Below, one piece after another: positions 1 through 64,000 of a stretch of 64,000 nucleotides of DNA. Made by a program: the position numbers and the translations under genes. The DNA is from Candidatus Aenigmatarchaeota archaeon (lineage in GTDB: Archaea > Aenigmatarchaeota > Aenigmatarchaeia > JACPZZ01), in the NCBI GenBank assembly GCA_016202815.1, contig JACQNZ010000007.1:20704-84703 (forward strand), given 5' to 3'. The notes beneath the pieces are model-generated. The model saw nothing but the letters and a program-made list of their open reading frames with translations. It did no database searches and was not told where the DNA came from. Every line of letters begins with the position of its first letter. Positions within the stretch are counted from its first letter, which is position 1.

Positions 1-3000
1 GGAAACATACCCGAACGCTACTAATGTTACTGGTTTTGTCAGGCTTGGGGATGCTGTCAATGGAATCGAGTTAACGCGCAACGGTTCGTATGTCGCTTAC
101 ACCAACGACTCCTCTCTTGTGGGCTGGTGGCATTTTGACAATAATACGAATGACTTTTCCGGATGGAACAACGCGGGAACGATGACTGGCGCGAATGCGA
201 CGTATACGACCGGTAAATTGAGAGGGGCGCTGCAGTTTGACGGGACGGATGATTTTGTGACTGTGGCTGACAGCGACAAATTCACACCCACATCGAACGG
301 GTTCACTGTGTCGGCATGGATAAACCTTGCCGGCGTGCAAGCGTCATCCGGACAAATCAGGATACCAATAATGAGCAAAACACCCCCATTCAGCGGAAGC
401 AGTGGTTGGGAGTGGCTTCTCAAAGCATCCAATAACACTGTGCTAAGCAATAAAAACGTAACATGGAGTTTCATTTTATCCAATACATTGGGCACGCCGC
501 TTTCAAACGCAACTGACACCGAGAACGTGACCTTAGGCCAATGGTACCATGTGGCTGGTGCAATGAACTCATCCGGTGTTGCACTCCTATATGTTAACGG
601 TATTTTAAAAGGAACTGGGGTAAATACATCAGCTCCCCTGCCCATAAACACAGCAAGCGATGTGCATATAGGATACGAACGGGGGAGCAATGTAAACTGG
701 TATTCGAATAGCGCTATAGACGAAGTAAAAATTTACAACCGCACATTATCCGCTGGTGAAATACAATTAGAATACCAGCGCGGCATCGGACAGCATTACG
801 AGTTATCCGCGGCTGGAATCTACCAATACAACGCGACGTACCAGGAATCGCAGAACTATACGGCGTGGAATGTTTCGAAGATATTATCCGTTACAAGAGG
901 GGTTTCGAATATCACTGTGACGTTTAACACGTCTTCCGGTTTCGCTTACGGCGACCCGCTTGCGGTCTGGGCTAACATAACCGCGCTATTGGGCGACCAG
1001 TCGGCTACAGTTGTTTTGTTAAGAAACAGCACGGAAGTGTCGCGCGCTATCGGAAACGCCTCGTCAAACATAACTTTACCGGCCGGAATTTACAATTTCT
1101 CGGCATATTATTCGGAATCGCAGAACTGGACGAACGGGAGCGCGACAAATTCATACTTTACGATACAAAAAGCGACGCCGATTTTGGGAATACAGACGAA
1201 CAATTCGTTCCAAGCTGCGTCCGGACTGGTTGGTTACTGGTCTTTCGACGAGAATACGACGTTGAGCGCGAGAGACCAGTCCGGCTTCGGCAACGACGCG
1301 ACGTGGACCGGCGCGAATAATGTAACGCACAATATGACCGGACGATTCGGGAATGCGTTAACGTTTGACGGCGCGGACGATTACGCTACAATTTCCGCAA
1401 CCAACAATCCACTGAACATAACAGGCAACCAGATTACAATAACGGCGTGGTTCTATGTTAATTTGTACAAAGGGTGCGGGCAAGGCGGCGTGGCGAGAAC
1501 CACAAGCGTTTCGCCGTACGGAGGTTATATGCTGACGCCGTGCAACAGCGGAGGCGATTATTTCTCGTTCAACGCAGCAAACTCAACTACATGGAACGGC
1601 GTATTAAGGGCGGGCGGCGTTGTAACGAACAGATGGTATCACGTGGCTGGAACATACAACGGCACGACGCTCGGAATTTACATTGACGGCGTTCTGATAA
1701 ACTCAACCGGACATGCTGGAAACATCCGCGACAACGAAGGTCCGTTGTTGATAGGCACAAATCTCAACAATCACTTTAACGGCTCGATAGACGAAGTCCG
1801 CATCTACAACTATTCAATGTCCGCGCAGGAGATAAACGACTCGGCGCGCGGCGTCTGGAATGATTTGCCGGAAACATACCCGAATGCGACGAATGTTACG
1901 GGATTTGTCAGGCTGGGAGATTCCGTGAATGGAATCGAGTTAACGCGCAACGGTTCGTATGTCGCTTACACGAACGACTCTTCGCTCGTGGGCTGGTGGC
2001 ATTTTGACAATAATACGAATGATTTCTCGGGGCGGAACAACAACGGCGTAATGGGCGGTGTTAACGCGACGTATGCGCAAGGCAGGCTTAGAAACGCTTT
2101 GCAATTTGACGGGACGGATGACTTCGTAAATACTGGAATAACAACCATCCAGCGTAACTTCACGGTATCCGCATGGATAAAGGTCAAAGCGTCGCCGGGA
2201 ACCGACCAGCAGGCGATAGTCAGCAAGCGCAGTTATTATGCGACCGCTGAAACAGATTTCCCGTTTGAAGTGTATGCGGGCAAACAAGCCAACAGCATTT
2301 CGGTTGTACTGGACAGCGGAAACGATTTCAGTTCCGACCTGCAAGGCACGGTGTCCGGCTTAACGCCAGAAAAATGGTACTTCGTTGCAGTTACTTACAA
2401 CAGGAGCGTCCTGTCCGTGTACATCAATGACACGCTTGCAAACTATAGCATAGGATCTGTGACATTGTCTTCCAATTCCAGGCCTTATGTCATAGGCAGG
2501 GCATCGTTCGAAGGCGTTGGGCAGGAAAGGACCACAGGCTGCAACTGCACAATAGACGAAGTGAAGATATACAACCGGTCCTTGCCTATGTCCGAGATAG
2601 CGGAAGAATACAGGAGAGGAATAGGCGAGCATGACGAACTATCCGCAGCCGGAATTTACCAGTACAACGTGACGTACCAGGAGTCGCAGAACTATACGGC
2701 GTACAATGTTTCGAAGATATTAAACGTACCACAGGGATCGCTTTCGTTCAATTTGTATCTAAACGGGACGGAAGGTTCTGTTACATACACATATCCGAAC
2801 GCCTCCAATGCGACGCTCACAATTTCCCCGAGGTTCAACGAAGAGGGCGCGTTTTCACTGCTAAGGAACGGTACTCCGACGGGATCAGGAGGAAACAATA
2901 ACAGGACAGAGGGGATGCTGTTCGGCGCAGGGATTTACAATTACTCGGCGAATGCGAGCGGGTTCGCGAACTATTCCATAACCGATATACTGAGCGGAAG

Positions 3001-6000
3001 GATACTTACGATAACAAGAGGCGATCCCAACATCGCGCTGTTCCTTAACGGGTCGCAGGCCGATATTACAAGTTATGTCTACGGCAACCCGACCAACGCA
3101 ACGGCATACAGGACATCGATATTGTACAACAACGAAGGCACACTGCAGCTTTGGCGCAACGGCACGTCGCTAGGAACAGGAGGGCCGGGCAACGTTTCTG
3201 AAAATGCAATATTGCCGGCAGGCCCGAACAACTATTCTGCGATATTGCTGAATATAGCGAATTACACCTATTCCAACGTTTCATACACGATGTTCGTACA
3301 GAAAGCGACGCCGATACTCGGCATTGCGACGAACAATTCCAACGCAACCACTGGGATGTCGGGTTCTGTCCTGTATCTGTCGTTTGACGAGAATATTACA
3401 GGAATTTCCTACGACTCGTCAGGGTTTGGCAACGACGCGACGTGGACTGGCGGGGCGAATAATGTAACGCGCAATTTGACTGGAAAGTTCGGCAGCGCGC
3501 TGACGTTTGACGGGACGAATGATTATGCTGGAATTCCAAATTCGCCGAGCCTTAATTTAACTAAGTTCACACTGTCAGCATGGGTCCAGACCAGCATGCT
3601 AAGCCCCGCAGGCGCCAAAGTAATTTTCTGGAAAGGCAATGCCGGCGGAAGTGATGCAACCTCCCCGTATACGCTTTCTTTCAGGACTGACAACAAGCTG
3701 CTATTAATGGTGGGTGACAATTCGGACAGCAACAAGTTAATATCGGATACTGCCCTGTCGGCAAGCACGTGGTACCACATTGCGGCGACTGCTGACGGAA
3801 CTACTTTAAAACTTTACATAAACGGCGTCCAGGACAACAGCACGGCACAAACTGCCACACCTTATGCAAGCCCATTCCCCGTGCTTATCGGGGGCCTTGC
3901 AGGAAATTCAAACTTCTTTAACGGCTCTATCGACGAAGTCCGCATTTACAACTATTCGATGAGCGCACAAGAAATAAATGATTCAGCGCGCGGAGTGTTC
4001 AAGGACATACCGCTGATTTATCATGCGCCTGTGAATACGACCGGATTTTTGAGGCTCGGGGATGCGGTTAACGGGATTTACGTTGAAAGGAACGGCACGC
4101 CTGTTGCATATACCAACGACAGCGCGCTTGTAGGATGGTGGCATTTTGACAATAATACGAATGACTTTTCCGGATGGAACAACGCAGGGACGATGACTGG
4201 CGCGAATGCAACGTATACGACCGGAAAATTAAGGAATGCCTTGCAGTTTGACGGGACGGATGATTATATGGTCGTCGCAAATGCCGACAGCGTAAGGTTC
4301 CTCACCAACTTCAGCATTTCCATGTGGTTCAACGCCAACAACGCAACCAACGGCGGGCTGATCTCGAAACAACACACCACATCAGGCAACAGGACCTATC
4401 AGATACAATTCATTTCTTCCGGAAAGCTCAGGTTCACGATGACCTATAACTGCGTTACCGACGGAAGTTCGTGTACGTTTGCAAACCTCGACTCCTCCAC
4501 CACCTTGCAGGCGAATACCATGTACTTTGCGACTGCCGTGAAAAACGCGACAGGCATGACGCTTTACCTGAACGGGCAGTATGAAGGCTCGTTGTCGTTC
4601 CCGTATCAGGTTACATTCAACGACAAACCGATGTTTATCGGAGATGCGTTTACAACATCACACACCTTTTTCAACGGCTCAATCGACGAAGTGAAGATAT
4701 ACAATAGAACATTATCCGCTGGTGAAATACAATTAGAATACCAGCGCGGCGTCGGTATGCACGATGAGTTAAGCGCTGCCGGAATTTACGAATACAACGT
4801 GACGTACCAGCCGACGCAGAACTACACCGGTTATAATGTCAGCAAGATATTGAACATCGAGAAATCGCAATCGGTTGCGACTTTGCATTTGAACGATACA
4901 AACGCGAACCGCGACTACAACCGCAGCGAGTGGATAAACGCGACCGGTTATTTGTCATCGCCGCTTGGGTTCTTTTCGTGGGAGACGAAGCTGTTGAATT
5001 TAACGTTCAACTACACGCAGACTTATTCGACAAACTACACAACCTTGGGGATAATCACGGGCGCGAACAACACGGTTTACAATATCACATTCAATGATGT
5101 TCCGGGCGCTTACAACTTTACGCTTTGGTTTGACGGAGACCAGAACTACTCCGCGTCGTCGGCTTCGCACATAGCATCGGTTTACGGCAATTTGTGGATT
5201 GGTTTAATCAATCCTTCGACGGTTTATTACACATACGGCCAGAACATTTCGCTGAACGTTACTGTGCGCGATTATCTGCGCGGCGACGAGATCGATGCTG
5301 TAAACGTTTCAATGAATCTGACAAGCTTATGGGCGAACAAGTTCAGGAATGTGCCTTATTATTCGCGAAATGTCAGCATGCTTAACATCAATGACGGCAA
5401 TTATTCAGGTTCGTATAACATCACGGACACACACGCAGGAAATTACAGCCTGAATTACACTGCGGCTCTTGCATTTTACCGCACTGGCCGCAACTTTACG
5501 ACCGTCTACGTGAATGAAAGCACGCTGGCGAACATATCGTCGCTGTTCGTCAATGTTACGACGAACGTAACGCAGAACCAGGGCGTTTTGATAAACGGCA
5601 CGGTTGCGCGGCTGGGCAACATTGAGATAAATGGAACATTGGACGTCACGATAAGGAATGTTGTGCAGGACAATGTTGGTTTAGTCGTGGCTAATGCCAG
5701 CGCGCTGGACAGCTACGAATACCTGTACAATGCGACATTGACGGACGCCGGTTATAATGTCACGCTCGTTGACGACGACACGGTGAACGCGAACACGTGG
5801 ACGCCGTCGCTTTACAATGTGATCGTTTGGGGCGAGGCGTCTTACGACAACTTCTTCATGCAGTACGTTGACAACAACATCTGGTCGCAAGTCACATCAG
5901 GCAAACCATTGGTCATGACGTATTACGGCATGATAAAAGGCGCCGTCGACCTGAATTTATCGAGCGGCTGGGGCGGGCGCTTCCAAAGGGACGTGAATGT

Positions 6001-8845
6001 GAAAACATCGCACGCGGTTACGGACAGTTATAACAATACAAATGTTTCTGACGTGCAGGACGTGACGTACAACTCGTTGTACCTGTTTGATTTCAAGGGG
6101 ACGGAATTGGCTGACGACGGCACGGCTGGACGAACGATCATAGGCGTCAATTCGACGAACAGCGGACGGGTCGTTGTTTATGGTCCTTACCGCGCAACGT
6201 ACTGGACAACAGAGGCGAAGGATATGTTCTTGCGCAGCGTTTATTGGGCGATTTACGGCGCGGCGCAGACAACATACCCGCAAACGCAGAACGTCACTGT
6301 GCCGTACACGTTCGAGGACCATTTCAACGAATCCGACGGCACAGCCGAAGGCTGGAACGCGACCATTGGATCGTGGATAGTACAAAATGGGGTCTACATA
6401 CAGACAGCGAACGCGTCCACAGACACGTCAACGATAACCAAGCTGAAGAACAATTCCTACTGGAACGATTACACGGTTTCGCTGCGGTTCAGCATGCTCG
6501 GCGGCGTGGCGAATAACACGCAAATCTACTTCCGCTATGAAAACTCCACTCGTTATTACGTGTTAAACATCTCATCGAACGGAGAATTTGCGATTTACAA
6601 GAACAACCGCACCGGAGCTGTTAATATTACGGACAACTCTGCGGGCATGATAGCCATTTCGCAGGACACGTGGTATACGTTAAACATAACAGCGCGCGAA
6701 TACAGCCTTGACGCGGAGATAGGCGGGCTCGGGCGCATAAACGCGACGGAAATACACGACCCGATCACCGGAGGCACGGTTGCGCTCGGTGCGCATAAAT
6801 CCAGTTCGCGCTTCGATGATGTTACTGTTTATCACCATGACGGCGGATACAAAGGAGGCGCATATTACTTCAAGCGCGAATGGGGCGCCGGGCAGCAAAC
6901 TCCGGGCACGTACCGCGCGACAGCGACGTTTACGTATTACAACCACACCGGAAACAGGACAGTGTTAACGAGGAGCGTCGATTTCAACATTACGTCCAAC
7001 CTGACAGCGCAGATCAATGTGACATTGAACGCGACGCTGCTGTCGTTCAGGAACGTGCTTGCGATAAACGGAAACGTCACGGCAGGCGGCAATTTAGCTG
7101 TCACAGGAAACTTCACGCTATCCGTATGGAACAACACGCACGAGATAACGAACATACGCAACACGTCGGTGAGCGTGACGACCTCGTCGTTGTACACGAT
7201 AAGCGACACATGGGACACGCTGTACAACGCGTCGACCAACTATTCGGTGCGCGTGAATTACACGTGGGTTGGCGGGTCGGCGTACGAGAGGGCGAACTTC
7301 TCGATATCCTACAACGCTTCGGCGGATGTGAATGTTACATTAAACGCGCCGAAATACAATGCGTCAACGAACGTCACTGCGAACGTGACTGTGAGGAACC
7401 CGACGCAGTTAACGCTAACAACGTTAACGATTGCGTGCAGCGTGAGTGATTACAACGGCGTGTTAGTCGCATCAGCGACTTCGTCGCCGGACATAGGCAA
7501 CAGGACGATAGGGTCTATCAACGCCGGCTCCACAAAGGCAAACGCAACAGCGTGGAATGTAAGCGCCAACAACGCAGGGACATATTCGCTGCGCTGCAAT
7601 GTTTCGGATGCAAGCGGGCTTATAGGCTACGACGCAAAGACGTTTGACATTACGAGGATAAACGCGACGCTTTCAGTAGGCGCGAACAGGACATCCAACT
7701 ATACGGTCAACGACGCTGTCGGAATTTCGGGCACCATAACGTCTGTGGGCGGGATAAACGTGACAGGACGCCTTGTGGTCGAGGTTTACAACGCGTCGCA
7801 GAGGATAGAACAAACCTACTCACAGAACGTGATCACGGCCGGCGCCAATGCACTTAACGTAACGAACTTAAACCTGACGTTCCGCACGTACAAGAACTTC
7901 ACAGGCACGTACACACTGAACTCCACGTTCAACTATACCAATGAAACGGGTTCGCAAATCGTGCGCAGCGCGACAACCCAGTTTAACGTCAGCTCGAACA
8001 CGAACGCGACTATAACAGCATCTGCAAGCCAAGCGACGTACGGCACGGGCGACACAGCGACAATAACGACAACCGTGACGTCTACTGCGAACGAGGCTGT
8101 TACCAATGGAAACCTGACCGTATACATATTCAACTCGACCACGTTCACATCAACGTACAGGCATTACTGGAACTCGACGCTGTTAAACATAACTCCGGGC
8201 GGATCGGCGACGCAAAGCGACACAGTCAGCCTGTCGTCGTTCTTCGCAGGCACGCATTATATAGTTGCCAATTTCACATTCGGGTCGCAGAACGTCAATG
8301 TAACGAACACGTTCGCGATATCCGTGATCGTTCCGTCGACGAATCTAACGGTAAGGTTCTTCGTGGGCGACGACACGAACTACATGGTTTACACAACTAC
8401 GTCCGGCGAGATACCCGCGAACAAGACAAACGCGACATCTGAATGGACATCCCGCTGGATCGTGTCGTTCTTCAACGATTCTGTTATCGGATTATATGGC
8501 ACGGGCGGGGGCGTATCCGCCGGCGCGTCAAACACAACAGCCGAGCACAGGATAAACGTCAACGGGCTGATCAGGGAGAGCAGGATCTATGCAATTGTTA
8601 CGAAAGGCACGCGCGCCTCGTTCCAGAACCGGGCCGAACTGTTGGACCAAGGCACGTTCACGACGCAGGTCAACCCGTCCTTCGGATACCCGTTGCGCGA
8701 CAAGAACCTGCTTTCGCTGAAATTGAAATACACGGACATAGACGTGCAAGGCACGGACATATTGAAGAAAGGCACTTACAAGCTGCGCATAGAGAACAAT
8801 GGAACGTCGGGCGGAAAGACGCTGATAAGGATTACGACAATCTAG
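1..8845 (+). CDS. Giant secreted/surface protein with repeated LamG (concanavalin A-like) modules; 5' end lies upstream of the window
   Basis: Frame 2 is open from nt 2 (ETYPNATNVTGFVRLGDAVNGIELTRNGSYVAYTNDSSLVGWWHF), repeating the peptide encoded again at 1870-2010, so the Met at 119 is internal. At least five modules run WWHFDNNTNDFSG..LQFDGTDD..IDEV[KR]IYN. There is a sixth jelly-roll-like domain (about 6350-6840), plus Ig-like spacers (ELSAAGIYQYN.TYQESQNYT). N-x-S/T sequons are very dense. Stop at 8843-8845. Confidence 0.85.
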   Translation, partial: ETYPNATNVTGFVRLGDAVNGIELTRNGSYVAYTNDSSLVGWWHFDNNTNDFSGWNNAGTMTGANATYTTGKLRGALQFDGTDDFVTVADSDKFTPTSNGFTVSAWINLAGVQASSGQIRIPIMSKTPPFSGSSGWEWLLKASNNTVLSNKNVTWSFILSNTLGTPLSNATDTENVTLGQWYHVAGAMNSSGVALLYVNGILKGTGVNTSAPLPINTASDVHIGYERGSNVNWYSNSAIDEVKIYNRTLSAGEIQLEYQRGIGQHYELSAAGIYQYNATYQESQNYTAWNVSKILSVTRGVSNITVTFNTSSGFAYGDPLAVWANITALLGDQSATVVLLRNSTEVSRAIGNASSNITLPAGIYNFSAYYSESQNWTNGSATNSYFTIQKATPILGIQTNNSFQAASGLVGYWSFDENTTLSARDQSGFGNDATWTGANNVTHNMTGRFGNALTFDGADDYATISATNNPLNITGNQITITAWFYVNLYKGCGQGGVARTTSVSPYGGYMLTPCNSGGDYFSFNAANSTTWNGVLRAGGVVTNRWYHVAGTYNGTTLGIYIDGVLINSTGHAGNIRDNEGPLLIGTNLNNHFNGSIDEVRIYNYSMSAQEINDSARGVWNDLPETYPNATNVTGFVRLGDSVNGIELTRNGSYVAYTNDSSLVGWWHFDNNTNDFSGRNNNGVMGGVNATYAQGRLRNALQFDGTDDFVNTGITTIQRNFTVSAWIKVKASPGTDQQAIVSKRSYYATAETDFPFEVYAGKQANSISVVLDSGNDFSSDLQGTVSGLTPEKWYFVAVTYNRSVLSVYINDTLANYSIGSVTLSSNSRPYVIGRASFEGVGQERTTGCNCTIDEVKIYNRSLPMSEIAEEYRRGIGEHDELSAAGIYQYNVTYQESQNYTAYNVSKILNVPQGSLSFNLYLNGTEGSVTYTYPNASNATLTISPRFNEEGAFSLLRNGTPTGSGGNNNRTEGMLFGAGIYNYSANASGFANYSITDILSGRILTITRGDPNIALFLNGSQADITSYVYGNPTNATAYRTSILYNNEGTLQLWRNGTSLGTGGPGNVSENAILPAGPNNYSAILLNIANYTYSNVSYTMFVQKATPILGIATNNSNATTGMSGSVLYLSFDENITGISYDSSGFGNDATWTGGANNVTRNLTGKFGSALTFDGTNDYAGIPNSPSLNLTKFTLSAWVQTSMLSPAGAKVIFWKGNAGGSDATSPYTLSFRTDNKLLLMVGDNSDSNKLISDTALSASTWYHIAATADGTTLKLYINGVQDNSTAQTATPYASPFPVLIGGLAGNSNFFNGSIDEVRIYNYSMSAQEINDSARGVFKDIPLIYHAPVNTTGFLRLGDAVNGIYVERNGTPVAYTNDSALVGWWHFDNNTNDFSGWNNAGTMTGANATYTTGKLRNALQFDGTDDYMVVANADSVRFLTNFSISMWFNANNATNGGLISKQHTTSGNRTYQIQFISSGKLRFTMTYNCVTDGSSCTFANLDSSTTLQANTMYFATAVKNATGMTLYLNGQYEGSLSFPYQVTFNDKPMFIGDAFTTSHTFFNGSIDEVKIYNRTLSAGEIQLEYQRGVGMHDELSAAGIYEYNVTYQPTQNYTGYNVSKILNIEKSQSVATLHLNDTNANRDYNRSEWINATGYLSSPLGFFSWETKLLNLTFNYTQTYSTNYTTLGIITGANNTVYNITFNDVPGAYNFTLWFDGDQNYSASSASHIASVYGNLWIGLINPSTVYYTYGQNISLNVTVRDYLRGDEIDAVNVSMNLTSLWANKFRNVPYYSRNVSMLNINDGNYSGSYNITDTHAGNYSLNYTAALAFYRTGRNFTTVYVNESTLANISSLFVNVTTNVTQNQGVLINGTVARLGNIEINGTLDVTIRNVVQDNVGLVVANASALDSYEYLYNATLTDAGYNVTLVDDDTVNANTWTPSLYNVIVWGEASYDNFFMQYVDNNIWSQVTSGKPLVMTYYGMIKGAVDLNLSSGWGGRFQRDVNVKTSHAVTDSYNNTNVSDVQDVTYNSLYLFDFKGTELADDGTAGRTIIGVNSTNSGRVVVYGPYRATYWTTEAKDMFLRSVYWAIYGAAQTTYPQTQNVTVPYTFEDHFNESDGTAEGWNATIGSWIVQNGVYIQTANASTDTSTITKLKNNSYWNDYTVSLRFSMLGGVANNTQIYFRYENSTRYYVLNISSNGEFAIYKNNRTGAVNITDNSAGMIAISQDTWYTLNITAREYSLDAEIGGLGRINATEIHDPITGGTVALGAHKSSSRFDDVTVYHHDGGYKGGAYYFKREWGAGQQTPGTYRATATFTYYNHTGNRTVLTRSVDFNITSNLTAQINVTLNATLLSFRNVLAINGNVTAGGNLAVTGNFTLSVWNNTHEITNIRNTSVSVTTSSLYTISDTWDTLYNASTNYSVRVNYTWVGGSAYERANFSISYNASADVNVTLNAPKYNASTNVTANVTVRNPTQLTLTTLTIACSVSDYNGVLVASATSSPDIGNRTIGSINAGSTKANATAWNVSANNAGTYSLRCNVSDASGLIGYDAKTFDITRINATLSVGANRTSNYTVNDAVGISGTITSVGGINVTGRLVVEVYNASQRIEQTYSQNVITAGANALNVTNLNLTFRTYKNFTGTYTLNSTFNYTNETGSQIVRSATTQFNVSSNTNATITASASQATYGTGDTATITTTVTSTANEAVTNGNLTVYIFNSTTFTSTYRHYWNSTLLNITPGGSATQSDTVSLSSFFAGTHYIVANFTFGSQNVNVTNTFAISVIVPSTNLTVRFFVGDDTNYMVYTTTSGEIPANKTNATSEWTSRWIVSFFNDSVIGLYGTGGGVSAGASNTTAEHRINVNGLIRESRIYAIVTKGTRASFQNRAELLDQGTFTTQVNPSFGYPLRDKNLLSLKLKYTDIDVQGTDILKKGTYKLRIENNGTSGGKTLIRITTI

Positions 8846-8871
8846 GTGGTTAGAAACAGACGCAACAACTA

Positions 8872-8903
8872 GAAGCATACCGTATGCACTATCGGTATGC
8901 TTC
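8872..8903 (+). terminator. Perfect hairpin GAAGCATACCG-N10-CGGTATGCTTC, 27 nt after the giant ORF stop (copy A of a repeated palindromic element)
   Basis: The 11-bp arms at 8872-8882 and 8893-8903 are exact reverse complements. A third GAAGCAT follows at 8911-8917. A related hairpin lies at 36161-36192. Confidence 0.6.
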
Positions 8904-8937
8904 AGTTTACGAAGCATCTGTTTTAATTGGGATAAAG

Positions 8938-9150
8938 ATGGCGAAAAAAAGGAGATTCGAGGGCACGGAGGAAAGCATTTTGCAGAGCCTTCGCTCCGCG
9001 GCTGAATGGGGAATGACCATAGAGGAAGTTGCGGAGAAAAACAGGATTAACCGCGTTACGGCGTCGAAATACCTTGCGATACTAGAAGTGAAAGGCCTGG
9101 TCATCCTTCGCGTGGTGGGGCGGGCGAAACTGTACGCGCTGAAGAAGTGA
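8938..9150 (+). CDS. Small winged-helix DNA-binding protein (about 70 aa)
   Basis: MAKKRRFEGTEESILQSLRSAAEWGMTIEEVAEKNRINRVTASKYLAILEVKGLVILRVVGRAKLYALKK shows a helix-turn-helix-wing pattern. The ATG at 8938 is preferred over the upstream 8884 start, which would run through the hairpin. Confidence 0.55.
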   Translation: MAKKRRFEGTEESILQSLRSAAEWGMTIEEVAEKNRINRVTASKYLAILEVKGLVILRVVGRAKLYALKK

Positions 9151-9155
9151 CGCAG

Positions 9156-9572
9156 TCATATATTTTTCAAGTAATTTTTCAAAATATCGTCTTTCATTGC
9201 AAAGATTTTTGCAATAACCTCTTTTCCCTGTTCAAAATCTATCTTTTCCCCATAATAATTTATGCCGTTTCTGATCCATCTGAATCTGTCAAAGCTGTCA
9301 TAATCGAAATTCTTGACCACGCTGTCCAATAACTCGCCCACGCACATATGAGACAGAACTTTGTAGCCGTTCAAAACACAAAGCGCTTCCAACACCTCCC
9401 TCAAGGAATCATAAGCCAGAGAAACATAGACCGAAACGTCGGTTTTCGTGATATTGGCGGCCTTTACCACCGATCCCCTTGTATCCGACATCTCTATAAG
9501 AGATTTTACCAATTCTTTATTGACGATTGTTTTCTTGATGAACCCCTTTCTGAAACACTCGTTTAAATCCAT
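9156..9572 (-). CDS. HEPN-domain protein (toxin-like partner of the adjacent nucleotidyltransferase)
   Basis: A 138-aa helical protein with FRWIRNGINYYG (an R-N-x3-Y HEPN-type motif). It overlaps the upstream MNT gene by 10 nt, the typical HEPN/MNT pair layout. Confidence 0.6.
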   Translation of the reverse strand: MDLNECFRKGFIKKTIVNKELVKSLIEMSDTRGSVVKAANITKTDVSVYVSLAYDSLREVLEALCVLNGYKVLSHMCVGELLDSVVKNFDYDSFDRFRWIRNGINYYGEKIDFEQGKEVIAKIFAMKDDILKNYLKNI

Positions 9573-10087
9573 TTTATCCTTCCCTGAATTACTATGCCGT
9601 TTAAAACGCTATTGATCAGATGTCCGTTTCTCAGGTCCTTGATTTCATTGACCACAAAAACCTGTATCTCTCTTTTTATCTTCGCTTCGAAGATTTTAAG
9701 ATCCTTCAACTCTTTTGTTTTCTCCGATACCACCAATAAGTCAAAGTCGCTGGTTTCCGTATCCATGCCAAAAGCGGCAGAGCCGAAAAGAACTACCGCC
9801 GGCTTTAAATAAAAACTATTCAACGTCTCCAGAAGGCCGGACTCCCTTATCTTTCTTACGTTGTAAAAAACCTTGAGGTCTTTGTAAAGATCGTTTTCCA
9901 TATCCGCTCTGTACAGTGTCGCAGTGCGTTCTTTATGCCGTTTGAGGATACCGCTTTTCGCCAAATCCTTCAACTCCTTGCTTGCCGTGGCCGGGGAGAT
10001 GCCCTTAATCCTGGCTATTTCCCTTACGCCGAATTCACGGGTGGGCTCTTCGAAAAACGATTTCAATATGTTTAATTCTGTGAACAT
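9563..10087 (-). CDS. wHTH-fused minimal nucleotidyltransferase (MNT)
   Basis: The N-terminal wHTH is FGVREIARIKGISPATASKELKDLAKSGILKR. The nucleotidyltransferase signature is LFGSAAFGMDTETSDFDLLVV (G-S-x9-12-D-x-D). Confidence 0.8.
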   Translation of the reverse strand: MFTELNILKSFFEEPTREFGVREIARIKGISPATASKELKDLAKSGILKRHKERTATLYRADMENDLYKDLKVFYNVRKIRESGLLETLNSFYLKPAVVLFGSAAFGMDTETSDFDLLVVSEKTKELKDLKIFEAKIKREIQVFVVNEIKDLRNGHLINSVLNGIVIQGRIKWI

Positions 10088-10120
10088 ATGTTCATTTTTG
10101 TGAACATATGTTTAAATATA
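10079..10120 (-). promoter_or_regulatory. Promoter and two palindromic operator sites of the MNT-HEPN operon
   Basis: TGTGAACATATGTT occurs twice (10079-10092 and 10099-10112, 20-bp period). TGAACATATGTTCA (10081-10094) is a perfect 14-bp palindrome overlapping the ATG. On the transcribed strand a TATATTTAAA box (10111-10120) lies about 25-30 nt upstream of the ATG. Confidence 0.5.
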
Positions 10121-10123
10121 CAA

Positions 10124-11533
10124 CTAAGCCTCATCCTGCACGAACGTTTTGTTTTCTTTCAGGCAGATTTCCGCGCGTGCGAGCTCGTGGCCGATGTAGG
10201 CGGCGTGGTCGAATTTTGTTATCAGGTTTTCGTGGAGTATCTGCCTGTACAAGGGCTGCGCCTTTCTGCCGCGGAAGGTGTAATTGCTTTTACGCCCGTC
10301 GTTGACGCGGTGCTCTACTACTATTTCGCCATCCTTTATGTCTATTACAAAATATCCGTTCTTGTCCGGTTCAAACGCAACTATGCCGTGATAATGTTTG
10401 TCCAGGATTTTTTTCGCCTCTTCCCAGTTGTTTTCATAAATGTGCGCATCTACAGAGATCGTTGTTAAACAACCGACTTCCACGCCCAGTTTCGCGGCGA
10501 TTTCTTTCTGCATTGTCCTCAGTGCCTCAATGTTGTAAAGCCATGCGCCGAAGATGTCATGCGACCTGGCGACCACTGTCTGGTGCAGCCTGTTTTTCCT
10601 TATGCCGAAGATTATCTGGGTTATGCACGGCGGGTCGGGGTTTTTTGCGTCGCTGTCCCTGTCCACATCCCATAAGCACACAAGCGCGCGCCTGCTGTGC
10701 GGCGTTTGGCGCAGCCTTTTTACAACGTTTTCTATCTGGTCGAATGCGGCGCCGCTTTCCAGACGGTAGGCGTACAGCCTGTTTCCGTACGTGTATTGCA
10801 CGCCGGCAGGGACTTCTTTGCTGAAAAACGTCTTGTAGTAATTGCTGGTGTCTATTTCGCCAAGGCCGGAATCGTTTTCCATCACAGCCACCAAATTAAT
10901 CAAACCCCTCTGCATCACATTGTGCTCCGTGGGCCTGTCGCTGCCGAACTTCATTATGATGTCAAGCATCCCCATCCAGGTTTCCTTCAGGTTCCTTCCA
11001 GTGATTTTGTAACCTATTTCCGCGGATTCCATCGACGGCGCAGTTTCCATGGAAGTTTCGATGAACACGGGCTCCATGAAAGGGGTGACCGGCCGCTGCA
11101 GGCTGTCGACCAGTTTTGGAATGTCCGCCTCTTTTCCGCGCATGTCTATGATGCGGACGCTTTTTCTAAATATTTCTATCAGGCCGTCGCTGATGTCCGC
11201 GTCTATGTAGCCGTACGATCCCGCGATCTGCCTTTTCCCGTCCATTCCGGCGTTTATGAAACTGAGCAGCGCCTCGCCGCTTTTCATAAGGTCGGCGCCG
11301 CAAAGGATTATATCCCGTATGCACGGATTCGAGAGTATGTTTTTCATCATGGGGTTTATGCCCTGTACCGTGTAAAGGTTGCCACAAACGGAATATTTTT
11401 CAGGATTTATCCCGCCGGCTATTGTCTCCCTCTTTGTCCACAGTGTGCATATCGCAACAGGGTTTTGCGGGTTCCCTATTTTCAGGTTCTCCTTGTAAAA
11501 AACAGGCCACTCGTTCCGTCCCATGATTATCAT
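10124..11533 (-). CDS. thyA: Thymidylate synthase (ThyA type) fused to an N-terminal MtrA-like domain and a C-terminal DUF4346 domain
   Basis: ThyA core: catalytic-Cys motif DPPCITQIIF and SVDAHIYENN. N-terminal part: VAICTLWT..CGNLYTVQGINPMMKNILSNPCIRDIILCG, like methyltransferase subunit MtrA. C-terminal part: GYFVIDIKDGEIVVEH..FDHAAYIGHELARAE, the DUF4346 hallmark. Start is set at ATG 11533, because the 11644 start would overlap the divergent gene. Confidence 0.8.
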   Translation of the reverse strand: MIIMGRNEWPVFYKENLKIGNPQNPVAICTLWTKRETIAGGINPEKYSVCGNLYTVQGINPMMKNILSNPCIRDIILCGADLMKSGEALLSFINAGMDGKRQIAGSYGYIDADISDGLIEIFRKSVRIIDMRGKEADIPKLVDSLQRPVTPFMEPVFIETSMETAPSMESAEIGYKITGRNLKETWMGMLDIIMKFGSDRPTEHNVMQRGLINLVAVMENDSGLGEIDTSNYYKTFFSKEVPAGVQYTYGNRLYAYRLESGAAFDQIENVVKRLRQTPHSRRALVCLWDVDRDSDAKNPDPPCITQIIFGIRKNRLHQTVVARSHDIFGAWLYNIEALRTMQKEIAAKLGVEVGCLTTISVDAHIYENNWEEAKKILDKHYHGIVAFEPDKNGYFVIDIKDGEIVVEHRVNDGRKSNYTFRGRKAQPLYRQILHENLITKFDHAAYIGHELARAEICLKENKTFVQDEA

Positions 11534-11632
11534 GGAAAATCCTACGGCCTTAAAAAAAGGCGCACGCGCAGCCAACGCTTCAAAATTTTTTTGAAGGGTG
11601 CAATTTTTAAATCTGGCCCCTGAAAAGTTCTT

Positions 11633-12331
11633 ATGAAAATACACATACTCGTCGCCGGCTGGGACAAGGAGCGCGCCATATGGGGATGCACGAGGCTGGG
11701 AGCGGACAAGGTTTACCTGATTGTGCCGGAGTTCACGAAGGAAAAGACAGAGCCGTGGATAAATGAGAAGACCAGGGGTGTGGCGGACGGCATTAAGAAC
11801 AGGTTTTCAAAATATTTTCCGGTCGAATTTGTCCCTGTTGTCTATGACGATTACATGGACTGCTTCAAAAAGACGATTAAGATAATAAAAAAAGAAAGCG
11901 GAAATGAAATCCTGGTGAACATTGCGTCAGGCTCGCACATAGCGACTTCGGCCGCGATTTTCGCCGCCTCCATAACCGGGTGCAAGGCATATTACGTGCA
12001 GCCGGAGCGGTACGATGACGTTTTCAGGCAGGACAGGTTCATATCGTATGGCGGGCGCAACATAGTTGACATACCGTTGCTGCCCATTGCCGCGGTTTCA
12101 GAGGTTGAGGTCGGGATTTTGCGGTTTATCGGCAAACGGGGTCAAATGTCCGTTACCGAACTGTCAAAAGAGGCGCAGGGGATATTCGACGTGCCGACAA
12201 GGTCGAAGTTTAACTACTATGTCGACAAGCTCGGCGACATGGGTTTTTTGGACAATGAAATAAGCGGCGGAAAGCTGTACACGAAAATCAACGGCACCGG
12301 AAGGCTGATTTTGGAGGCTTTCGCCGGCTAG
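11633..12331 (+). CDS. CARF/Csa3-like (DUF6293-type) transcriptional regulator: Rossmann-like sensor domain plus C-terminal wHTH
   Basis: N-terminal MKIHILVAGWDKERA..VYLIVPE..VNIASGSHIATSAAIFAASITGCKAYYVQPERY resembles a Csa3-type CARF fold. The C-terminal part VGILRFIGKRGQMSVTELSKEA..FNYYVDKLGDMGFLD is a wHTH. Confidence 0.5.
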   Translation: MKIHILVAGWDKERAIWGCTRLGADKVYLIVPEFTKEKTEPWINEKTRGVADGIKNRFSKYFPVEFVPVVYDDYMDCFKKTIKIIKKESGNEILVNIASGSHIATSAAIFAASITGCKAYYVQPERYDDVFRQDRFISYGGRNIVDIPLLPIAAVSEVEVGILRFIGKRGQMSVTELSKEAQGIFDVPTRSKFNYYVDKLGDMGFLDNEISGGKLYTKINGTGRLILEAFAG

Positions 12332-12334
12332 CGT
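12323..12334 (+). repeat. Left copy of the 12-bp direct repeat GCCGGCTAGCGT bracketing vapBC-1
   Basis: Exact 12-mer that includes the TAG stop of the upstream regulator gene. An identical copy lies at 13041-13052. Confidence 0.8.
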
Positions 12335-12389
12335 TATTGGCACGCTACACGCCATAAGATATTTAAAGTACTTATGGGAATATGGGAAT

Positions 12390-12647
12390 ATGGGAGAATT
12401 AAAGCTGAAGATCTCAAACGAACTGGAAAGGAAATTCAGGGAGTATGCGCTGAAAAGATACGGCTATAAGAAGGGCGCGCTAAGCGCGGCCGCCGAGGAT
12501 GCCCTGTCGGAGACAATAAAAAAAGGACGCCCGGATAAAAACAGATTTTTCGGGTCGGCTGGCGGATGGAGGGACGTAAACGCGGACTCTCTGGTCAGGC
12601 GCATATACGAAAACAGGACTTCAACCAGACGGAAAGTTGAGCTTTAA
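12390..12647 (+). CDS. vapB: VapB-type antitoxin (copy 1)
   Basis: An 85-aa protein directly upstream of a PIN gene, with a TAATG stop/start overlap. The N-terminal strand-helix pattern is KLKISNELERKFREYALKRYG. Confidence 0.6.
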   Translation: MGELKLKISNELERKFREYALKRYGYKKGALSAAAEDALSETIKKGRPDKNRFFGSAGGWRDVNADSLVRRIYENRTSTRRKVEL

Positions 12648-13036
12648 TGGTATATTTGGTCGACACGGACTGGATAATAAGCTGGCTGAAAGGCAAGCAG
12701 GCGGTCGTTGAAAAGCTTAAGGAATTAAGCAAACACAGCCTGGCTGTAAGCGTTATTTCCGTGGCTGAAATTTACGACGGGATCTACGGCTCTAAAAACC
12801 CGGAAAGGCACGAGGATGTGTTCAAGGAATTCCTGACAGGCGTTACGGTCATAGACGTCGACGAAGGCGTGTGCAAAAAATTCGGGGAATTGAGGAATTA
12901 CCTGAGAAACAGGGGAGAGTTAATCGGGGACTTCGACACATTGATAGCGGCCACTGCGATTTCAAGGAATGCCTTCTTGCTGACAGACAATATCAAGCAC
13001 TACGCGAAAATCAAAAACATTAAAATCGGGCCTTAG
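12647..13036 (+). CDS. vapC: PIN-domain ribonuclease toxin VapC (copy 1)
   Basis: PIN acidic residues appear in context: MVYLVDTDW, SVAEIYDG, DTLIAATA, LLTDN. Confidence 0.85.
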   Translation: MVYLVDTDWIISWLKGKQAVVEKLKELSKHSLAVSVISVAEIYDGIYGSKNPERHEDVFKEFLTGVTVIDVDEGVCKKFGELRNYLRNRGELIGDFDTLIAATAISRNAFLLTDNIKHYAKIKNIKIGP

Positions 13037-13040
13037 CGGT

Positions 13041-13052
13041 GCCGGCTAGCGT
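13041..13052 (+). repeat. Right copy of the 12-bp direct repeat GCCGGCTAGCGT bracketing vapBC-1
   Basis: Exact match to 12323-12334. It begins 5 nt after the vapC stop. Confidence 0.8.
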
Positions 13053-13182
13053 AGCTGCGAAAAGCTTAAATTACCCTTATTATAATAGTAGGTAGGTCAA
13101 AGAAACGATAAAGCCGGGTTTCCGGCCGGGAAGGCTTTTACTATCCTTTCCTGGGCGGGATCCCAATACCACACCAAAAAGG

Positions 13183-13899
13183 ATGATATTGATGACAGTC
13201 TCGTTGGACAATGCGGTTATAGCACGGCTTGCGAAAGCGGGCGAAAAATTCGAGATTTTAGTGGATCCTGTCAAAGCGCACGAATTCAGGAAAGGAAAAG
13301 ACGTCAAAATCGACGACATACTTGCGTATCCGGGAGTGTTCCACGATGCGAGAAAGGCTGACCGCATACAGGACTCGGTCACGCAGAAAATATTCGGCAC
13401 AACGGATGCGAAAAGGATTGCGGAAAAAATACTGCGCGACGGCGAAATACAGTTAACTACAGAACAGCGGCGGAAAATGGTCGAGGACAAGAAAACCCAG
13501 ATCGCGAACATGATAGCGCGGAACGCTGTCAACCCGCAGACCAATGCGCCGCACCCGCAGCAAAGGATAATCAATGCGATGAACGAAGCAAACGTGCACA
13601 TAGACCCGTTCGAACCTGCGCAAGACCAGGTTGATGCCGCTGTCAAAGCTATTAAAACGTTGTTGCCGATAAAAATTGAGGTCGTTGCGATTGAACTGCG
13701 CATACCTGCACAATATGCGGGCAAGGCCAGCTCTGTAATACGCGGAATGACCACAGTGAAAAAGGATTCATGGGACGGCGACGGATCATATTCGTGCATC
13801 ATAGAACTGCCGTCCGGGCTTGCCGCGGAAATGCTGCAGCGCCTGAACAAGATCACGGAAGGCAGGATAGAATCAAAGGAACTTAAACAAGCTTTTTAA
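13183..13899 (+). CDS. Ribosome maturation protein SBDS/Sdo1 homolog
   Basis: ARLAKAGEKFEILVDPVKAHEFRKGKDVKIDDILAYPGVFHDARKADR is the typical SBDS N-terminal (FYSH) region. The gene sits first in the exosome block, as in other archaea. Confidence 0.88.
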   Translation: MILMTVSLDNAVIARLAKAGEKFEILVDPVKAHEFRKGKDVKIDDILAYPGVFHDARKADRIQDSVTQKIFGTTDAKRIAEKILRDGEIQLTTEQRRKMVEDKKTQIANMIARNAVNPQTNAPHPQQRIINAMNEANVHIDPFEPAQDQVDAAVKAIKTLLPIKIEVVAIELRIPAQYAGKASSVIRGMTTVKKDSWDGDGSYSCIIELPSGLAAEMLQRLNKITEGRIESKELKQAF

Positions 13900-13913
13900 A
13901 GGTGGTAAAACAG

Positions 13914-14651
13914 ATGGCAATTTTGAAAAATGAAAAGGACCTGGTTGTTCCCGGCGAAGTGCTGGCCGAAGGCTTGGATTATTTGCCCGGCTACGGCGCG
14001 TTCCGGGAAGGCGACAAGATACTCGCGAAAAATGTGGGCATAGTATCCATACGCGAAAGGAATGTCGGCGTTACAGCGCTGTCAGGAAGATATATGCCAA
14101 AAGCCGGGGACAAAGTTATTGGCGAGGTTTTGGATGTCCAGATGTCAACGTGGTTTTTGGACATAAATTCACCTTACCAGGCGTCATTGTCGATAGGCGA
14201 AGCTTCCGAAGAGTACGTGGAGCGCGGCGCAGACCTCAGCAGATATTTCGATGTCGGCGATGTGCTGTACGCGAAGATAATCTCGGTGTCGAAGCACAAG
14301 AACATACAGCTTACAATGAAGGACATCATGTGCAAGAAACTGCGCGGCGGCAAGATCGTGAACATAACGCCGTCCAAGGTCCCGAGGTTAATAGGAAAGG
14401 CCGGCTCAATGATAAGCATGATAAAGGAAAAGACCGGCTGCAACATCGTGATCGGGCAGAACGGCCGGGTCTGGATAAAAGGCGAGAACGAAGACCTGGC
14501 GACGCAAGCGGTTGCGATGGTGAATGAAAAATCGCACCTGGACGGCCTTACGAATACGGTAACAGAATTCCTTAATGCCAGCCCGGGCGTAAAAACAACG
14601 TCAGAGGCGAAAGTTTTTGAATATGTTGAAGGTGAGACCAATGAGAGCTGA
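13914..14651 (+). CDS. rrp4: Exosome complex RNA-binding subunit Rrp4 (S1 + KH)
   Basis: S1 region: PKAGDKVIGEVLDVQMSTWFLDINSP. KH region: PRLIGKAGSMISMIKEKTGCNIVIGQNGRVWI. The AGGTGG Shine-Dalgarno-like sequence at 13900-13905 favours the ATG at 13914 over the GTG at 13902. Confidence 0.9.
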   Translation: MAILKNEKDLVVPGEVLAEGLDYLPGYGAFREGDKILAKNVGIVSIRERNVGVTALSGRYMPKAGDKVIGEVLDVQMSTWFLDINSPYQASLSIGEASEEYVERGADLSRYFDVGDVLYAKIISVSKHKNIQLTMKDIMCKKLRGGKIVNITPSKVPRLIGKAGSMISMIKEKTGCNIVIGQNGRVWIKGENEDLATQAVAMVNEKSHLDGLTNTVTEFLNASPGVKTTSEAKVFEYVEGETNES

Positions 14652-15327
14652 TGGCCGTGCAAGTGAGGAATTAAGGGAACTCGTTGTAAAGGCGGGCGTT
14701 TTCAAAAACGCCGAAGGGTCTGCTTACGTGAAAATGGGCAATACGGTTGCGGTCGCAGGCGTTTACGGCCCGCGCGAACTGTTCCCGAAATTTTTGCAAA
14801 AAGCGGACAGGGTCCATTTAAAATGCAGGTACAACATGGCCCCATTTTCGACGAAGGACAGGAAAAGGCCGGGCCAGGACCGCAGGTCGCAGGAAATATC
14901 CAAGGTCGTTGCGGACGCTTTAGAGCCTGTGATTTTCACAAAAGAATTTCCGAAAACCGGGATTGACATTTACATAGAAATTTTACAGGGTGATGCGGGC
15001 ACAAGGTGCGCGGGCATCAATGCGGCGTCTGTCGCACTGGCGGACGCGGGCATTCCCATGCGCGGCCTGGTCGCGGCCGTAGCGGCAGGCAAGGTCGATG
15101 GCGACTATGTCCTTGACCTGACATACAACGAGGAAGAGAAAACAAAGGCCGATGTGCCGGTTGCGTACGCACCGAGCATGAAAAAAATAACGCTGCTGCA
15201 AATGGACGGCGACCTGTCGCAGGAAGACGTGAAAAACGTTGTTGATGTCGCGATTAAAGGCTGCGAGAAAGTCCATGAAGCGCAGGTCGGGGCGCTGAAG
15301 AACAAGTACAAAGAGGCTATGCTATGA
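14641..15327 (+). CDS. rrp41: Exosome complex exonuclease Rrp41 (RNase PH fold)
   Basis: MRADGRASEELREL..EGSAYVKMGNTVAVAGVYGPRE..QGDAGTRCAGINAASVALADAGIPM. AGGTGA lies 6 nt upstream of the ATG. Confidence 0.9.
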   Translation: MRADGRASEELRELVVKAGVFKNAEGSAYVKMGNTVAVAGVYGPRELFPKFLQKADRVHLKCRYNMAPFSTKDRKRPGQDRRSQEISKVVADALEPVIFTKEFPKTGIDIYIEILQGDAGTRCAGINAASVALADAGIPMRGLVAAVAAGKVDGDYVLDLTYNEEEKTKADVPVAYAPSMKKITLLQMDGDLSQEDVKNVVDVAIKGCEKVHEAQVGALKNKYKEAML

Positions 15328-16091
15328 TGACCATTGACGAAGGTTATGTGCACGAACTGGCTGAAAAAGGTTCGCGTTTGGACGGAAGAAGGCTGGACGA
15401 ATTCAGGAATGCAGAGATTGAAACGAACCTGATAAAGAGCGCAGAAGGCTCTGCGCAAGTCAGGCTCGGCAACACTGTTGTAATTGCGGGCGTAAAGATG
15501 TCAGTGGGCGAGCCGTTCGAAGACAAACCGGACGAAGGCGTCCTGATGGTCGGCGCAGAATTAACGCCGCTGGCAGACCCGGACTTTGAACCGGGACCGC
15601 CTGACATAAGGTCCATAGAAGTCGCGCGCGTTGTTGACCGCACTGTGCGGGAATCGAAGATGATCAATGTCAAAGCGCTGAAAATTGACGACGAACACGT
15701 CTGGGTTGTGAATGTTGACCTCCATGTAATGAACTTTGACGGCAACCTTATTGACGCTGGCAGCCTGGCCGCGGTTGCGGCGCTGGCTACTGCGAAAATG
15801 CCGAAATACGAGAACGGAAAGGTCAATTACGACGAGCGCTCCGGCTCATTGCCGATAACAGCGATGCCCGTAAGCGTGACGACTGTCAAAATAAACGGCA
15901 AGCTGCTTGTCGATCCTTCCAAGAGGGAGGAAAATGCCGCTGACGCAAGACTGACGGTCTCGGTCAAGAACGACGGCAACATTTGCTCGCTGCAAAAAGG
16001 CGGCACCGAAGGATTCACGACAGAAGAACTGCATGAAATGCTGCGCCTGGCTGGCGAGAAGCAGAAATCGCTGAGGGACTCGCTAAAGTAG
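15324..16091 (+). CDS. rrp42: Exosome complex subunit Rrp42 (RNase PH-like)
   Basis: SRLDGRRLDEFRNAEIETNLIKSAEGSAQVRLGNTVVIAGVK..DGNLIDAGSLAAVAALATAKMP. The start overlaps the rrp41 stop by 4 nt. Confidence 0.9.
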   Translation: MMTIDEGYVHELAEKGSRLDGRRLDEFRNAEIETNLIKSAEGSAQVRLGNTVVIAGVKMSVGEPFEDKPDEGVLMVGAELTPLADPDFEPGPPDIRSIEVARVVDRTVRESKMINVKALKIDDEHVWVVNVDLHVMNFDGNLIDAGSLAAVAALATAKMPKYENGKVNYDERSGSLPITAMPVSVTTVKINGKLLVDPSKREENAADARLTVSVKNDGNICSLQKGGTEGFTTEELHEMLRLAGEKQKSLRDSLK

Positions 16092-16096
16092 AGCCG

Positions 16097-16495
16097 ATGT
16101 TTATGTCTAAACGAACAAAGAGGATCGGATCCGCCGGACGCTATGGTGTGCGCTTCGGCCAAAAAATAAGAAAGATGGTATCCGATATCGAGGCTGTGCA
16201 GAAAATCGCCCACGCTTGCCCCGCTTGCATGAAAAACGCCGTTTCAAGGGAGGCGAGCGGGATATGGAAATGCAGGACATGCGGCTGCGTCTTTAGCGGC
16301 GGAGCGTACAACCCCGCATACGGTGCGGAACGCACAATATCAGCGCTCACAGAAAGCGAAAAACCTTTCAAGAAAGACGTCGAAATAGGCAAGCCGAAGG
16401 CCAAGCGCGACAAGTTCAAGGGCAAGGAAAGGCCGAAAGCGAAGCCCAAAGAGAAGGCCGAAGTTGAAAAGGCTAAAAAGGGCAAAGGCAAATAA
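16097..16495 (+). CDS. rpl37ae: Ribosomal protein eL43 (L37Ae) with a Lys-rich C-terminal extension
   Basis: RTKRIGSAGRYGVRFGQKIRK plus the zinc ribbon CPACMKN..WKCRTCG. About 45 extra residues follow: KKDVEIGKPKAKRDKFKGKERPKAKPKEKAEVEKAKKGKGK. Confidence 0.9.
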   Translation: MFMSKRTKRIGSAGRYGVRFGQKIRKMVSDIEAVQKIAHACPACMKNAVSREASGIWKCRTCGCVFSGGAYNPAYGAERTISALTESEKPFKKDVEIGKPKAKRDKFKGKERPKAKPKEKAEVEKAKKGKGK

Positions 16496-16642
16496 ATAAA
16501 CCTTTCAAACTTTAAGACAAAGGTTTGCATGGCAAACCCTGCATAGGAAACTTAAGGTTTCCTATGAAGTCTGACCAAATAAGGCTTTAATGGAAAGAAA
16601 TTAAATAGAGGTTAATGGTCCACAAGACAGGAGATTCAAGTC

Positions 16643-16771
16643 ATGTACCGTTGTTTGAACTGCAAAAAGGAAGTTGAGATATCAGGAAAAAGGATACGCT
16701 GCCCGTTCTGCGGTTTCAGGATCATAACCAAGACCGCAGCAGTGTCGCCGCGCAGGGTGAGGGCCAGATGA
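16643..16771 (+). CDS. rpoP: DNA-directed RNA polymerase subunit P (Rpo12), 42 aa; not in the ORF track
   Basis: My hand translation is MYRCLNCKKEVEISGKRIRCPFCGFRIITKTAAVSPRRVRAR, with a CxxC-x13-CxxC zinc ribbon. An ATGA overlap joins it to the prefoldin gene. This is the conserved superoperon position after eL43. Confidence 0.8.
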   Translation: MYRCLNCKKEVEISGKRIRCPFCGFRIITKTAAVSPRRVRAR

Positions 16772-17118
16772 GCGTGGAAGTAAGCGAAGAAGTGCGTGGA
16801 ATGATAATGCAGTTCCAGGCCTACCAGCAACAGTCGCAAATGATCACAGGACAGAAGGACGCAACAAAGGCGCAGATCATTGAAATTGACAGGACTTTGG
16901 AAGAACTGGAAAAGGCGGGCGACAGGGAAATATACAAGTCCGTGGGACCTATACTGATAAAAACAACCGGGGAAGAAATGAAGAAGGAGCTTTCGGAAAA
17001 AAAGGAAATGCTTGGGCTGCGGCTAAAGACCATGGACTCCGAGGACAAAAAAACAAGGGAAAAGATCAAGGATTTGCAGGAAAAAATACAAGGTTCGCTG
17101 AGCAAGAAGCAGGCTTAA
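16768..17118 (+). CDS. pfdB: Prefoldin beta subunit
   Basis: A 116-aa coiled-coil protein: QFQAYQQQSQMITGQK..EIDRTLEELEK..IYKSVGPILIKTTGEEMKKELSEKKEMLGLRLKTM. Confidence 0.85.
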   Translation: MSVEVSEEVRGMIMQFQAYQQQSQMITGQKDATKAQIIEIDRTLEELEKAGDREIYKSVGPILIKTTGEEMKKELSEKKEMLGLRLKTMDSEDKKTREKIKDLQEKIQGSLSKKQA

Positions 17119-17136
17119 TCTTTTACGGATGAGCGC

Positions 17137-17406
17137 ATGAAGGTGTTTGAAATGTACGAACAATTGCCCCAGGTTCTGCAGCTTCTCGAACAGGTCGCCA
17201 TGGACCGGACGGTTCCCAGAAACATACGCACATCGGCGGAACAGGTTTCGGAGGAGATAAAAAACAGCAAGGAGCCGATGGATTTGAGGATATCCTCTGC
17301 GATACACATACTTGACGAGGTTTCAAACGACCCAAACATACCCCTTTACACAAGGACGCAGGTATGGAACATCGTTTCGATGCTTGAAAACTGCAGGCAA
17401 AACTGA
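17137..17406 (+). CDS. UPF0147-family small helical protein
   Basis: DRTVPRNIRTSAEQV..ISSAIHILDEVSNDPNIPLYTRTQVWNIVSMLE matches my memory of archaeal UPF0147 proteins. It is at the usual position after prefoldin beta. Confidence 0.65.
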   Translation: MKVFEMYEQLPQVLQLLEQVAMDRTVPRNIRTSAEQVSEEIKNSKEPMDLRISSAIHILDEVSNDPNIPLYTRTQVWNIVSMLENCRQN

Positions 17407-17491
17407 ATCTGAAAAAACACCGGACCAAAGCTTTACCAGAAAGGTTTAAATTCATAGAAAACAAATCTAAGTTATCATTGAGAGCGATAAA

Positions 17492-17830
17492 ATGGTTTTT
17501 GAAAAACTTTTTAAGAAAAAAGGCGACATCGGGACAACGGAATACATCGAAGTTGACAGCGAGGCCATGGACACTTCTGCCGGAAAGATGTCGATCCGCG
17601 TTGAGACGTTAAACGATTTCAACGACACCGAAAGGATACAGAAATACCTGCGCGAAGGCTCGATAATACTCCTTAAGATAAAGAAGCTGCGCGACCGCGA
17701 CCTTGGCGAATTAAAACGCTCGGTCGAAAAGCTTCGAAGAACTTCAAATGCGATCAACGGCGACATCGCAGGCGTCGAAGAAGACTGGTTAATCGTCTGC
17801 CCGCAGTACGCGAAAGTGCACCGCGGCTAA
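17492..17830 (+). CDS. sepF: SepF-like cell division protein
   Basis: A 112-aa protein: EYIEVD..IRVETLNDFNDTERIQKYLREGSIILLKIKKLRDRDLGELKRSVEKLRRTSNAINGDIAGVEEDWLIVCP, which fits the archaeal SepF/DUF552 pattern. Confidence 0.65.
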   Translation: MVFEKLFKKKGDIGTTEYIEVDSEAMDTSAGKMSIRVETLNDFNDTERIQKYLREGSIILLKIKKLRDRDLGELKRSVEKLRRTSNAINGDIAGVEEDWLIVCPQYAKVHRG

Positions 17831-17969
17831 AAATATTTTCGTGCAGCGCAGTTTGCCTGTAAAAGGCTTTGACGCTTAATTGAACATTTTTCCTACTACC
17901 AGCAGGACTATCTTCAATCCAACCTTGCGGAATGTTTTACCGGAACCGGCAATCGCACCATCGCGGTTT

Positions 17970-18623
17970 TTAATTTCTTCCGATGCTGCCCATAAAATCG
18001 CTTCCTTCGTCCGGTTTTACAGGGTTGCCTTCCCCGTAGACACGGGTTATCAGCGGTTTTCCCCTGCTGGACACCATGGGGTTCAGGTCAACTATGGTTT
18101 CCAGCACAGGAACTTCATGCCCTTCGACCATGTATTCGACAAAGCCCCTGAGGCGTATCCTTACAAGGTTGTCCGCGATTACGAAAGCGGGAAGATCCTT
18201 CACCATTATGTCATGGATCCTCAAAGCCAGCGTTAAATTATCCGTTACAAATAACACCTCTTCTTCCTGGACATAATGGGGCGTTTCCATTACAGGGCCA
18301 TGTCGCCTGCGCGACCGCGAAGCGCGGGCAAAGGTCTCAACGCGCTGCCCTGCCCTGTACCTTACAAGCCCGTAAAAATTCGTGAAAGGATCGTCTGGCG
18401 ACATTTCCCCCCTCTCCACGTAAACGCCCATTGAACGATGATCGATGCCTTTTATTGGCATCCTGGTTGTTTTCTTGTAAGACTCGGCTGTCAATTCCTG
18501 CTGAAGCTCGTTCCAGCGGTTTTCTATCTCCCTTTCATATCTGTCAGCATCGTATAATGTAGGAAAATCGCCCTTCCTTACCCTGGGTGAAAACCTGTTT
18601 GCGTACACACATAATTCAGGCAT
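17970..18623 (-). CDS. Uncharacterised paralog 5 of the five-gene array (217 aa)
   Basis: MPELCVYANRFSPRV, YEREIENRWNELQQE and EEEVLFVTDN..IHDIMVKDLPAFV are shared with the four upstream genes. GAGGT lies 3-7 nt before the ATG. Confidence 0.7.
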   Translation of the reverse strand: MPELCVYANRFSPRVRKGDFPTLYDADRYEREIENRWNELQQELTAESYKKTTRMPIKGIDHRSMGVYVERGEMSPDDPFTNFYGLVRYRAGQRVETFARASRSRRRHGPVMETPHYVQEEEVLFVTDNLTLALRIHDIMVKDLPAFVIADNLVRIRLRGFVEYMVEGHEVPVLETIVDLNPMVSSRGKPLITRVYGEGNPVKPDEGSDFMGSIGRN

Positions 18624-18661
18624 GATACCTCAATAGGGGCAAAGCTTTAAATCATGAAAAT

Positions 18662-19270
18662 CTAGCCGAACCGCGCGCGCGCAACGGCTATTACGTCCCC
18701 CACCAACGGCCCGTCGCTGTAAAAAATATCAAATTCTCCCGTTCCGTCCAGTTTTATGTCAATCCGTTTAGGCCTTTGCGCAATTATGCCGTCCGGCAAA
18801 CCTGTTTCCATTATCTCCATTACATCCCGGCAAAATCCCTCGACGTCTGCTACAAGATACAGCTCCATATCAGGACTGTAAACAGGTTTTTTACCCGGCC
18901 GTATTATAGCCTCATCGCCAAGGTGCGTTGCGAGCAGGTATGTTCTTGCGGTTTCAGGAAGGAGCGGAGAGCCTATAAAGCCCGGATCTGCAACAGTGTC
19001 CATTGAGGTGCCTGTAACAACAGGTTCCCACAGATCGCCGGTTTCCACACTCAGGCATCTTTCACCGTATCCCGTAGACGGAGATTTCACAGTCCTGGAT
19101 TTTGCCGCCCTGCCCAAATATCCCTGTAGTTCGCAGAACCTGTAACCCATTTCCTCGCTGAAAAGCTGCGCTGCCCATGGCTTTGGCCTTCCGTTCTTGA
19201 ATGCGACAGGCTCGAACCTGCGGGCGTAATAAAAGAAATTGGTCCTGGCGGAATCGCCCGACGCCTGCAT
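18662..19270 (-). CDS. Uncharacterised paralog 4 of the five-gene array (about 202 aa)
   Basis: NFFYYARRFEPVAF, FSEEMGYRFCELQGY and DMELYLVADVEGFCRDVMEIMETGLPDGI. The ATG at 19270 is preferred over the TTG at 19276. Confidence 0.7.
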   Translation of the reverse strand: MQASGDSARTNFFYYARRFEPVAFKNGRPKPWAAQLFSEEMGYRFCELQGYLGRAAKSRTVKSPSTGYGERCLSVETGDLWEPVVTGTSMDTVADPGFIGSPLLPETARTYLLATHLGDEAIIRPGKKPVYSPDMELYLVADVEGFCRDVMEIMETGLPDGIIAQRPKRIDIKLDGTGEFDIFYSDGPLVGDVIAVARARFG

Positions 19271-19308
19271 AAACAAATATTGAAAAGCAAATATTTAAGC
19301 GACGGATG

Positions 19309-19824
19309 TCATAACCCGCCCGAACGGACGCGTATCGAGAAGCCGTCTTCCATGTCAACGGAGTAAAGCCTCGAAGCGCGCGAAACCGAAATTCCCGGTG
19401 GCAGGTTTTTTTCCACAATCTTCCTCACATCTTCAACAACTTCTCCGTAATCTTTCACGGAAAAAAGAACCTCCATTTCACGGTCGATGCCGCAGCCTGT
19501 CCCGCTGATAACGCGGACGGCGTCGTAAATGCCCACAAGGCCGTAGTTTTTCGGCGGCAGGAGCAAGCCGCCTTTCACAGGCATCACAATGCCGCCTTCA
19601 CTGTGCTTCCAGAGGCTCATGCCTTCCACGACCTCGCTGTCTTCCGCGCACGCGGACCTCTGCGCGAACGTGTCAATATATCCCTGCAGTTCGCTCCATC
19701 TCATGTCCATTTCGATTTCAAAACCGCGGACGATGTCCGGGTTCGCGAACCTTACGCCTGCCAGGGGTTTCGGAGATAACATAACAGAATAGGTGTGCAG
19801 TTTGCCGCGCGCAGGTTCGTACAT
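19309..19824 (-). CDS. Uncharacterised paralog 3 of the five-gene array (171 aa)
   Basis: LHTYSVMLSPKPL, FEIEMDMRWSELQGY and EMEVLFSVKDYGEVVEDVRKIVEKNLPPGI. Confidence 0.7.
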   Translation of the reverse strand: MYEPARGKLHTYSVMLSPKPLAGVRFANPDIVRGFEIEMDMRWSELQGYIDTFAQRSACAEDSEVVEGMSLWKHSEGGIVMPVKGGLLLPPKNYGLVGIYDAVRVISGTGCGIDREMEVLFSVKDYGEVVEDVRKIVEKNLPPGISVSRASRLYSVDMEDGFSIRVRSGGL

Positions 19825-19862
19825 CTTGCTTCAAGCAAAGATAGCATGATAAGAATTAAATA

Positions 19863-20342
19863 TCAAGCCGTTGCCATGAGTTCGCGCTCCAGCTCTTCGT
19901 TTATGCGCCTGTCCTGTGCGACCCAAACACCGTAACCGGTGAAAACGGGGAACAATATTTCAGAAGGCCCCATCCTGCGCACGCTTCGCATGGGCGATCC
20001 CATTTTCCGCCTGAATTCTTCCACAAGTCCTTCGTCAAATGAGCACACTGCTATGTCGTACTGCGCGGCCCACAAAACAGGATTTTTTTGGGCTTTTGAG
20101 TTGCGGAAATATATCCCTGCGGCGTAAACGCTTCCGCCCCCTGAAAGGTTCGCGCAGCTGGCAATTCCGGCGCCTTCTTCCGCGGGAAGTTTTTTAGGCA
20201 AACTTGCCGCCCCGAGCGAACGAAACACTTCCATGGTCCGGTCCTGGATCTCGTCCCAGTAAGCTGAAAAATTTCCAGAACCGGAAAGGCCGTCGACCGG
20301 CGCAAAACTTGCGGAGTACGATGGCAGGAACACAGCCGGCAT
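19863..20342 (-). CDS. Uncharacterised paralog 2 of the five-gene array (159 aa; the most divergent member)
   Basis: MPAVFLPSYSASFAPV, FSAYWDEIQDRTMEVF and YDIAVCSFDEGLVEEFRRKMGSPMRSV. Confidence 0.65.
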   Translation of the reverse strand: MPAVFLPSYSASFAPVDGLSGSGNFSAYWDEIQDRTMEVFRSLGAASLPKKLPAEEGAGIASCANLSGGGSVYAAGIYFRNSKAQKNPVLWAAQYDIAVCSFDEGLVEEFRRKMGSPMRSVRRMGPSEILFPVFTGYGVWVAQDRRINEELERELMATA

Positions 20343-20370
20343 AAGAAATAATCATGCTTCACGGATTTAT

Positions 20371-20853
20371 TTACCTGAAAATTTGTTTTCTTCTCGCCGC
20401 GATCGCGTAAACGTCTTCCAAAGACCATACGAACAGGCGCTGCGCCTCGAGCTTGGCTATCCAATCCGGCAAACCTGTTTCCATCCTCGCCTTCACGCCG
20501 TCCACGAATCCGCGGTCGCCGGAAAATATTCCCAGCTCGACGTCGCGGATGTCGCCTTCTGCGATTGTTTCAAAATCCCCGCACACTTCAACGTTTCCGG
20601 AATGGTGCACGCCTCGAATAAGATACGGGTCGCCCTGTTTCGTTGTCCCGACGGCAGTGTATTCGCCTCCCTTCTGCAGAAGGCCGTAACCGGAAACGTA
20701 TTGCAATACCTGCGTGCCGTTTACGAGGTTCAGCACGCGCAAGAACCTTTTCCCCATTTCCCGCTGGAAATTTTTTGAAGGGTCGACCTGCTCATAAGCT
20801 TCGGCGGCCCGCAGCACAGGGACAAACCTTGAAACGTAAACCGCTGCAGGCAT
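20371..20853 (-). CDS. Uncharacterised paralog 1 of the five-gene array (about 160 aa)
   Basis: MPAAVYVSRFVPV, FQREMGKRFLRVL and DVELGIFSGDRGFVDGVKARMETGLPDWI. The ATG at 20853 is preferred over the GTG at 20868. A TTTTAAATTTAT box lies about 25-30 nt upstream. Confidence 0.7.
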   Translation of the reverse strand: MPAAVYVSRFVPVLRAAEAYEQVDPSKNFQREMGKRFLRVLNLVNGTQVLQYVSGYGLLQKGGEYTAVGTTKQGDPYLIRGVHHSGNVEVCGDFETIAEGDIRDVELGIFSGDRGFVDGVKARMETGLPDWIAKLEAQRLFVWSLEDVYAIAARRKQIFR

Positions 20854-20976
20854 TCGATTAATTCGCACCGCATAAATTTAAAACGTCCGGTCAAATTTTT
20901 TCGATTTCTCGCAGTTGCTCCAAAATGACATCCAAATCCACAAAAGGTTTTAAAGAAGCCGGAACAAGTGGATTAA

Positions 20977-21324
20977 ATGGATCTTTCCGAACTCAAAAAT
21001 CTTTTAAAAGGTTACAAGAGACCCGATGTGGAGTTTGGTTCCCATTCCGATATCCGCATCGCAGAAAGGGAACTGGAAAAGGAAGAGGTTATCAGGAACC
21101 TGCTAAACCCCGAAAATCTGATAGATTTTGAGGAGCAGCCCGCAAGGCGCGAAGGAGAAAGGAAATTCAAGCTCATCTTTGATAAAAGCAACACATCGTC
21201 CCTGATTATCATGGCGGTGCTAACGCCAGATCATAAAATCAAGGTTCCTACGGTAATTAACAGGATGCGCAAGTGGCATAAAATAATCAAAGACTGCCAG
21301 AAAAGCCTTTTCGGAAGGCTTTAA
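20977..21324 (+). CDS. DUF4258-like putative toxin
   Basis: EFGSHSDIRIAERELEKEEVIRNLLNPENLIDFEE..KFKLIFDKSNTSSLIIMAVLTPDHKIKVPTVI follows the DUF4258 pattern (H-x3-R..R.i, then a beta-rich core). It is paired with a DUF2283 gene. Confidence 0.5.
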   Translation: MDLSELKNLLKGYKRPDVEFGSHSDIRIAERELEKEEVIRNLLNPENLIDFEEQPARREGERKFKLIFDKSNTSSLIIMAVLTPDHKIKVPTVINRMRKWHKIIKDCQKSLFGRL

Positions 21325-21362
21325 TACCGGTTGTCAGGTGTAATATTATTAAGTGATGCGAG

Positions 21363-21686
21363 ATGGCGAAACAATTCGTTTTTGACTATGACGATGAATC
21401 CGATTCCGTATTCATCAAAACAAAAGATGCTAAAATCAAAGGCAGCGTCGACATAGGAGACTACATAATTGATTTTACTCCGGAAGGAAAGATAGCGGGT
21501 CTGGAGATACTCAATCTTTCCAAAAACTTCAGGGACCTGCCAAAAGAAATAGAATTTGCTGATTGCCGGTTTGAAGTCAGGTACGCAAAAGACTATACCG
21601 TCATCATATTCTCTGCAATCCTTAAAACCGGCGAAAAGATACAAACCAACGTGCCTATTCTGGCCGCGATACCAGTAGGCCGCTAA
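21363..21686 (+). CDS. DUF2283-family protein (putative antitoxin partner)
   Basis: FVFDYDDESDSVFIKTKD..GSVDIGDYIIDFTPEGKIAGLEILNLSKN matches the DUF2283 signature (YD.e.D.lyi ... G.i.GiEil.as). Confidence 0.65.
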   Translation: MAKQFVFDYDDESDSVFIKTKDAKIKGSVDIGDYIIDFTPEGKIAGLEILNLSKNFRDLPKEIEFADCRFEVRYAKDYTVIIFSAILKTGEKIQTNVPILAAIPVGR

Positions 21687-21696
21687 ACTTGATTTC

Positions 21697-23583
21697 TCAT
21701 TTCAGCCTTATAACGTCAAGGACCCGCGGCGCTATCGCATCGCATTTGAACATCTTGTGCAGCGTTTTTGCGAAATCGTTCGCCTTCGACGGGTCTAAAT
21801 GGCACAAGACTATCCTTTCAGGCCGTGAATGGAGCTTGTATATGAAATTAATCAATTTCGCGCGGTCGGAGTGGCCTGACAGGCCTTCCACAGTGTCGAC
21901 TTCCATGTTTATCTTCAATGTCGTTGTTTTTCCGTTTTCCGTCTGCACAGGCAGTTCGCGCCAGCCCTTTTGTATGCGGTTTCCTAAAGTTCCCGCGCCC
22001 TGATAGCCGACGAATAACAAACCGTTTTTCGGGTCCTCGGCAAACGCTTTCAGGTATTCAACGGCAGGCCCGCCTATCAGCATGCCTGATGTTGCTATGA
22101 CGACACAAGGCTCTTTCGAATTCATGACTTCTTCGCGCTCTTTCTGCGAGGCGATGCGCTTGAATATTGGCGACAAAAACGGGTTTTCACCCTCGTGGAA
22201 CGTTTTCCGCTGAATCTCGCGCGACATGAATTCAGGGTATACCGTGTACACGGCCGCGGCGTCCCAGAGCATGCCATCGAGGTAAATGGGCTTGTCGAAT
22301 TTGTTTTCCTGCAATATGATCATAAGTTCCTGCGCACGCTCCACTGCGAACGAAGGAATCAAAACTTTTCCGCCGCGCTGCATGACCTTGTCAACTTTTG
22401 TAAGCAGCGATTTCTCCGCATCCATCCTGCTTGGGAGCACGTCGCCGGAACCTCCATACGTTGATTCTATGATCAGGGTCTCTACGCGCGCGAAATCCGT
22501 CGACGCCTGCTCGAACACGCGGGACTTTTCATAGCGCAGGTCGCCTGTGTACAAGATGTTGTAAAGACCGTCACCGATGTGAAGGTGCACCAACGCTGAA
22601 CCGAGCAGGTGGCCGGCGTTTTGAAGCGTCAACCGCACGTCAGGCGTGATGTCGGAAACTTCGCCGTAATCGAGCGTGATGCAATGTTTGACAGCTTCCT
22701 TTACGCCCTTGCTTGTGTACGGCACAAACCGGCCTTCGCGCTGGCAGACGTCTATGTAATCCAGACATAACATGACCATCAAGTCCCGCGTGGGTGCTGT
22801 GGTGTACAAAGGGCCCTTGAATCCCTGCTCGTACAAAAACGGGACCATCCCGGAATGGTCCAGATGCGCGTGGCTTAGCACGACAGCATCGAGCTTCGAT
22901 ATGTCAAACTCGGGCGCGTTGAAATACGGGTACTGGTTAGAGGAAACGTCTGCGCCGCAGTCGATCAGGATATTGGATTCAGGCGTTTGTATCAAACCGC
23001 ACGAACGGCCGACCTCGCGGTAACCGCCCAACGCAGACAACCGGATCCACTGCTCGCCCGGCTTTTTGGGCGCGTGTATGCGCATGCCGACTTTGTTCAA
23101 AAAATCCTTCCTGTATTTTGTTTCAGAGTGCAGCGTCTTCCTAACTGAAGAAACTATATCGGATTTTAAAATGGGCGCGCGTTCCACCTGCGGGCTCCAG
23201 AAAATGGTGGACTTGATCGTCCGCAGCGTCTCGCCGCCCTTTCCGATGACCAAACCCGGCTTTTCAGCCTCGATAATCACTTTCCCAAGTTCAGGTTCGA
23301 AATAAATGTCGCGTATCTTCGCGTCTTCGGGGACGATTTCCTTTATCTTCGCCGTTGCTGCCTCTATTTCCATCGTTATCGACAAATCCGGACGAATTTC
23401 GATGCGCTTCTTTAATTCGTCGACGAGCTTGCGGACAGCCATCCCGTTCTGCGTGTAAAAGTCCTTGCTCTTCGTGTATACAACAATTTCCGAGCCTTCG
23501 AACGATGTGTCTGATATGTCCGCATCCGGCGGAAGACCTTCCTTTATCTTGTCAAATATTTCCATGCGCTTTTCCCCTTTCAA
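21697..23583 (-). CDS. aCPSF1/FttA-type beta-CASP ribonuclease (2 KH + metallo-beta-lactamase + beta-CASP)
   Basis: The N-terminal KH region is VIGKGGETLRTIK. The MBL motif is VVLSHAHLDHSG, and beta-CASP continues to GLSGHSD. At 628 aa the size is typical. An alternative start is the ATG at 23565. Confidence 0.9.
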   Translation of the reverse strand: MKGEKRMEIFDKIKEGLPPDADISDTSFEGSEIVVYTKSKDFYTQNGMAVRKLVDELKKRIEIRPDLSITMEIEAATAKIKEIVPEDAKIRDIYFEPELGKVIIEAEKPGLVIGKGGETLRTIKSTIFWSPQVERAPILKSDIVSSVRKTLHSETKYRKDFLNKVGMRIHAPKKPGEQWIRLSALGGYREVGRSCGLIQTPESNILIDCGADVSSNQYPYFNAPEFDISKLDAVVLSHAHLDHSGMVPFLYEQGFKGPLYTTAPTRDLMVMLCLDYIDVCQREGRFVPYTSKGVKEAVKHCITLDYGEVSDITPDVRLTLQNAGHLLGSALVHLHIGDGLYNILYTGDLRYEKSRVFEQASTDFARVETLIIESTYGGSGDVLPSRMDAEKSLLTKVDKVMQRGGKVLIPSFAVERAQELMIILQENKFDKPIYLDGMLWDAAAVYTVYPEFMSREIQRKTFHEGENPFLSPIFKRIASQKEREEVMNSKEPCVVIATSGMLIGGPAVEYLKAFAEDPKNGLLFVGYQGAGTLGNRIQKGWRELPVQTENGKTTTLKINMEVDTVEGLSGHSDRAKLINFIYKLHSRPERIVLCHLDPSKANDFAKTLHKMFKCDAIAPRVLDVIRLK

Positions 23584-23659
23584 TAATTGTTTCCCACGAA
23601 ACCGTTGCTTGAATTCCCAAACAGTTTTGCAAAATCAGGCGTGTTAAAAACTTATTTCC

Positions 23660-24286
23660 TCAATTACCCAAGTCGTCGCCTTTGAGGCGCTTTATTCCTT
23701 CAGCCTTGATTATCATTATGTCTATGCCTTTGCCGCCCGAGCCTATATCGCGCTCTATGGCGGCTTTAATGGCGCGCACCGCAAGCTTTGCCGCCTCTTC
23801 CGTTGTTATGTTCTGCTTGTACGAATCTTCCAGGACACCCAGCGCATAAGGCGAACCGGATCCTGTGGAGAAGAATTTTCTCTCTTCGTCATACGCTCCT
23901 AACGCGTCCATTGGATAAATTACGGCACCCTTCGAATCGACGCCGCCCAAAATCAGTTGAACCATGTACGGGACGTAAGACCACCGGCCGCCTTGCAATA
24001 TGTTTGAAAGAAGCGTGGCAGCGCCCTTGACCGTCAAAGGCTTCTGGTTCTGTATCTTGAACAATTTCAATTCCGCCCGCAAATACCGGACAAGCGCCTG
24101 TGCGTCGCCGGCTGCGCCGGCTATCGTCAAGCCGATAGCATCGTCGACTTCGTAGATTTTTTCAGATTCCTTGGACGCTATAAGATAGCCCATTGTGGAC
24201 TTCTTTTCCGCGGCCATGACCACACCGTCCTTGCAGACTATGCCCACGGTCGTTGTCCCGGTCTTCAATACCTGTATCTCTGTCAT
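23660..24286 (-). CDS. psmB: Proteasome beta subunit
   Basis: The propeptide is MTEIQVLKTG, followed by the catalytic TTTVGIVCKDGVVMAAEKK. Also present: GLTIAGAAGDAQ and FFSTGSGSPYALGVLE. Confidence 0.92.
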   Translation of the reverse strand: MTEIQVLKTGTTTVGIVCKDGVVMAAEKKSTMGYLIASKESEKIYEVDDAIGLTIAGAAGDAQALVRYLRAELKLFKIQNQKPLTVKGAATLLSNILQGGRWSYVPYMVQLILGGVDSKGAVIYPMDALGAYDEERKFFSTGSGSPYALGVLEDSYKQNITTEEAAKLAVRAIKAAIERDIGSGGKGIDIMIIKAEGIKRLKGDDLGN

Positions 24287-24471
24287 TTCAAAACACGCAT
24301 TAATTTTGTTAAAATAATTTTGTCGGCTTTTATAATCCGTGTTAACTACCGTTTACTTCCTGCCGCGTTACGCAATATGTTATTCCAAATGTAGGATAAC
24401 GCCAACAGAAATTCAAAACCAACTTACCTATGTATGGGATATTGTATTTAAATACGTATTGGTGGCAGCGG

Positions 24472-24524
24472 CTTTGCACCTTAAGTTTCGGTTGCACTTA
24501 AAGTCTGAAGGTTGCACTTAAAGT
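24472..24524. repeat. Iteron-like direct repeats (GGTTGCACTTAAAGT x2 perfect, plus one imperfect copy)
   Basis: Perfect 15-mers lie at 24490-24504 and 24510-24524 (20-bp period). CTTTGCACCTTAAGT at 24472-24486 is an imperfect copy. A partial GTTGCA occurs again at 24533-24538. Confidence 0.65.
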
Positions 24525-24525
24525 G

Positions 24526-24906
24526 TTATAGCGTTGCATCTTTTCCAAACTCGTTAACATCTGCGGTTGATAATAGAAACATTGTATCTATCCGGAGATG
24601 TTTAAAAATATCGTTTGGGTCAAGTATTTTTAATTTTGGCTCATTTTTCATATCGTGAACAACATATATGTAATAATTCGATAGGTCTTTACCAAGATTT
24701 CTTACGATAGAATTGTTTATCCAAATCCAGCTTGCTCTCTTATCCGACTGTCCTTTGACCTCGATGCAACGATCATCGGATTTAACATCATATCCGATTT
24801 TCTTTCTACTTACGTCTTCGGGATGCCTTCCTTGTTTTCTTTCATAATCCATTACAATTTTCATAGCTCTTTGTTCGACAGAATTTGGCATCGTTTTCGC
24901 TTCCAA
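24526..24906 (-). CDS. DUF3883-like (PD-(D/E)xK nuclease fold) protein
   Basis: IGYDVKSDDRCIEVKGQSDKRASWIWINNSIVRNLGKDLSNYYIYVVHD resembles the DUF3883 core (GyD..s...r.IEVKg......i.ls.nE......Y.LyvV). The locus is AT-rich. A possible alternative start is the ATG at 24891. Confidence 0.5.
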   Translation of the reverse strand: MEAKTMPNSVEQRAMKIVMDYERKQGRHPEDVSRKKIGYDVKSDDRCIEVKGQSDKRASWIWINNSIVRNLGKDLSNYYIYVVHDMKNEPKLKILDPNDIFKHLRIDTMFLLSTADVNEFGKDATL

Positions 24907-25100
24907 ACAAACTTAAGTGTCTGACTCGCTAATTATTGTTAGCCTGCAGAATTTTGGAGCTGTTTCAGGCAATTATCGTGGAGCCAAAAACGGTCATAAG
25001 CCGTAATTGGCCGAGAGAGGCGGGCACTTCCAAACACCTTCGCCTTTTACCCTTCTTGTTTATCCTTTTTTACCGAAAACAGTTACTCCTGTTCTGTAGG

Positions 25101-25655
25101 CTATGTGAACTTCGACAGTTCCTCCTTCAATACTTCTACAGCATATCTTTCGCCCTGTGGAGTTGTTTGGAAAGTTTTTTTACCTAACGGTTTAACGATA
25201 AGGCGTTTGTCAGTCAAAGTTCGAGTTGTATTTGATATGTTTTTTGTATCAACACCACTGGATTTCATTTGCGTTGTAACGCGCTCTGATGTAATTTCCT
25301 TTGTGCCGTAGAATTTAGACAGAGCATAAGCTATCACCATAAATGCCTTTGACTGACTTTCCACCAATGAATCCGCTTCTATCCTGAACAGTATCATAGG
25401 ACCGTCTTTTTCAAATCTTAGGAGATGTTCCAAGGACTCTCTGGTGAACTCGCTTCCCTGTGATTCTGTCTGCACCGCAGTAGACGGCGCAATGATCGCA
25501 TCGTTTCCACCTATTGGTGTCAAAGATACAGAACTGCCGCCTAAACGATCGATAACGGCTTTAATGTCTGTAGCCTTAGTTTCCACCTCTTCAGCCGTTT
25601 GACCCTCTATCTCGAATACCGTATTCTTATACACCATTTTGATCTTTATCGTCAT
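25101..25655 (-). CDS. Hypothetical protein (184 aa), possible C-terminal wHTH
   Basis: A long ORF in the AT-rich islet with no motif I can assign. The C-terminal part ISNTTRTLTDKRLIVKPLGKKTFQTTPQGERYAVEVL looks wing-helix-like. Confidence 0.45.
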   Translation of the reverse strand: MTIKIKMVYKNTVFEIEGQTAEEVETKATDIKAVIDRLGGSSVSLTPIGGNDAIIAPSTAVQTESQGSEFTRESLEHLLRFEKDGPMILFRIEADSLVESQSKAFMVIAYALSKFYGTKEITSERVTTQMKSSGVDTKNISNTTRTLTDKRLIVKPLGKKTFQTTPQGERYAVEVLKEELSKFT

Positions 25656-25808
25656 TTTATCACCTTTACTATACTTCTATATGCTGTTTTGATTCCATAT
25701 CGAATCACACGAAGGGATTTTGCCTTTCAATTTGTTATGGTTGTTCATGAATTCAATACTAATCCGGTTACACTATTTAAATGATGAGCAGTTTACTAAA
25801 AAGAATAC

Positions 25809-25843
25809 TAAATAGTATATCATTTAGTATCGTAAATAGTATA
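25809..25843. promoter_or_regulatory. Operator-like direct repeats TAAATAGTATA x2 in a divergent intergenic region
   Basis: Exact 11-mers lie at 25809-25819 and 25833-25843, with a TTTAGTAT half-site between them. The region lies between the 184-aa gene and the small wHTH gene. Confidence 0.35.
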
Positions 25844-25882
25844 CTATATAAGATGTTTATGATTGAATCACAAAATTTGGGT

Positions 25883-26095
25883 ATGAAATATATTGATAGG
25901 GTCGAAGAAGTCCTGACAGACAAACCCAGCTCCGTTTCAGGCATACAAAAAAAGGTCGAAGAAAAAGTAAGGAAGGATGTTAATTGGAACAGCGTGAAGT
26001 TGTGTTTGATAGAATTAGAGAAGCGTGGTAAGGCCGAAAGTATAGACACCGAGCAGAAAAAAGAGTTGTGGAAAAAATCTGGAAAACTCGGATAA
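25883..26095 (+). CDS. Small winged-helix protein (about 70 aa)
   Basis: MKYIDRVEEVLTDKPSSVSGIQKKVEEKVRKDVNWNSVKLCLIELEKRGKAESI. The upstream extension to 25781 is low-complexity and overlaps the repeat region. Confidence 0.4.
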   Translation: MKYIDRVEEVLTDKPSSVSGIQKKVEEKVRKDVNWNSVKLCLIELEKRGKAESIDTEQKKELWKKSGKLG

Positions 26096-26098
26096 TAA

Positions 26099-26671
26099 TC
26101 ACGCAAAGTCTGGCCGTATCCTCAATGTATGCATCTCCTGTATCAGCACGGTTATATTGTAAGCCAAAATTTTAGCCAACAATTCGTTTTCCTGTGCAAT
26201 CCTGTTCTTGCTTTTCAGCTTATCGCCAAGCTTCTTTTTTATCGAACTGAAAACGCTTTCGCAATTTGAGCGTTTGCTGTAATGTCGCATGAACTCTTCC
26301 CTATTATACATGAAGTAATGGAACATCTTAGTCCAAAGGTATGAACCTCTTGCTTTTGCCCGCGAATCTGACCGGAACGGAATAAAGGCTTGTCCGCCCA
26401 AATCACTCACAAGTTGGTAGTTTGCCTTACTCAAATACGCCTTGTCGGCTACGGCGGTCTTGATTGAAAAGCTCCTTGCCGTAGTTTCCAACAACGGTTT
26501 GAATTGCGGGCTGTCTCCGCTATTCTCATCCCCGATTATGACCGCAGTAACTATGTTCGTTTTCAAACCAACGGCTAAATGTGCTTTCAGCCATTTATGC
26601 TGTCTTTTCAGGTTAAACCTGTATTCAACATATTGACCGAAACAACGGGTGCGGAAACCCGAAGAATCATG
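26099..26671 (-). pseudogene. 5'-truncated IS5/IS4-superfamily DDE transposase remnant
   Basis: In hand translation the frame stays open upstream of the track's TTG: DSSGFRTRCFGQYVEYRFNLKRQHKWLKAHLAVGLKTNIVTAVIIGD..VADKAYLS..YSKRSNCESVFSSIKKKLG. This gives DDE-type D, D and the E-region, but there is no N-terminal domain or start codon, and a neighbouring gene starts at 26728. Confidence 0.7.
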
Positions 26672-26727
26672 CCGAAAAAAAGCATTTTAATAGCGGATCC
26701 CAAGCTTTTCTTGAGTGAAACGAGCAA

Positions 26728-27144
26728 ATGCCTCCTCCGATAAATCTTCTGGTTGTTTTTGGCGCGGCTGTGGCCAATATGTTGATAGGCATGGCCTGGT
26801 ATTCGCCTGCGCTGTTCGGCAAATACTGGTCAGCTTACTCCGGTGTAACTTTGAAAAAGACAGGCACGATGAAAAAAAGCGAAGGCGCGAAAAAGGCGTA
26901 TGCGGCCAGCTTCATTGGCGCAATTGTCACAGCCTATGTGCTGGCGTATTTCCTTTATTACACAGGCTCGACTACTGTTTTCGAGGGCGCCAAAAAAGGC
27001 GCGATCATGTGGGCTGTGGTGGCCGCGGCCATGGCCGGAGGCGCCCTGCTCGAAAACAAGCCGAAAGAATTGTTTGTGATAAACAGCGGATACCACCTGT
27101 TCTCGTTCATGGTCATGGGCGCCATGCTGGCCGTGTGGGCCTGA
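26728..27144 (+). CDS. DUF1761-family membrane protein
   Basis: There are four hydrophobic segments. GMAWYSPALFGKYW matches the DUF1761 signature. Confidence 0.65.
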   Translation: MPPPINLLVVFGAAVANMLIGMAWYSPALFGKYWSAYSGVTLKKTGTMKKSEGAKKAYAASFIGAIVTAYVLAYFLYYTGSTTVFEGAKKGAIMWAVVAAAMAGGALLENKPKELFVINSGYHLFSFMVMGAMLAVWA

Positions 27145-27327
27145 TCAGCTGCCGCTCCATTTGAAAACGCTTTTCCTCTTTTTTTGCAACTCCGGCTCTT
27201 TGAACTTATAGCCGCATTTCATGCACTTGTCCGTGGCCGGCTCAAGCGTCCCGTCCCATGCGGTTGTCATAATTATGTCGGCGCCGCATTTCGGGCACAA
27301 TTTTTCTTTTCCTGGCGCTTCGTCCAT
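27145..27327 (-). CDS. Small zinc-ribbon protein (60 aa)
   Basis: CPKCG-x25-CMKCG forms two CxxC knuckles, followed by a basic tail. Confidence 0.45.
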   Translation of the reverse strand: MDEAPGKEKLCPKCGADIIMTTAWDGTLEPATDKCMKCGYKFKEPELQKKRKSVFKWSGS

Positions 27328-27386
27328 TATTCAGATTCGCGCCGCACGGTATTAAGTTTTAATCTGTGCGTTTTCAGGATCTTATC

Positions 27387-28268
27387 ATGGTCAATTCGCC
27401 TAGATGCGTCGTAACAGGTTTTTTATTCATGCTGCTCCTGTCCGCTGACGTGTCTGCAACGTCCGTTGTCTCGGACTACTGCAAGAAAAACAGCTGCGTC
27501 GAGACCGCGGTTGGCGCAATCGCATCCGCGTTCAAAGGCATGGAAATTTACCTGTCGCCGGACGAGATTAACGCATACAACTGCAGGAAATCGGATTTTC
27601 TGAACCTCACGGTTGTCTCGCCGCTGTTATCGGCGGACTCGAAGATATCCGTGAACGGCGATCCTGTTTGCGAAATAAAAGGCTCGCTCCTTCCGAAAAC
27701 GGAGACGTGCGTCTTTTCACTTGAAGGCGGCGCGGGCGGCAGCACAGGCTATGACAACCTCATAATAAACGTGGCTGCGAAATCCGACGCGGGCCTGCTT
27801 TCGGGCAAAAAAGAGTTATCAAAAAACTTCGGAGTAAGGATGAACCACCTTGTTTCGGACGAGGAGAAACCCGTCTTAGCTGCGGTTAAATCAGCCGAAG
27901 TGTCGCTGGCAGCGGCTTACTCAAAGATAATCGGATACGAAAACTCCGGCTACAACATGACCTCGCCGAGGAATTTTCTAAACAATTCGGAAAACAAACT
28001 TTCCGAGGCCGCGGAAAATCTTGCAGGCTGCAGGTTCGCCGACGCTTCGGCAGGCTACAAATCCGCGAAAAGGATGGCCGATGCCGCGGCCATTGACGCA
28101 AGTGACGCAAAAAAAGGGCAGGATGGGAAAAAATTCTCAATGATAACGGGCAAGTTTTTATCAACGGCGGCGAACCCTGTTTTCGGGATCATGCTTATGC
28201 TGATTTTGGTTTTAGGTTACAAGCTGCGCAAGGCGAAAGGCAATAAAGGCGCAAAATTGGACCTGTGA
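27387..28268 (+). CDS. Secreted, C-terminally membrane-anchored hypothetical protein
   Basis: An N-terminal signal-like segment (VVTGFLFMLLLSADVSA) and a C-terminal TM plus basic tail (NPVFGIMLMLILVLGYKLRKAKGNK). No other recognisable domain. Confidence 0.55.
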   Translation: MVNSPRCVVTGFLFMLLLSADVSATSVVSDYCKKNSCVETAVGAIASAFKGMEIYLSPDEINAYNCRKSDFLNLTVVSPLLSADSKISVNGDPVCEIKGSLLPKTETCVFSLEGGAGGSTGYDNLIINVAAKSDAGLLSGKKELSKNFGVRMNHLVSDEEKPVLAAVKSAEVSLAAAYSKIIGYENSGYNMTSPRNFLNNSENKLSEAAENLAGCRFADASAGYKSAKRMADAAAIDASDAKKGQDGKKFSMITGKFLSTAANPVFGIMLMLILVLGYKLRKAKGNKGAKLDL

Positions 28269-28301
28269 CGGGAATTTAAAGTTTAGGCAGGATGTTACTT
28301 T

Positions 28302-29393
28302 ATGACTGGGGATAACAAGCTCACATACGCGCATTCAGGCGTTGACAGGAATTTGCGCGCGGCTTCGAAAACCGGGCTCGCTGGCCTGCAAAGTACGTAC
28401 AGGTTTTCCAGGCACGGCCCGCCGATAAAACTGCCGTATGGTATGATAACGCCGATTGGCGGCGGCAGGTATGCCGACCCTGTGATCGAAGGTGTCGGGA
28501 CAAAAGTTTTAATCGCCCAACTGGCAGGCAGGTACGACACCATTGGCGTGGATGCGATTGCGATGGCTGCCAACGACGTGATACGCTCAGGCGCGGATGT
28601 GCGTTTGCTCGTCGACAACATAGATTTGCAAAGGTCGGATCCTTCTTTTGTGGACGAACTGATGAAAGGCCTTGTGGAAGGCGCTGAACAGGCCGGAGCG
28701 CCGCTGGTCGGAGGCGAAATTGCTGACGTGCCGGCGCTGATGAACGGCATACGCAGGGACAGGGGATTCCACATAGTTGTTGCCGCATACGGCGAGCTTG
28801 ACAATTCTGGCATCATACGAGGCGACGACCTTGTCCCCGGCGACGTAGTGATAGGGCTTCGTTCGTCGGGCGTGCACAGCAACGGGATTTCTCTGGTGCG
28901 GCGCACATTGTTCAGGGAGTGGGGCGGGCTGTACGAACCGGCGGACATCCCGGAGGGGCTGCAAAGAAGCGTTGGCGAAGAGGTTTTAGAACCCACAAGG
29001 ATTTACGTACGACCCATCGGGAGGATTAAAAAATATTTGCCCAGCTATTTCAACAGGCCGAAGGCTGCGGTGCATATCACAGGCGACGCGTACCTGAAAT
29101 TCGACAAATTGCAGGAGGCCAGCCCGGGCACAGGGTTTGAATTTGACAACTTCCATCCGCAACCGATTTTTGCTGCCATGCAGTCCGCTGCAGGGAAGAT
29201 GGGCAAAGAAATTGACGACGAGGAAATGTTCCGCACGTTTAACATGGGATGGGGATTCGCTGTTGTGGTAAGTCCGCAATACGCAAACCAGTTCATAGAA
29301 GCGATGGGCGAGGGCGAGCCAATCGGACGCGTTACAGATACGGGACGCATAACGATACGGCACGGCGGAAAGGCCTTTGATCTGGAACGGTAA
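28302..29393 (+). CDS. purM: PurM-like AIR synthase family protein (phosphoribosylformylglycinamidine cyclo-ligase-like)
   Basis: LTYAHSGVD, EGVGTKVLIAQ, DTIGVDAIAMAANDV, PLVGGEIADVP and GLRSSGVHSNGISLVRR follow the PurM layout, with substitutions in some canonical positions (DGVGTK, GGETAEMP). Confidence 0.75.
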   Translation: MTGDNKLTYAHSGVDRNLRAASKTGLAGLQSTYRFSRHGPPIKLPYGMITPIGGGRYADPVIEGVGTKVLIAQLAGRYDTIGVDAIAMAANDVIRSGADVRLLVDNIDLQRSDPSFVDELMKGLVEGAEQAGAPLVGGEIADVPALMNGIRRDRGFHIVVAAYGELDNSGIIRGDDLVPGDVVIGLRSSGVHSNGISLVRRTLFREWGGLYEPADIPEGLQRSVGEEVLEPTRIYVRPIGRIKKYLPSYFNRPKAAVHITGDAYLKFDKLQEASPGTGFEFDNFHPQPIFAAMQSAAGKMGKEIDDEEMFRTFNMGWGFAVVVSPQYANQFIEAMGEGEPIGRVTDTGRITIRHGGKAFDLER

Positions 29394-29431
29394 TCCTATA
29401 GGAACTCCGTTTGCGCACTACTTTATATCCT

Positions 29432-29449
29432 TGTTATACATGTTATACA
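29432..29449 (+). promoter_or_regulatory. Tandem 9-mer TGTTATACA x2 abutting the vapB-2 start codon
   Basis: Exact tandem copies lie at 29432-29440 and 29441-29449, with the ATG at 29451. This is a plausible TA autoregulation operator. Confidence 0.35.
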
Positions 29450-29450
29450 T

Positions 29451-29717
29451 ATGACAAAAAAGATGATCGCTGTCAGGGGTGTGGATGAAGACGCATTCAG
29501 GAAGTTCAAGGCCGTCGCTGCAGAAGAGAACATAAACGTTGGGAACGCCCTGACTGTTGCAATGAAACAGTGGACGGAAAAGGAAAAAATTAAGACGATT
29601 CCAAACCCGAAAAACCTTCTCAAGATCAAAGGCATAATTAAACCCTTCAGCTGGGGAAAGGACACTGAAAACACAAGCAAAGACGTTGATGAAATTCTAT
29701 ACGGTAGCAAAAAATGA
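29451..29717 (+). CDS. vapB: VapB-type antitoxin (copy 2)
   Basis: MIAVRGVDEDAFRKFKAVAAEENINVGNALTVAMKQW is a ribbon-helix-helix-like N-terminus. The gene overlaps the PIN gene by 4 nt. Confidence 0.6.
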   Translation: MTKKMIAVRGVDEDAFRKFKAVAAEENINVGNALTVAMKQWTEKEKIKTIPNPKNLLKIKGIIKPFSWGKDTENTSKDVDEILYGSKK

Positions 29718-30121
29718 TATTACTGGATACGAGCTTTGTCGTTGCTTATTACAACACAGAGGACAATAACCATAACAAGGCCGCAGTCATAATGAAGGGA
29801 TTGATAGCAGGCGAGTACGGAGATATTTTTATAACAGACTACATTTTCGACGAAATCGCTACCATAGCCTTTGTCAGGCTGAAAAATCTTAATAAAACGA
29901 TAGAAATAGGCGAAGCTGTGAATAATCTTGCCAAAATCGATTACATAGGAAAAGATATTTTTGAAGATACTTGGAATTTATTCAAAGGCCAGAAGGCAAC
30001 AAGATTCAGTTTTACCGACTGCTCTACCCTATCCATGATGAAGAAAAGGGGGATAAAAAACATAGCTACTTTCGATGAGGACTTCGAAAAAATCAGGGAG
30101 ATTGAGGTTGTAGCTGGCTGA
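29714..30121 (+). CDS. vapC: PIN-domain toxin VapC (copy 2)
   Basis: MILLDTSFVVAY, ITDYIFDEIAT, SFTDCSTL and ATFDEDF carry the PIN acidic residues. Confidence 0.85.
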   Translation: MILLDTSFVVAYYNTEDNNHNKAAVIMKGLIAGEYGDIFITDYIFDEIATIAFVRLKNLNKTIEIGEAVNNLAKIDYIGKDIFEDTWNLFKGQKATRFSFTDCSTLSMMKKRGIKNIATFDEDFEKIREIEVVAG

Positions 30122-30130
30122 AGTGATCAT

Positions 30131-30547
30131 TTGCCAAAAAAAATTGTCGTTGTGATTGAGAAGGAAAAAGGCGGTTATTATACATCGCTGGCCGTCGGGT
30201 TTGCGGGCTGCCTGTACAAAGCGAAGACGTTAAAAGAATTAATTAAATGTGCCAGAAAAGAAATAAAACACCGCCTGAAAAAAGACGAGTACGTTTACAA
30301 GGCGGATTTTGTAGGCGTGCGTATTATGGACTCGAAGGTTTGGGGCACAAAAAAATTCACAGTTGTAATGGAAAAGGCTGGCAGCGATTACATAGCTATT
30401 GTTCATTCTATTCCGGGGTGTTATACGCAGGCAGAAACGATGGACGATCTTATCAGGTATATCAAGGAAGCGATCACACTTTGCCTGGATACGGGCGCGA
30501 AGCCTGTTAAAACCGATTTCGTGGGCGTGCAATTAATCGAGGTCTGA
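30131..30547 (+). CDS. hicB: HicB-like antitoxin with duplicated HicB_N/UPF0150 fold (copy 1, TTG start)
   Basis: There are two repeats of the pattern: VVVIEKEKGGYYTSLAVGFAGCLYKAKTLKELIKCARKEIK and FTVVMEKAGSDYIAIVHSIPGCYTQAETMDDLIRYIKEAITLCL. Confidence 0.7.
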   Translation: MPKKIVVVIEKEKGGYYTSLAVGFAGCLYKAKTLKELIKCARKEIKHRLKKDEYVYKADFVGVRIMDSKVWGTKKFTVVMEKAGSDYIAIVHSIPGCYTQAETMDDLIRYIKEAITLCLDTGAKPVKTDFVGVQLIEV

Positions 30548-30548
30548 C

Positions 30549-30746
30549 ATGAGGTTAATCCCTATAGCCGCTGTTAAGCTGGTAAAAATCCTGGAAAAGA
30601 TAGGCTTCAAACCCGTCAGGCAGGACGGAAGCCATCTTAGGCTGATACACGCAGACGGCAGGGCTACGACCGTACCGATTCATCCGGGCAAAGACATAAA
30701 CCAACCTCTCCTCAAAGATAAAGGTCCTGAGAAGGATTCAAACTAA
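30549..30746 (+). CDS. hicA: HicA mRNA interferase toxin (copy 1)
   Basis: VKILEKIGFKPVRQDGSHLRLIHADGRATTVPIHPGKDI is the HicA signature. The C-terminus diverges from copy 2, and the 3' end overlaps the convergent proS stop. Confidence 0.8.
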   Translation: MRLIPIAAVKLVKILEKIGFKPVRQDGSHLRLIHADGRATTVPIHPGKDINQPLLKDKGPEKDSN

Positions 30747-32200
30747 TACGCCCTTCCCACGTAAACCACGCTTTTTGCCTCTTTGCCGCACACGACGCAT
30801 TTGTTGAAAATTTTTTCAGTCTTGCCAAACAGCGTGCCGCGTATGTCGGCCTGCGCCTTCTCCTTGATATCGTCCGCACAACTTTGCTTATCGCACCAAT
30901 TCGTGCGGATCAAGCCTCCTTTGTCATCGAGCAATTTTTTCATCTCGTTGAAATGGCTTGCGTCACGGATGTTTTTCTGGAAAAACCCGTCCGCCTTCTC
31001 CATTATGCTTTTTTGTGTGCCTTCCAAAATTTTACGCACCTCTTCAGCTGCATTTTTTTCATCAACGCTTGTTTTTTCTCCCGTGTCGCGCCTTACCAGG
31101 ACAACCTTCTTCGCCTTCACGTCGCGGGGGCCTATTTCAATCCGGACAGGCGCGCCTTTCAGCTCCCAATAATTGTACTTCCAGCCGGGCGTGTAGTTGT
31201 CGCGTGCGTCAATTGTTGCGCGCAAACCGACCTTCTCAAGCGACTTTTTCACAGCTTCGCATTTTTCCGAAACTTCTTTCCGGTCCTTTTCAAACATTAT
31301 GGGGACTATCACGGCGTCTATGGCCGATATGGCCGGCGGTATTACAAGGCCTTTGTCGTCGCCGTGCATCGCCACAACAGCGCCGAATATGCGCCAGACC
31401 GCAGGGCCGTAACAAGTCTGCCACGCGTGGGTTTTTTTCTCGTTTTCGTCCAGGAATTTTATATCAAACGCCTTGGAAAAGTTTTGGCCGAGCATGTGCG
31501 TTGAAGGCAATTGAATTATCTTGCCGTCAGGCATTACCGAATCGGCCGCAAACGTATTGACAGCGCCGGCGAACGTGTCGTGTTTCGGCCTTACAAGGAA
31601 CAAAAACGGCAGGCAGAACATTTTGTGGACAATATTTTCAGTCGTTTCCATGTCCTCTTTCACCTGGGCTAACGCTTCACGCTCTGTTGCGAAAACGTCA
31701 TGGGCTTCGATCCAGAAAAATTCACGCCCCCTGATAAAAGGGCGCGTGGCCTTGCCCTCATACCGCCAGACCTGGCAGCTCTGGTACATTTTCATCGGAA
31801 GGTCTTTCCATCCCTGTATCCATAACGCGAACATCGTGTACATGGCTGTCTCCGAAGTCGGGCGCAGCGCTAACCGCTCCTCGAACTTTTTACCGTCGCT
31901 GCCGCCTTCTGTTATCCAGAAAACTTCCGCTTTGAAGCCTTCCGCATGCTCGGATTCTTTCTCAAAAAATGATTCCGGTATTACGGAAGGGAACCACACG
32001 GGTTCATGGCCTTTCGCCTCGAGTTCGCGCTCGAGTAAAGAATACATATTTTTCATTATTTTCACAGACCACGGGCGATGGACCAAAAAGCCTTTGACGT
32101 TGTAGCGGATGTCCGCAAGCTCGGCCTTGCTAATGACCTGCGTGTACCATTCCGAGAAGTTCCCGGATTTCTTTACTGTTAAACCCTGCTCTTCGGACAT
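30743..32200 (-). CDS. proS: Prolyl-tRNA synthetase (archaeal/eukaryal type)
   Basis: FSEWYTQVISKAELADIRYNVKGFLVHRPWS plus class II motifs. The C-terminal zinc-binding domain (CVVCGKEA) ends in the conserved terminal Tyr (YVGRAY). Confidence 0.92.
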   Translation of the reverse strand: MSEEQGLTVKKSGNFSEWYTQVISKAELADIRYNVKGFLVHRPWSVKIMKNMYSLLERELEAKGHEPVWFPSVIPESFFEKESEHAEGFKAEVFWITEGGSDGKKFEERLALRPTSETAMYTMFALWIQGWKDLPMKMYQSCQVWRYEGKATRPFIRGREFFWIEAHDVFATEREALAQVKEDMETTENIVHKMFCLPFLFLVRPKHDTFAGAVNTFAADSVMPDGKIIQLPSTHMLGQNFSKAFDIKFLDENEKKTHAWQTCYGPAVWRIFGAVVAMHGDDKGLVIPPAISAIDAVIVPIMFEKDRKEVSEKCEAVKKSLEKVGLRATIDARDNYTPGWKYNYWELKGAPVRIEIGPRDVKAKKVVLVRRDTGEKTSVDEKNAAEEVRKILEGTQKSIMEKADGFFQKNIRDASHFNEMKKLLDDKGGLIRTNWCDKQSCADDIKEKAQADIRGTLFGKTEKIFNKCVVCGKEAKSVVYVGRAY

Positions 32201-32255
32201 AAAATCATCTTAATTTCTTTACATTAAAGCTTTCTTTTGAAAGAAAGGTTTATGA

Positions 32256-32591
32256 TTAACATATACGCGAACCTGGCTCGACGCCTTCTTCCTTGTCGAG
32301 GCGCAATAAAACAACATTGTTATCTTCATCCATCGCACCGAGGACTAAAACTTCCGACATGGAATTAGCTATTTGTTTAATCGGGAAGCCGGTTACTGCT
32401 ATGATTTTTCTGCCCAACAGCTGTTCTTTGCTGTACAAAGCCGTAATTTGTGCCGAAGACCGCTTTATCCCATGCTGACCGAAGTCTATTGAAAGTTTGT
32501 ACGCCGGTTTTCTGGCTTCGGGAAAATCCTCGACCTTTATGATTTTGCCTACCAGCATCTTCAGATTTTCAAAGTCCTCGTAAGTTGGCAT
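32256..32591 (-). CDS. csaA: CsaA/Trbp111-like tRNA-binding domain protein
   Basis: LVGKIIKVEDFPEARKPAYKLSIDFGQHGIKRSSAQITALYSKEQLLGRKIIAVTGFPIKQIANSMSEVLVLGA is an OB-fold tRNA-binding domain pattern. Confidence 0.8.
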   Translation of the reverse strand: MPTYEDFENLKMLVGKIIKVEDFPEARKPAYKLSIDFGQHGIKRSSAQITALYSKEQLLGRKIIAVTGFPIKQIANSMSEVLVLGAMDEDNNVVLLRLDKEEGVEPGSRIC

Positions 32592-32695
32592 AGATACTAT
32601 CTTAAAAGGCGGAAGATATAAGTTTTGTAACGGAATTCTATTTACAGCATTGTTAAATAGCCGTTACCTACAAACCTTAATAAAAATCAGGTGAT

Positions 32696-33103
32696 ATTAC
32701 GCCGAGAAAATTTGCTGTATTAATTGAAAGAAACAGGGGCTATTACATAGCATCCGCCATCCAACTGCCGGGTTGCCGCGTCAAAGCAAAAACTCTTGAA
32801 AATCTTATAACAAAAACTGTAATAGCCGTTAAACGTTATCTGACAGTAGAAAAGGATATACCTAAATCTGAATTTATCGGCGTTCGTATCGTTGGGTTTA
32901 AAAATAAAAAATTTGCGACCTCGATTGAAAAATCTGGCAAGGATTATATCGGAGTGGTTCCTTCTTTGCCAGGATGTTTCACACAAGGCAGAACAATAGA
33001 TGAATTGATGAAATACATAAAGGAAGTTATTGAGCTCTGCTCGGATTCCAAAAAATCCGGTGAGAAAATAGACTTTGTTGGCGTCCAATTTGTAGAGGTT
33101 TGA
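32696..33103 (+). CDS. hicB: HicB-like antitoxin (copy 2) without a canonical start codon; possible ATT start or decaying gene; not in the ORF track
   Basis: My hand translation is (I)TPRKFAVLIERNRGYYIASAIQLPGCRVKAKTLENLITKTVIAVKRYL...FATSIEKSGKDYIGVVPSLPGCFTQGRTIDELMKYIKEVIELC..VGVQFVEV*. It is colinear with copy 1. The frame is open only from 32684 (TAA at 32681), and there is no ATG, GTG or TTG before residue 90 or so. Confidence 0.55.
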   Translation: MTPRKFAVLIERNRGYYIASAIQLPGCRVKAKTLENLITKTVIAVKRYLTVEKDIPKSEFIGVRIVGFKNKKFATSIEKSGKDYIGVVPSLPGCFTQGRTIDELMKYIKEVIELCSDSKKSGEKIDFVGVQFVEV

Positions 33104-33104
33104 C

Positions 33105-33389
33105 ATGAGACTGGTTCCTATAGCGGCCGTTAAGCTGGTAAAAATCCTGGAAAAGGCCGGCTTTCAGCCCGCTAGGCAGGTCGGCAGTCACCTAAGGTTG
33201 ATACACCCCGACGGCAGGGCTACGACTATTGCGATACACGGCTCAAAAGAGATAAACCCCAACATTCTCAACGGAATACTAAAAGAAGCGAAAATCAGCA
33301 GGGAAGAGTTCTTTAAACTGTTAAAAGAAATTCTCATATTGCTGGGAATCTTACCGCCAAGGCACGAAAAGGTATCGGATAAAACGTGA
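33105..33389 (+). CDS. hicA: HicA toxin (copy 2) with a C-terminal extension
   Basis: VKILEKAGFQPARQVGSHLRLIHPDGRATTIAIHGSKEINPNILNGILKEAKISREEFFKLL. A 27-nt run, GTTAAGCTGGTAAAAATCCTGGAAAAG, is identical to copy 1. Confidence 0.8.
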   Translation: MRLVPIAAVKLVKILEKAGFQPARQVGSHLRLIHPDGRATTIAIHGSKEINPNILNGILKEAKISREEFFKLLKEILILLGILPPRHEKVSDKT

Positions 33390-33466
33390 ATTGTCAATCT
33401 TTGAATCCTGTCATATCGGAACTGCGAAGGCGCGGCTCTATTTAAATTTCGGCCTATATCTGGTAA

Positions 33467-34552
33467 TTGGCGACGGATTTGGCTGATTTTGCAATACTGA
33501 AAGCTGTGGAAGAACTTGCCAAGGCTTTGTCAAACGGCGGGACAGGCAGGCCGCACTTCGAGGATACGAACTACAAGGCCAAAGAATTTGATGCGGCCAA
33601 TTTAAGACAACTCAACCCGGCAGCCAAAAAAATATGCTTTGTAGACGGCGGATCTGCGATAATAATGGAAGCTCCCAATTTCGCGATAGCGGCCCACAGG
33701 ATACATTACTCGAAATACAGCGGCGTAACACGGGAGCGGACAAAACTGCCCAACACAATGGATTTTTTCTCCCTGACCGTGTCGAAATATTCCCAGGGCA
33801 GAATAAACTACGAAACACAGGTCTACTACGACGACAAAGACGCTGCCCGCATTATACCGGACAAGTCCGACCTCATATTTGATTCCTTTGACAAAACCAT
33901 GGGCTCCGGCCCTTCAAGGGCTGACATAAGCCACGTGGCAATGACGGCGCGGGAATTTTCGGAGTGGAGAACGCTGGCATTAATAGCCGAATACGAGGAT
34001 GCGGAAATCATAGTGCGCGACGGATCCCTCCAGGCCGTGAAAACGAACGAATCAAAATACGCGGCGGACGCGTTCACTGCGTGCGCGAACCGGGGCATAG
34101 TCCTTTGCGGTGTTTCGAAAACGTCTACGCTGCTAACGACAACCGGAATCCCATTGCTGTCTGCCATAGAAAGCATCGCCAACGAAAACGGATTTTCCGG
34201 TAAAAGCTGGCTGTACAAAAATATAGTTGAAATAAACAATCCGGAACACAACGCGGAAATGTTTGCCGCGAAGCTGCATCCCGCGTCCCAGTACGTTTTC
34301 AGGGTGGAAATAAGCAAAAACAGCGCTGAAAAGGCGCAGGATACGATTAACGCATTGGCCGCGAACGCAGCGGACTTCTCGTTCCCCGGATATCCTTACG
34401 GGCTGATAAATGCCGACATAATGGGACGCGTGCCGAACGACGAAGCACACTACCACAGGATCAAGACAATGGCCGCGGCGGGAAACACCGCAAAAACGCT
34501 TGAAACAAACTCCAAAACGCGGGACGCGCACGATGTGCTGGATTCGATGTGA
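33467..34552 (+). CDS. nurA: NurA 5'-3' nuclease (TTG start)
   Basis: ICFVDGGS, IIVRDGSLQ, GVSKTS and YPYGLINADIMGRV fit the NurA catalytic motifs. The gene is directly upstream of herA. Confidence 0.78.
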   Translation: MATDLADFAILKAVEELAKALSNGGTGRPHFEDTNYKAKEFDAANLRQLNPAAKKICFVDGGSAIIMEAPNFAIAAHRIHYSKYSGVTRERTKLPNTMDFFSLTVSKYSQGRINYETQVYYDDKDAARIIPDKSDLIFDSFDKTMGSGPSRADISHVAMTAREFSEWRTLALIAEYEDAEIIVRDGSLQAVKTNESKYAADAFTACANRGIVLCGVSKTSTLLTTTGIPLLSAIESIANENGFSGKSWLYKNIVEINNPEHNAEMFAAKLHPASQYVFRVEISKNSAEKAQDTINALAANAADFSFPGYPYGLINADIMGRVPNDEAHYHRIKTMAAAGNTAKTLETNSKTRDAHDVLDSM

Positions 34553-34558
34553 CCTGTT

Positions 34559-36082
34559 ATGGAAATTGTAAGCCAGATAATAAGCGGGGCGCAAGGCGAG
34601 ATAATACTGCGGGAAAAATCCACACAGCCCGTCGAAATGGGTGAAATACTGATAGCCGAAGACGATGAAAATAAAATTCTTTTGCAGGTTTACGACCTGC
34701 AATACGGGTCGCAGCTGGATCCGAAAAGGCTCGAACTCGCATCCGGACTGAACATCGAAGAAAACTGGAGCGACCTGAAGTTCTACGACCCCGAACTGAG
34801 GAATTATGTGCTGATAAAAGCCAAGGCTCTTGCGCAAATGAGAAAAAACGACAGTACAATCCTGGCGCCTAAAAGGCTTCCAAAACATTTTTCCATGGTA
34901 CGGCGCTTTTCCGAAGACGACAAACACTTCATCGCAAAGGCCGAAAATTCCCTGTTCCTCGGAAATCTGAGGAGCGGTTCGAAAGACCTCGGAATAAAAG
35001 TCCACATAAACGGGCCCGACGCCTTGTCGCATCACATGCTGATCGCGGCAACGACAGGAAGGGGAAAAAGCAATTTCCTGAAGGTTATGCTGTGGGACCT
35101 GATGGATAAGAACTATTGCGGCATACTTGTCCTGGATCCGCATGATGAATATTACGGGGCTCTTGTAAAAAATCCGGACAGCAGGGAAAATCTTTATTAC
35201 TACACAAATAAGAAAGGCCTTGCCGGGGCGTACAGCCTGAGGATCGACGTGAAAACAATAAAACCGGACGACGTCACCGGGATCATCAATTTTACGGAAC
35301 CCCAGGAGCAGGCCATAATAAAATACTGGAAAGCGTTCGGCGACGACTGGCTTGTTGAAATGGTCAAGGACAAACAAGGCATCTTTGAGAAAGAAGGCGT
35401 CCACCCCGGATCGTTGTCGGTCATACAAAGAAAAATGCACACGCAACTGGGCCTCCATTTCAAGGATGGCAACGTCCTGTGTGACAATGACATTTTCGAT
35501 ATTCACAGCGGCGAGAAGACCATAGACGACATATGCAACTTCCTGTCAACGGGCAAAAAAGTCGTAATCGACACGTCCATGCTGATGGATGAAGCGGAGC
35601 TTCTGGTGGGCAGCATAATTGCCAACCGCATGCTGGAAATCTACAAGGCCAAAAAATCCGATGGCACGCTCCCCGACTTTCCCGCGGTCTCGGTTGCCAT
35701 AGAGGAAGCGCCGCGCGTTTTATCCGAGGACAAGATAAACAAAACCAACAACATATACGCCACCATAGCGCGCGAGGGAAGGAAATTCAAGGTCGGTTTA
35801 ATCGCGATTACCCAGCTTTCTTCTGTTATTCCGAAGGAGATAATGGCGAACATGAACACAAAAATCATTTTCGGCAACGAGCTTGCGGTTGAGCGCGATG
35901 CCATAATTTCCAGCGCGTCCCAAGACCTTTCAAAAGACAGCAAAAACATAGCAAGCCTCAACAAGGGCGAAGCGATAGTAAGCTCCATTTTTACCAGTTT
36001 TGCCGTACCTGTCAAAGTCCCCATGATTGAAGACCTCATAAAATCCGCGGCACAGCCGAAAATACAGAGGAAAGTGCTCTGA
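34559..36082 (+). CDS. herA: HerA hexameric DNA helicase/translocase
   Basis: Walker A is [14 protein letters not shown]. Walker B-like is [10 protein letters not shown]. The context is FtsK-HerA-type, with nurA, mre11 and rad50. Confidence 0.88.
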
Positions 36083-36160
36083 TACCGCATTAATAGTTTG
36101 CGGGACAACTAGAAACATATGTTGCCAGGAACAGACGAACAGGAGCGTACCGGAAAGCTT

Positions 36161-36192
36161 GAAGCATATCGATACAGTATACGATATGCTTC
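36161..36192 (+). repeat. Perfect hairpin GAAGCATATCG-N10-CGATATGCTTC (copy B of the palindromic element) in the herA-mre11 spacer
   Basis: The 11-bp arms lie at 36161-36171 and 36182-36192. GTATGCTTC recurs at 36204-36212 and 36239-36247. The upstream CAACTAGAA and ACAGACG strings are shared with copy A at 8850-8880. Confidence 0.6.
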
Positions 36193-36269
36193 GGTTTATG
36201 GCGGTATGCTTCCAGCAGCCTGTGTTTCAGTTACCCCTGTATGCTTCAACCGGTTACGAAAGTGATTCT

Positions 36270-37523
36270 ATGCCCAGTTTTGCACATATATCAGACTGCC
36301 ATTTAGGCGCTTGGAGAGACAAGACCCTGCGCGCGCTGAACCTAAAATCGTTCATAAGCGCCATGGATGCGTGCATGGAGCGAAAAGTGGACTTCATACT
36401 CATCTGCGGCGATTTGTTTGACAAGAATTTGCCGGATTTGGACATAGTCGAGCAAGCCGCAAGCAAAATGCGCGAAGTCCGGAACAAGGGCATCGAAATT
36501 TACGTTATCTACGGCTCCCACGACTACAGCCCGGCCGCGACCTCCATAATTGACGTGCTGCACGGCTCCGGCCTGTTCACCAAGATAATGGACGTTGAGG
36601 GTGAAATTGCGACGGACAAAATCGGATTAAACTTTGTCCAGGACAAGAAAACCGGCGCAAAGATTGCCGGGATATCGGGCCGGCGAGCCTCGCTGGAACG
36701 GTACTATTACGAGATACTTGACCGCGACAAACTGGAAAAGGAGCAGGGCTTCAGGATATTCGCGTTCCACATAGGCGTTAACGAACTGATGGCCGGCGTA
36801 CGAACGGAAGGATGCGTGCCGATTTCCTTTTTTCCCAGAAAATTCGACTATTACGCAGGCGGCCACATACACAGCAGGATAGAAAAAAACGAAAACGGTT
36901 ACGGGCTGTTCGTTTATCCCGGCACAACATTCGGATGGAATTACAACGACCTCGAGAACGCCGCAAACGGCGAAAGCCGCGGTTTTTTCATAGTTAATTT
37001 CGACAACAGCGTGAAAAAAGTAGAATTCGTAAACACCATGAGCAACAGCGTAAAGCTGCATGAAGTGGACGCGGACAACAGGACCGCGGACGAAGCCAAC
37101 GCGATGCTGGAAAAAATAGTTTCGCAAAACGATTTCGGGAACAGCATATCGCTCCTAAAGATCAGGGGCGTGCTTGCCTCGGGCAAAAGCTCTGACATAG
37201 ACACGCAAAAAATAAGGGACAAAATCTATTCCAAGGGCGCGGTGAACGTTTTCATAAACCGCAACGCGCTTTCTTCGAAAGAATTTAACGAAATAAAAAT
37301 AAGGGCGGACGACCGCGCAACGACGGAAGAGCGCGTGCTCAGCGAGCAGATAGGAATGTGCGATTCGTACGAATCGGCCCTTCTAAAAGGAAAAGACGGG
37401 GTGGAAACTGCAAAGGCTGTTCTGGGCGCGCTGAAAGACGGCAAAAAAGAAAATGAAACGAAAGGTGATTATGCGGACAGGATCGCGGGAAAAGCGGAGC
37501 ATATACTGAAGGTGAAGCTGTGA
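36270..37523 (+). CDS. mre11: Mre11 DNA double-strand-break repair nuclease
   Basis: Phosphoesterase motifs are FAHISDCHLG, ICGDLFD, IYGSHDY and AGGHIH. The ATG at 36270 is preferred, because the TTG-36159 extension covers the palindromic element. Confidence 0.88.
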   Translation: MPSFAHISDCHLGAWRDKTLRALNLKSFISAMDACMERKVDFILICGDLFDKNLPDLDIVEQAASKMREVRNKGIEIYVIYGSHDYSPAATSIIDVLHGSGLFTKIMDVEGEIATDKIGLNFVQDKKTGAKIAGISGRRASLERYYYEILDRDKLEKEQGFRIFAFHIGVNELMAGVRTEGCVPISFFPRKFDYYAGGHIHSRIEKNENGYGLFVYPGTTFGWNYNDLENAANGESRGFFIVNFDNSVKKVEFVNTMSNSVKLHEVDADNRTADEANAMLEKIVSQNDFGNSISLLKIRGVLASGKSSDIDTQKIRDKIYSKGAVNVFINRNALSSKEFNEIKIRADDRATTEERVLSEQIGMCDSYESALLKGKDGVETAKAVLGALKDGKKENETKGDYADRIAGKAEHILKVKL

Positions 37524-39601
37524 TCATTAAACGGCTGCGATTAAACAACATCAGGTCTTACGTAAATGAATCCGTGGAATTCCCGAAAGGGTCGATACTT
37601 TTTGAAGGCGACGTGGGGTCCGGAAAGACTACTATACTGATTGCCATAGAATTTGCTCTATTCGGGCTTAGCTCGGACCTGAAAGGCGAACACCTCCTGC
37701 GCGCAGGCGCAACGAAAGGTTTTGTGGAACTTTCCATAGACGTCGCGGGCAAGGAGATCATCTTGCACCGCGGGCTGGAAAAAACCAACGGCCGCGTGTC
37801 ACAGACGGATTGCTACATGGTTTTGGACGGCTCGCGCGAGGATTATTCCGTAACGGAAATGAAATCGCGCGTGCTTTCGATATTAAGCTTTAACGAAAAC
37901 GTGCATCCACAGGCGTCGTCGCTGATTTACAGGTACGCCGTGTTCACGCCGCAGGAAAGGATGAAAGAGATACTGTCGTCCAATGCAGACGAACGCCTGG
38001 AAACAATAAGGCGGGCTTTCATGATGGAGGATTACAAGAACGCTGCGGCGAATGCCGACGAAGTCCAAAAAATTTTGCGGGCCGGGATAAAGGCCGGTGA
38101 ATACGCAATAACCGATTTGGGCAATCTTAAAGACGGCCTGAAAACGCGCGAGGGCGAATCGCGGCAACTAGAAACAGACGTTTCAAAGCTGGCGCATTCA
38201 ATGGAAGAGGAGCGAAAAAAATTGGACGGCGTGAATATGCAGCTGGAAGGCTTGCGAAAATCGAGGGAAAAGCACGCCGCGCTTACGGCTGAAATGGATT
38301 CGCTAAGCAGGACGGTCCTCAGCGAGGAGAAGAACATGCAAGCGTTGTCGCAGAAGTCCATGGCAGCGTCTTCCAGGGTGGAAATAATAAAAGACAAGAT
38401 GAAAATCCTCGGGGAAATAAAAACCTCTGTCGCCGAAAAAATGAAAGATTTCATGGGCGTACTTGGCATGACCGGCAGCATTTTGGACGTCACCGAGAAA
38501 AGTGTCCAGGAAACAAGGCGAAGGATAAAGTCTGAGACCGAAAAGTCGCTGTCAGAGCTGGCAAAAACCAGGATGAAGATCCAGGACCTGGAAAGCCTGC
38601 TGTCAAAGGGCACGTGCCCGCTATGCGAGCAGAAGATAGATGCGGACCATTTCACCAACCGCGTAAACAACCATTCTGCGGAACTGGCGGCCATAGAAAA
38701 AACCCTGGGAGAAAATAAAGAATACGAGGAAGCTTCTGAAAGGCTGGCTTCCGCCACGCTGGAAATGAAAAACCTGGATACAGAGGCCGGGATGTTTTCA
38801 CAGTCCTACTCGGAAGAGCTGGACAGGAAAAACGAACTTGATGTTGAAATGGAAAATTCCATAAAGTCCATAGCAGACTCCAACAAAAGGAAGGACATGT
38901 TGGCCGGCGACATTGAAAAACTTGGGCTGGAAATAAGCAAGATAGCAGATCTCGAATCGAAGGAAAGGCTGCACAGAAGATCGCTTGAATCGGTTTCCTC
39001 GGAACATGCGGCAAAGGAACAAAGGCTGAACGACGTGCGGGACGAGATAAAAAGCGATTCCGAAAGGGTGAGGTCCATGGAAGGCAAGGCGCGGGAGATA
39101 AAAGCGGCAAAAGAGTGCGCTGAATGGCTGCGTGCGTACTTCATCCCGGCCGTCGAAAGCATAGAAAGGCATGTCTTTGCGTCATACAACCTGAATTTCG
39201 ACGCGCTGTTCAAGAAATGGTTTTCCATGCTCATGGATTCGGGCGAGATATCCGTGCGCGTTGACGACAAGTTCACGCCCGTCATTGAACAAAACGGCTA
39301 CGAGCAGGACGTGGAAGCGTTAAGCGGCGGCGAGAAGACGTCTGTGGCTTTAGCGTACCGCCTTGCGTTAAACACTGTGGTGAAGGAGATAGCTATTTCT
39401 TTAAGGAACAACCTATTGATTCTTGACGAACCTACGGACGGGTTCAGCAAGGAGCAACTGCACAGGATGCGCGACATACTGGATGAACTGCAATGCGACC
39501 AGATAATCATAGTCTCGCACGAAAGGGAGCTGGAGGCGTTTGTCGACAACATCATGGAAGTCCGCAAGGAAGGAAGCGTTTCTAAAGTAGTTGGGCGCTG
39601 A
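37520..39601 (+). CDS. rad50: Rad50 ATPase (short form, 693 aa) with zinc hook
   Basis: Walker A is FEGDVGSGKTT. A long coiled coil carries the hook CPLCEQ (about 38615-38632). The signature is LSGGEKTSVALAYRLAL, and Walker B is LLILDEPT. The start overlaps mre11 by 4 nt. Confidence 0.9.
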   Translation: MIIKRLRLNNIRSYVNESVEFPKGSILFEGDVGSGKTTILIAIEFALFGLSSDLKGEHLLRAGATKGFVELSIDVAGKEIILHRGLEKTNGRVSQTDCYMVLDGSREDYSVTEMKSRVLSILSFNENVHPQASSLIYRYAVFTPQERMKEILSSNADERLETIRRAFMMEDYKNAAANADEVQKILRAGIKAGEYAITDLGNLKDGLKTREGESRQLETDVSKLAHSMEEERKKLDGVNMQLEGLRKSREKHAALTAEMDSLSRTVLSEEKNMQALSQKSMAASSRVEIIKDKMKILGEIKTSVAEKMKDFMGVLGMTGSILDVTEKSVQETRRRIKSETEKSLSELAKTRMKIQDLESLLSKGTCPLCEQKIDADHFTNRVNNHSAELAAIEKTLGENKEYEEASERLASATLEMKNLDTEAGMFSQSYSEELDRKNELDVEMENSIKSIADSNKRKDMLAGDIEKLGLEISKIADLESKERLHRRSLESVSSEHAAKEQRLNDVRDEIKSDSERVRSMEGKAREIKAAKECAEWLRAYFIPAVESIERHVFASYNLNFDALFKKWFSMLMDSGEISVRVDDKFTPVIEQNGYEQDVEALSGGEKTSVALAYRLALNTVVKEIAISLRNNLLILDEPTDGFSKEQLHRMRDILDELQCDQIIIVSHERELEAFVDNIMEVRKEGSVSKVVGR

Positions 39602-39603
39602 TT

Positions 39604-40347
39604 ATGCCGCTGAAAATAAATTTTGAAGGGCACGATGGCAACTTGCTATCGGGCGTTTTGCACAAAAGCTCCCCGAAAAACAAAAAAAACGACAATTCGA
39701 TCGTGATTTCCGTCCACGGCTTTGGCGTCGACAAGAACTACTGGATCGTTAAAGAACTGTCCCGTTATCTGGACAAGAAAAAAATAGCCTCCATGCGCTT
39801 TGACATGACCGGCGTCGGCGAGTCGTCGGGGGACGTCAAAGACTCAACAATCGAGCAGATGGTCAACGACCTGAACGCGGCTGTAAAATACGCCAAAGAC
39901 GCCGGCTATAAAAAAATAATGGTTGCCGGCCACAGCCTTGGGGGAATGGCCGCCATACTTGCAGCCACGCTGAACAAGGACATCCACGCCCTGGCATTAA
40001 TGGCGCCTGCCATCGACATACGCCATGCGATAAAGCACAGGAAAGACACGTACAAACACATGGAGAACGGCATGGCGGAAGTTGCGAAAACAAAGGTCAG
40101 GGAGGAATTTCTGGAAAACATATCGCGCCACGTGTATGGCGAGGCCGGAAAGATAAAAATACCCGTGCTGATAGTGCACGGCGGCGCGGACAAGAGCACC
40201 GGCATAAGGAACGCCAGGAAATTTTTCGGAAAACTGAAAGCCAAAAAAAAGTTCGTTTTGGTTAAGGATGCCAACCACCATTTCAGCAAGAAAAAACATC
40301 TGAACGTTTTGATGAAAGAGGCGCTGGACTGGGTCAAAAACGTTTGA
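39604..40347 (+). CDS. Alpha/beta-hydrolase (Ser-Asp-His), apparently co-transcribed with rad50
   Basis: The nucleophile elbow is GHSLGG. The acid is VHGGADK and the His is DANHHF. The start lies 2 nt after the rad50 stop. Confidence 0.8.
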   Translation: MPLKINFEGHDGNLLSGVLHKSSPKNKKNDNSIVISVHGFGVDKNYWIVKELSRYLDKKKIASMRFDMTGVGESSGDVKDSTIEQMVNDLNAAVKYAKDAGYKKIMVAGHSLGGMAAILAATLNKDIHALALMAPAIDIRHAIKHRKDTYKHMENGMAEVAKTKVREEFLENISRHVYGEAGKIKIPVLIVHGGADKSTGIRNARKFFGKLKAKKKFVLVKDANHHFSKKKHLNVLMKEALDWVKNV

Positions 40348-41257
40348 CCCACACGTCTCCGGTGCGGAGCCGGCTTGGCACGAAATAGTGCGCGGGAAAC
40401 CTTATTTCCATCCTGCGGGTTTCATAGCCCCTTTTTTCCGGCACGCGGGTGTAAAATCTTTTGGAGGTTTCTGACTTCCTCAGCTTATCAGGCGCGAAAG
40501 CGTCGTCCAGCGCCGTGCCCCACGAGCTGATCGTAACAGGGACGCCCATGTCCCGGCAAACGTCTTCCACAACACCAAGGCCTTCGTCAAACCAGGCGTT
40601 AACGCCGGGCTTCTTGCCGTCCATGTAAATTTTTCTCAGGCCGGGAGGCAGCGAATGGCCCGAATCCGTTATGCGATAACCGTCAGTCTGTATCGTGTCT
40701 ATGTGGAAAACGTTTTTTCCGTGCTCATAGATTCCGGCGGCTGCACGGAAATATCCGACACAATGCGCAGTCGGGAATGTCGCAGGGCTGATGCGCTTTT
40801 CCAAAGCCGCTGCCAAAGGCCCGTAAGGCTTTACATAAATTACAACGTCCCCTGTCTGGCCGACCGGATCCAACGCGGGAACGAGCGCGATGCCGATGCC
40901 CTGCGAGCGCTGCGCCAAACGCTCTTCAAAGCGCATATAAAAAAGGAACGGGTTTTCATCACCCATCCTAAATGCGCGTTGCAGGAAGCCGGTTTCCGGC
41001 ACGCACCTGAAATACCGTTTGCCTGGCGAATCCTTTCCGTGCCCGAAATAGTCCGGAAGCGCGCAATTTTCTATATAGTGTGGCAGCGAATACAACTCTG
41101 TTTCGTGGCGCTCCACAAACCGCCTGCTGCCGTTATGAACCAAACTCCTGATCAATTCCCTTCTTAACTGCTGTTCCTGCAGAACGGGATTTTCGCTTAC
41201 AAAACCGGCCATCCAAAATTTTACAAACCTCAGACATTTGAACCCGATACTGTTCAA
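40334..41257 (-). CDS. Hypothetical protein (307 aa)
   Basis: A long ORF with ordinary composition and no motif I can place. Its 3' end overlaps the hydrolase 3' end by 14 nt. The start is uncertain; an alternative Met is at MAGFVSENP. Confidence 0.45.
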   Translation of the reverse strand: MNSIGFKCLRFVKFWMAGFVSENPVLQEQQLRRELIRSLVHNGSRRFVERHETELYSLPHYIENCALPDYFGHGKDSPGKRYFRCVPETGFLQRAFRMGDENPFLFYMRFEERLAQRSQGIGIALVPALDPVGQTGDVVIYVKPYGPLAAALEKRISPATFPTAHCVGYFRAAAGIYEHGKNVFHIDTIQTDGYRITDSGHSLPPGLRKIYMDGKKPGVNAWFDEGLGVVEDVCRDMGVPVTISSWGTALDDAFAPDKLRKSETSKRFYTRVPEKRGYETRRMEIRFPAHYFVPSRLRTGDVWVKRF

Positions 41258-41289
41258 CCTTTAATAAAACCAGAGCCGGATATTATCGA

Positions 41290-42063
41290 ATGCGTCCAGA
41301 ACCGAAATTTGTGACCAACGAGCCGGCCGTGTTATTCGGAAAAACACTGGTTATTGCAGACCTGCACATAGGCGTTGAGTACGAATTGTACAAATCCGGG
41401 ATCAGGATACCGAAACAAACGGAGAAACTGCTCGCCAGGGTCAAAAAGCTGATAAAAACGACGAGAGCCAACAGGCTGGTTTTGTTGGGTGATTTGAAGC
41501 ATTTTATACCTTATTTGTCATTTCAGGAGATGCATGAAATACCCAATTTCCTTGAGGAGCTTTCCCACTTAGTTAAAGTGGACATAGTGCCCGGAAACCA
41601 TGATGGCGACTTAAAGAAGTTTTTACCGACCTCGGTTGAGTTCCACGAAACCTCCGGATTTCGTTTAGACAATGTATACTTTAACCATGGCCACAGCTGG
41701 CCAAATGAAGACATTTTTGATTCTGATTACCTTGTAATAGGTCATATACACCCCTGTATAGAATTTAGGGATAAATTAGGCTTTCGTTTCATTGAACAAG
41801 CCTGGATAAAGCTCAATATGGATAAAAAAAGGCTTCTGCGGCACTATAAATCAACTGACATAGACCGCAAAGTTAAAGATCTGAAAATCATAATTATACC
41901 AGCTTTTAACCGGTTCGTGGGCGGCAGGCCTTTCGGAGCTGGTGAAGGCAATGCGCCGGTGATAAGGCTGGCCGACGCGCGGAATGCAGAGGCGCGCCTG
42001 CTCGACGGCACTGATATAGGGAAGCTGGCAAAATTCGGGAATTTTGGCAGCCAAAAGACGTGA
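41290..42063 (+). CDS. Calcineurin-like metallophosphoesterase (archaeal ICC/SbcD-related small family)
   Basis: VIADLHIG, LLGDLKH, VPGNHD, NHGH and IGHIH give the canonical D-x-H / GD / GNHD / H / GH motif order. Confidence 0.75.
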   Translation: MRPEPKFVTNEPAVLFGKTLVIADLHIGVEYELYKSGIRIPKQTEKLLARVKKLIKTTRANRLVLLGDLKHFIPYLSFQEMHEIPNFLEELSHLVKVDIVPGNHDGDLKKFLPTSVEFHETSGFRLDNVYFNHGHSWPNEDIFDSDYLVIGHIHPCIEFRDKLGFRFIEQAWIKLNMDKKRLLRHYKSTDIDRKVKDLKIIIIPAFNRFVGGRPFGAGEGNAPVIRLADARNAEARLLDGTDIGKLAKFGNFGSQKT

Positions 42064-42067
42064 AAAC

Positions 42068-43402
42068 ATGTATTCGAAACCGCTTGACAAGATGATGAAA
42101 AAGAAGAAGGTTGAGGCAGGCGACGATGTCCGCGTTACAAAGGAAAAGAATTCTTACACTGGGACGGTGATGCCGAAAAGCGAGTCTTCTGATGCGAATA
42201 TACTCCTGATAAAGCTGGAAAACGGCTACAACATAGGCCTGGACTACAACTCCAAGACCAGGATAGAGAAACTCGGGACAAAATCACGGCTTGAGAAATT
42301 TCCTACGCACGCCTTTTCGTTTGACCCAAAAAAGCCGACAATAATGATATTGCATACCGGAGGCACGATTGCGTCGCGCGTGGATTACAAGACCGGAGGC
42401 GTTTCGCCTGCGTTCACGCCTGAAGAATTCATCGCCATGTTTCCCGAACTCACAAAAATCGCAAACATCAAATCAAGGATGATAATGAACATAGCATCCG
42501 AGGACATGGACCAAACCAGATACGGGCACGTTGCAAGAGAAGCTGAGCGCGACATCAAGCTCGGGCTGGACGGGATCATCATCGGGCACGGCACGGACAC
42601 GCTACACTACTCTGCGGCCATGCTAAGCTACATGCTGCAAAATTTACCCGTGCCTGTTGTCCTGGTCGGCGCACAAAGGTCGTCGGACAGGGGCAGCAGC
42701 GACGCGGCGCTGAACTTGGCGGCTGCGGTGAACTTCATAACGAAAACGGATTACGCTGGCGTTGCCGTGTGCATGCACGAAAACCCGTCTGACGATTCCT
42801 GCCTGGTTTTACCGGCCGCAAAACTAAGAAAAATGCACACCAGCAGGCGCGACGCTTTCCGGGCTGTCAACGCCAGCGCTATTGCGCGCGTCGAAAGCAG
42901 CGGAAAAGTTGAGATGATCGCGGAAAATTATCTGAAAAAGGACAAGAAACGGAACGCGGCTGTCAATGTGAACATCGAGCCGAAGGTCGCAATTGTCAAG
43001 ATGTATCCTCTGGCGGAACCGGCGATACTTGATTTTTACCTGAAAAGCGGCTATCGCGGCATTATAATCGAAGGCACGGGCTTCGGGCACGTGCCGACAT
43101 CGCCTGAGGATCCGAAGAAGTCGTGGCTGCCGGCGATCAAGAGTGCTGTGAAGGCGGGCATGACGGTTGTCATAACATCGCAGACGGTACACGGAGCTAC
43201 TAACAAACATGTTTATAGAAATTTACGTCTGCTTGAAGCGACAGGCGTCATATTCGGCGAGGACATGACAACAGAGGCCGCGTACACGAAATTATGTTTC
43301 GTTCTCGGCAACAACAAAGAGCCTGAAAAAATCAGGGAGGCGATGCTCTCGAACATTGCGGGGGAAATTTCCAACCGGAGAGAATTGAGGCAATTCCCAT
43401 GA
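42068..43402 (+). CDS. gatD: Glu-tRNA(Gln) amidotransferase subunit D
   Basis: The asparaginase-type motifs are ILHTGGTIAS and IIGHGTDT. The N-terminal GatD-specific domain is AGDDVRV..YTGTVMP. The gene is followed by gatE. Confidence 0.9.
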   Translation: MYSKPLDKMMKKKKVEAGDDVRVTKEKNSYTGTVMPKSESSDANILLIKLENGYNIGLDYNSKTRIEKLGTKSRLEKFPTHAFSFDPKKPTIMILHTGGTIASRVDYKTGGVSPAFTPEEFIAMFPELTKIANIKSRMIMNIASEDMDQTRYGHVAREAERDIKLGLDGIIIGHGTDTLHYSAAMLSYMLQNLPVPVVLVGAQRSSDRGSSDAALNLAAAVNFITKTDYAGVAVCMHENPSDDSCLVLPAAKLRKMHTSRRDAFRAVNASAIARVESSGKVEMIAENYLKKDKKRNAAVNVNIEPKVAIVKMYPLAEPAILDFYLKSGYRGIIIEGTGFGHVPTSPEDPKKSWLPAIKSAVKAGMTVVITSQTVHGATNKHVYRNLRLLEATGVIFGEDMTTEAAYTKLCFVLGNNKEPEKIREAMLSNIAGEISNRRELRQFP

Positions 43403-45297
43403 CAGACAGCATAGATTACCAGAAAATCGGGCTGAAGTACGGCGTTGAGATACATCAACGATTGGCGACAACGCGCAAACTGTTCTGCGCATGCCCTGCG
43501 CGCATTTCTTTGGAACAACCGGCTGCTACGATTAACAGAAAGCTGCGCGCCGTCGCAGGCGAGCTTGGCCTGGTTGACATGGCAGCGGCCTACGAGTTCA
43601 TCCGCAACCGCACATTCACTTACCAGATTTTCAGCAAAGAGACGTGCCTCGTAGACATCGATGAGGAGCCGCCGCATTCTATCGACCCGGAAGCTGTGCG
43701 AACTGTGTTGGAGTTGGCATTATTGATGAAGGCTGACATACCAGGAGAAATCCACGTCATGCGCAAGACCGTTATCGACGGGTCGAACACGTCCGGTTTC
43801 CAGCGCACCGCAATAATCGGATTGAACGGAGTGTTAAGCTATGCGAACAAGAAAATTTTCATACCAGTGATCGCTGTCGAGGAAGAGTCGGCGGGCATCG
43901 TCGCCAACGACGGCGACAATGTCACCTACCGGCTTGACCGGTTGGGCATCCCGCTGGTTGAAATATCCACCGGATTGTTAGAAGGTTTGGCCCCTAAAGA
44001 CGCTGTAGAAATCGCGTACCACATCGGCATGTTGGTGCGGTCAACGGGCAAAGTCTTGCGCGGGATCGGAACAATACGCCAGGACGTAAACGTTTCCATA
44101 GAAGGCGGCAACAGGGTGGAGATAAAGGGCGTGCAGACGCTCGACCTTATTGAAAAGGCCATAGAATACGAGGCCCAACGCCAGTTGACGCTAAAGGAAA
44201 TCAGGGACGAATTAAAAAACCGCGGGTGCAAGCTGGAATTGTTTGAAAAACCGCAGGATGTTACAGGCATATTCGCGGAATCAAAATCAAAATTCATAAA
44301 AAAAATCCTGGCCGAGAACAACAGGATATACGGGTTTAACCTGGCAAAATTCGGCTCGCTGCTCAAAAAAGAATTATGCCCGGGAAAAACGTTTGGGCGC
44401 GAACTTTCCGAGCATGCGGTTGCGCAGGGCGTGGGCGGGATAACGCACACGGACGAGGATCTGGCAAATTACCAGATTGACGCCGAGATGGAGCGCGTGA
44501 AAGCTTTCCTGGGGCATGAACTGGAAGACTGCACCGTTATTGTTGCCGGACAAGGTGAGAAAGCATTGAGGGCCTGCAACGCCGTGCTTGAACGGTGCAA
44601 AACCGCCCTGTTTGAGATACCGCGCGAGGTGCGCACTGCAAATGAAGACGGCACAACGAAATTTTCAAGGCCGCTACCCGGCTCTTCGAGGCTGTACCCG
44701 GAAACGGACATCCCTCCGTTCCGCATAACGAAAGACCTGATAGAAGAGACGAAAAAGCACATTCCTGAAACGTGGGACAAAAAACTCGGCAGGTTCACAA
44801 AAATGGGGCTGGGGAAAGATTTGTCAGAGCATATAATAAAATCCGAATACCTCAATGATTTTGAAAACATAATCAAGAACACGGGCGTTTCTCCGAAGTT
44901 TGTGGCGTCCGTGCTCATGTCTTCGATGACCGAATTGAGGCGCGAAGGCGTAAAAGTCGAAAAGATAAACGAGGAGAAGATGCTTGAGACATTCAGGCTG
45001 TTGGAGGCGAAAAAGATAGGAAAAGAGGCCGTTAATGAGGTTTTGAAAGGTGTCAGCAAATATCCGGCGCAGACTGTCGAAGAAACGATAAGCAAGCTCG
45101 GGTTAAAAACCATCTCAAAAGACGAACTGCGCGCGATAATAAAGGACATCGTCCACAAAAACGCCAACGTCGTGAAAAAAGAGAAACGAAACGCGGTGAA
45201 GAAATTGATGGGTACTGTAATGAAACAAGTGCGCGGGAAGATCGACGGCAAAGTTGTCAACGAGATTCTAACGGACGAAGTTAAAAAAGTGAAATGA
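43399..45297 (+). CDS. gatE: Glu-tRNA(Gln) amidotransferase subunit E
   Basis: IGLKYGVEIHQRL..KLFC and IDGSNTSGFQRT are present, with the GatB/YqeY-like C-terminal domain. The start overlaps gatD by 4 nt. Confidence 0.9.
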   Translation: MTDSIDYQKIGLKYGVEIHQRLATTRKLFCACPARISLEQPAATINRKLRAVAGELGLVDMAAAYEFIRNRTFTYQIFSKETCLVDIDEEPPHSIDPEAVRTVLELALLMKADIPGEIHVMRKTVIDGSNTSGFQRTAIIGLNGVLSYANKKIFIPVIAVEEESAGIVANDGDNVTYRLDRLGIPLVEISTGLLEGLAPKDAVEIAYHIGMLVRSTGKVLRGIGTIRQDVNVSIEGGNRVEIKGVQTLDLIEKAIEYEAQRQLTLKEIRDELKNRGCKLELFEKPQDVTGIFAESKSKFIKKILAENNRIYGFNLAKFGSLLKKELCPGKTFGRELSEHAVAQGVGGITHTDEDLANYQIDAEMERVKAFLGHELEDCTVIVAGQGEKALRACNAVLERCKTALFEIPREVRTANEDGTTKFSRPLPGSSRLYPETDIPPFRITKDLIEETKKHIPETWDKKLGRFTKMGLGKDLSEHIIKSEYLNDFENIIKNTGVSPKFVASVLMSSMTELRREGVKVEKINEEKMLETFRLLEAKKIGKEAVNEVLKGVSKYPAQTVEETISKLGLKTISKDELRAIIKDIVHKNANVVKKEKRNAVKKLMGTVMKQVRGKIDGKVVNEILTDEVKKVK

Positions 45298-45498
45298 AAA
45301 TTTATTTCTCGTTTCCTGCTGAAGTGAAAAAATCCATTAAAAAAACTTAAGATAACTGAAATTATTAAGGCAAAAAATTGAAAGTGGTTATCAACGGCCT
45401 TAATTGACCAAAAAATAAGCGGTAAAAAACCTTTCCGCACATCTTCTTGTCTTAGCCAAGACCTCACGATAAATTATCTGATATCCAGGGCCAAATAA

Positions 45499-46815
45499 TT
45501 ATTTTACAAAATTTTCCAGCTTCTTCTGGTGCATTATGTTTTTCAACACGGACGAGTTTTGCAGCCAACGTTCCATTTTGATGGACATTTTTGAAGAAAT
45601 GAAATTCAAAGCAGCCGGCAGGTTGTCAAATTTCGCAGGCTGCTTTTCCATGCAATCGCGCACAGACGTGCGCGTAAACCAGACGCCCATCGGCATTATG
45701 TAGCCGGGATGCGTCTCGCGCATTATCACAATCGAAGCCTGCTTGCGCTCCTTTTTCAATAACTCAGACACGGCTAAACGGGCGGAATAAAAACAGCCGC
45801 CGATACGGCTGTATTCCTTTTTGCCTTCATTGCCTTCGTGGTCGGAAAATATCATTATCGACGATGCCGGATTCCACAATGTTTCCGGATACCATGCCTC
45901 GATCAGTTCATAAGACCACGAATAGGGCATCATCAAAACCGCCCAACGGTTGTCAAAGTATTCATGATAATAGACACGGAACTCGTCTATGGCGGGGTTT
46001 TGCTTTACACTTTCCGACATTATTTTCGAAATTGTAGAATCGACAGCAGTTATTGACCAGCGCGTCGGGACGAGTTTGCGCCTTTTTCCAAGGCCGAACA
46101 ATCCCGCAGAAAAAGAACGCTGTATTTTTGAAATGTAAATTCCTTTTTCATACAGGTTCATTACAGCATCAACTGCCAGAAGGTCCGTGTCGGAATAAGC
46201 TTTTTCTATTGTCTGCTCCGTTTTCATTGTTCCGATTAAAACATCCTTTATCGGAGCTGACGGGCCGAAAGGCTGTGAATCCTCACTAAAAGAACCGCCG
46301 CGGGGGGTTTTTGTGAACGTCGCTTCTATTTCCGCGGAATCCTTTGCAAGAGCCAGTTCCTTTACAGTGTCGAGATAGCGATTCTCTTCACCCATAACTT
46401 TTACGGGCTTCATTCCGCGGACCAGTTGCGAGCGAAAAGATACGATGTCGTTCATTGCCAAACCGCCCCACATTTCCGGCGTGTCCATTTTAATCGTGTC
46501 GCCGTGGACAGGCGGAATTAAAGGCCCGACGAAAACCTTCGGATAGCCTGCGCGCCCAACGAAGATACCGGGCGGGCTTGCACCATTCAAATCCAAAGAA
46601 TCGATCAATGGCTTCGTCTTGAAATAATTATATTCTTTCAGATGGCGCGGGCACATCTCGACGCCCTTTAACGCCTTCATCGTCTTGCACATGTAACAAT
46701 TAGCCGAATCTTCCGTTTGTTGGGTGAATTTTTTTATGCTGTTTTTTACAATACCGAATTTAGACAGGGAATTTCTCGAGGACGGAAAAATTAGACGATG
46801 ACCATATTTCGGCAT
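45499..46815 (-). CDS. nreA: NreA-type archaeal DNA repair protein (DUF650/DUF651), with a C-terminal PIP-like box
   Basis: CPRH.., GASPPGIFVGRAGYPKVFVGPLIPP and LVPTRWSITAVD resemble the Nre signature. The extreme C-terminus is QKKLENFVK. Confidence 0.7.
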   Translation of the reverse strand: MPKYGHRLIFPSSRNSLSKFGIVKNSIKKFTQQTEDSANCYMCKTMKALKGVEMCPRHLKEYNYFKTKPLIDSLDLNGASPPGIFVGRAGYPKVFVGPLIPPVHGDTIKMDTPEMWGGLAMNDIVSFRSQLVRGMKPVKVMGEENRYLDTVKELALAKDSAEIEATFTKTPRGGSFSEDSQPFGPSAPIKDVLIGTMKTEQTIEKAYSDTDLLAVDAVMNLYEKGIYISKIQRSFSAGLFGLGKRRKLVPTRWSITAVDSTISKIMSESVKQNPAIDEFRVYYHEYFDNRWAVLMMPYSWSYELIEAWYPETLWNPASSIMIFSDHEGNEGKKEYSRIGGCFYSARLAVSELLKKERKQASIVIMRETHPGYIMPMGVWFTRTSVRDCMEKQPAKFDNLPAALNFISSKMSIKMERWLQNSSVLKNIMHQKKLENFVK

Positions 46816-46929
46816 GAGATTAAATTCCTTCGGACGGCATTAATAGGCTTCGTTAGCGGTGTTCCGATATGACACAAACGGTAAAATAAATAATTGAAAC
46901 TTCATTAACAGTCCAGGGCGGAGGTCAAA

Positions 46930-47043
46930 ATGTACGACGGGCTTTATACCGAGAAATTTTGCGTCAGGTGCGGTAAAAAATTCAACACAAAGAAAGACAA
47001 TTTCAATATGTGCTATGGGTGCTGGCAAAACAGGATCCGGTGA
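46930..47043 (+). CDS. Small zinc-ribbon protein (37 aa); not in the ORF track
   Basis: My hand translation is MYDGLYTEKFCVRCGKKFNTKKDNFNMCYGCWQNRIR (CxxC-x13-CxxC). GGAGGT lies 5 nt upstream of the ATG. Confidence 0.45.
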   Translation: MYDGLYTEKFCVRCGKKFNTKKDNFNMCYGCWQNRIR

Positions 47044-47094
47044 ATTTTTGCGACAGCCTTAAAAACCAATCTCCTTAAAAATCCTGATTAAATT

Positions 47095-47835
47095 CTAAGC
47101 TGTCAAACCGTCTGCTTCAGGCAACAGGATAACAGATGGATTTAGCCCTTCCAACAGTGTGTACAAAGTCGAATATTTTTTTCCTCTGTAATTTCTTGTG
47201 TGGAGGCACCCGACAACCGGCATGACGGACAAATTCGGGTTAATTTTACCCAGCTTCTCCGCCCATAAATGATCCTCCATCATCAATTCCTCATCTTCGT
47301 CCGGGTTTATTCCTCTGGACTGGTAAAAATTGTCCAGCGTCTGTTTCATTCCCACGGTCATCTGTTCTCTTAACTGAGCGGAAGGTATGTCCTTGAAAGC
47401 CTTCACGATGTCTTCGTCGGCAGCCAGTTGTTCACCAACAGCCAGCAGTTGTTTCATAAAACTTTCAAACTGGCTAACATCAATACTATGCCTCGCTTTT
47501 CGTTTAACGGGATCTCCCAGATAAACAACAGACGATCCTGTACGTTTTGCGTATGATCTAGCCTCTTTCAGTTCATAGCCGCGGATGCGAATAAGGCCTT
47601 CTACTACTTCCTGAATCACCTGTCCCATGACCGGATCCACCCCTGAATACACGGAAACGATCCTTGGCAGATAGGTTTGTTCAAGGACGCGATTTCTGCC
47701 CAGCATGTCTTTTTCCAGCCGGGTATCACTGGAAATTTCAACGGCCACTGTTTGCGGATGATAATGCGTTAACACTCTCTTAAGCCTTTCAGGGCCAGCA
47801 AGATCTTCGTGCACGGTTCCCACTAAAGTAATCAT
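47095..47835 (-). CDS. TraB/GumN-family protein
   Basis: MITLVGTVHEDLAGPERLKRVLTHYHPQTVAVEIS matches the TraB N-terminal signature (i.lvGTaH.s..S...v...i....Pd.VavEl). Confidence 0.65.
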   Translation of the reverse strand: MITLVGTVHEDLAGPERLKRVLTHYHPQTVAVEISSDTRLEKDMLGRNRVLEQTYLPRIVSVYSGVDPVMGQVIQEVVEGLIRIRGYELKEARSYAKRTGSSVVYLGDPVKRKARHSIDVSQFESFMKQLLAVGEQLAADEDIVKAFKDIPSAQLREQMTVGMKQTLDNFYQSRGINPDEDEELMMEDHLWAEKLGKINPNLSVMPVVGCLHTRNYRGKKYSTLYTLLEGLNPSVILLPEADGLTA

Positions 47836-47920
47836 ATCGGTCAGCTTAGATTGCTAGAACTTGCTTATAAACTTTTCTATGTTTCACTACACACGAATGG
47901 TTACACTATCTTATGCGCGC

Positions 47921-48859
47921 CTATTCCAAAAACTCAACGTCGTCTACGATGCCGTCGCCGTCGTAATCGATCCCTTTTACGACCTTTGCCGACACGCGCG
48001 GGTCGTATTTGTTCCCCTTCATCACTTCGTTGAAATGCTTCACGAAAGCGATCACGGTCGCGCGCGTACCGGGGAAACGGCGGCCGGCAAACACAATAAC
48101 CCTTTTCGTTTCGTCCCAGGGGTTTTTCGCCATCACTATAAAGCCGTTGTCATCCTCGCCGTACGATTTCCCGGAAAGCTTCGAAACGATGTTCCAGTCG
48201 TCGGCCTCGTCCATGTAAACTTTCATCCCTTCATTCAGCGCCGCTGTAAGCATGTTTGCTTTCGGACCCCCTACGATTACCAGGTTTTGCCTGTAGTCGT
48301 TTTCGCGCATTTCGGTGTCGAGCTTGTAATTCGCGGGGACCACGTTGTTCGTGAAACTGCCCAAAAACAGGGCCAAATCTATCGCGCAGCACGAATCAGA
48401 CCCGCGGGCCTTGTATTTGCCGTGCGGGTCCGGAGAACCAACGACGATCTTAAAATTGGCCCTTCCAGACGATACGAATTCCCTCAGCGTTTCCGGCACA
48501 TTTTCGGAATCGAATTTCAGCTTGTGGGATTCCATGTTTTCGTGAGTCACGACCAGCGCTTCCGGCCTGGAGCCGTAGAACTTCGTCAACGCTCCCTGAC
48601 GCTCCTCTGTACGAATTAACCGGATCAATTCAGCCTTTCTGAGCTGGTTAACGTGATAATAAACCTTCTGCTCGTGGATTTTCATCTTTTTCGCCAAGTC
48701 AACGGGCGAGGCCGGCGCCCTGGCCAATTCCTGGTATATTTTCCATCCCAGTTCGCTTGTTATCGCTTTCAGCCTTTTTGGACTGCGAAAAGCGCTGACT
48801 TCGGACGCCAAACCGGTTTCCGTATCGAGGACCTTTAACACGGTATTAATTGGACGCAT
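47921..48859 (-). CDS. ArsR-like wHTH protein with a large uncharacterised C-terminal domain
   Basis: ELGWKIYQELARAPASPVDLAKKMKIHEQKVYYHVNQLRKAELI is an ArsR-type HTH. The C-terminal 200 aa or so are unassigned. Confidence 0.6.
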   Translation of the reverse strand: MRPINTVLKVLDTETGLASEVSAFRSPKRLKAITSELGWKIYQELARAPASPVDLAKKMKIHEQKVYYHVNQLRKAELIRLIRTEERQGALTKFYGSRPEALVVTHENMESHKLKFDSENVPETLREFVSSGRANFKIVVGSPDPHGKYKARGSDSCCAIDLALFLGSFTNNVVPANYKLDTEMRENDYRQNLVIVGGPKANMLTAALNEGMKVYMDEADDWNIVSKLSGKSYGEDDNGFIVMAKNPWDETKRVIVFAGRRFPGTRATVIAFVKHFNEVMKGNKYDPRVSAKVVKGIDYDGDGIVDDVEFLE

Positions 48860-49051
48860 AGCGTTATAAATTTTTCTATAACGGTTCCTGCCGTTGTCTG
48901 CCCAAACGGGCCGTTTTACGAAGAACCTCTATGAAAATAATTATAACGGTATGCCGGTTTTTACAAAATGTTTATAAACGAACCTGAAGAAAAACTTAGA
49001 ATGGTCACGGAAGAGAAAGCAATTTTCTCCGGTTTCTAAGGGTTGCGTGAA

Positions 49052-50818
49052 ATGTGCGGAATTATCGGATACGTGGGAAAAAATCCTGTTGCGCCCATGC
49101 TCGCCAAAGGGCTGGCGAGGCTTGAATACCGCGGCTATGATTCGTGCGGCTTCCTTACGATAAACAACGAATTCCACCACCTCAAGACAGTCGGGAAAGT
49201 GTCCCAGATTGCAGGAAGCGTCAGCGAGGCCAGCCTGCCAGGCACAATAGGAATGGCCCATACCAGGTGGGCGACACACGGCGGTGTGACAGAAACCAAC
49301 GCGCACCCGCATTTTGACTGCAAGAACAACATCGCTGTCGTCCATAACGGCATCATTTCGAATTACCTTGAACTGAAAAAGGGCCTGCAGGCGCGCGGAC
49401 ATGTTTTTAGGTCGGAAACGGACACGGAAGTTTTCGCTCATCTGCTCGAAGAAAATTATGACGGCAATTTGGAAAACGCAGTGATGGCATCATTAAGACA
49501 TATCAAAGGCACTTACGCGTTTTTAGCTGCTGCGAAAAACGAAAACAAGCTCGTGTGCGCACGCAAGGAGAGCCCGGTCGTGCTTGGCATTTCAGACCAC
49601 GGCGTATTCATAGGTTCCGATGTGTCATCGTTCCTGGATTTCACGAACCGGGCCGTGTACCTGGATGACGGCGAGATGTGTGTTGCTGAAAACGGAACAT
49701 ACAGGATACTCGACGCGAAAACCGGCGCGGAAAAAATCAAAAGCGAATTTGCCGTGGACTGGAAACCGGAATCCATAGGAAAATCCGGATACCCGCATTT
49801 CATGCTGAAGGAGATATGCGAGCAGCCGACAACGCTGAAAATAGCGAAAGGCATATACGCGGAAGAAGTGAGGATGCTGGCACGCATGGTAAGCGAACAT
49901 GACACAGTTTATCTGATAGCCACCGGCACGTCCATGCACGCGGCCATGATAGCCGAATACTGGTTTGCCGAGATTGCGCACAAGCGCGTGCAGGCCATAG
50001 ACTCGTCGGAGTTTTACCAAAAAGGGATAATAAACGGCTCTACGCTTGCGATTGCGATAACCCAGTCCGGAGAAACTTATGACACCTTGTCCGCGATCAG
50101 GTTCGCAAAGGAACGGGGGGCACGGCACGCCTCGATAGTGAACGTGACCGGCTCCACAGCAACGCGCGAAAGTGAGATAGCAATACTGCAGGGATCCGGC
50201 TTTGAATCCGCTGTGTGCGCCACTAAGACGTTTACATCGCAGCTGATGATACTATTGAGGCTTGCGTTAGAGACCGCAAAGGCCAAGGGGCGCGACGTGT
50301 CCCTGCTTGAAAACGAGATAGAAAAACTCCCTGCCGTAGCAAAGGAGATCATAGACAACAGGGAAAACATAAGGAAGATTGCAGAAAGCGGTTTTGATGT
50401 CAGCAACTACATTTACATCGGCCGCGGTTTGAACGTGCCTACCGCATTAGAAGGCGCACTGAAGATGAAGGAGATATCTTACCTTCACGCGGAGGGCATG
50501 TCTGCCGGATTTTTAAAGCACGGAACGATTTCGCTGATAGACAAGAACACGCACACGGTTGCATTCATACCGCGCGACGACAGGAAGATCCTCAGCAACA
50601 TAGAAGAGATAAGGGCGCGCGGCGGAAAGATCATTGCAATCGCAGCCGGCGGGACAACGCACGCCGATGTTGTTATTGATGTGCCTGCGGTTGACGATCT
50701 GGTTTCGCCCATACCATTCACGATAGCTTCACAGCTAATTGCTTATTACATAGCCGCAAAATTAGGCAACGATGTTGACAGGCCGCGTTCGTTAGCGAAA
50801 TCAGTGACGGTGGAATAA
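49052..50818 (+). CDS. glmS: Glutamine--fructose-6-phosphate aminotransferase
   Basis: MCGIIGYVG provides the N-terminal nucleophile Cys. There are two SIS domains, and the canonical C-terminus is LAKSVTVE. The ATG at 49052 is preferred over the upstream TTG. Confidence 0.93.
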   Translation: MCGIIGYVGKNPVAPMLAKGLARLEYRGYDSCGFLTINNEFHHLKTVGKVSQIAGSVSEASLPGTIGMAHTRWATHGGVTETNAHPHFDCKNNIAVVHNGIISNYLELKKGLQARGHVFRSETDTEVFAHLLEENYDGNLENAVMASLRHIKGTYAFLAAAKNENKLVCARKESPVVLGISDHGVFIGSDVSSFLDFTNRAVYLDDGEMCVAENGTYRILDAKTGAEKIKSEFAVDWKPESIGKSGYPHFMLKEICEQPTTLKIAKGIYAEEVRMLARMVSEHDTVYLIATGTSMHAAMIAEYWFAEIAHKRVQAIDSSEFYQKGIINGSTLAIAITQSGETYDTLSAIRFAKERGARHASIVNVTGSTATRESEIAILQGSGFESAVCATKTFTSQLMILLRLALETAKAKGRDVSLLENEIEKLPAVAKEIIDNRENIRKIAESGFDVSNYIYIGRGLNVPTALEGALKMKEISYLHAEGMSAGFLKHGTISLIDKNTHTVAFIPRDDRKILSNIEEIRARGGKIIAIAAGGTTHADVVIDVPAVDDLVSPIPFTIASQLIAYYIAAKLGNDVDRPRSLAKSVTVE

Positions 50819-52165
50819 GTGAGCATCTATAGAGAGTATGACATACGCGGGGTTTACGGAAAGGACTTCAACGAAGAAATTATCAAGTCTATCGGCAAGG
50901 CTGTTGCCGTATTCGTCAGGAAAAACGGATGGCCGGATACAATTGTGGTTGGAAATGACATAAGGACGTCCAGTCCGTCGCTGTCAGCGGCTTTGATCGA
51001 AGGCGCGACATCCGGAGGTGTCAATGTCACAGACGTGGGAACTTCCTCGTTCGGAACTTGCCTGTTCTCCGGGTTCAAACTGAAATCCGCTGTAACCCTT
51101 TATATAACAGCCTCACACCTGCCCCCCGAGTGGAACGGCCTTAAAATTTATACAGGAGAAGGAATACCCATACCGCCTCTGGTAATCAAAAAAATAATAG
51201 ACGACAACGAACAAACCGATGTAGAATATAGAGGCTCAGTGGAAAAGGCCGACCTGAAAAAAGATTATGTGGAATTCCTGCGCTCCAAATTCAAAATAAG
51301 AAAAAAACTTAAGATAGTTTTGGATTGCGGAAACGGGAGCACATGCCTCGCGGCACCGGACATTTTCGAAGCGCTGGGTTTTGAAGTCGTGAAATTATTC
51401 TGTGATGTGGATCCTATGTTTCCAAACAGGCCGAGCGACCCCGCACCGAATAATATAACGAAACTGGTCGAGGTTATCAAGAACGGCGGTTACGACTTTG
51501 GTGTTGCATTCGACGGCGACGGAGACAGAGCCGCTGTCGTGGACGGAAAGGGAAGGATACTGACAGGCAATGAACTTGGCACACTAATAGGCGGACATGT
51601 TCTGGGCAATGAAAAAGGAAACATTGTCATAACAATCGCCTGTTCGCTGTCTATGGAAAGAAGTTTGAAGAAACTGGGTGGAGATATAATAAAGGTTCCG
51701 GTAGGGCACACCTTTGTAATAAGCAAGTGTAAAGATGAAAACGCGCTGCTGGGTGTAGAAGAATCGGGTCATATGGTTTTGCCTGAATATTTTGCATTCG
51801 ACGATGCGGTTCTGATACCGCTCAAAGTTGCAGAAATAATCACCGATTCAGATAAGAACCTGGCCGAACACTATGACGCGCTGACAATTTATCCGTTTGA
51901 GGAAATCGTATTCCAGTGTCCGGACGATAAAAAATTCGACGTTGCACTAAATCTGCTTGAAGAGTTCCGCGGAATTTACGACAGGATAACGGACATGGAC
52001 GGCGTGCGGCTGGATTTCGACGACGGCTGGATACTGATACGCGCATCAAACACGTCCCCCAAGATAAGGCTGTATGTAGAGGCGACTACACAAGAAAGGT
52101 TAAACGAGCTGAAAGGCACGTTCACGAAAGTGCTGCAGGATGAGATAACGAAGGTGTCACCATGA
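50819..52165 (+). CDS. glmM: Phosphoglucosamine/phosphohexose mutase (GTG start)
   Basis: The phosphoserine loop is ITASHLPPEWNGLK. The metal loop is AFDGDGDR and the sugar loop is GVEESGH. Confidence 0.85.
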   Translation: MSIYREYDIRGVYGKDFNEEIIKSIGKAVAVFVRKNGWPDTIVVGNDIRTSSPSLSAALIEGATSGGVNVTDVGTSSFGTCLFSGFKLKSAVTLYITASHLPPEWNGLKIYTGEGIPIPPLVIKKIIDDNEQTDVEYRGSVEKADLKKDYVEFLRSKFKIRKKLKIVLDCGNGSTCLAAPDIFEALGFEVVKLFCDVDPMFPNRPSDPAPNNITKLVEVIKNGGYDFGVAFDGDGDRAAVVDGKGRILTGNELGTLIGGHVLGNEKGNIVITIACSLSMERSLKKLGGDIIKVPVGHTFVISKCKDENALLGVEESGHMVLPEYFAFDDAVLIPLKVAEIITDSDKNLAEHYDALTIYPFEEIVFQCPDDKKFDVALNLLEEFRGIYDRITDMDGVRLDFDDGWILIRASNTSPKIRLYVEATTQERLNELKGTFTKVLQDEITKVSP

Positions 52166-53508
52166 AAACAGTATTTCTAGCTGGCGGCATAGGTAAAAGG
52201 ATGTTTCCGTTAATGGAGGACAAGTTCCTTTTCAAATTCGTGGGAAAAACCCTTCTGGAACACCACATAGAGATGGCCTTTTCGAACGGCCTGGATGATT
52301 TTATCGTTATCGGCAACCCGGAAAACATTGAAAAGATAAAAAGTATGCTCCACGGGAAAAGGTACAAAATACAATACGCCGTACAGACAAAACCGAACGG
52401 CATGGCAAACGCTTTGCTGGCGGCGAAGGACCTGCTGGTGAACGATGAAATCGTCATCATAAATCCGAACGATGTTTTTGAAAAATCCGCATACCCGGCC
52501 ATTCTAGCCGCGGCCAAAAATTCTGGCGCAGACTCGTACATACTCGGCCAGGAGGTGAACGAGTATTTTCCGGGCGGCTACCTCGTTGTAGACGAAGATA
52601 ATTTCATGAAAGGAATCGTTGAAAAGCCGGGCAAGGGGAATGAACCGAGCAACCTTGTAAACATCGTTGTCCATTGCCACAGGAAAACGAAGGAGCTTTT
52701 TAGTTATCTTGAAAATACGAAAAGCGCAAACGACGATTTATACGAAGCTTCAATGGACAGGATGATAAAGGACGGTTTCAGGTTCAAAGTCGTGAGGTAT
52801 ACCGGCGCGTGGAAAGCGATAAAATATCCGTGGCACATGCTCGAGATAACAAAACATTTCCTAAACGGATTAAACGCGCCGATGATTGACAAAGCCGCAA
52901 AGATAGCGACTAACGCTATTATCGAAGGCGGTGCGATTATCAGCGCGGGCGCAAGGGTGATGGAAAATGCAGTTGTGAAAGGGCCTTGCTATATCGGGCG
53001 CAATTCTGTTGTCGGAAACAATGCGCTGGTCCGCGAGTATGCGCACATAGGCGACAATTCTGTTGTGGGATTTTCCACGGAAATAAAAAATTCATATATC
53101 GGGGACAATTGCTGGTTCCACACGGCGTACGTCGGCGATTGCGTGATAGCCGACAACTGCTCGCTGGCTGCCGGAACCATAGTAACTAATGTGCGCCTTG
53201 ACGAAAGCGACATAAAAGTAAACGTGTTCGGGAAAGGTGACATGTCTTCCGGCCTGGACCATCTCGGTGTTATCATGGGCGAAAACTGCAAAACCGGTTC
53301 CAACGTTACGCTGATGCCGGGCGTTCGCGTGGGGCCGAACAGCGTTGTCGGGCCGGGCGTTGTTTTGCGCGAAGATCTGGAACCAAATAAATTGGTTTAT
53401 GCCAAGCAGGAGCAGGTCGTCAAGGAGAACAACGTGCTTCCGAATTCTAAAAAGAAGGAAGAAGTGATGAGAAAACTGGTAAAACTTGAAGAAAACAGGA
53501 AAAAATGA
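52162..53508 (+). CDS. glmU: Bifunctional sugar-1-phosphate nucleotidyltransferase/acetyltransferase (archaeal GlmU-like)
   Basis: N-terminal FLAGGIGKRMFPL is the nucleotidyltransferase G-x-G-x-R loop. The C-terminal left-handed beta-helix has hexapeptide repeats (IGDNSVVG, IGDNCWF, VGDCVIADNCSLAAGTIV). Confidence 0.78.
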   Translation: MKTVFLAGGIGKRMFPLMEDKFLFKFVGKTLLEHHIEMAFSNGLDDFIVIGNPENIEKIKSMLHGKRYKIQYAVQTKPNGMANALLAAKDLLVNDEIVIINPNDVFEKSAYPAILAAAKNSGADSYILGQEVNEYFPGGYLVVDEDNFMKGIVEKPGKGNEPSNLVNIVVHCHRKTKELFSYLENTKSANDDLYEASMDRMIKDGFRFKVVRYTGAWKAIKYPWHMLEITKHFLNGLNAPMIDKAAKIATNAIIEGGAIISAGARVMENAVVKGPCYIGRNSVVGNNALVREYAHIGDNSVVGFSTEIKNSYIGDNCWFHTAYVGDCVIADNCSLAAGTIVTNVRLDESDIKVNVFGKGDMSSGLDHLGVIMGENCKTGSNVTLMPGVRVGPNSVVGPGVVLREDLEPNKLVYAKQEQVVKENNVLPNSKKKEEVMRKLVKLEENRKK

Positions 53509-53567
53509 CCGTTACTATTCCATAGCGACCCTATATAAATCGAAAATATTATGTGGAATTGAATTGT

Positions 53568-53942
53568 ATGAAAATCGGCAAGCGCCATCTTTTGTGGATC
53601 CTTATAATTCTTTTAGCTGGTTCTGTGGCGCTGGTGCTTTTCGGAGGCAATGCAACAGGGCAGTACGACGATTTCGCGAAATGCCTGGCTGAAAAAGACG
53701 CAAAAATGTACGGCGCTTATTGGTGCGGCCATTGCGCAAACCAGAAAAAGGAATTTGGCGCCAGTTGGAAATACGTGGATTATGTAGAATGCTCACTGCC
53801 GAACAAGGCGGGGCAGACCCAAATCTGCGAACAAGCCGGCATAAAAGGCTACCCCACCTGGGAATTCTCCGACGGCAGCAGGCTTGAAGGGGAAGTTTCG
53901 CTTTACGGGCTGGCGCAAAAAACAGGGTGCGAGCTGGTATGA
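53568..53942 (+). CDS. Membrane-anchored thioredoxin-fold protein (like the Trx domain associated with VKOR)
   Basis: The TM anchor is LLWILIILLAGSVALVLF. MYGAYWCGHCANQKKEFG..YVEC..ICEQAGIKGYPTWEF matches the Trx-like domain fused to bacterial VKOR homologs. Confidence 0.72.
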   Translation: MKIGKRHLLWILIILLAGSVALVLFGGNATGQYDDFAKCLAEKDAKMYGAYWCGHCANQKKEFGASWKYVDYVECSLPNKAGQTQICEQAGIKGYPTWEFSDGSRLEGEVSLYGLAQKTGCELV

Positions 53943-54559
53943 ACTTTGATTATTTCCTGCACCCGTCAAGGATACTGGCGCTCGCTGTGATGGCGGGCGT
54001 GATGTCCGGGGCGATAACCTCGCTGGTAATCTTAAACACGCAACCGGGCGAAGACAAGCTTATCGAGGATTTTTACCTGACAGAAAACGCTGTCCACGTA
54101 AGTCCGCACAGCCTGCGCGGAAAAATGGACAAAGGCGTAGACGACTATGTCTTGGTTGATTTGCGCAGCCAGGAAGAATACGAGAAGGAGCACATTGTCG
54201 GTGCGGTTAACATACCGGCTTACAAGGACAAGGACACGTCCGATTATGGCGCTGTCGACAGGATAGTGGGCGCGTTTGCGGCGCTTCCGAAGGATAAGGA
54301 CACTATCGTGTATTGCTACAGCATGCCTTGCATGACCGGACGAAAGGTCGGACTAATGCTGGCTGAGCACGGGATTTACGTAAAACATCTGGGAATAGGC
54401 TGGAATGAATGGAGATATTTCTGGAACCTGTGGAACCACGAACACGAATGGAACGCCACAGACGCGGAGAATTATATAGCCCGCGGCAAGGAGCCGGGCG
54501 CGCCCAAAACAGGAAACGGTTCGACGGCATGCCCGATAAGCGGGGACTTTGGATGTTAA
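53939..54559 (+). CDS. Membrane-anchored rhodanese-domain protein
   Basis: There is an N-terminal TM segment. The rhodanese core is YVLVDLRSQEEYEKEHIVGAVNIP..TIVYCYSMPCMTGRKVGLMLAEHG. An ATGA overlap joins it to the Trx gene. Confidence 0.72.
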   Translation: MNFDYFLHPSRILALAVMAGVMSGAITSLVILNTQPGEDKLIEDFYLTENAVHVSPHSLRGKMDKGVDDYVLVDLRSQEEYEKEHIVGAVNIPAYKDKDTSDYGAVDRIVGAFAALPKDKDTIVYCYSMPCMTGRKVGLMLAEHGIYVKHLGIGWNEWRYFWNLWNHEHEWNATDAENYIARGKEPGAPKTGNGSTACPISGDFGC

Positions 54560-54632
54560 CTGTCCAGTTCTGACAGAATTTTTCCTGCATGATAACAGAA
54601 AGTGTCAACGATATAAATTGTTTATTTCATTT

Positions 54633-55427
54633 ATGCGTATGGACAGTGCGGACATCGCGATAATCGGCGGTACGGGCTTTTACGGCATGGACATGCTTGA
54701 AAACACGCACGATATCAACGCAGACACGCCTTACGGCAAAACCAGCGACGCGATAACTGTCGGCACGTTCAACGGCCTTAAAATTGCGTTCCTTCCAAGG
54801 CACGGCAAAAAACACTCCATACCGCCGCACAAAATAAATTTCCGGGCCAACATATGGGCGCTGAAGCAGTTGGGCGTCAGGAGGATAATAACGCCTGACG
54901 CCGTGGGCAGTTTGCAGGAAAACATAAAACCCGGAGATTTTCTAATACCGGACCAGTTCATAGACCTGACCAATGCGAGAAACAACACGTTCCACGATGA
55001 AGGCGAGGTTGCGCACATATCAATGGCCGAGCCTTTCTGTCCCGAACTGTCCGGGATCGTGTCCGAGTCCGGAAAAAGTTTAGGTTGTGGAATGCATGAC
55101 AAAGGCACTGTTGTTGTTGTCCAAGGCCCAAGGTTTTCCTCGAAAGCGGAATCAAAGCTGTACAGAAGCTGGAATGCGCAGATAATAAACATGGAAGTCT
55201 CGACCGAATGCATACTCGCACGCGAAGCAGAAATCTGCTACGCCTACCTTGGAATGGTAACGGACTACGACACTTTTGCCGATAAAACCGTCAATGTGAC
55301 AGACGTTCTTGGCGTGCTGAAAGAAAACGAAAAGAACGCGCGCAGGCTTATCGAGGATGCCATAACTAAAATACCGGAAAGCAGAAGCTGCAAATGCGGC
55401 GAGGCGCTGAAAAATGCGGTCGTGTAG
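54633..55427 (+). CDS. mtnP: S-methyl-5'-thioadenosine phosphorylase
   Basis: IAIIGGTGFY, FLPRHGKKHSIPPHKINFRANIWALKQLGV and INMEVSTE follow the MTAP pattern. A TATA-like ATATAAAT lies about 22 nt upstream. Confidence 0.88.
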   Translation: MRMDSADIAIIGGTGFYGMDMLENTHDINADTPYGKTSDAITVGTFNGLKIAFLPRHGKKHSIPPHKINFRANIWALKQLGVRRIITPDAVGSLQENIKPGDFLIPDQFIDLTNARNNTFHDEGEVAHISMAEPFCPELSGIVSESGKSLGCGMHDKGTVVVVQGPRFSSKAESKLYRSWNAQIINMEVSTECILAREAEICYAYLGMVTDYDTFADKTVNVTDVLGVLKENEKNARRLIEDAITKIPESRSCKCGEALKNAVV

Positions 55428-55504
55428 CATATTTGCCTGGAAATGCCGTACAATGGCGACAAACCGGCGCAATCTTTTTCTGCACGCGCGCAGAATATCA
55501 AGCG

Positions 55505-55639
55505 ATGTTCGGCTGGATGCACAAAGAGGCCGTGTGCCTGAAATGCGGTATGACAAACAAATTAAAGATGAACGGGAAAAACACCAGGCTGGAAATTCTA
55601 AAAGCGTCGGCTTGTGGGTGCGGCGGAAAATTCATTTAA
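55505..55639 (+). CDS. Possible small zinc-ribbon protein (44 aa)
   Basis: MFGWMHKEAVCLKCGMTNKLKMNGKNTRLEILKASACGCGGKFI (CxxC...CxC). This is weak: there is no clear ribosome-binding site and the gene choice is ambiguous. Confidence 0.3.
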   Translation: MFGWMHKEAVCLKCGMTNKLKMNGKNTRLEILKASACGCGGKFI

Positions 55640-55653
55640 TGGGCGTTATCAGT

Positions 55654-56337
55654 TTATTTGTCTACTAATTCAGCTTTTCCGACTTCCACGTAGCCGCTGT
55701 TTGTTTTCGAATCCCATGTCTTTTTCACGTCTTTCAGCTCAACCCTTTTCCTGAAGAACGGAGCGTCCGCCACAAAAGAATCGTACATGCCGCCTTCGCC
55801 CAATAATTCAAAGCCGTATTTGTCGCTCAGCCTTTTGAACTCGTTGAATGAATTTGCGTCCAATCTCTTGCCGAGCCATTCCTGGCCCAGGCCGTCGGCT
55901 GCGACGTTAACGATTCTGATGTCCATTCCCGATCCGATTTCGGCACGCAATAATTCTTCCGAAGTCATATTGGCGTTTGGCGTGATCGTTTTTATTCCGT
56001 ATTTCGCAGCCACTTTTCCGACCGAGTTGATCTGCGTCTGCTGGAGGCCGACGCCACCCAAGACTATTGCATCAACACCAAGCTTTGAAAGGATCTTGTC
56101 CAAAACGGCAGCTTCTTTCTCGGGCCCGATTTCATTGCATTCCAATAAGAAATGACGAACGCCTATCGATTCTGCCTGCAATCTTGTCAATTCTGCCGTG
56201 GCGTAATGGTACAAATAGGCCTCTTCGTTCTTCGGCTTGACTGAAATTAACGCTTTGACGTCCCAGCCGTTTCGCAAAGCCGTCAACAACGCGAAATTGC
56301 TGTCTTTTCCGCCGCTGTAAAGTATCGCGACTTTCAT
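55654..56337 (-). CDS. dph6: Diphthine--ammonia ligase-type PP-loop ATPase (Dph6/MJ0570 family)
   Basis: MKVAILYSGGKDS is the PP-loop, with LGEGGMYDSFV near the C-terminus. Confidence 0.78.
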   Translation of the reverse strand: MKVAILYSGGKDSNFALLTALRNGWDVKALISVKPKNEEAYLYHYATAELTRLQAESIGVRHFLLECNEIGPEKEAAVLDKILSKLGVDAIVLGGVGLQQTQINSVGKVAAKYGIKTITPNANMTSEELLRAEIGSGMDIRIVNVAADGLGQEWLGKRLDANSFNEFKRLSDKYGFELLGEGGMYDSFVADAPFFRKRVELKDVKKTWDSKTNSGYVEVGKAELVDK

Positions 56338-56376
56338 AGTATCAGATAATTTAAATGGTGCATGGTTTATATAACT

Positions 56377-56865
56377 ATGTTAATCGTAGTCTGCGGCCTT
56401 CCGGGAACCGGCAAAACGACAATAGCAAAAGCCCTGTCGCAGCGGATCGGCGCGGCGCTTCTTCGGACCGACGTGATACGCAAGGAAATGCTTTTCGAAG
56501 CCAAATATACGGAAAAGGAACGTGATTCTGTATACGAAAACATGTTTGTCACGGCAGGCGAAAAGCTGCGGAACGGCGAAGATTGCGTCTTGGACGGGAC
56601 ATTTTACAAGAAATCGCTGCGCGACGTCGCGAAGAGGGTTGCGGAGAATAACAAGTCAAAGTTCCACATAGTGGAGTGCGTGCTACACGAGGACTTTGTC
56701 AGAACAAGAATAAACGCAAGGAAAGGTGACGAGTCTGAAGCGGATTTCCAGATTTATCAGAAAGCAAAGAATGCGTTTGAACCGATAACCGAAAAACACA
56801 TTGTTGTTGACACGTCAAAGGACGTTAAAGAGTGCGTTGACAAAATAGTGGCGGAGATCTCATGA
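56377..56865 (+). CDS. P-loop kinase (AAA_33-like)
   Basis: MLIVVCGLPGTGKTTIAKAL is the Walker A and CVLDGTF is Walker B-like. ATTTAAAT lies about 25 nt upstream of this ATG, so it is preferred over 56362. Confidence 0.7.
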   Translation: MLIVVCGLPGTGKTTIAKALSQRIGAALLRTDVIRKEMLFEAKYTEKERDSVYENMFVTAGEKLRNGEDCVLDGTFYKKSLRDVAKRVAENNKSKFHIVECVLHEDFVRTRINARKGDESEADFQIYQKAKNAFEPITEKHIVVDTSKDVKECVDKIVAEIS

Positions 56866-57884
56866 TAACAAGAACGTTCCGCGGCGGCCATTTTGAGATC
56901 GGCGCGCAAATCGGTGAGATTTACAGGAAAAACGGGATGAAAATAAATGACGTACCAATAAACCAACAACTGTTCAAACGCCAGCTAAGGGTGTATGAGA
57001 AGCATTATCCGGATTTACTGGAAGAATTGCGCGGAGTAGCGTGCGGCGGAAATTTCAACGAGCAGAAAACCATTTACAATTTCATAACCAGCGAGTTAAG
57101 GTGGTTTTTGTCCGCGCCTGAAAGGTCGTGCACAATATTCGGCGTAACAAACAACAACGGCGCGTTTGTCGGCAGGAATTACGACTGGCATCCCGCGGCT
57201 GGAAAAGTCTTTGAGGTGTACAAAGTCATAAATCCGGGAAAAAACAGCTTCGTGGCTTTGAGCGACATGGGAATAACCGACTATTCAGACTCGCAGCCGA
57301 AAAACCTGTTCTATTTCCCGGAAGACGCGATAAACGACAAAGGGCTTTTCATAGGCCTGACATTTGCTTACGGAAACGGATGTTCCAACGGGATCTCGTC
57401 CGCCGATGCCATAAAGCTGGTTGCCGAAACGTGTTCCGATGTTGACGATGCGATCTCGACTTTCAAAAAAGTTCCCCTGTGCTGCCCGAAAAATTTCTTT
57501 GTAGCGGATAAAAACGGCGATATGGCCGTTGTCGAACACACGTCCAAGAAGTTCAAGGTCGTTTATCCTGAAAACGGCGTTTTGATACAAACCAACCATT
57601 ATGTGGACGCGGAACTGGCGAAGGACGACACGGTCCTTGCGACAAGGCCAGACCACAACACATTCCTGAGGTATTACGAAACCCTGCAAAACATAAACAG
57701 ATCAAAAAGCGGTTTCAACAAATCCAAGATAATCGACTTGCTCGGGAACAAAAGCCGCATCGTATGCCAGAATCTTCCCGGGCTCAAGACCATATGGACG
57801 CTGGCGATGGACATTAAAAGGCAAAAGTACAAATTATACTGGAACGTCACGGGAAACAGGAAATCAAAGACGTTAAACGTGTGA
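56862..57884 (+). CDS. Peptidase C45 / acyl-CoA:6-APA acyltransferase-like Ntn hydrolase
   Basis: PERSCTIFGVTNNNGAFVGRNYDW provides the candidate autoprocessing Cys and the NYDW motif. The size is about 340 aa, and an ATGA overlap joins it to the kinase gene. Confidence 0.6.
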   Translation: MITRTFRGGHFEIGAQIGEIYRKNGMKINDVPINQQLFKRQLRVYEKHYPDLLEELRGVACGGNFNEQKTIYNFITSELRWFLSAPERSCTIFGVTNNNGAFVGRNYDWHPAAGKVFEVYKVINPGKNSFVALSDMGITDYSDSQPKNLFYFPEDAINDKGLFIGLTFAYGNGCSNGISSADAIKLVAETCSDVDDAISTFKKVPLCCPKNFFVADKNGDMAVVEHTSKKFKVVYPENGVLIQTNHYVDAELAKDDTVLATRPDHNTFLRYYETLQNINRSKSGFNKSKIIDLLGNKSRIVCQNLPGLKTIWTLAMDIKRQKYKLYWNVTGNRKSKTLNV

Positions 57885-57893
57885 GATGGGCAA

Positions 57894-58877
57894 ATGAAGG
57901 AAAAAGAACTTATCGATGCTATGACGAACCCGGAATCGTACCCGCACACCACCGGCAAGATCGAGGTCAAAGAGACGCACATCTCTTTGGTTTTTTTGAC
58001 AGGCCATTTCGCCTACAAAGTCAAAAAGCCCTTGAAGTTCGGCGGCATACTCGATTATTCCACGTTGGCTGACAGGAGGGCGATGTGCGAAAAAGAGCTG
58101 ATTATCAATCGGCGATTAAACGAAGACATGTACTTAGAAGTTGTTGACATTGTCCGCGGCGAAGATGGAAAACTGCACGTCGGCTACGGCGCAGGCGAGG
58201 TTGTCGAGCATGCAGTCAAGATGAAGCAGATGAACCAGCGCAGCCTGTTATCGGAAATAATAAAACGCGGCGAAATAACAGACACCACGGTTAAACGGGT
58301 AGCGGCGTTCATGGTAGATTTTTTCAACAGGTCTGACACAACGCCTGACCTGGCAACGCGCTACGCCGAGATGACCAGGAAACACCTCAATGCGACGTTC
58401 GACACCCTGGAGGACCTTGGAAAAAATTACGGGGCATGGAAGAAAAAATTCAACGACTTCATGAAAAACAACCGCGACACCTTCCTGGAGCGCACTGCCG
58501 ACGGGTTTGTGCGTGATTTGCACGGCGACGCCCATTCAAGGAATTTTTTCATCGACGGCACCCAAATTTCGCTTTTTGACGCAATCGAATTCAATGACGA
58601 GTTCAGGATACAGGATATAGCTTACGAAATCGCCGCGCTGGCGATGGACCTTGATTTCAACGGCCTGGAAAAACTGTCGGAGCTTTACACAGGCGAATAC
58701 GTACGGTTGAGCAACGACACGGCCGCGAAAAAACTCTTCCCCGTTTACATGTTTTACTGGGCTGTTGTGCGCGGCGAAGTTGAACTTGAAAAAAGCGCCA
58801 AGTCAAAGAACAGGGACAGCAGACTGGTTGCTGACAAATATTTCAAGCTGGCGGAAAAATACATCAAAATGTTCTGA
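57894..58877 (+). CDS. Aminoglycoside-phosphotransferase-like kinase-fold protein (N-terminal half of the COG2187-type architecture)
   Basis: VKETHISLVFLTGHFAYKVKKPLKFGGILDYSTLADRRAMCEKELIINRRLNEDMYLEV, and the catalytic region is VRDLHGDAHSRNFFI. Confidence 0.62.
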   Translation: MKEKELIDAMTNPESYPHTTGKIEVKETHISLVFLTGHFAYKVKKPLKFGGILDYSTLADRRAMCEKELIINRRLNEDMYLEVVDIVRGEDGKLHVGYGAGEVVEHAVKMKQMNQRSLLSEIIKRGEITDTTVKRVAAFMVDFFNRSDTTPDLATRYAEMTRKHLNATFDTLEDLGKNYGAWKKKFNDFMKNNRDTFLERTADGFVRDLHGDAHSRNFFIDGTQISLFDAIEFNDEFRIQDIAYEIAALAMDLDFNGLEKLSELYTGEYVRLSNDTAAKKLFPVYMFYWAVVRGEVELEKSAKSKNRDSRLVADKYFKLAEKYIKMF

Positions 58878-59793
58878 GCAATTTTGATATTCCCGATTTG
58901 TCGGGCGCTACAATCCCGTCCGGCGTGATTATTCCGGATATGTATCTGGCCGGCGTGACGTCGAAACCGCCTGCCGCATCTGCGCCCCCCACTTTGCCGA
59001 AAATTATCGTGGGCGCTGCGACGTAGAACGGGACGCCTAACTCCTTTGCGACTATCGCTTTTTCCAAAGCACCTGTCGTGCTGACGACGTCGCCGCCTAG
59101 GAGCACGCTTTCAGCGTCCGAGATCACGACATCCACCTCGCCTTTTTGCGCGTAATGCGCGAACGAGTTGGGCTCGACCGGCTTGTTAACGATGCCTTCG
59201 TTTCCAAGCTCCCATGACGCCAATGAACCGCCCGGGCCCGCGCCATCCAGCAACACAGAAATGTTTTTCCCGTCCCGTTTGGCAGTGAATACCACGCCCA
59301 ACGCAATTCCGCAATCTATTGAGGCCAGCCAGCCCGCGGTGCAATGTGCTGCGATGCTGCTGCCGTCGCCGACGATCTCACGCCCGCATTCCGACAGCTT
59401 CCTGCACTGGCTTATTATCCCGTCGCAAATTTTTCCGGCCTCTGCGACCGCATCGTCGCTGCTTACGCAGGCCTTTATGTACACTTTCCCAATGCATTTT
59501 TCCAAAACAGCTGACAAAGGGCCGCTGGCCAGCATCCGGTCGCGCGCCAGCTCCAGAATCCTCGGATCCCTCTTCAATTCGGATTCGGCGGCGGCCTGGG
59601 CTATGCCAAATGCGGCCGCCGCTCCAACGGACAGCGAACCGCGTACAGTCCCGTCGCGGATCAAACTCGCTGTCTTTGAATAATTGTCAGATGCTGCTAT
59701 TTCGAAATTGGAAGGAAGCTTCTTCTGGTCCACCATGAAAACGCTGCCGTTCTCAAACCACACAGACCTGTATTCCTTCCCGGCCACTTTCAT
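58864..59793 (-). CDS. mtnA: eIF-2B alpha/beta/delta family isomerase (MtnA-like methylthioribose-1-phosphate isomerase)
   Basis: VWFENGSVFMVDQKKLPSNFE..IRDGTVRGSLSVGAAAAFGIA, with the C-terminal part VVISDAESVLLGGDVVSTTGALEKAIVAKELGVPFYVAAP. Confidence 0.72.
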   Translation of the reverse strand: MKVAGKEYRSVWFENGSVFMVDQKKLPSNFEIAASDNYSKTASLIRDGTVRGSLSVGAAAAFGIAQAAAESELKRDPRILELARDRMLASGPLSAVLEKCIGKVYIKACVSSDDAVAEAGKICDGIISQCRKLSECGREIVGDGSSIAAHCTAGWLASIDCGIALGVVFTAKRDGKNISVLLDGAGPGGSLASWELGNEGIVNKPVEPNSFAHYAQKGEVDVVISDAESVLLGGDVVSTTGALEKAIVAKELGVPFYVAAPTIIFGKVGGADAAGGFDVTPARYISGIITPDGIVAPDKSGISKLLRTF

Positions 59794-59844
59794 GTTATAA
59801 TGTACGGAAGGGCAATTTAAGTGCTTTTAGCCACAATTTAGGGT

Positions 59845-61089
59845 ATGTCAAAAGTAAAAGATGCAAAACTTGCCGCCGACGGCCGCAAACAGATCGAATG
59901 GGCCGAGATGCAGATGGGCGGCCTGCTGCGAATACGCTCAAGATTTTCGGGCGAGAAACCGCTCAAAGGCCTGAGAATAGGAATGGCGCTGCATGTAACG
60001 AAAGAAACGGCCGCGCTTGTGAGGACATTGAAGGCGGGCGGCGCGTCTGTCGCCATCGCGGGCTGCAACCCGTTAAGCACGCAAGACGACGTTGCTGCCG
60101 CTCTTGCAGATGAGGGCATCGAAGTTTTCGCATGGAAAGGCCAGACCGTTGACGAGTATTACGATAATTTAAACAAGGTTCTTGACGCAAAGCCACAGAT
60201 AACAATTGACGACGGCTGCGACCTTGTTACGCTAATACACACGAAAAGAAAAGACCTGCTTGAAAACGTGATCGGCGGCACCGAAGAAACGACAACCGGT
60301 GTTAACAGATTGCGCGCAATGGAGAAGGACGGCGCGTTAAAATATCCCGTGGTCGCTGTGAACGATTCTGATACGAAACACCTGATGGACAACTACATAG
60401 GAACAGGACAGTCGAGCATAGACGGTCTGTTGCGCGCGACGAGCATCCTGGTGGCGGGCAAAAATTTCGTTGTAGTCGGCTATGGCCCGTGCGGCAAAGG
60501 AGTCGCATTGCGCGCAAACGGCATGGGTGCCAACGTCATTGTCACAGAGGTGGATGCGTTTAAGGCGCTGCAGGCCGTGATGGACGGTTACAGAGTCATG
60601 CCGCTTGCCGAGGCTGCACGGATAGGCGACGTTTTCATTACGGTCACAGGCAACAAAAACGTGATAACAACAGACCACATGGAAAAGATGAAAAACGGCG
60701 CAATACTCGCGAACGCCGGGCATTTTGACCTGGAGATAGACGTGAAAGGCCTGAAGGGCATTTCCGCGTCTTCGAAGAAAATTAGAAACGACCTGGAAGA
60801 GTACACGCTAAAGAATAAAATAAAAATATATTTGTGTTCGCAGGGACGGCTGGTCAACCTCGCCGCAGCCGAAGGCCATCCTTCTGACATAATGTCGATG
60901 TCATTCATGAACCAGGCGCTTGCAGTGGAGCACATAGCCAAAAATAAACTTGGTCCCAAAGTCCATGTGCTGCCTGCGAAGATAGACGATCTGGTGGCGC
61001 GGTTGCAGCTGGAGTCGATGGGTGTTAAGATCGATTCTCTTACGCCGGAACAGGAAAAATACCTGACAGGATGGGCGGAAGGGACTTAG
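59845..61089 (+). CDS. ahcY: S-adenosyl-L-homocysteine hydrolase
   Basis: [42 protein letters not shown], the NAD site [13 protein letters not shown], and AGHFDLEID. Confidence 0.93.
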
Positions 61090-61098
61090 TGCGCAACG

Positions 61099-61379
61099 AT
61101 GGGCAACGGAAAATTCCATGTGTGGAAAGAGGATTTTGCAATAGTAAAAGCCAGAAATATTTCATCCAAAGCATTTGCCATTGTCCAGGATAAAAATGAA
61201 ATTACTTTGGTTGCCGAAGAATCAGAACTGGATAACGAAAATGTAATAACCGCAGAGAATGGGGTATTTTCGTCATATCTTCTTACTCTACAGACCATAT
61301 ACTGGTAAAAGACAAGGATCTGGATAAAGCGATAAAAAAACTGGAAAAGCCTGGCTACCAGGCAGAAAAGAAAAATTAG
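61099..61379 (+). pseudogene. ACT_7-type ACT-domain gene with an internal out-of-frame deletion
   Basis: Frame a encodes FAIVKAR..AFAIVQDKNEITLVAEESELDNENVITAENG and then terminates at 61306-61308. Frame c from about 61263 reads (W)GIFVISSYSTDHILVKDKDLDKAIKKLEKPGYQAEKKN*, the conserved C-terminal end of the same family. About 35 residues of the middle are missing. Confidence 0.5.
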
Positions 61380-61385
61380 TAAAAT

Positions 61386-62096
61386 TTACATATACTTTTT
61401 TATTTCGTTCGTGGATAATTTGCGGAACCGGACTTTGTCGGCGGCGCCTTCCATAATTCCTATTTCGAGGCTTTGCGGCGTAACATCCTTCTCGCCCTTC
61501 TGGACGGCTTCTATCGCGAGCTTTATTGCGTCCTCGGTCTTCATCTTCTCGTCGTATTTGTGATTCAAAATCTTCTCTGCCGTGGGCGCGCCCCTGCCTA
61601 TGACATGGGCTTTCCATTCTATCGTTGTTCCGGACGGGTCCGCCTCGAACAGTTTCGGACCAGACGAATCTATTCCGCCTATGAGCAAGCCTATGCCATA
61701 CGGCCTCATGCCCGCATACAACGTAGAAACGTGTATGCGGTCGGCGATAAACCTGACGATAGTAGGAACTTCAATTGGCTCTTCATAAGTGACCTTGTTC
61801 ACCTGTGCGCGGTTGCGTGCCATACCGACCAATACACGGGCGTCGGCTAACAAGCCCGACGCGGCTGTCACAACGTGGTCGTCAATTATGTAGATTTTTT
61901 CAAGCGATTCCGGCACAGAAAGCTCTGAAGAAACTTTGAACGCAGCGAACACAACAGAATCTTTCGTCTTTACGCCCACAACAGTCGCACCGCGCTTAAT
62001 CGCTTCCCGGGCATACTCCACCTGGAATAAACGCCCGTCAGGCGAGAAAACTACAATCGTCCTGTCGTAGCCCATGTACTCCGGTGTCAGTTCCAT
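61386..62096 (-). CDS. psmA: Proteasome alpha subunit
   Basis: GYDRTIVVFSPDGRLFQVEYAREAIKRGATVVGVK is the canonical alpha-subunit N-terminus. Confidence 0.92.
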   Translation of the reverse strand: MELTPEYMGYDRTIVVFSPDGRLFQVEYAREAIKRGATVVGVKTKDSVVFAAFKVSSELSVPESLEKIYIIDDHVVTAASGLLADARVLVGMARNRAQVNKVTYEEPIEVPTIVRFIADRIHVSTLYAGMRPYGIGLLIGGIDSSGPKLFEADPSGTTIEWKAHVIGRGAPTAEKILNHKYDEKMKTEDAIKLAIEAVQKGEKDVTPQSLEIGIMEGAADKVRFRKLSTNEIKKYM

Positions 62097-62153
62097 AATT
62101 CCAGCCTTCGATAAAGCAAACTATTCCTTTATTATTTTCATGCTTTAAATATC

Positions 62154-62573
62154 TCATCCCCAACCGGTATTGCTCGGGGCTTCCCAGCCTGCCTTGTTGT
62201 CGCCGTCTTTTTTCTTTTCCTCGTCCACTTCTATGACAACGTCTTCGCTTTCCTTTTCGGCCACATCCTGCGTTGCGGGCGGATTGCTGGCTGGTTTTGG
62301 CAGGGACTTGAAAAACTGGCCTTTCTCGGCGGCTTTTTCAGCCTTTTTTGTGTTCTGCTCTTCCGAATGCTGTTCGTGGCCGAAGAACGCCATGCCGCCA
62401 GAGACCAAAAAACCCAGGCCTGTTACGGCGGACAAAACCATGAAAAGTTTTGCTGTCCCCTGGAGGCCTTCGGGTATGGACGGCGAGATTGTGTTCAATG
62501 CTATGAACCACGCAAAAAACGTGAAGCCTGCCACGACCATTGTCAACCCGGTTATTTTTCCTGTGACCGACAT
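62154..62573 (-). CDS. Small membrane protein with a charged C-terminal tail
   Basis: Two clear TM segments (ITGLTMVVAGFTFFAWFIAL and LFMVLSAVTGLGFLVSGGMAFFG) are followed by a K/E-rich tail. The gene lies between pop5 and psmA. Confidence 0.5.
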   Translation of the reverse strand: MSVTGKITGLTMVVAGFTFFAWFIALNTISPSIPEGLQGTAKLFMVLSAVTGLGFLVSGGMAFFGHEQHSEEQNTKKAEKAAEKGQFFKSLPKPASNPPATQDVAEKESEDVVIEVDEEKKKDGDNKAGWEAPSNTGWG

Positions 62574-62613
62574 CGCATCACTGATTTAATTGGCCTTTCC
62601 GGCCGTTTAAAGT

Positions 62614-63003
62614 TTATGAGTAGCTGGAGAGGTCGCGCATGCTCATTATTTTCGCCTTTGCAGAGTTTAATGTCCCGGAAATACCAAGCACGCTGACAAT
62701 CACCCGCTGGTCGCCAATGCGGCTGAGTAAAGACAAGACCAGCCGTATTTTTTCCACAAACCTGTGCGAGCATTTTATCACGCCTTTCTGCTGCTTCTGG
62801 TCCCACAAATCCTTCACAATCCATATAGAGGCCTTGGCAGATCCCAATTCTCCTATAAACGACATCGAGGAGTTCCAGAATACATTGACGAAATCGGAAA
62901 ATTCCACCGGCGATTCGGACATTATTTCAAAAGACAAATATCTTTTTTTGCCCGCTATCATCGGCTTTATGGCCTTCAGTTTTTCATCCATTTTCCATCT
63001 CAA
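62614..63003 (-). CDS. RNase P protein component Pop5 (Rpp14)
   Basis: KKRYLSFEIMSE..GELGSAKASIWIVK..KGVIKCSHRFVEKIRLVLSLL..VLGISGTLNSAK fits the Pop5 pattern. It sits downstream of rpp30, as in other archaea. Confidence 0.7.
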   Translation of the reverse strand: MRWKMDEKLKAIKPMIAGKKRYLSFEIMSESPVEFSDFVNVFWNSSMSFIGELGSAKASIWIVKDLWDQKQQKGVIKCSHRFVEKIRLVLSLLSRIGDQRVIVSVLGISGTLNSAKAKIMSMRDLSSYS

Positions 63004-63694
63004 CCCCGGGCATCACCCAACTGCCTTTCAGCTTCGCCCTATTCGCATCTATTTTTGGCGCCTCCAGTGATTTTAAAGAGTCCTCCAGATCCATGCCGAT
63101 GCTCGCGCCGAACGCGGCAAGTTCGCGGGGCGCGCGCAATTCCCATTTCGAATAAGCGCCCGAGGTTATCGCGACCGGAAAACCGTACTTTTTCGCAAGC
63201 TTCAGGTTCTGCCGCATATGGGCCAGCGTATGCACCCGGGACTTCCTAAACGAGTTCAATATCTGGCGGAAATTAAGTTCAATGCAGACGTTGTTGTCCG
63301 CGGCGGCTTTGGCCATGACAAGATCCAGACCAGAGTCGTTCCGCTGCATCTCCGGGTGGGATAATAAATCCACCTGGTTGGTTTCGACGGCCGCGCGGTT
63401 CACTTCAGAGTCGCCGCCGCGCACTATTACGATCTCGAACTTTTTGCGCACCTCGTCAAGCGTTTTATGGAGTTCGTTCGGGTTGTTGGCCTTTATTTCG
63501 ACCGCAGTAACTATGTCAAAATCGCTTGTGGCCAGGCTCTTGACAAGCTTTTCGTAATCGCTGGCCACATTGTCCGAAAAGCATGACAAGGCCATGCCTG
63601 TCCATCCCAGATGGGACGCGGTTTTAACCATGTCGTCAACCGGGGATTCGCCCCCGAAAGGGCTTACGTGCACGTGCAGGTCGTAGGTTCTCAT
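62984..63694 (-). CDS. RNase P protein component Rpp30 (PHP/TIM-barrel fold)
   Basis: MRTYDLHVHV.., IVRGGDSEVNRAAVE, VDLLSHPE and CIELNF follow the Rpp30 layout. Confidence 0.8.
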   Translation of the reverse strand: MRTYDLHVHVSPFGGESPVDDMVKTASHLGWTGMALSCFSDNVASDYEKLVKSLATSDFDIVTAVEIKANNPNELHKTLDEVRKKFEIVIVRGGDSEVNRAAVETNQVDLLSHPEMQRNDSGLDLVMAKAAADNNVCIELNFRQILNSFRKSRVHTLAHMRQNLKLAKKYGFPVAITSGAYSKWELRAPRELAAFGASIGMDLEDSLKSLEAPKIDANRAKLKGSWVMPGVEMENG

Positions 63695-63785
63695 AATTAT
63701 GGATACAGAAGGTGCAATAAATAAACTACAAGCTTCTTTGGTTTCAAAACGGCTTAAAATCGTTTTTTTCGGTTATCTGAGCTGT

Positions 63786-64000
63786 CTAGAGCTTCCTTCT
63801 GTCTGTTTTATGGGCCGCAGCCGTTAAACCGCGCTCTGCACGGCCCCGCTGGCTAGCAACGGAACTGAGCGCCCTGTCGGCTTTTATCGAAGGATTTTGA
63901 GGATCTACCAAAATAACTTCGAACCATTCCTGCTTGCCGTCCTTGCAGACAAAATAAGAATTAAGCACTTCCATGTTCTTGAAAATTCTCGAAGCCTTTT
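63786..64000 (-). CDS. rpl15e: Ribosomal protein eL15 (L15e), C-terminal part; the N-terminus lies beyond the window
   Basis: ..[56 protein letters not shown]. The frame stays open to nt 64000. Confidence 0.85.

Follow-up and report, generated by a model that had tools for sequence, protein, structure and literature searches.

What are five small, tightly packed genes with no recognisable domain doing between two blocks of housekeeping genes in a Candidatus Aenigmatarchaeota genome, and do they encode the parts of one machine? An earlier note on this DNA, made from its letters alone, had read them as five diverged paralogs and as the subunits of a single hetero-oligomeric assembly. The part of that reading that stood is one domainless family produced by old duplications; the five-subunit assembly was not supported.

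The array and its surroundings

By the window we mean the whole stretch of 64,000 nucleotides that was analysed. The five genes, here G1 to G5, are all present at 17970-20853, on the minus strand and with the tight spacing of 28-38 nt described before, and every motif string quoted in the earlier note was found in the translations. The features of the array and its flanks are as follows.

21697..23565, minus strand: aCPSF1 (KH + beta-CASP), the conserved upstream anchor, 89-95% identical across 10 compared loci
20977..21686, plus strand: window-specific insertion between aCPSF1 and G1, with a 115-aa ORF and a 107-aa DUF2283 protein
20371..20853, minus strand: G1, ORF of 160 aa from its ATG, first gene of the array, sub-group {G1, G2}
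19863..20342, minus strand: G2, ORF of 159 aa, the paralog with the greatest divergence, database protein P0007
19309..19824, minus strand: G3, ORF of 171 aa, with the orthogroup signature GVRFANPDI in the β1-α1 loop
18662..19270, minus strand: G4, ORF of 202 aa from its ATG, matching the length of database gene call P0001
17970..18623, minus strand: G5, ORF of 217 aa, closing the array and extended by about 60 aa at its C-terminus
17492..17830, plus strand: SepF, the convergent downstream anchor (Pfam PF04472, E 4.7e-11), 95-98% identical between genomes

From G1 to G5, the spacers between the array genes measure 28, 38, 38 and 38 nt. An alternative upstream start of G1 is possible at the GTG at 20868; the TTG at 19276 is a less likely start of G4 than its ATG. 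G4 carries a long low-complexity insertion, and its extreme C-terminus, R-x-R-F-G, is conserved. The array proteins have a pI of mostly 5-6.7. No secretion signal was found in them and, in agreement with what had been noted, no transmembrane segment (maximum Kyte-Doolittle 19-mer ≤1.64).

The genomic context had also been described correctly, with the exosome/SepF block on one side and aCPSF1-psmB on the other. SBDS-Rrp4-Rrp41-Rrp42-L37ae-prefoldin beta-UPF0147-SepF lie on the plus strand and converge on G5; upstream of G1, the minus strand carries aCPSF1 and psmB. In the insertion, the 107-aa protein matches DUF2283 (E 3e-9) and the 115-aa ORF shows a weak DUF4258-like match, below threshold (E 0.069); the two form a putative toxin-antitoxin-type pair outside the array family. 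This pair is missing in genomes L001, L005 and L009, where G1 follows aCPSF1 after about 48 nt. The insertion thus indicates that the slot accepts accessory genes. Its immediate neighbours are housekeeping genes, with occasional toxin-antitoxin (TA)-type or uncharacterised insertions and no cas genes. The slot of L018 carries HicA plus a partner. Genes for giant Laminin_G_3 surface proteins are also found near the slot.

Family relationship and searches for relatives

Are the five genes related? From the window proteins alone, we could detect only the relationship among G3, G4 and G5 and a C-terminal match between G1 and G4. G2 went undetected, so that paralogy rose well above chance only once orthologues were added. 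Performing hhalign comparisons with orthogroup profiles from 6-9 genomes, we found 97.7% for G1-G2 (E 2.5e-12), and 99.1%, 98.8% and 99.1% for G3-G4, G3-G5 and G4-G5, respectively. G1 reached 82-88% against G3, G4 and G5. The direct matches of G2 to these three were weak (36-64%), and G2 is therefore joined to the family via G1; the bridging sequences L015_3, L017_2 and L021_2 match both the G2 and the G1 HMMs. For all pairs but G2-G3, the matches span most of the protein. These profile comparisons bear out the proposed diverged paralogs and confirm, at the level of sequence, that G1-G5 are one protein family with two sub-groups, {G1, G2} and {G3, G4, G5}.

An alignment of 33 family sequences is in register, with an invariant Tyr in β1 and an invariant Arg in α1. 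Together with an acidic strand bearing E-x-E and the LP turn that follows α2, these residues would make up a common core. The β1-α1 loop holds a conserved signature specific to each orthogroup, and a 39-nt DNA repeat connects G4 and G1 at the METGLPD motif. The duplications are old and not recent, as previously supposed, since the G1, G2, G3 and G4/G5 orthogroups each occur in several diverged genomes. An internal duplication (an SHS2- or GyrI-like β-α-β-β repeat) was rejected, as profile self-alignment gave an off-diagonal E of 0.71. We also discarded a tautomerase-like catalytic Pro-1, considered from the MP... N-termini of G1, G2 and G5; Pro-2 is unconserved in G1 and G5 orthologues and absent in G3 and G4.

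Does the family have known relatives? Single-sequence scans of the array proteins against Pfam, NCBIfam, PHROGs and PADLOC gave zero matches, and searching all 33 members against Pfam and NCBIfam at E ≤10 returned eight Pfam families with one match each, which is noise. PDB sequence profile searches gave chance-level matches only (spectrin, hibernation factor HPF and designed proteins; E ≥0.19). There was no Rfam match across 17400-21800, and our literature search found nothing on this array family. To judge the family size we relied on scanning 1.84 billion representative proteins exhaustively with HMMER, which yielded 20 hits only; a k-mer-seeded profile search gave only G4 and G2 orthologues. 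The 1774-aa protein P0030, matched over three short stretches in the exhaustive scan (E 2.2e-4), scored E 0.49 against the group HMMs and was set aside as spurious.

We modelled the structure of G1 with AF2 from 26 sequences, obtaining a pLDDT of 80.9, a pTM of 0.77 and a β-α-β4-α-β3 topology. The G3 model, from a 10-sequence MSA, was of low confidence (pLDDT 57.7) and showed the same order of elements; being too poor for a fold search, it was replaced there by the G1 model. Foldseek matched the G1 model to nothing at E ≤1e-3 in PDB and BFVD, with best TM-scores of 0.2-0.4; beyond these two libraries, in AlphaFold DB or ESM Atlas, an uncharacterised cellular protein may yet share the fold. Hence, the statement that there is no recognisable domain holds against profile libraries and structure libraries alike.

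The START/Bet v1 (SRPBCC) lead from Foldseek was dropped on TM-score, rmsd, topology and hhalign. SRPBCC proteins are likewise small, soluble and α+β, with an antiparallel sheet packed on helices, and 3otl and 3put were the top matches (E about 0.007-0.02, best 6.6e-3). However, the TM-score was just 0.22 with an rmsd of 13 Å to the G1 model, and the SRPBCC sheet ends in a long C-terminal helix, whereas the array family is β-α-β4-α-β3. There was no Pfam clan match, and hhalign between the array family and an AHSA1-family protein of L001 gave 0.1% probability. The dimerisation domains of M20 peptidases, along with uS10, were recurrent weak matches that share a two-layer α/β sandwich, β-α-β units and a long β-hairpin; at E 0.02-0.3, TM 0.2-0.4 and rmsd 9-14 Å, these are insignificant, and there was no sequence signal.

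Several known systems were rejected by the same searches. A known anti-phage defence or TA component had zero PADLOC or Pfam matches, only the unrelated inserted neighbours matching TA-type families. For a CRISPR RAMP (Cas5/6/7-type), we found no Pfam or PADLOC match, no spaced short repeat family in the 64-kb window and no cas neighbours. For a proteasome chaperone or activator (PAC/Pba-type, HbYX tail), there was no PAC2/PAC3-type profile or fold match, and the ending is R-F-G, in the G4 group only. For a phage or virus protein family, the best PHROG match had E 0.39 and the best BFVD match E 5.5e-3 with a TM-score of 0.13.

Copy number, selection and promoter-like elements

Wherever the source of a scan hit was traced, it belonged to a single small clade of groundwater Aenigmarchaeota, and each traced family member sits in the slot between aCPSF1 and SepF. 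More distant relatives that retain the prefoldin-UPF0147-SepF block lack the family. The earlier note would have given up its reading if no other genome had a homologous array and there was no expression either; homologous arrays were found in other genomes. In 11 genomes, the slot holds 5, 5, 5, 5 (one internally deleted), 4, 4, 3, 2, 2, 1 and 1 copies, always in the order G1>G2>G3>G4>G5. G1 has orthologues in L001, L005, L009, L014, L015, L017 and L019, and G5 has a clear orthologue in just four of the 11 genomes. Close relatives differ in what they keep: L019 retains G1 and L020 a G4/5-like gene, their aCPSF1 proteins being 95% identical, and L015 keeps G1 and G2 where L018 has a G1 fragment plus G4, with aCPSF1 97% identical. 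Truncated or shortened copies occur in L009 (G4), L018 (G1) and L021 (G1). The G4 orthologue of L009 has an in-frame internal deletion (131 aa) and retains its ARVRFG end; an extreme C-terminus of the form [RK]-x-[RYK]-F-G is present in G4 orthologues, in this deleted G4 and in the single L020 gene. Four genomes maintain all five orthogroups, and a heteromer would be compatible with this in their lineages.

The array proteins are 32-64% identical between genomes, in comparison with 83-98% for the flanking proteins. The dN values were 0.16-0.58 for the array and 0.004-0.10 for the flanks, and dN/dS was 0.07-0.32 and 0.01-0.1, respectively, these values being rough as dS is saturated for most pairs. 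In every orthogroup dN/dS is well below 1, and reading frames are intact across genomes with saturated synonymous sites. By these measures, the array copies are real genes under purifying selection, and their protein-level change is 10-40 times faster than in the surrounding housekeeping genes.

Upstream of the array genes we noticed promoter-like elements.

20872..20883, minus strand: TATA-box-like element TTTTAAATTTAT, whose start lies 30 nt ahead of the G1 ATG
19291..19298, minus strand: TATA-like box TTAAATAT, at -28 of G4
18646..18651, minus strand: TATA-like box TTTAAA, at -28 of G5

The G1 box is likely a core promoter of archaeal type, for an mRNA that is leaderless or has a short leader, and equivalent boxes precede G1 in L001, L005, L009 and L014. 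The geometry of the G4 box is also seen for psmB and the inserted orfA, and G2 and G3 have weaker A/T-rich boxes upstream. Most of the spacers, which are 28-48 nt long, place a TATA-like box some 28-30 nt ahead of the ATG; Shine-Dalgarno sequences are missing from all of them. Most, not all, array genes of L001, L005, L009 and L014 are preceded by similar boxes. This arrangement suggests separate leaderless transcripts for the array genes.

The archaeal exosome genes (Rrp4-Rrp41-Rrp42) of the same neighbourhood, which do encode a genuine hetero-oligomer, are likewise adjacent and co-oriented and include paralogs, Rrp41 and Rrp42. However, they overlap or abut without promoter boxes, whereas the array genes have spacers that mostly bear a TATA-like box. 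The exosome proteins are 83-91% identical between genomes and always all present; the array proteins are 32-64% identical and number 1-5. There is no sequence or fold relationship between the two.

These observations weigh against the idea of a single hetero-oligomeric assembly that needs all five proteins as its distinct subunits, an idea which we consider unlikely. Five diverged paralogs in a fixed order, with each orthogroup under purifying selection in four genomes, would fit it, and a conserved loop signature per orthogroup is what one would expect of a heteromer that arose from a homo-oligomer by duplication. On the other hand, all five genes co-occur in only four of the 11 genomes, and the seven others of the same clade have 1, 1, 2, 2, 3, 4 and 4 copies. 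The sister genomes L019 and L020 retain different single paralogs, the G4 of L009 has lost its C-terminal half apart from the ARVRFG end, both L018 and L021 have a truncated G1, and most genes have individual promoter-like boxes, unlike the overlapping, coupled exosome genes. Heteromers among whichever copies are present are possible.

What the copies may do

As the best explanation, to which we give a probability of about 0.45 as a whole, the five copies would descend from a single lineage-specific gene through a series of old tandem duplications. The ancestral gene product would have been a soluble, mildly acidic α+β protein of 150-220 aa with a predicted β-α-β4-α-β3 order. Most copies apparently have their own leaderless-type promoter, and close relatives have acquired, truncated and lost copies independently of one another, each copy being individually dispensable. 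We infer that they may serve as partly redundant, subfunctionalised binding or adaptor modules and not as enzymes or fixed five-part subunits. The orthogroup-specific β1-α1 loop may confer specificity on each copy, and homo- or hetero-oligomers may form where several copies coexist. Their most likely role would be a fast-changing, lineage-specific accessory interaction, either conflict- or symbiosis-related or modulating a neighbouring housekeeping function. The descriptive part of this explanation (family relationship, restricted distribution, rate contrast and copy-number variation) is highly probable; its mechanistic part, a binding role with oligomerisation, is rather doubtful.

The fixed position directly downstream of aCPSF1, together with the fixed order, could point instead to a link with RNA 3′-end processing or the proteasome. 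aCPSF1/FttA carries out RNA 3′-end cleavage and transcription termination. The copies could be lineage-specific accessory factors, acting as regulators or adaptors either for aCPSF1/FttA or for the 20S proteasome, the beta subunit of which is encoded just upstream: in 11 of 11 genomes the family follows psmB-aCPSF1 directly and shares its strand, with a gap of about 48 nt where there is no insertion, and the R-x-R-F-G tail, kept in the G4 group as [RK]-x-[RYK]-F-G, might insert into a partner protein. Such a role is nevertheless improbable, as aCPSF1 and psmB are 88-99% identical against 32-64% for the array, and a tight partner is normally constrained by such a surface. Moreover, no other archaea with aCPSF1 and the proteasome carry the family, the more distant relatives included; its C-terminal motif is not a canonical HbYX and is restricted to one sub-group, and the array genes come with promoter-like boxes of their own.

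The tandem poly-immunity arrays of polymorphic toxin systems also consist of small, cytoplasmic and fast-evolving paralogs that have diverged and vary in copy number, which makes them a possible parallel to the array family. A conflict-related repertoire would account for the tandem arrangement of diverged paralogs, for their fast protein evolution and narrow taxonomic range, and for their variable presence or absence. It could be a poly-immunity or antitoxin-like array against toxins from mobile elements or neighbours, or else comprise effectors used on the host cell. The slot does host TA-type genes (the DUF4258-like ORF with DUF2283 in the window, HicA with its partner in L018), near giant Laminin_G_3 surface proteins. 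However, neither PADLOC nor Pfam yields an immunity or toxin family for the array, which has no adjacent toxin-domain gene and no secretion signal; with its fixed housekeeping locus and conserved paralog order, it looks vertically inherited. We hold this account to be quite improbable. Finally, that the copies are decaying or functionless remnants persisting in a permissive intergenic slot, as truncated copies, frequent loss and high dN might hint, is very hard to believe given the dN/dS of 0.07-0.32 in every orthogroup, intact frames despite saturated synonymous sites, residues and motifs conserved across paralogs and a confident compact AF2 fold.

Taking the array as old, partly redundant copies of one lineage-specific gene, what does it mean for its owners? 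DPANN archaea carry very many unannotated genes, few of which have been dissected, and the array is a clean, bounded case among them. The family has no sequence or structural relative in the searched libraries (AlphaFold DB not among them), and was born and expanded within one clade, at the junction of the exosome and proteasome/aCPSF1 blocks. It evolves an order of magnitude faster than its neighbours, with differential loss between near-identical genomes. The case also corrects the unsupported inference that tight tandem paralogs are the subunits of one machine. Its general importance is moderate, as only a few uncultivated genomes have the family. There is a small chance that a previously unseen fold serves one clade of DPANN symbionts as a modular, quickly re-shuffled set of interacting proteins. 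Such a set could be a hetero-oligomer of variable composition differing by strain, or an arms-race repertoire directed at hosts or competitors that evolves within the best-conserved housekeeping surroundings of the archaeal genome. If the fold is truly new, it would be an addition to protein fold space, and if variable heteromers or symbiont-host or symbiont-competitor interactions prove true, the array would offer a tractable handle on innovation in reduced-genome symbionts.

A divergent gene family between aCPSF1 and SepF

The array (17970-20853) consists of five minus-strand ORFs, G1 to G5, whose translations contain all the motif strings that the earlier note had listed.

Genes of the array in the window
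20371-20853, minus: G1, 160 aa counted from the ATG
19863-20342, minus: G2, 159 aa
19309-19824, minus: G3, 171 aa
18662-19270, minus: G4, 202 aa; the start agrees with the database gene call P0001
17970-18623, minus: G5, 217 aa

The gene products are soluble: they lack TM segments, and their pI is mostly 5-6.7. Domain annotation of the window bore out the proposed setting, an exosome/SepF block on one side and aCPSF1-psmB on the other. The SBDS, Rrp4, Rrp41, Rrp42, L37ae, prefoldin beta, UPF0147 and SepF genes lie on the plus strand, convergent with G5; aCPSF1 and psmB lie on the minus strand upstream of G1. In L030, a more distant relative, psmB-aCPSF1-L37ae-prefoldin-UPF0147-SepF occupy a single strand throughout (2658-7294). 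Therefore, the convergent junction hosting the array in the Aenigmarchaeota clade is a rearranged state, not the general archaeal order.

Other features of the window
20977-21686, plus (opposite to the array): insertion between aCPSF1 and G1, two genes, present in the window only
119-8845, plus: giant ORF of at least 2908 aa, which may extend past the window start
24526-24906, minus: NOV_C-domain (restriction-endonuclease-like) protein, just past psmB
26099-26566, minus: DDE_Tnp_1 transposase fragment, just past psmB
30509-30682 and 33065-33238: 174-nt direct repeat, 78% identical, 2.5 kb apart (family D3)

The inserted genes make a putative toxin-antitoxin-type pair: one encodes a DUF2283 protein (E 3e-9), and the other, a 115-aa ORF, weakly resembles DUF4258 (E 0.069). 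The product of the giant ORF, a probable DPANN surface or adhesion protein, contains five Laminin_G_3 domains, one sialidase-N-like and one Ig-like domain. The DNA of this ORF repeats internally about every 2.1 kb (repeat families D1, D2, D4-D8), and comparable giants of 1149-5010 aa flank the array locus in the related genomes L015, L019 and L021. The NOV_C/DDE_Tnp_1 stretch, where GC content falls markedly (0.40 at 24001-26000), is likely a mobile-element remnant.

From G1 to G5, the array spacers measure 28, 38, 38 and 38 nt. TTTAAA-type boxes begin 28-30 nt upstream of the ATG of G1, G4 and G5; the G3 box, ATTTAATT, lies at -37, and the G2 box, TAAATAAAT, overlaps the G1 stop codon. A box at the same -28 position also precedes psmB and the inserted orfA, an arrangement typical of leaderless promoters in archaea. 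Similar boxes precede most, but not all, array genes of L001, L005, L009 and L014. In contrast, the exosome genes next door overlap or abut and have no such boxes. The uniform 28-38 nt spacing is best read as a putative minimal promoter size, and not as a sign of translational coupling.

The proposal that the five genes form one family held. The window proteins alone gave a weak signal: phmmer/BLASTP joined G4 to G3, to G5 and, through the C-terminal motif only, to G1, and linked G2 to no other window protein. Three-genome profiles gave 93-98% for G3/G4/G5, 85% for G1-G4 and <7% for G2. We finally compared orthogroup profiles built with orthologues from 11 genomes.

Probabilities of hhalign between orthogroup profiles
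G1-G2: 97.7% (E 2.5e-12, 136 columns)
G3-G4: 99.1%
G3-G5: 98.8%
G4-G5: 99.1%
G1-G3/4/5: 82-88% (~140 columns)
G2-G3/4/5: 36-64%

G2 is anchored in the family by the G2-like proteins of L015, L017 and L021, which match the G2 HMM at E 1e-12 to 1e-18 and also the G1 HMM, at E 1e-9 to 1e-13. In a 33-sequence alignment, all five groups stand in register. Tyr is invariant in the first strand (Y6 in G1) and Arg in the first helix (R36 in G1), a mid-protein Gly and Tyr are nearly so, and the groups share an acidic E-x-E strand and, following the second helix, an LP turn. At the DNA level, G4 and G1 also share a 39-nt direct repeat (79% identical), located at the METGLPD motif. The profile comparisons and the alignment thus define two sub-groups, {G1,G2} and {G3,G4,G5}. 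The b1-a1 loops are orthogroup-specific: GVRFANPDI in G3, NGRPKxWA in G4 and G[DE]FPTL in G5.

Searches for relatives by sequence and structure

The absence of a recognisable domain, as first noticed, was upheld for all five proteins: none matched Pfam, NCBIfam, PHROGs or PADLOC. Scanning all 33 members at E <= 10, we found no recurrent family among the weak Pfam matches, and profile searches of PDB sequences gave chance-level matches only. Among 5.8 billion proteins, k-mer-seeded searching returned four for G4 and four for G5. Seeded with a 16-sequence alignment, the k-mer profile search returned only G4 and G2 orthologues and missed the G1, G3 and G5 proteins of its own query, so its negatives are unfit for judging family size. 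Run against 1.84 billion representative proteins, an exhaustive profile search with HMMER gave 20 matches at E <= 1e-3. Nineteen fell within the G1, G3, G4 or G5 orthogroups or between groups (P0023 and P0029); the remaining one, P0030, looks spurious.

AF2 modelled G3 poorly from 10 sequences (pLDDT 57.7, pTM 0.61) and G1 well from a 26-sequence family alignment (pLDDT 80.9, pTM 0.77), with the same element order in both.

Elements of the G1 model (AF2, residues)
First part: b1 4-12, short helix, a1 25-45, b2 48-54, b3 63-70
Second part: long hairpin b4 76-91 / b5 94-111, a2 114-125, three short strands

Foldseek found nothing in the PDB at E 1e-3 or better and likewise no match in BFVD. Among the best PDB matches, START/Bet v1-like proteins reached E 0.007-0.02 (TM 0.22, rmsd 13 A), and uS10, the gamma-COP appendage and AcrID1 were also non-significant. 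An SRPBCC relationship was rejected (hhalign against an AHSA1 protein, 0.1%), and profile self-alignment detected no internal repeat. The predicted fold has no convincing relative in the libraries searched, PDB and BFVD, AlphaFold DB lying outside the comparison.

Paralog turnover and evolutionary rate

Every member on a readable contig occupies the same slot between aCPSF1 and SepF, immediately after psmB-aCPSF1 and facing SepF in convergent orientation. All traced genomes with a named organism are Candidatus Aenigmatarchaeota MAGs, mostly from groundwater.

Contents of the slot in the 11 genomes
Window, L001, L005: G1-G2-G3-G4-G5
L009: G1-G2-G3-G4 (131 aa)-G5
L021: G1 (truncated, 101 aa)-G2-G3-G4
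L017: G1-G2-G3-G4/5-like
L014: G1-G3-G4
L015: DUF218-like exported protein, then G1-G2
L018: unrelated 302-aa gene (other strand), HicA-type pair, G1 fragment, then G4
L019: G1 alone
L020: single G4/5-like gene

The order G1>G2>G3>G4>G5 is never violated among these 11 loci. Grouping the genomes by aCPSF1 identity (93-98% among the window, L001, L005, L009, L017 and L021; 97% for L015 and L018; 95% for L019 and L020), we find that sister genomes retain different paralogs. The duplications are older than the clade, and copies were lost independently and quickly. In the available sequence of more distant relatives (SepF 44-57% identical), no family member was present; these nonetheless retain the prefoldin-UPF0147-SepF block. 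From the insertions in the window, L018 and L015, the aCPSF1-SepF junction acts as an insertion hotspot.

The L009 G4 orthologue (9558-9953) starts with TTG only 7 nt past the G3 stop, and an in-frame deletion has removed its entire C-terminal strand-helix half, ~85 residues. The protein still terminates in the conserved ARVRFG, which suggests that the extreme C-terminal tail is functionally important. The single-copy gene of L020 ends in [RK]-x-x-F-G as well.

Comparing the window with L001, L005, L009 and L014, we found the flanking proteins 83-98% identical (SepF 95-98%, aCPSF1 92-94%), whereas G1-G5 were 32-64% identical. Nei-Gojobori estimates gave dN 0.16-0.58 and dN/dS 0.07-0.32 for array genes, against dN 0.004-0.10 and dN/dS 0.006-0.12 for flanking genes, ratios that are rough because dS is near saturation. 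Between L001 and L005, array genes had 6-75 times the dN of their neighbours, with most values at 10-40 times. Judged by these values, the array genes are clearly under purifying selection, much weaker or more heterogeneous than that on the neighbours.

A predicted set of binding modules

G1-G5 represent a genuine orphan, lineage-restricted and fast-evolving family made by old tandem duplications, with individually dispensable members. The slot varies from a single gene to G1-G5 across genomes, and the hetero-oligomer envisaged earlier is unsupported as an obligate five-subunit machine. With moderate to low confidence, we predict that the five proteins have no enzymatic activity and serve as binding or adaptor modules. 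Each would carry its own b1-a1 loop on a common core, might self-associate or cross-associate, and would serve an accessory, rapidly changing interaction.

A rival reading is a facultative heteromer of paralogs. Alternatively, strict adjacency to psmB-aCPSF1 and the R-x-R-F-G C-terminus conserved in the G4 group would fit a role as accessory factors to aCPSF1 or to the proteasome; however, the array proteins evolve fast while these putative partners are 88-99% conserved. A conflict-related, immunity-like or effector-like repertoire is favoured by the evolutionary rate, the turnover in copy number and the insertion of toxin-antitoxin-type genes into the same slot, but the array has no toxin neighbour, matches no family and looks vertically inherited. 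That the genes are functionless remnants is contradicted by dN/dS <1 and the confident fold prediction.

DPANN genomes commonly harbour orphan families. The present one, restricted to about a dozen uncultivated genomes, is new at the family level because neither a known family nor a known fold can be assigned. What is striking is a confident G1 model with no structural match, differential paralog loss among near-identical genomes, and the rate contrast within a core housekeeping neighbourhood.
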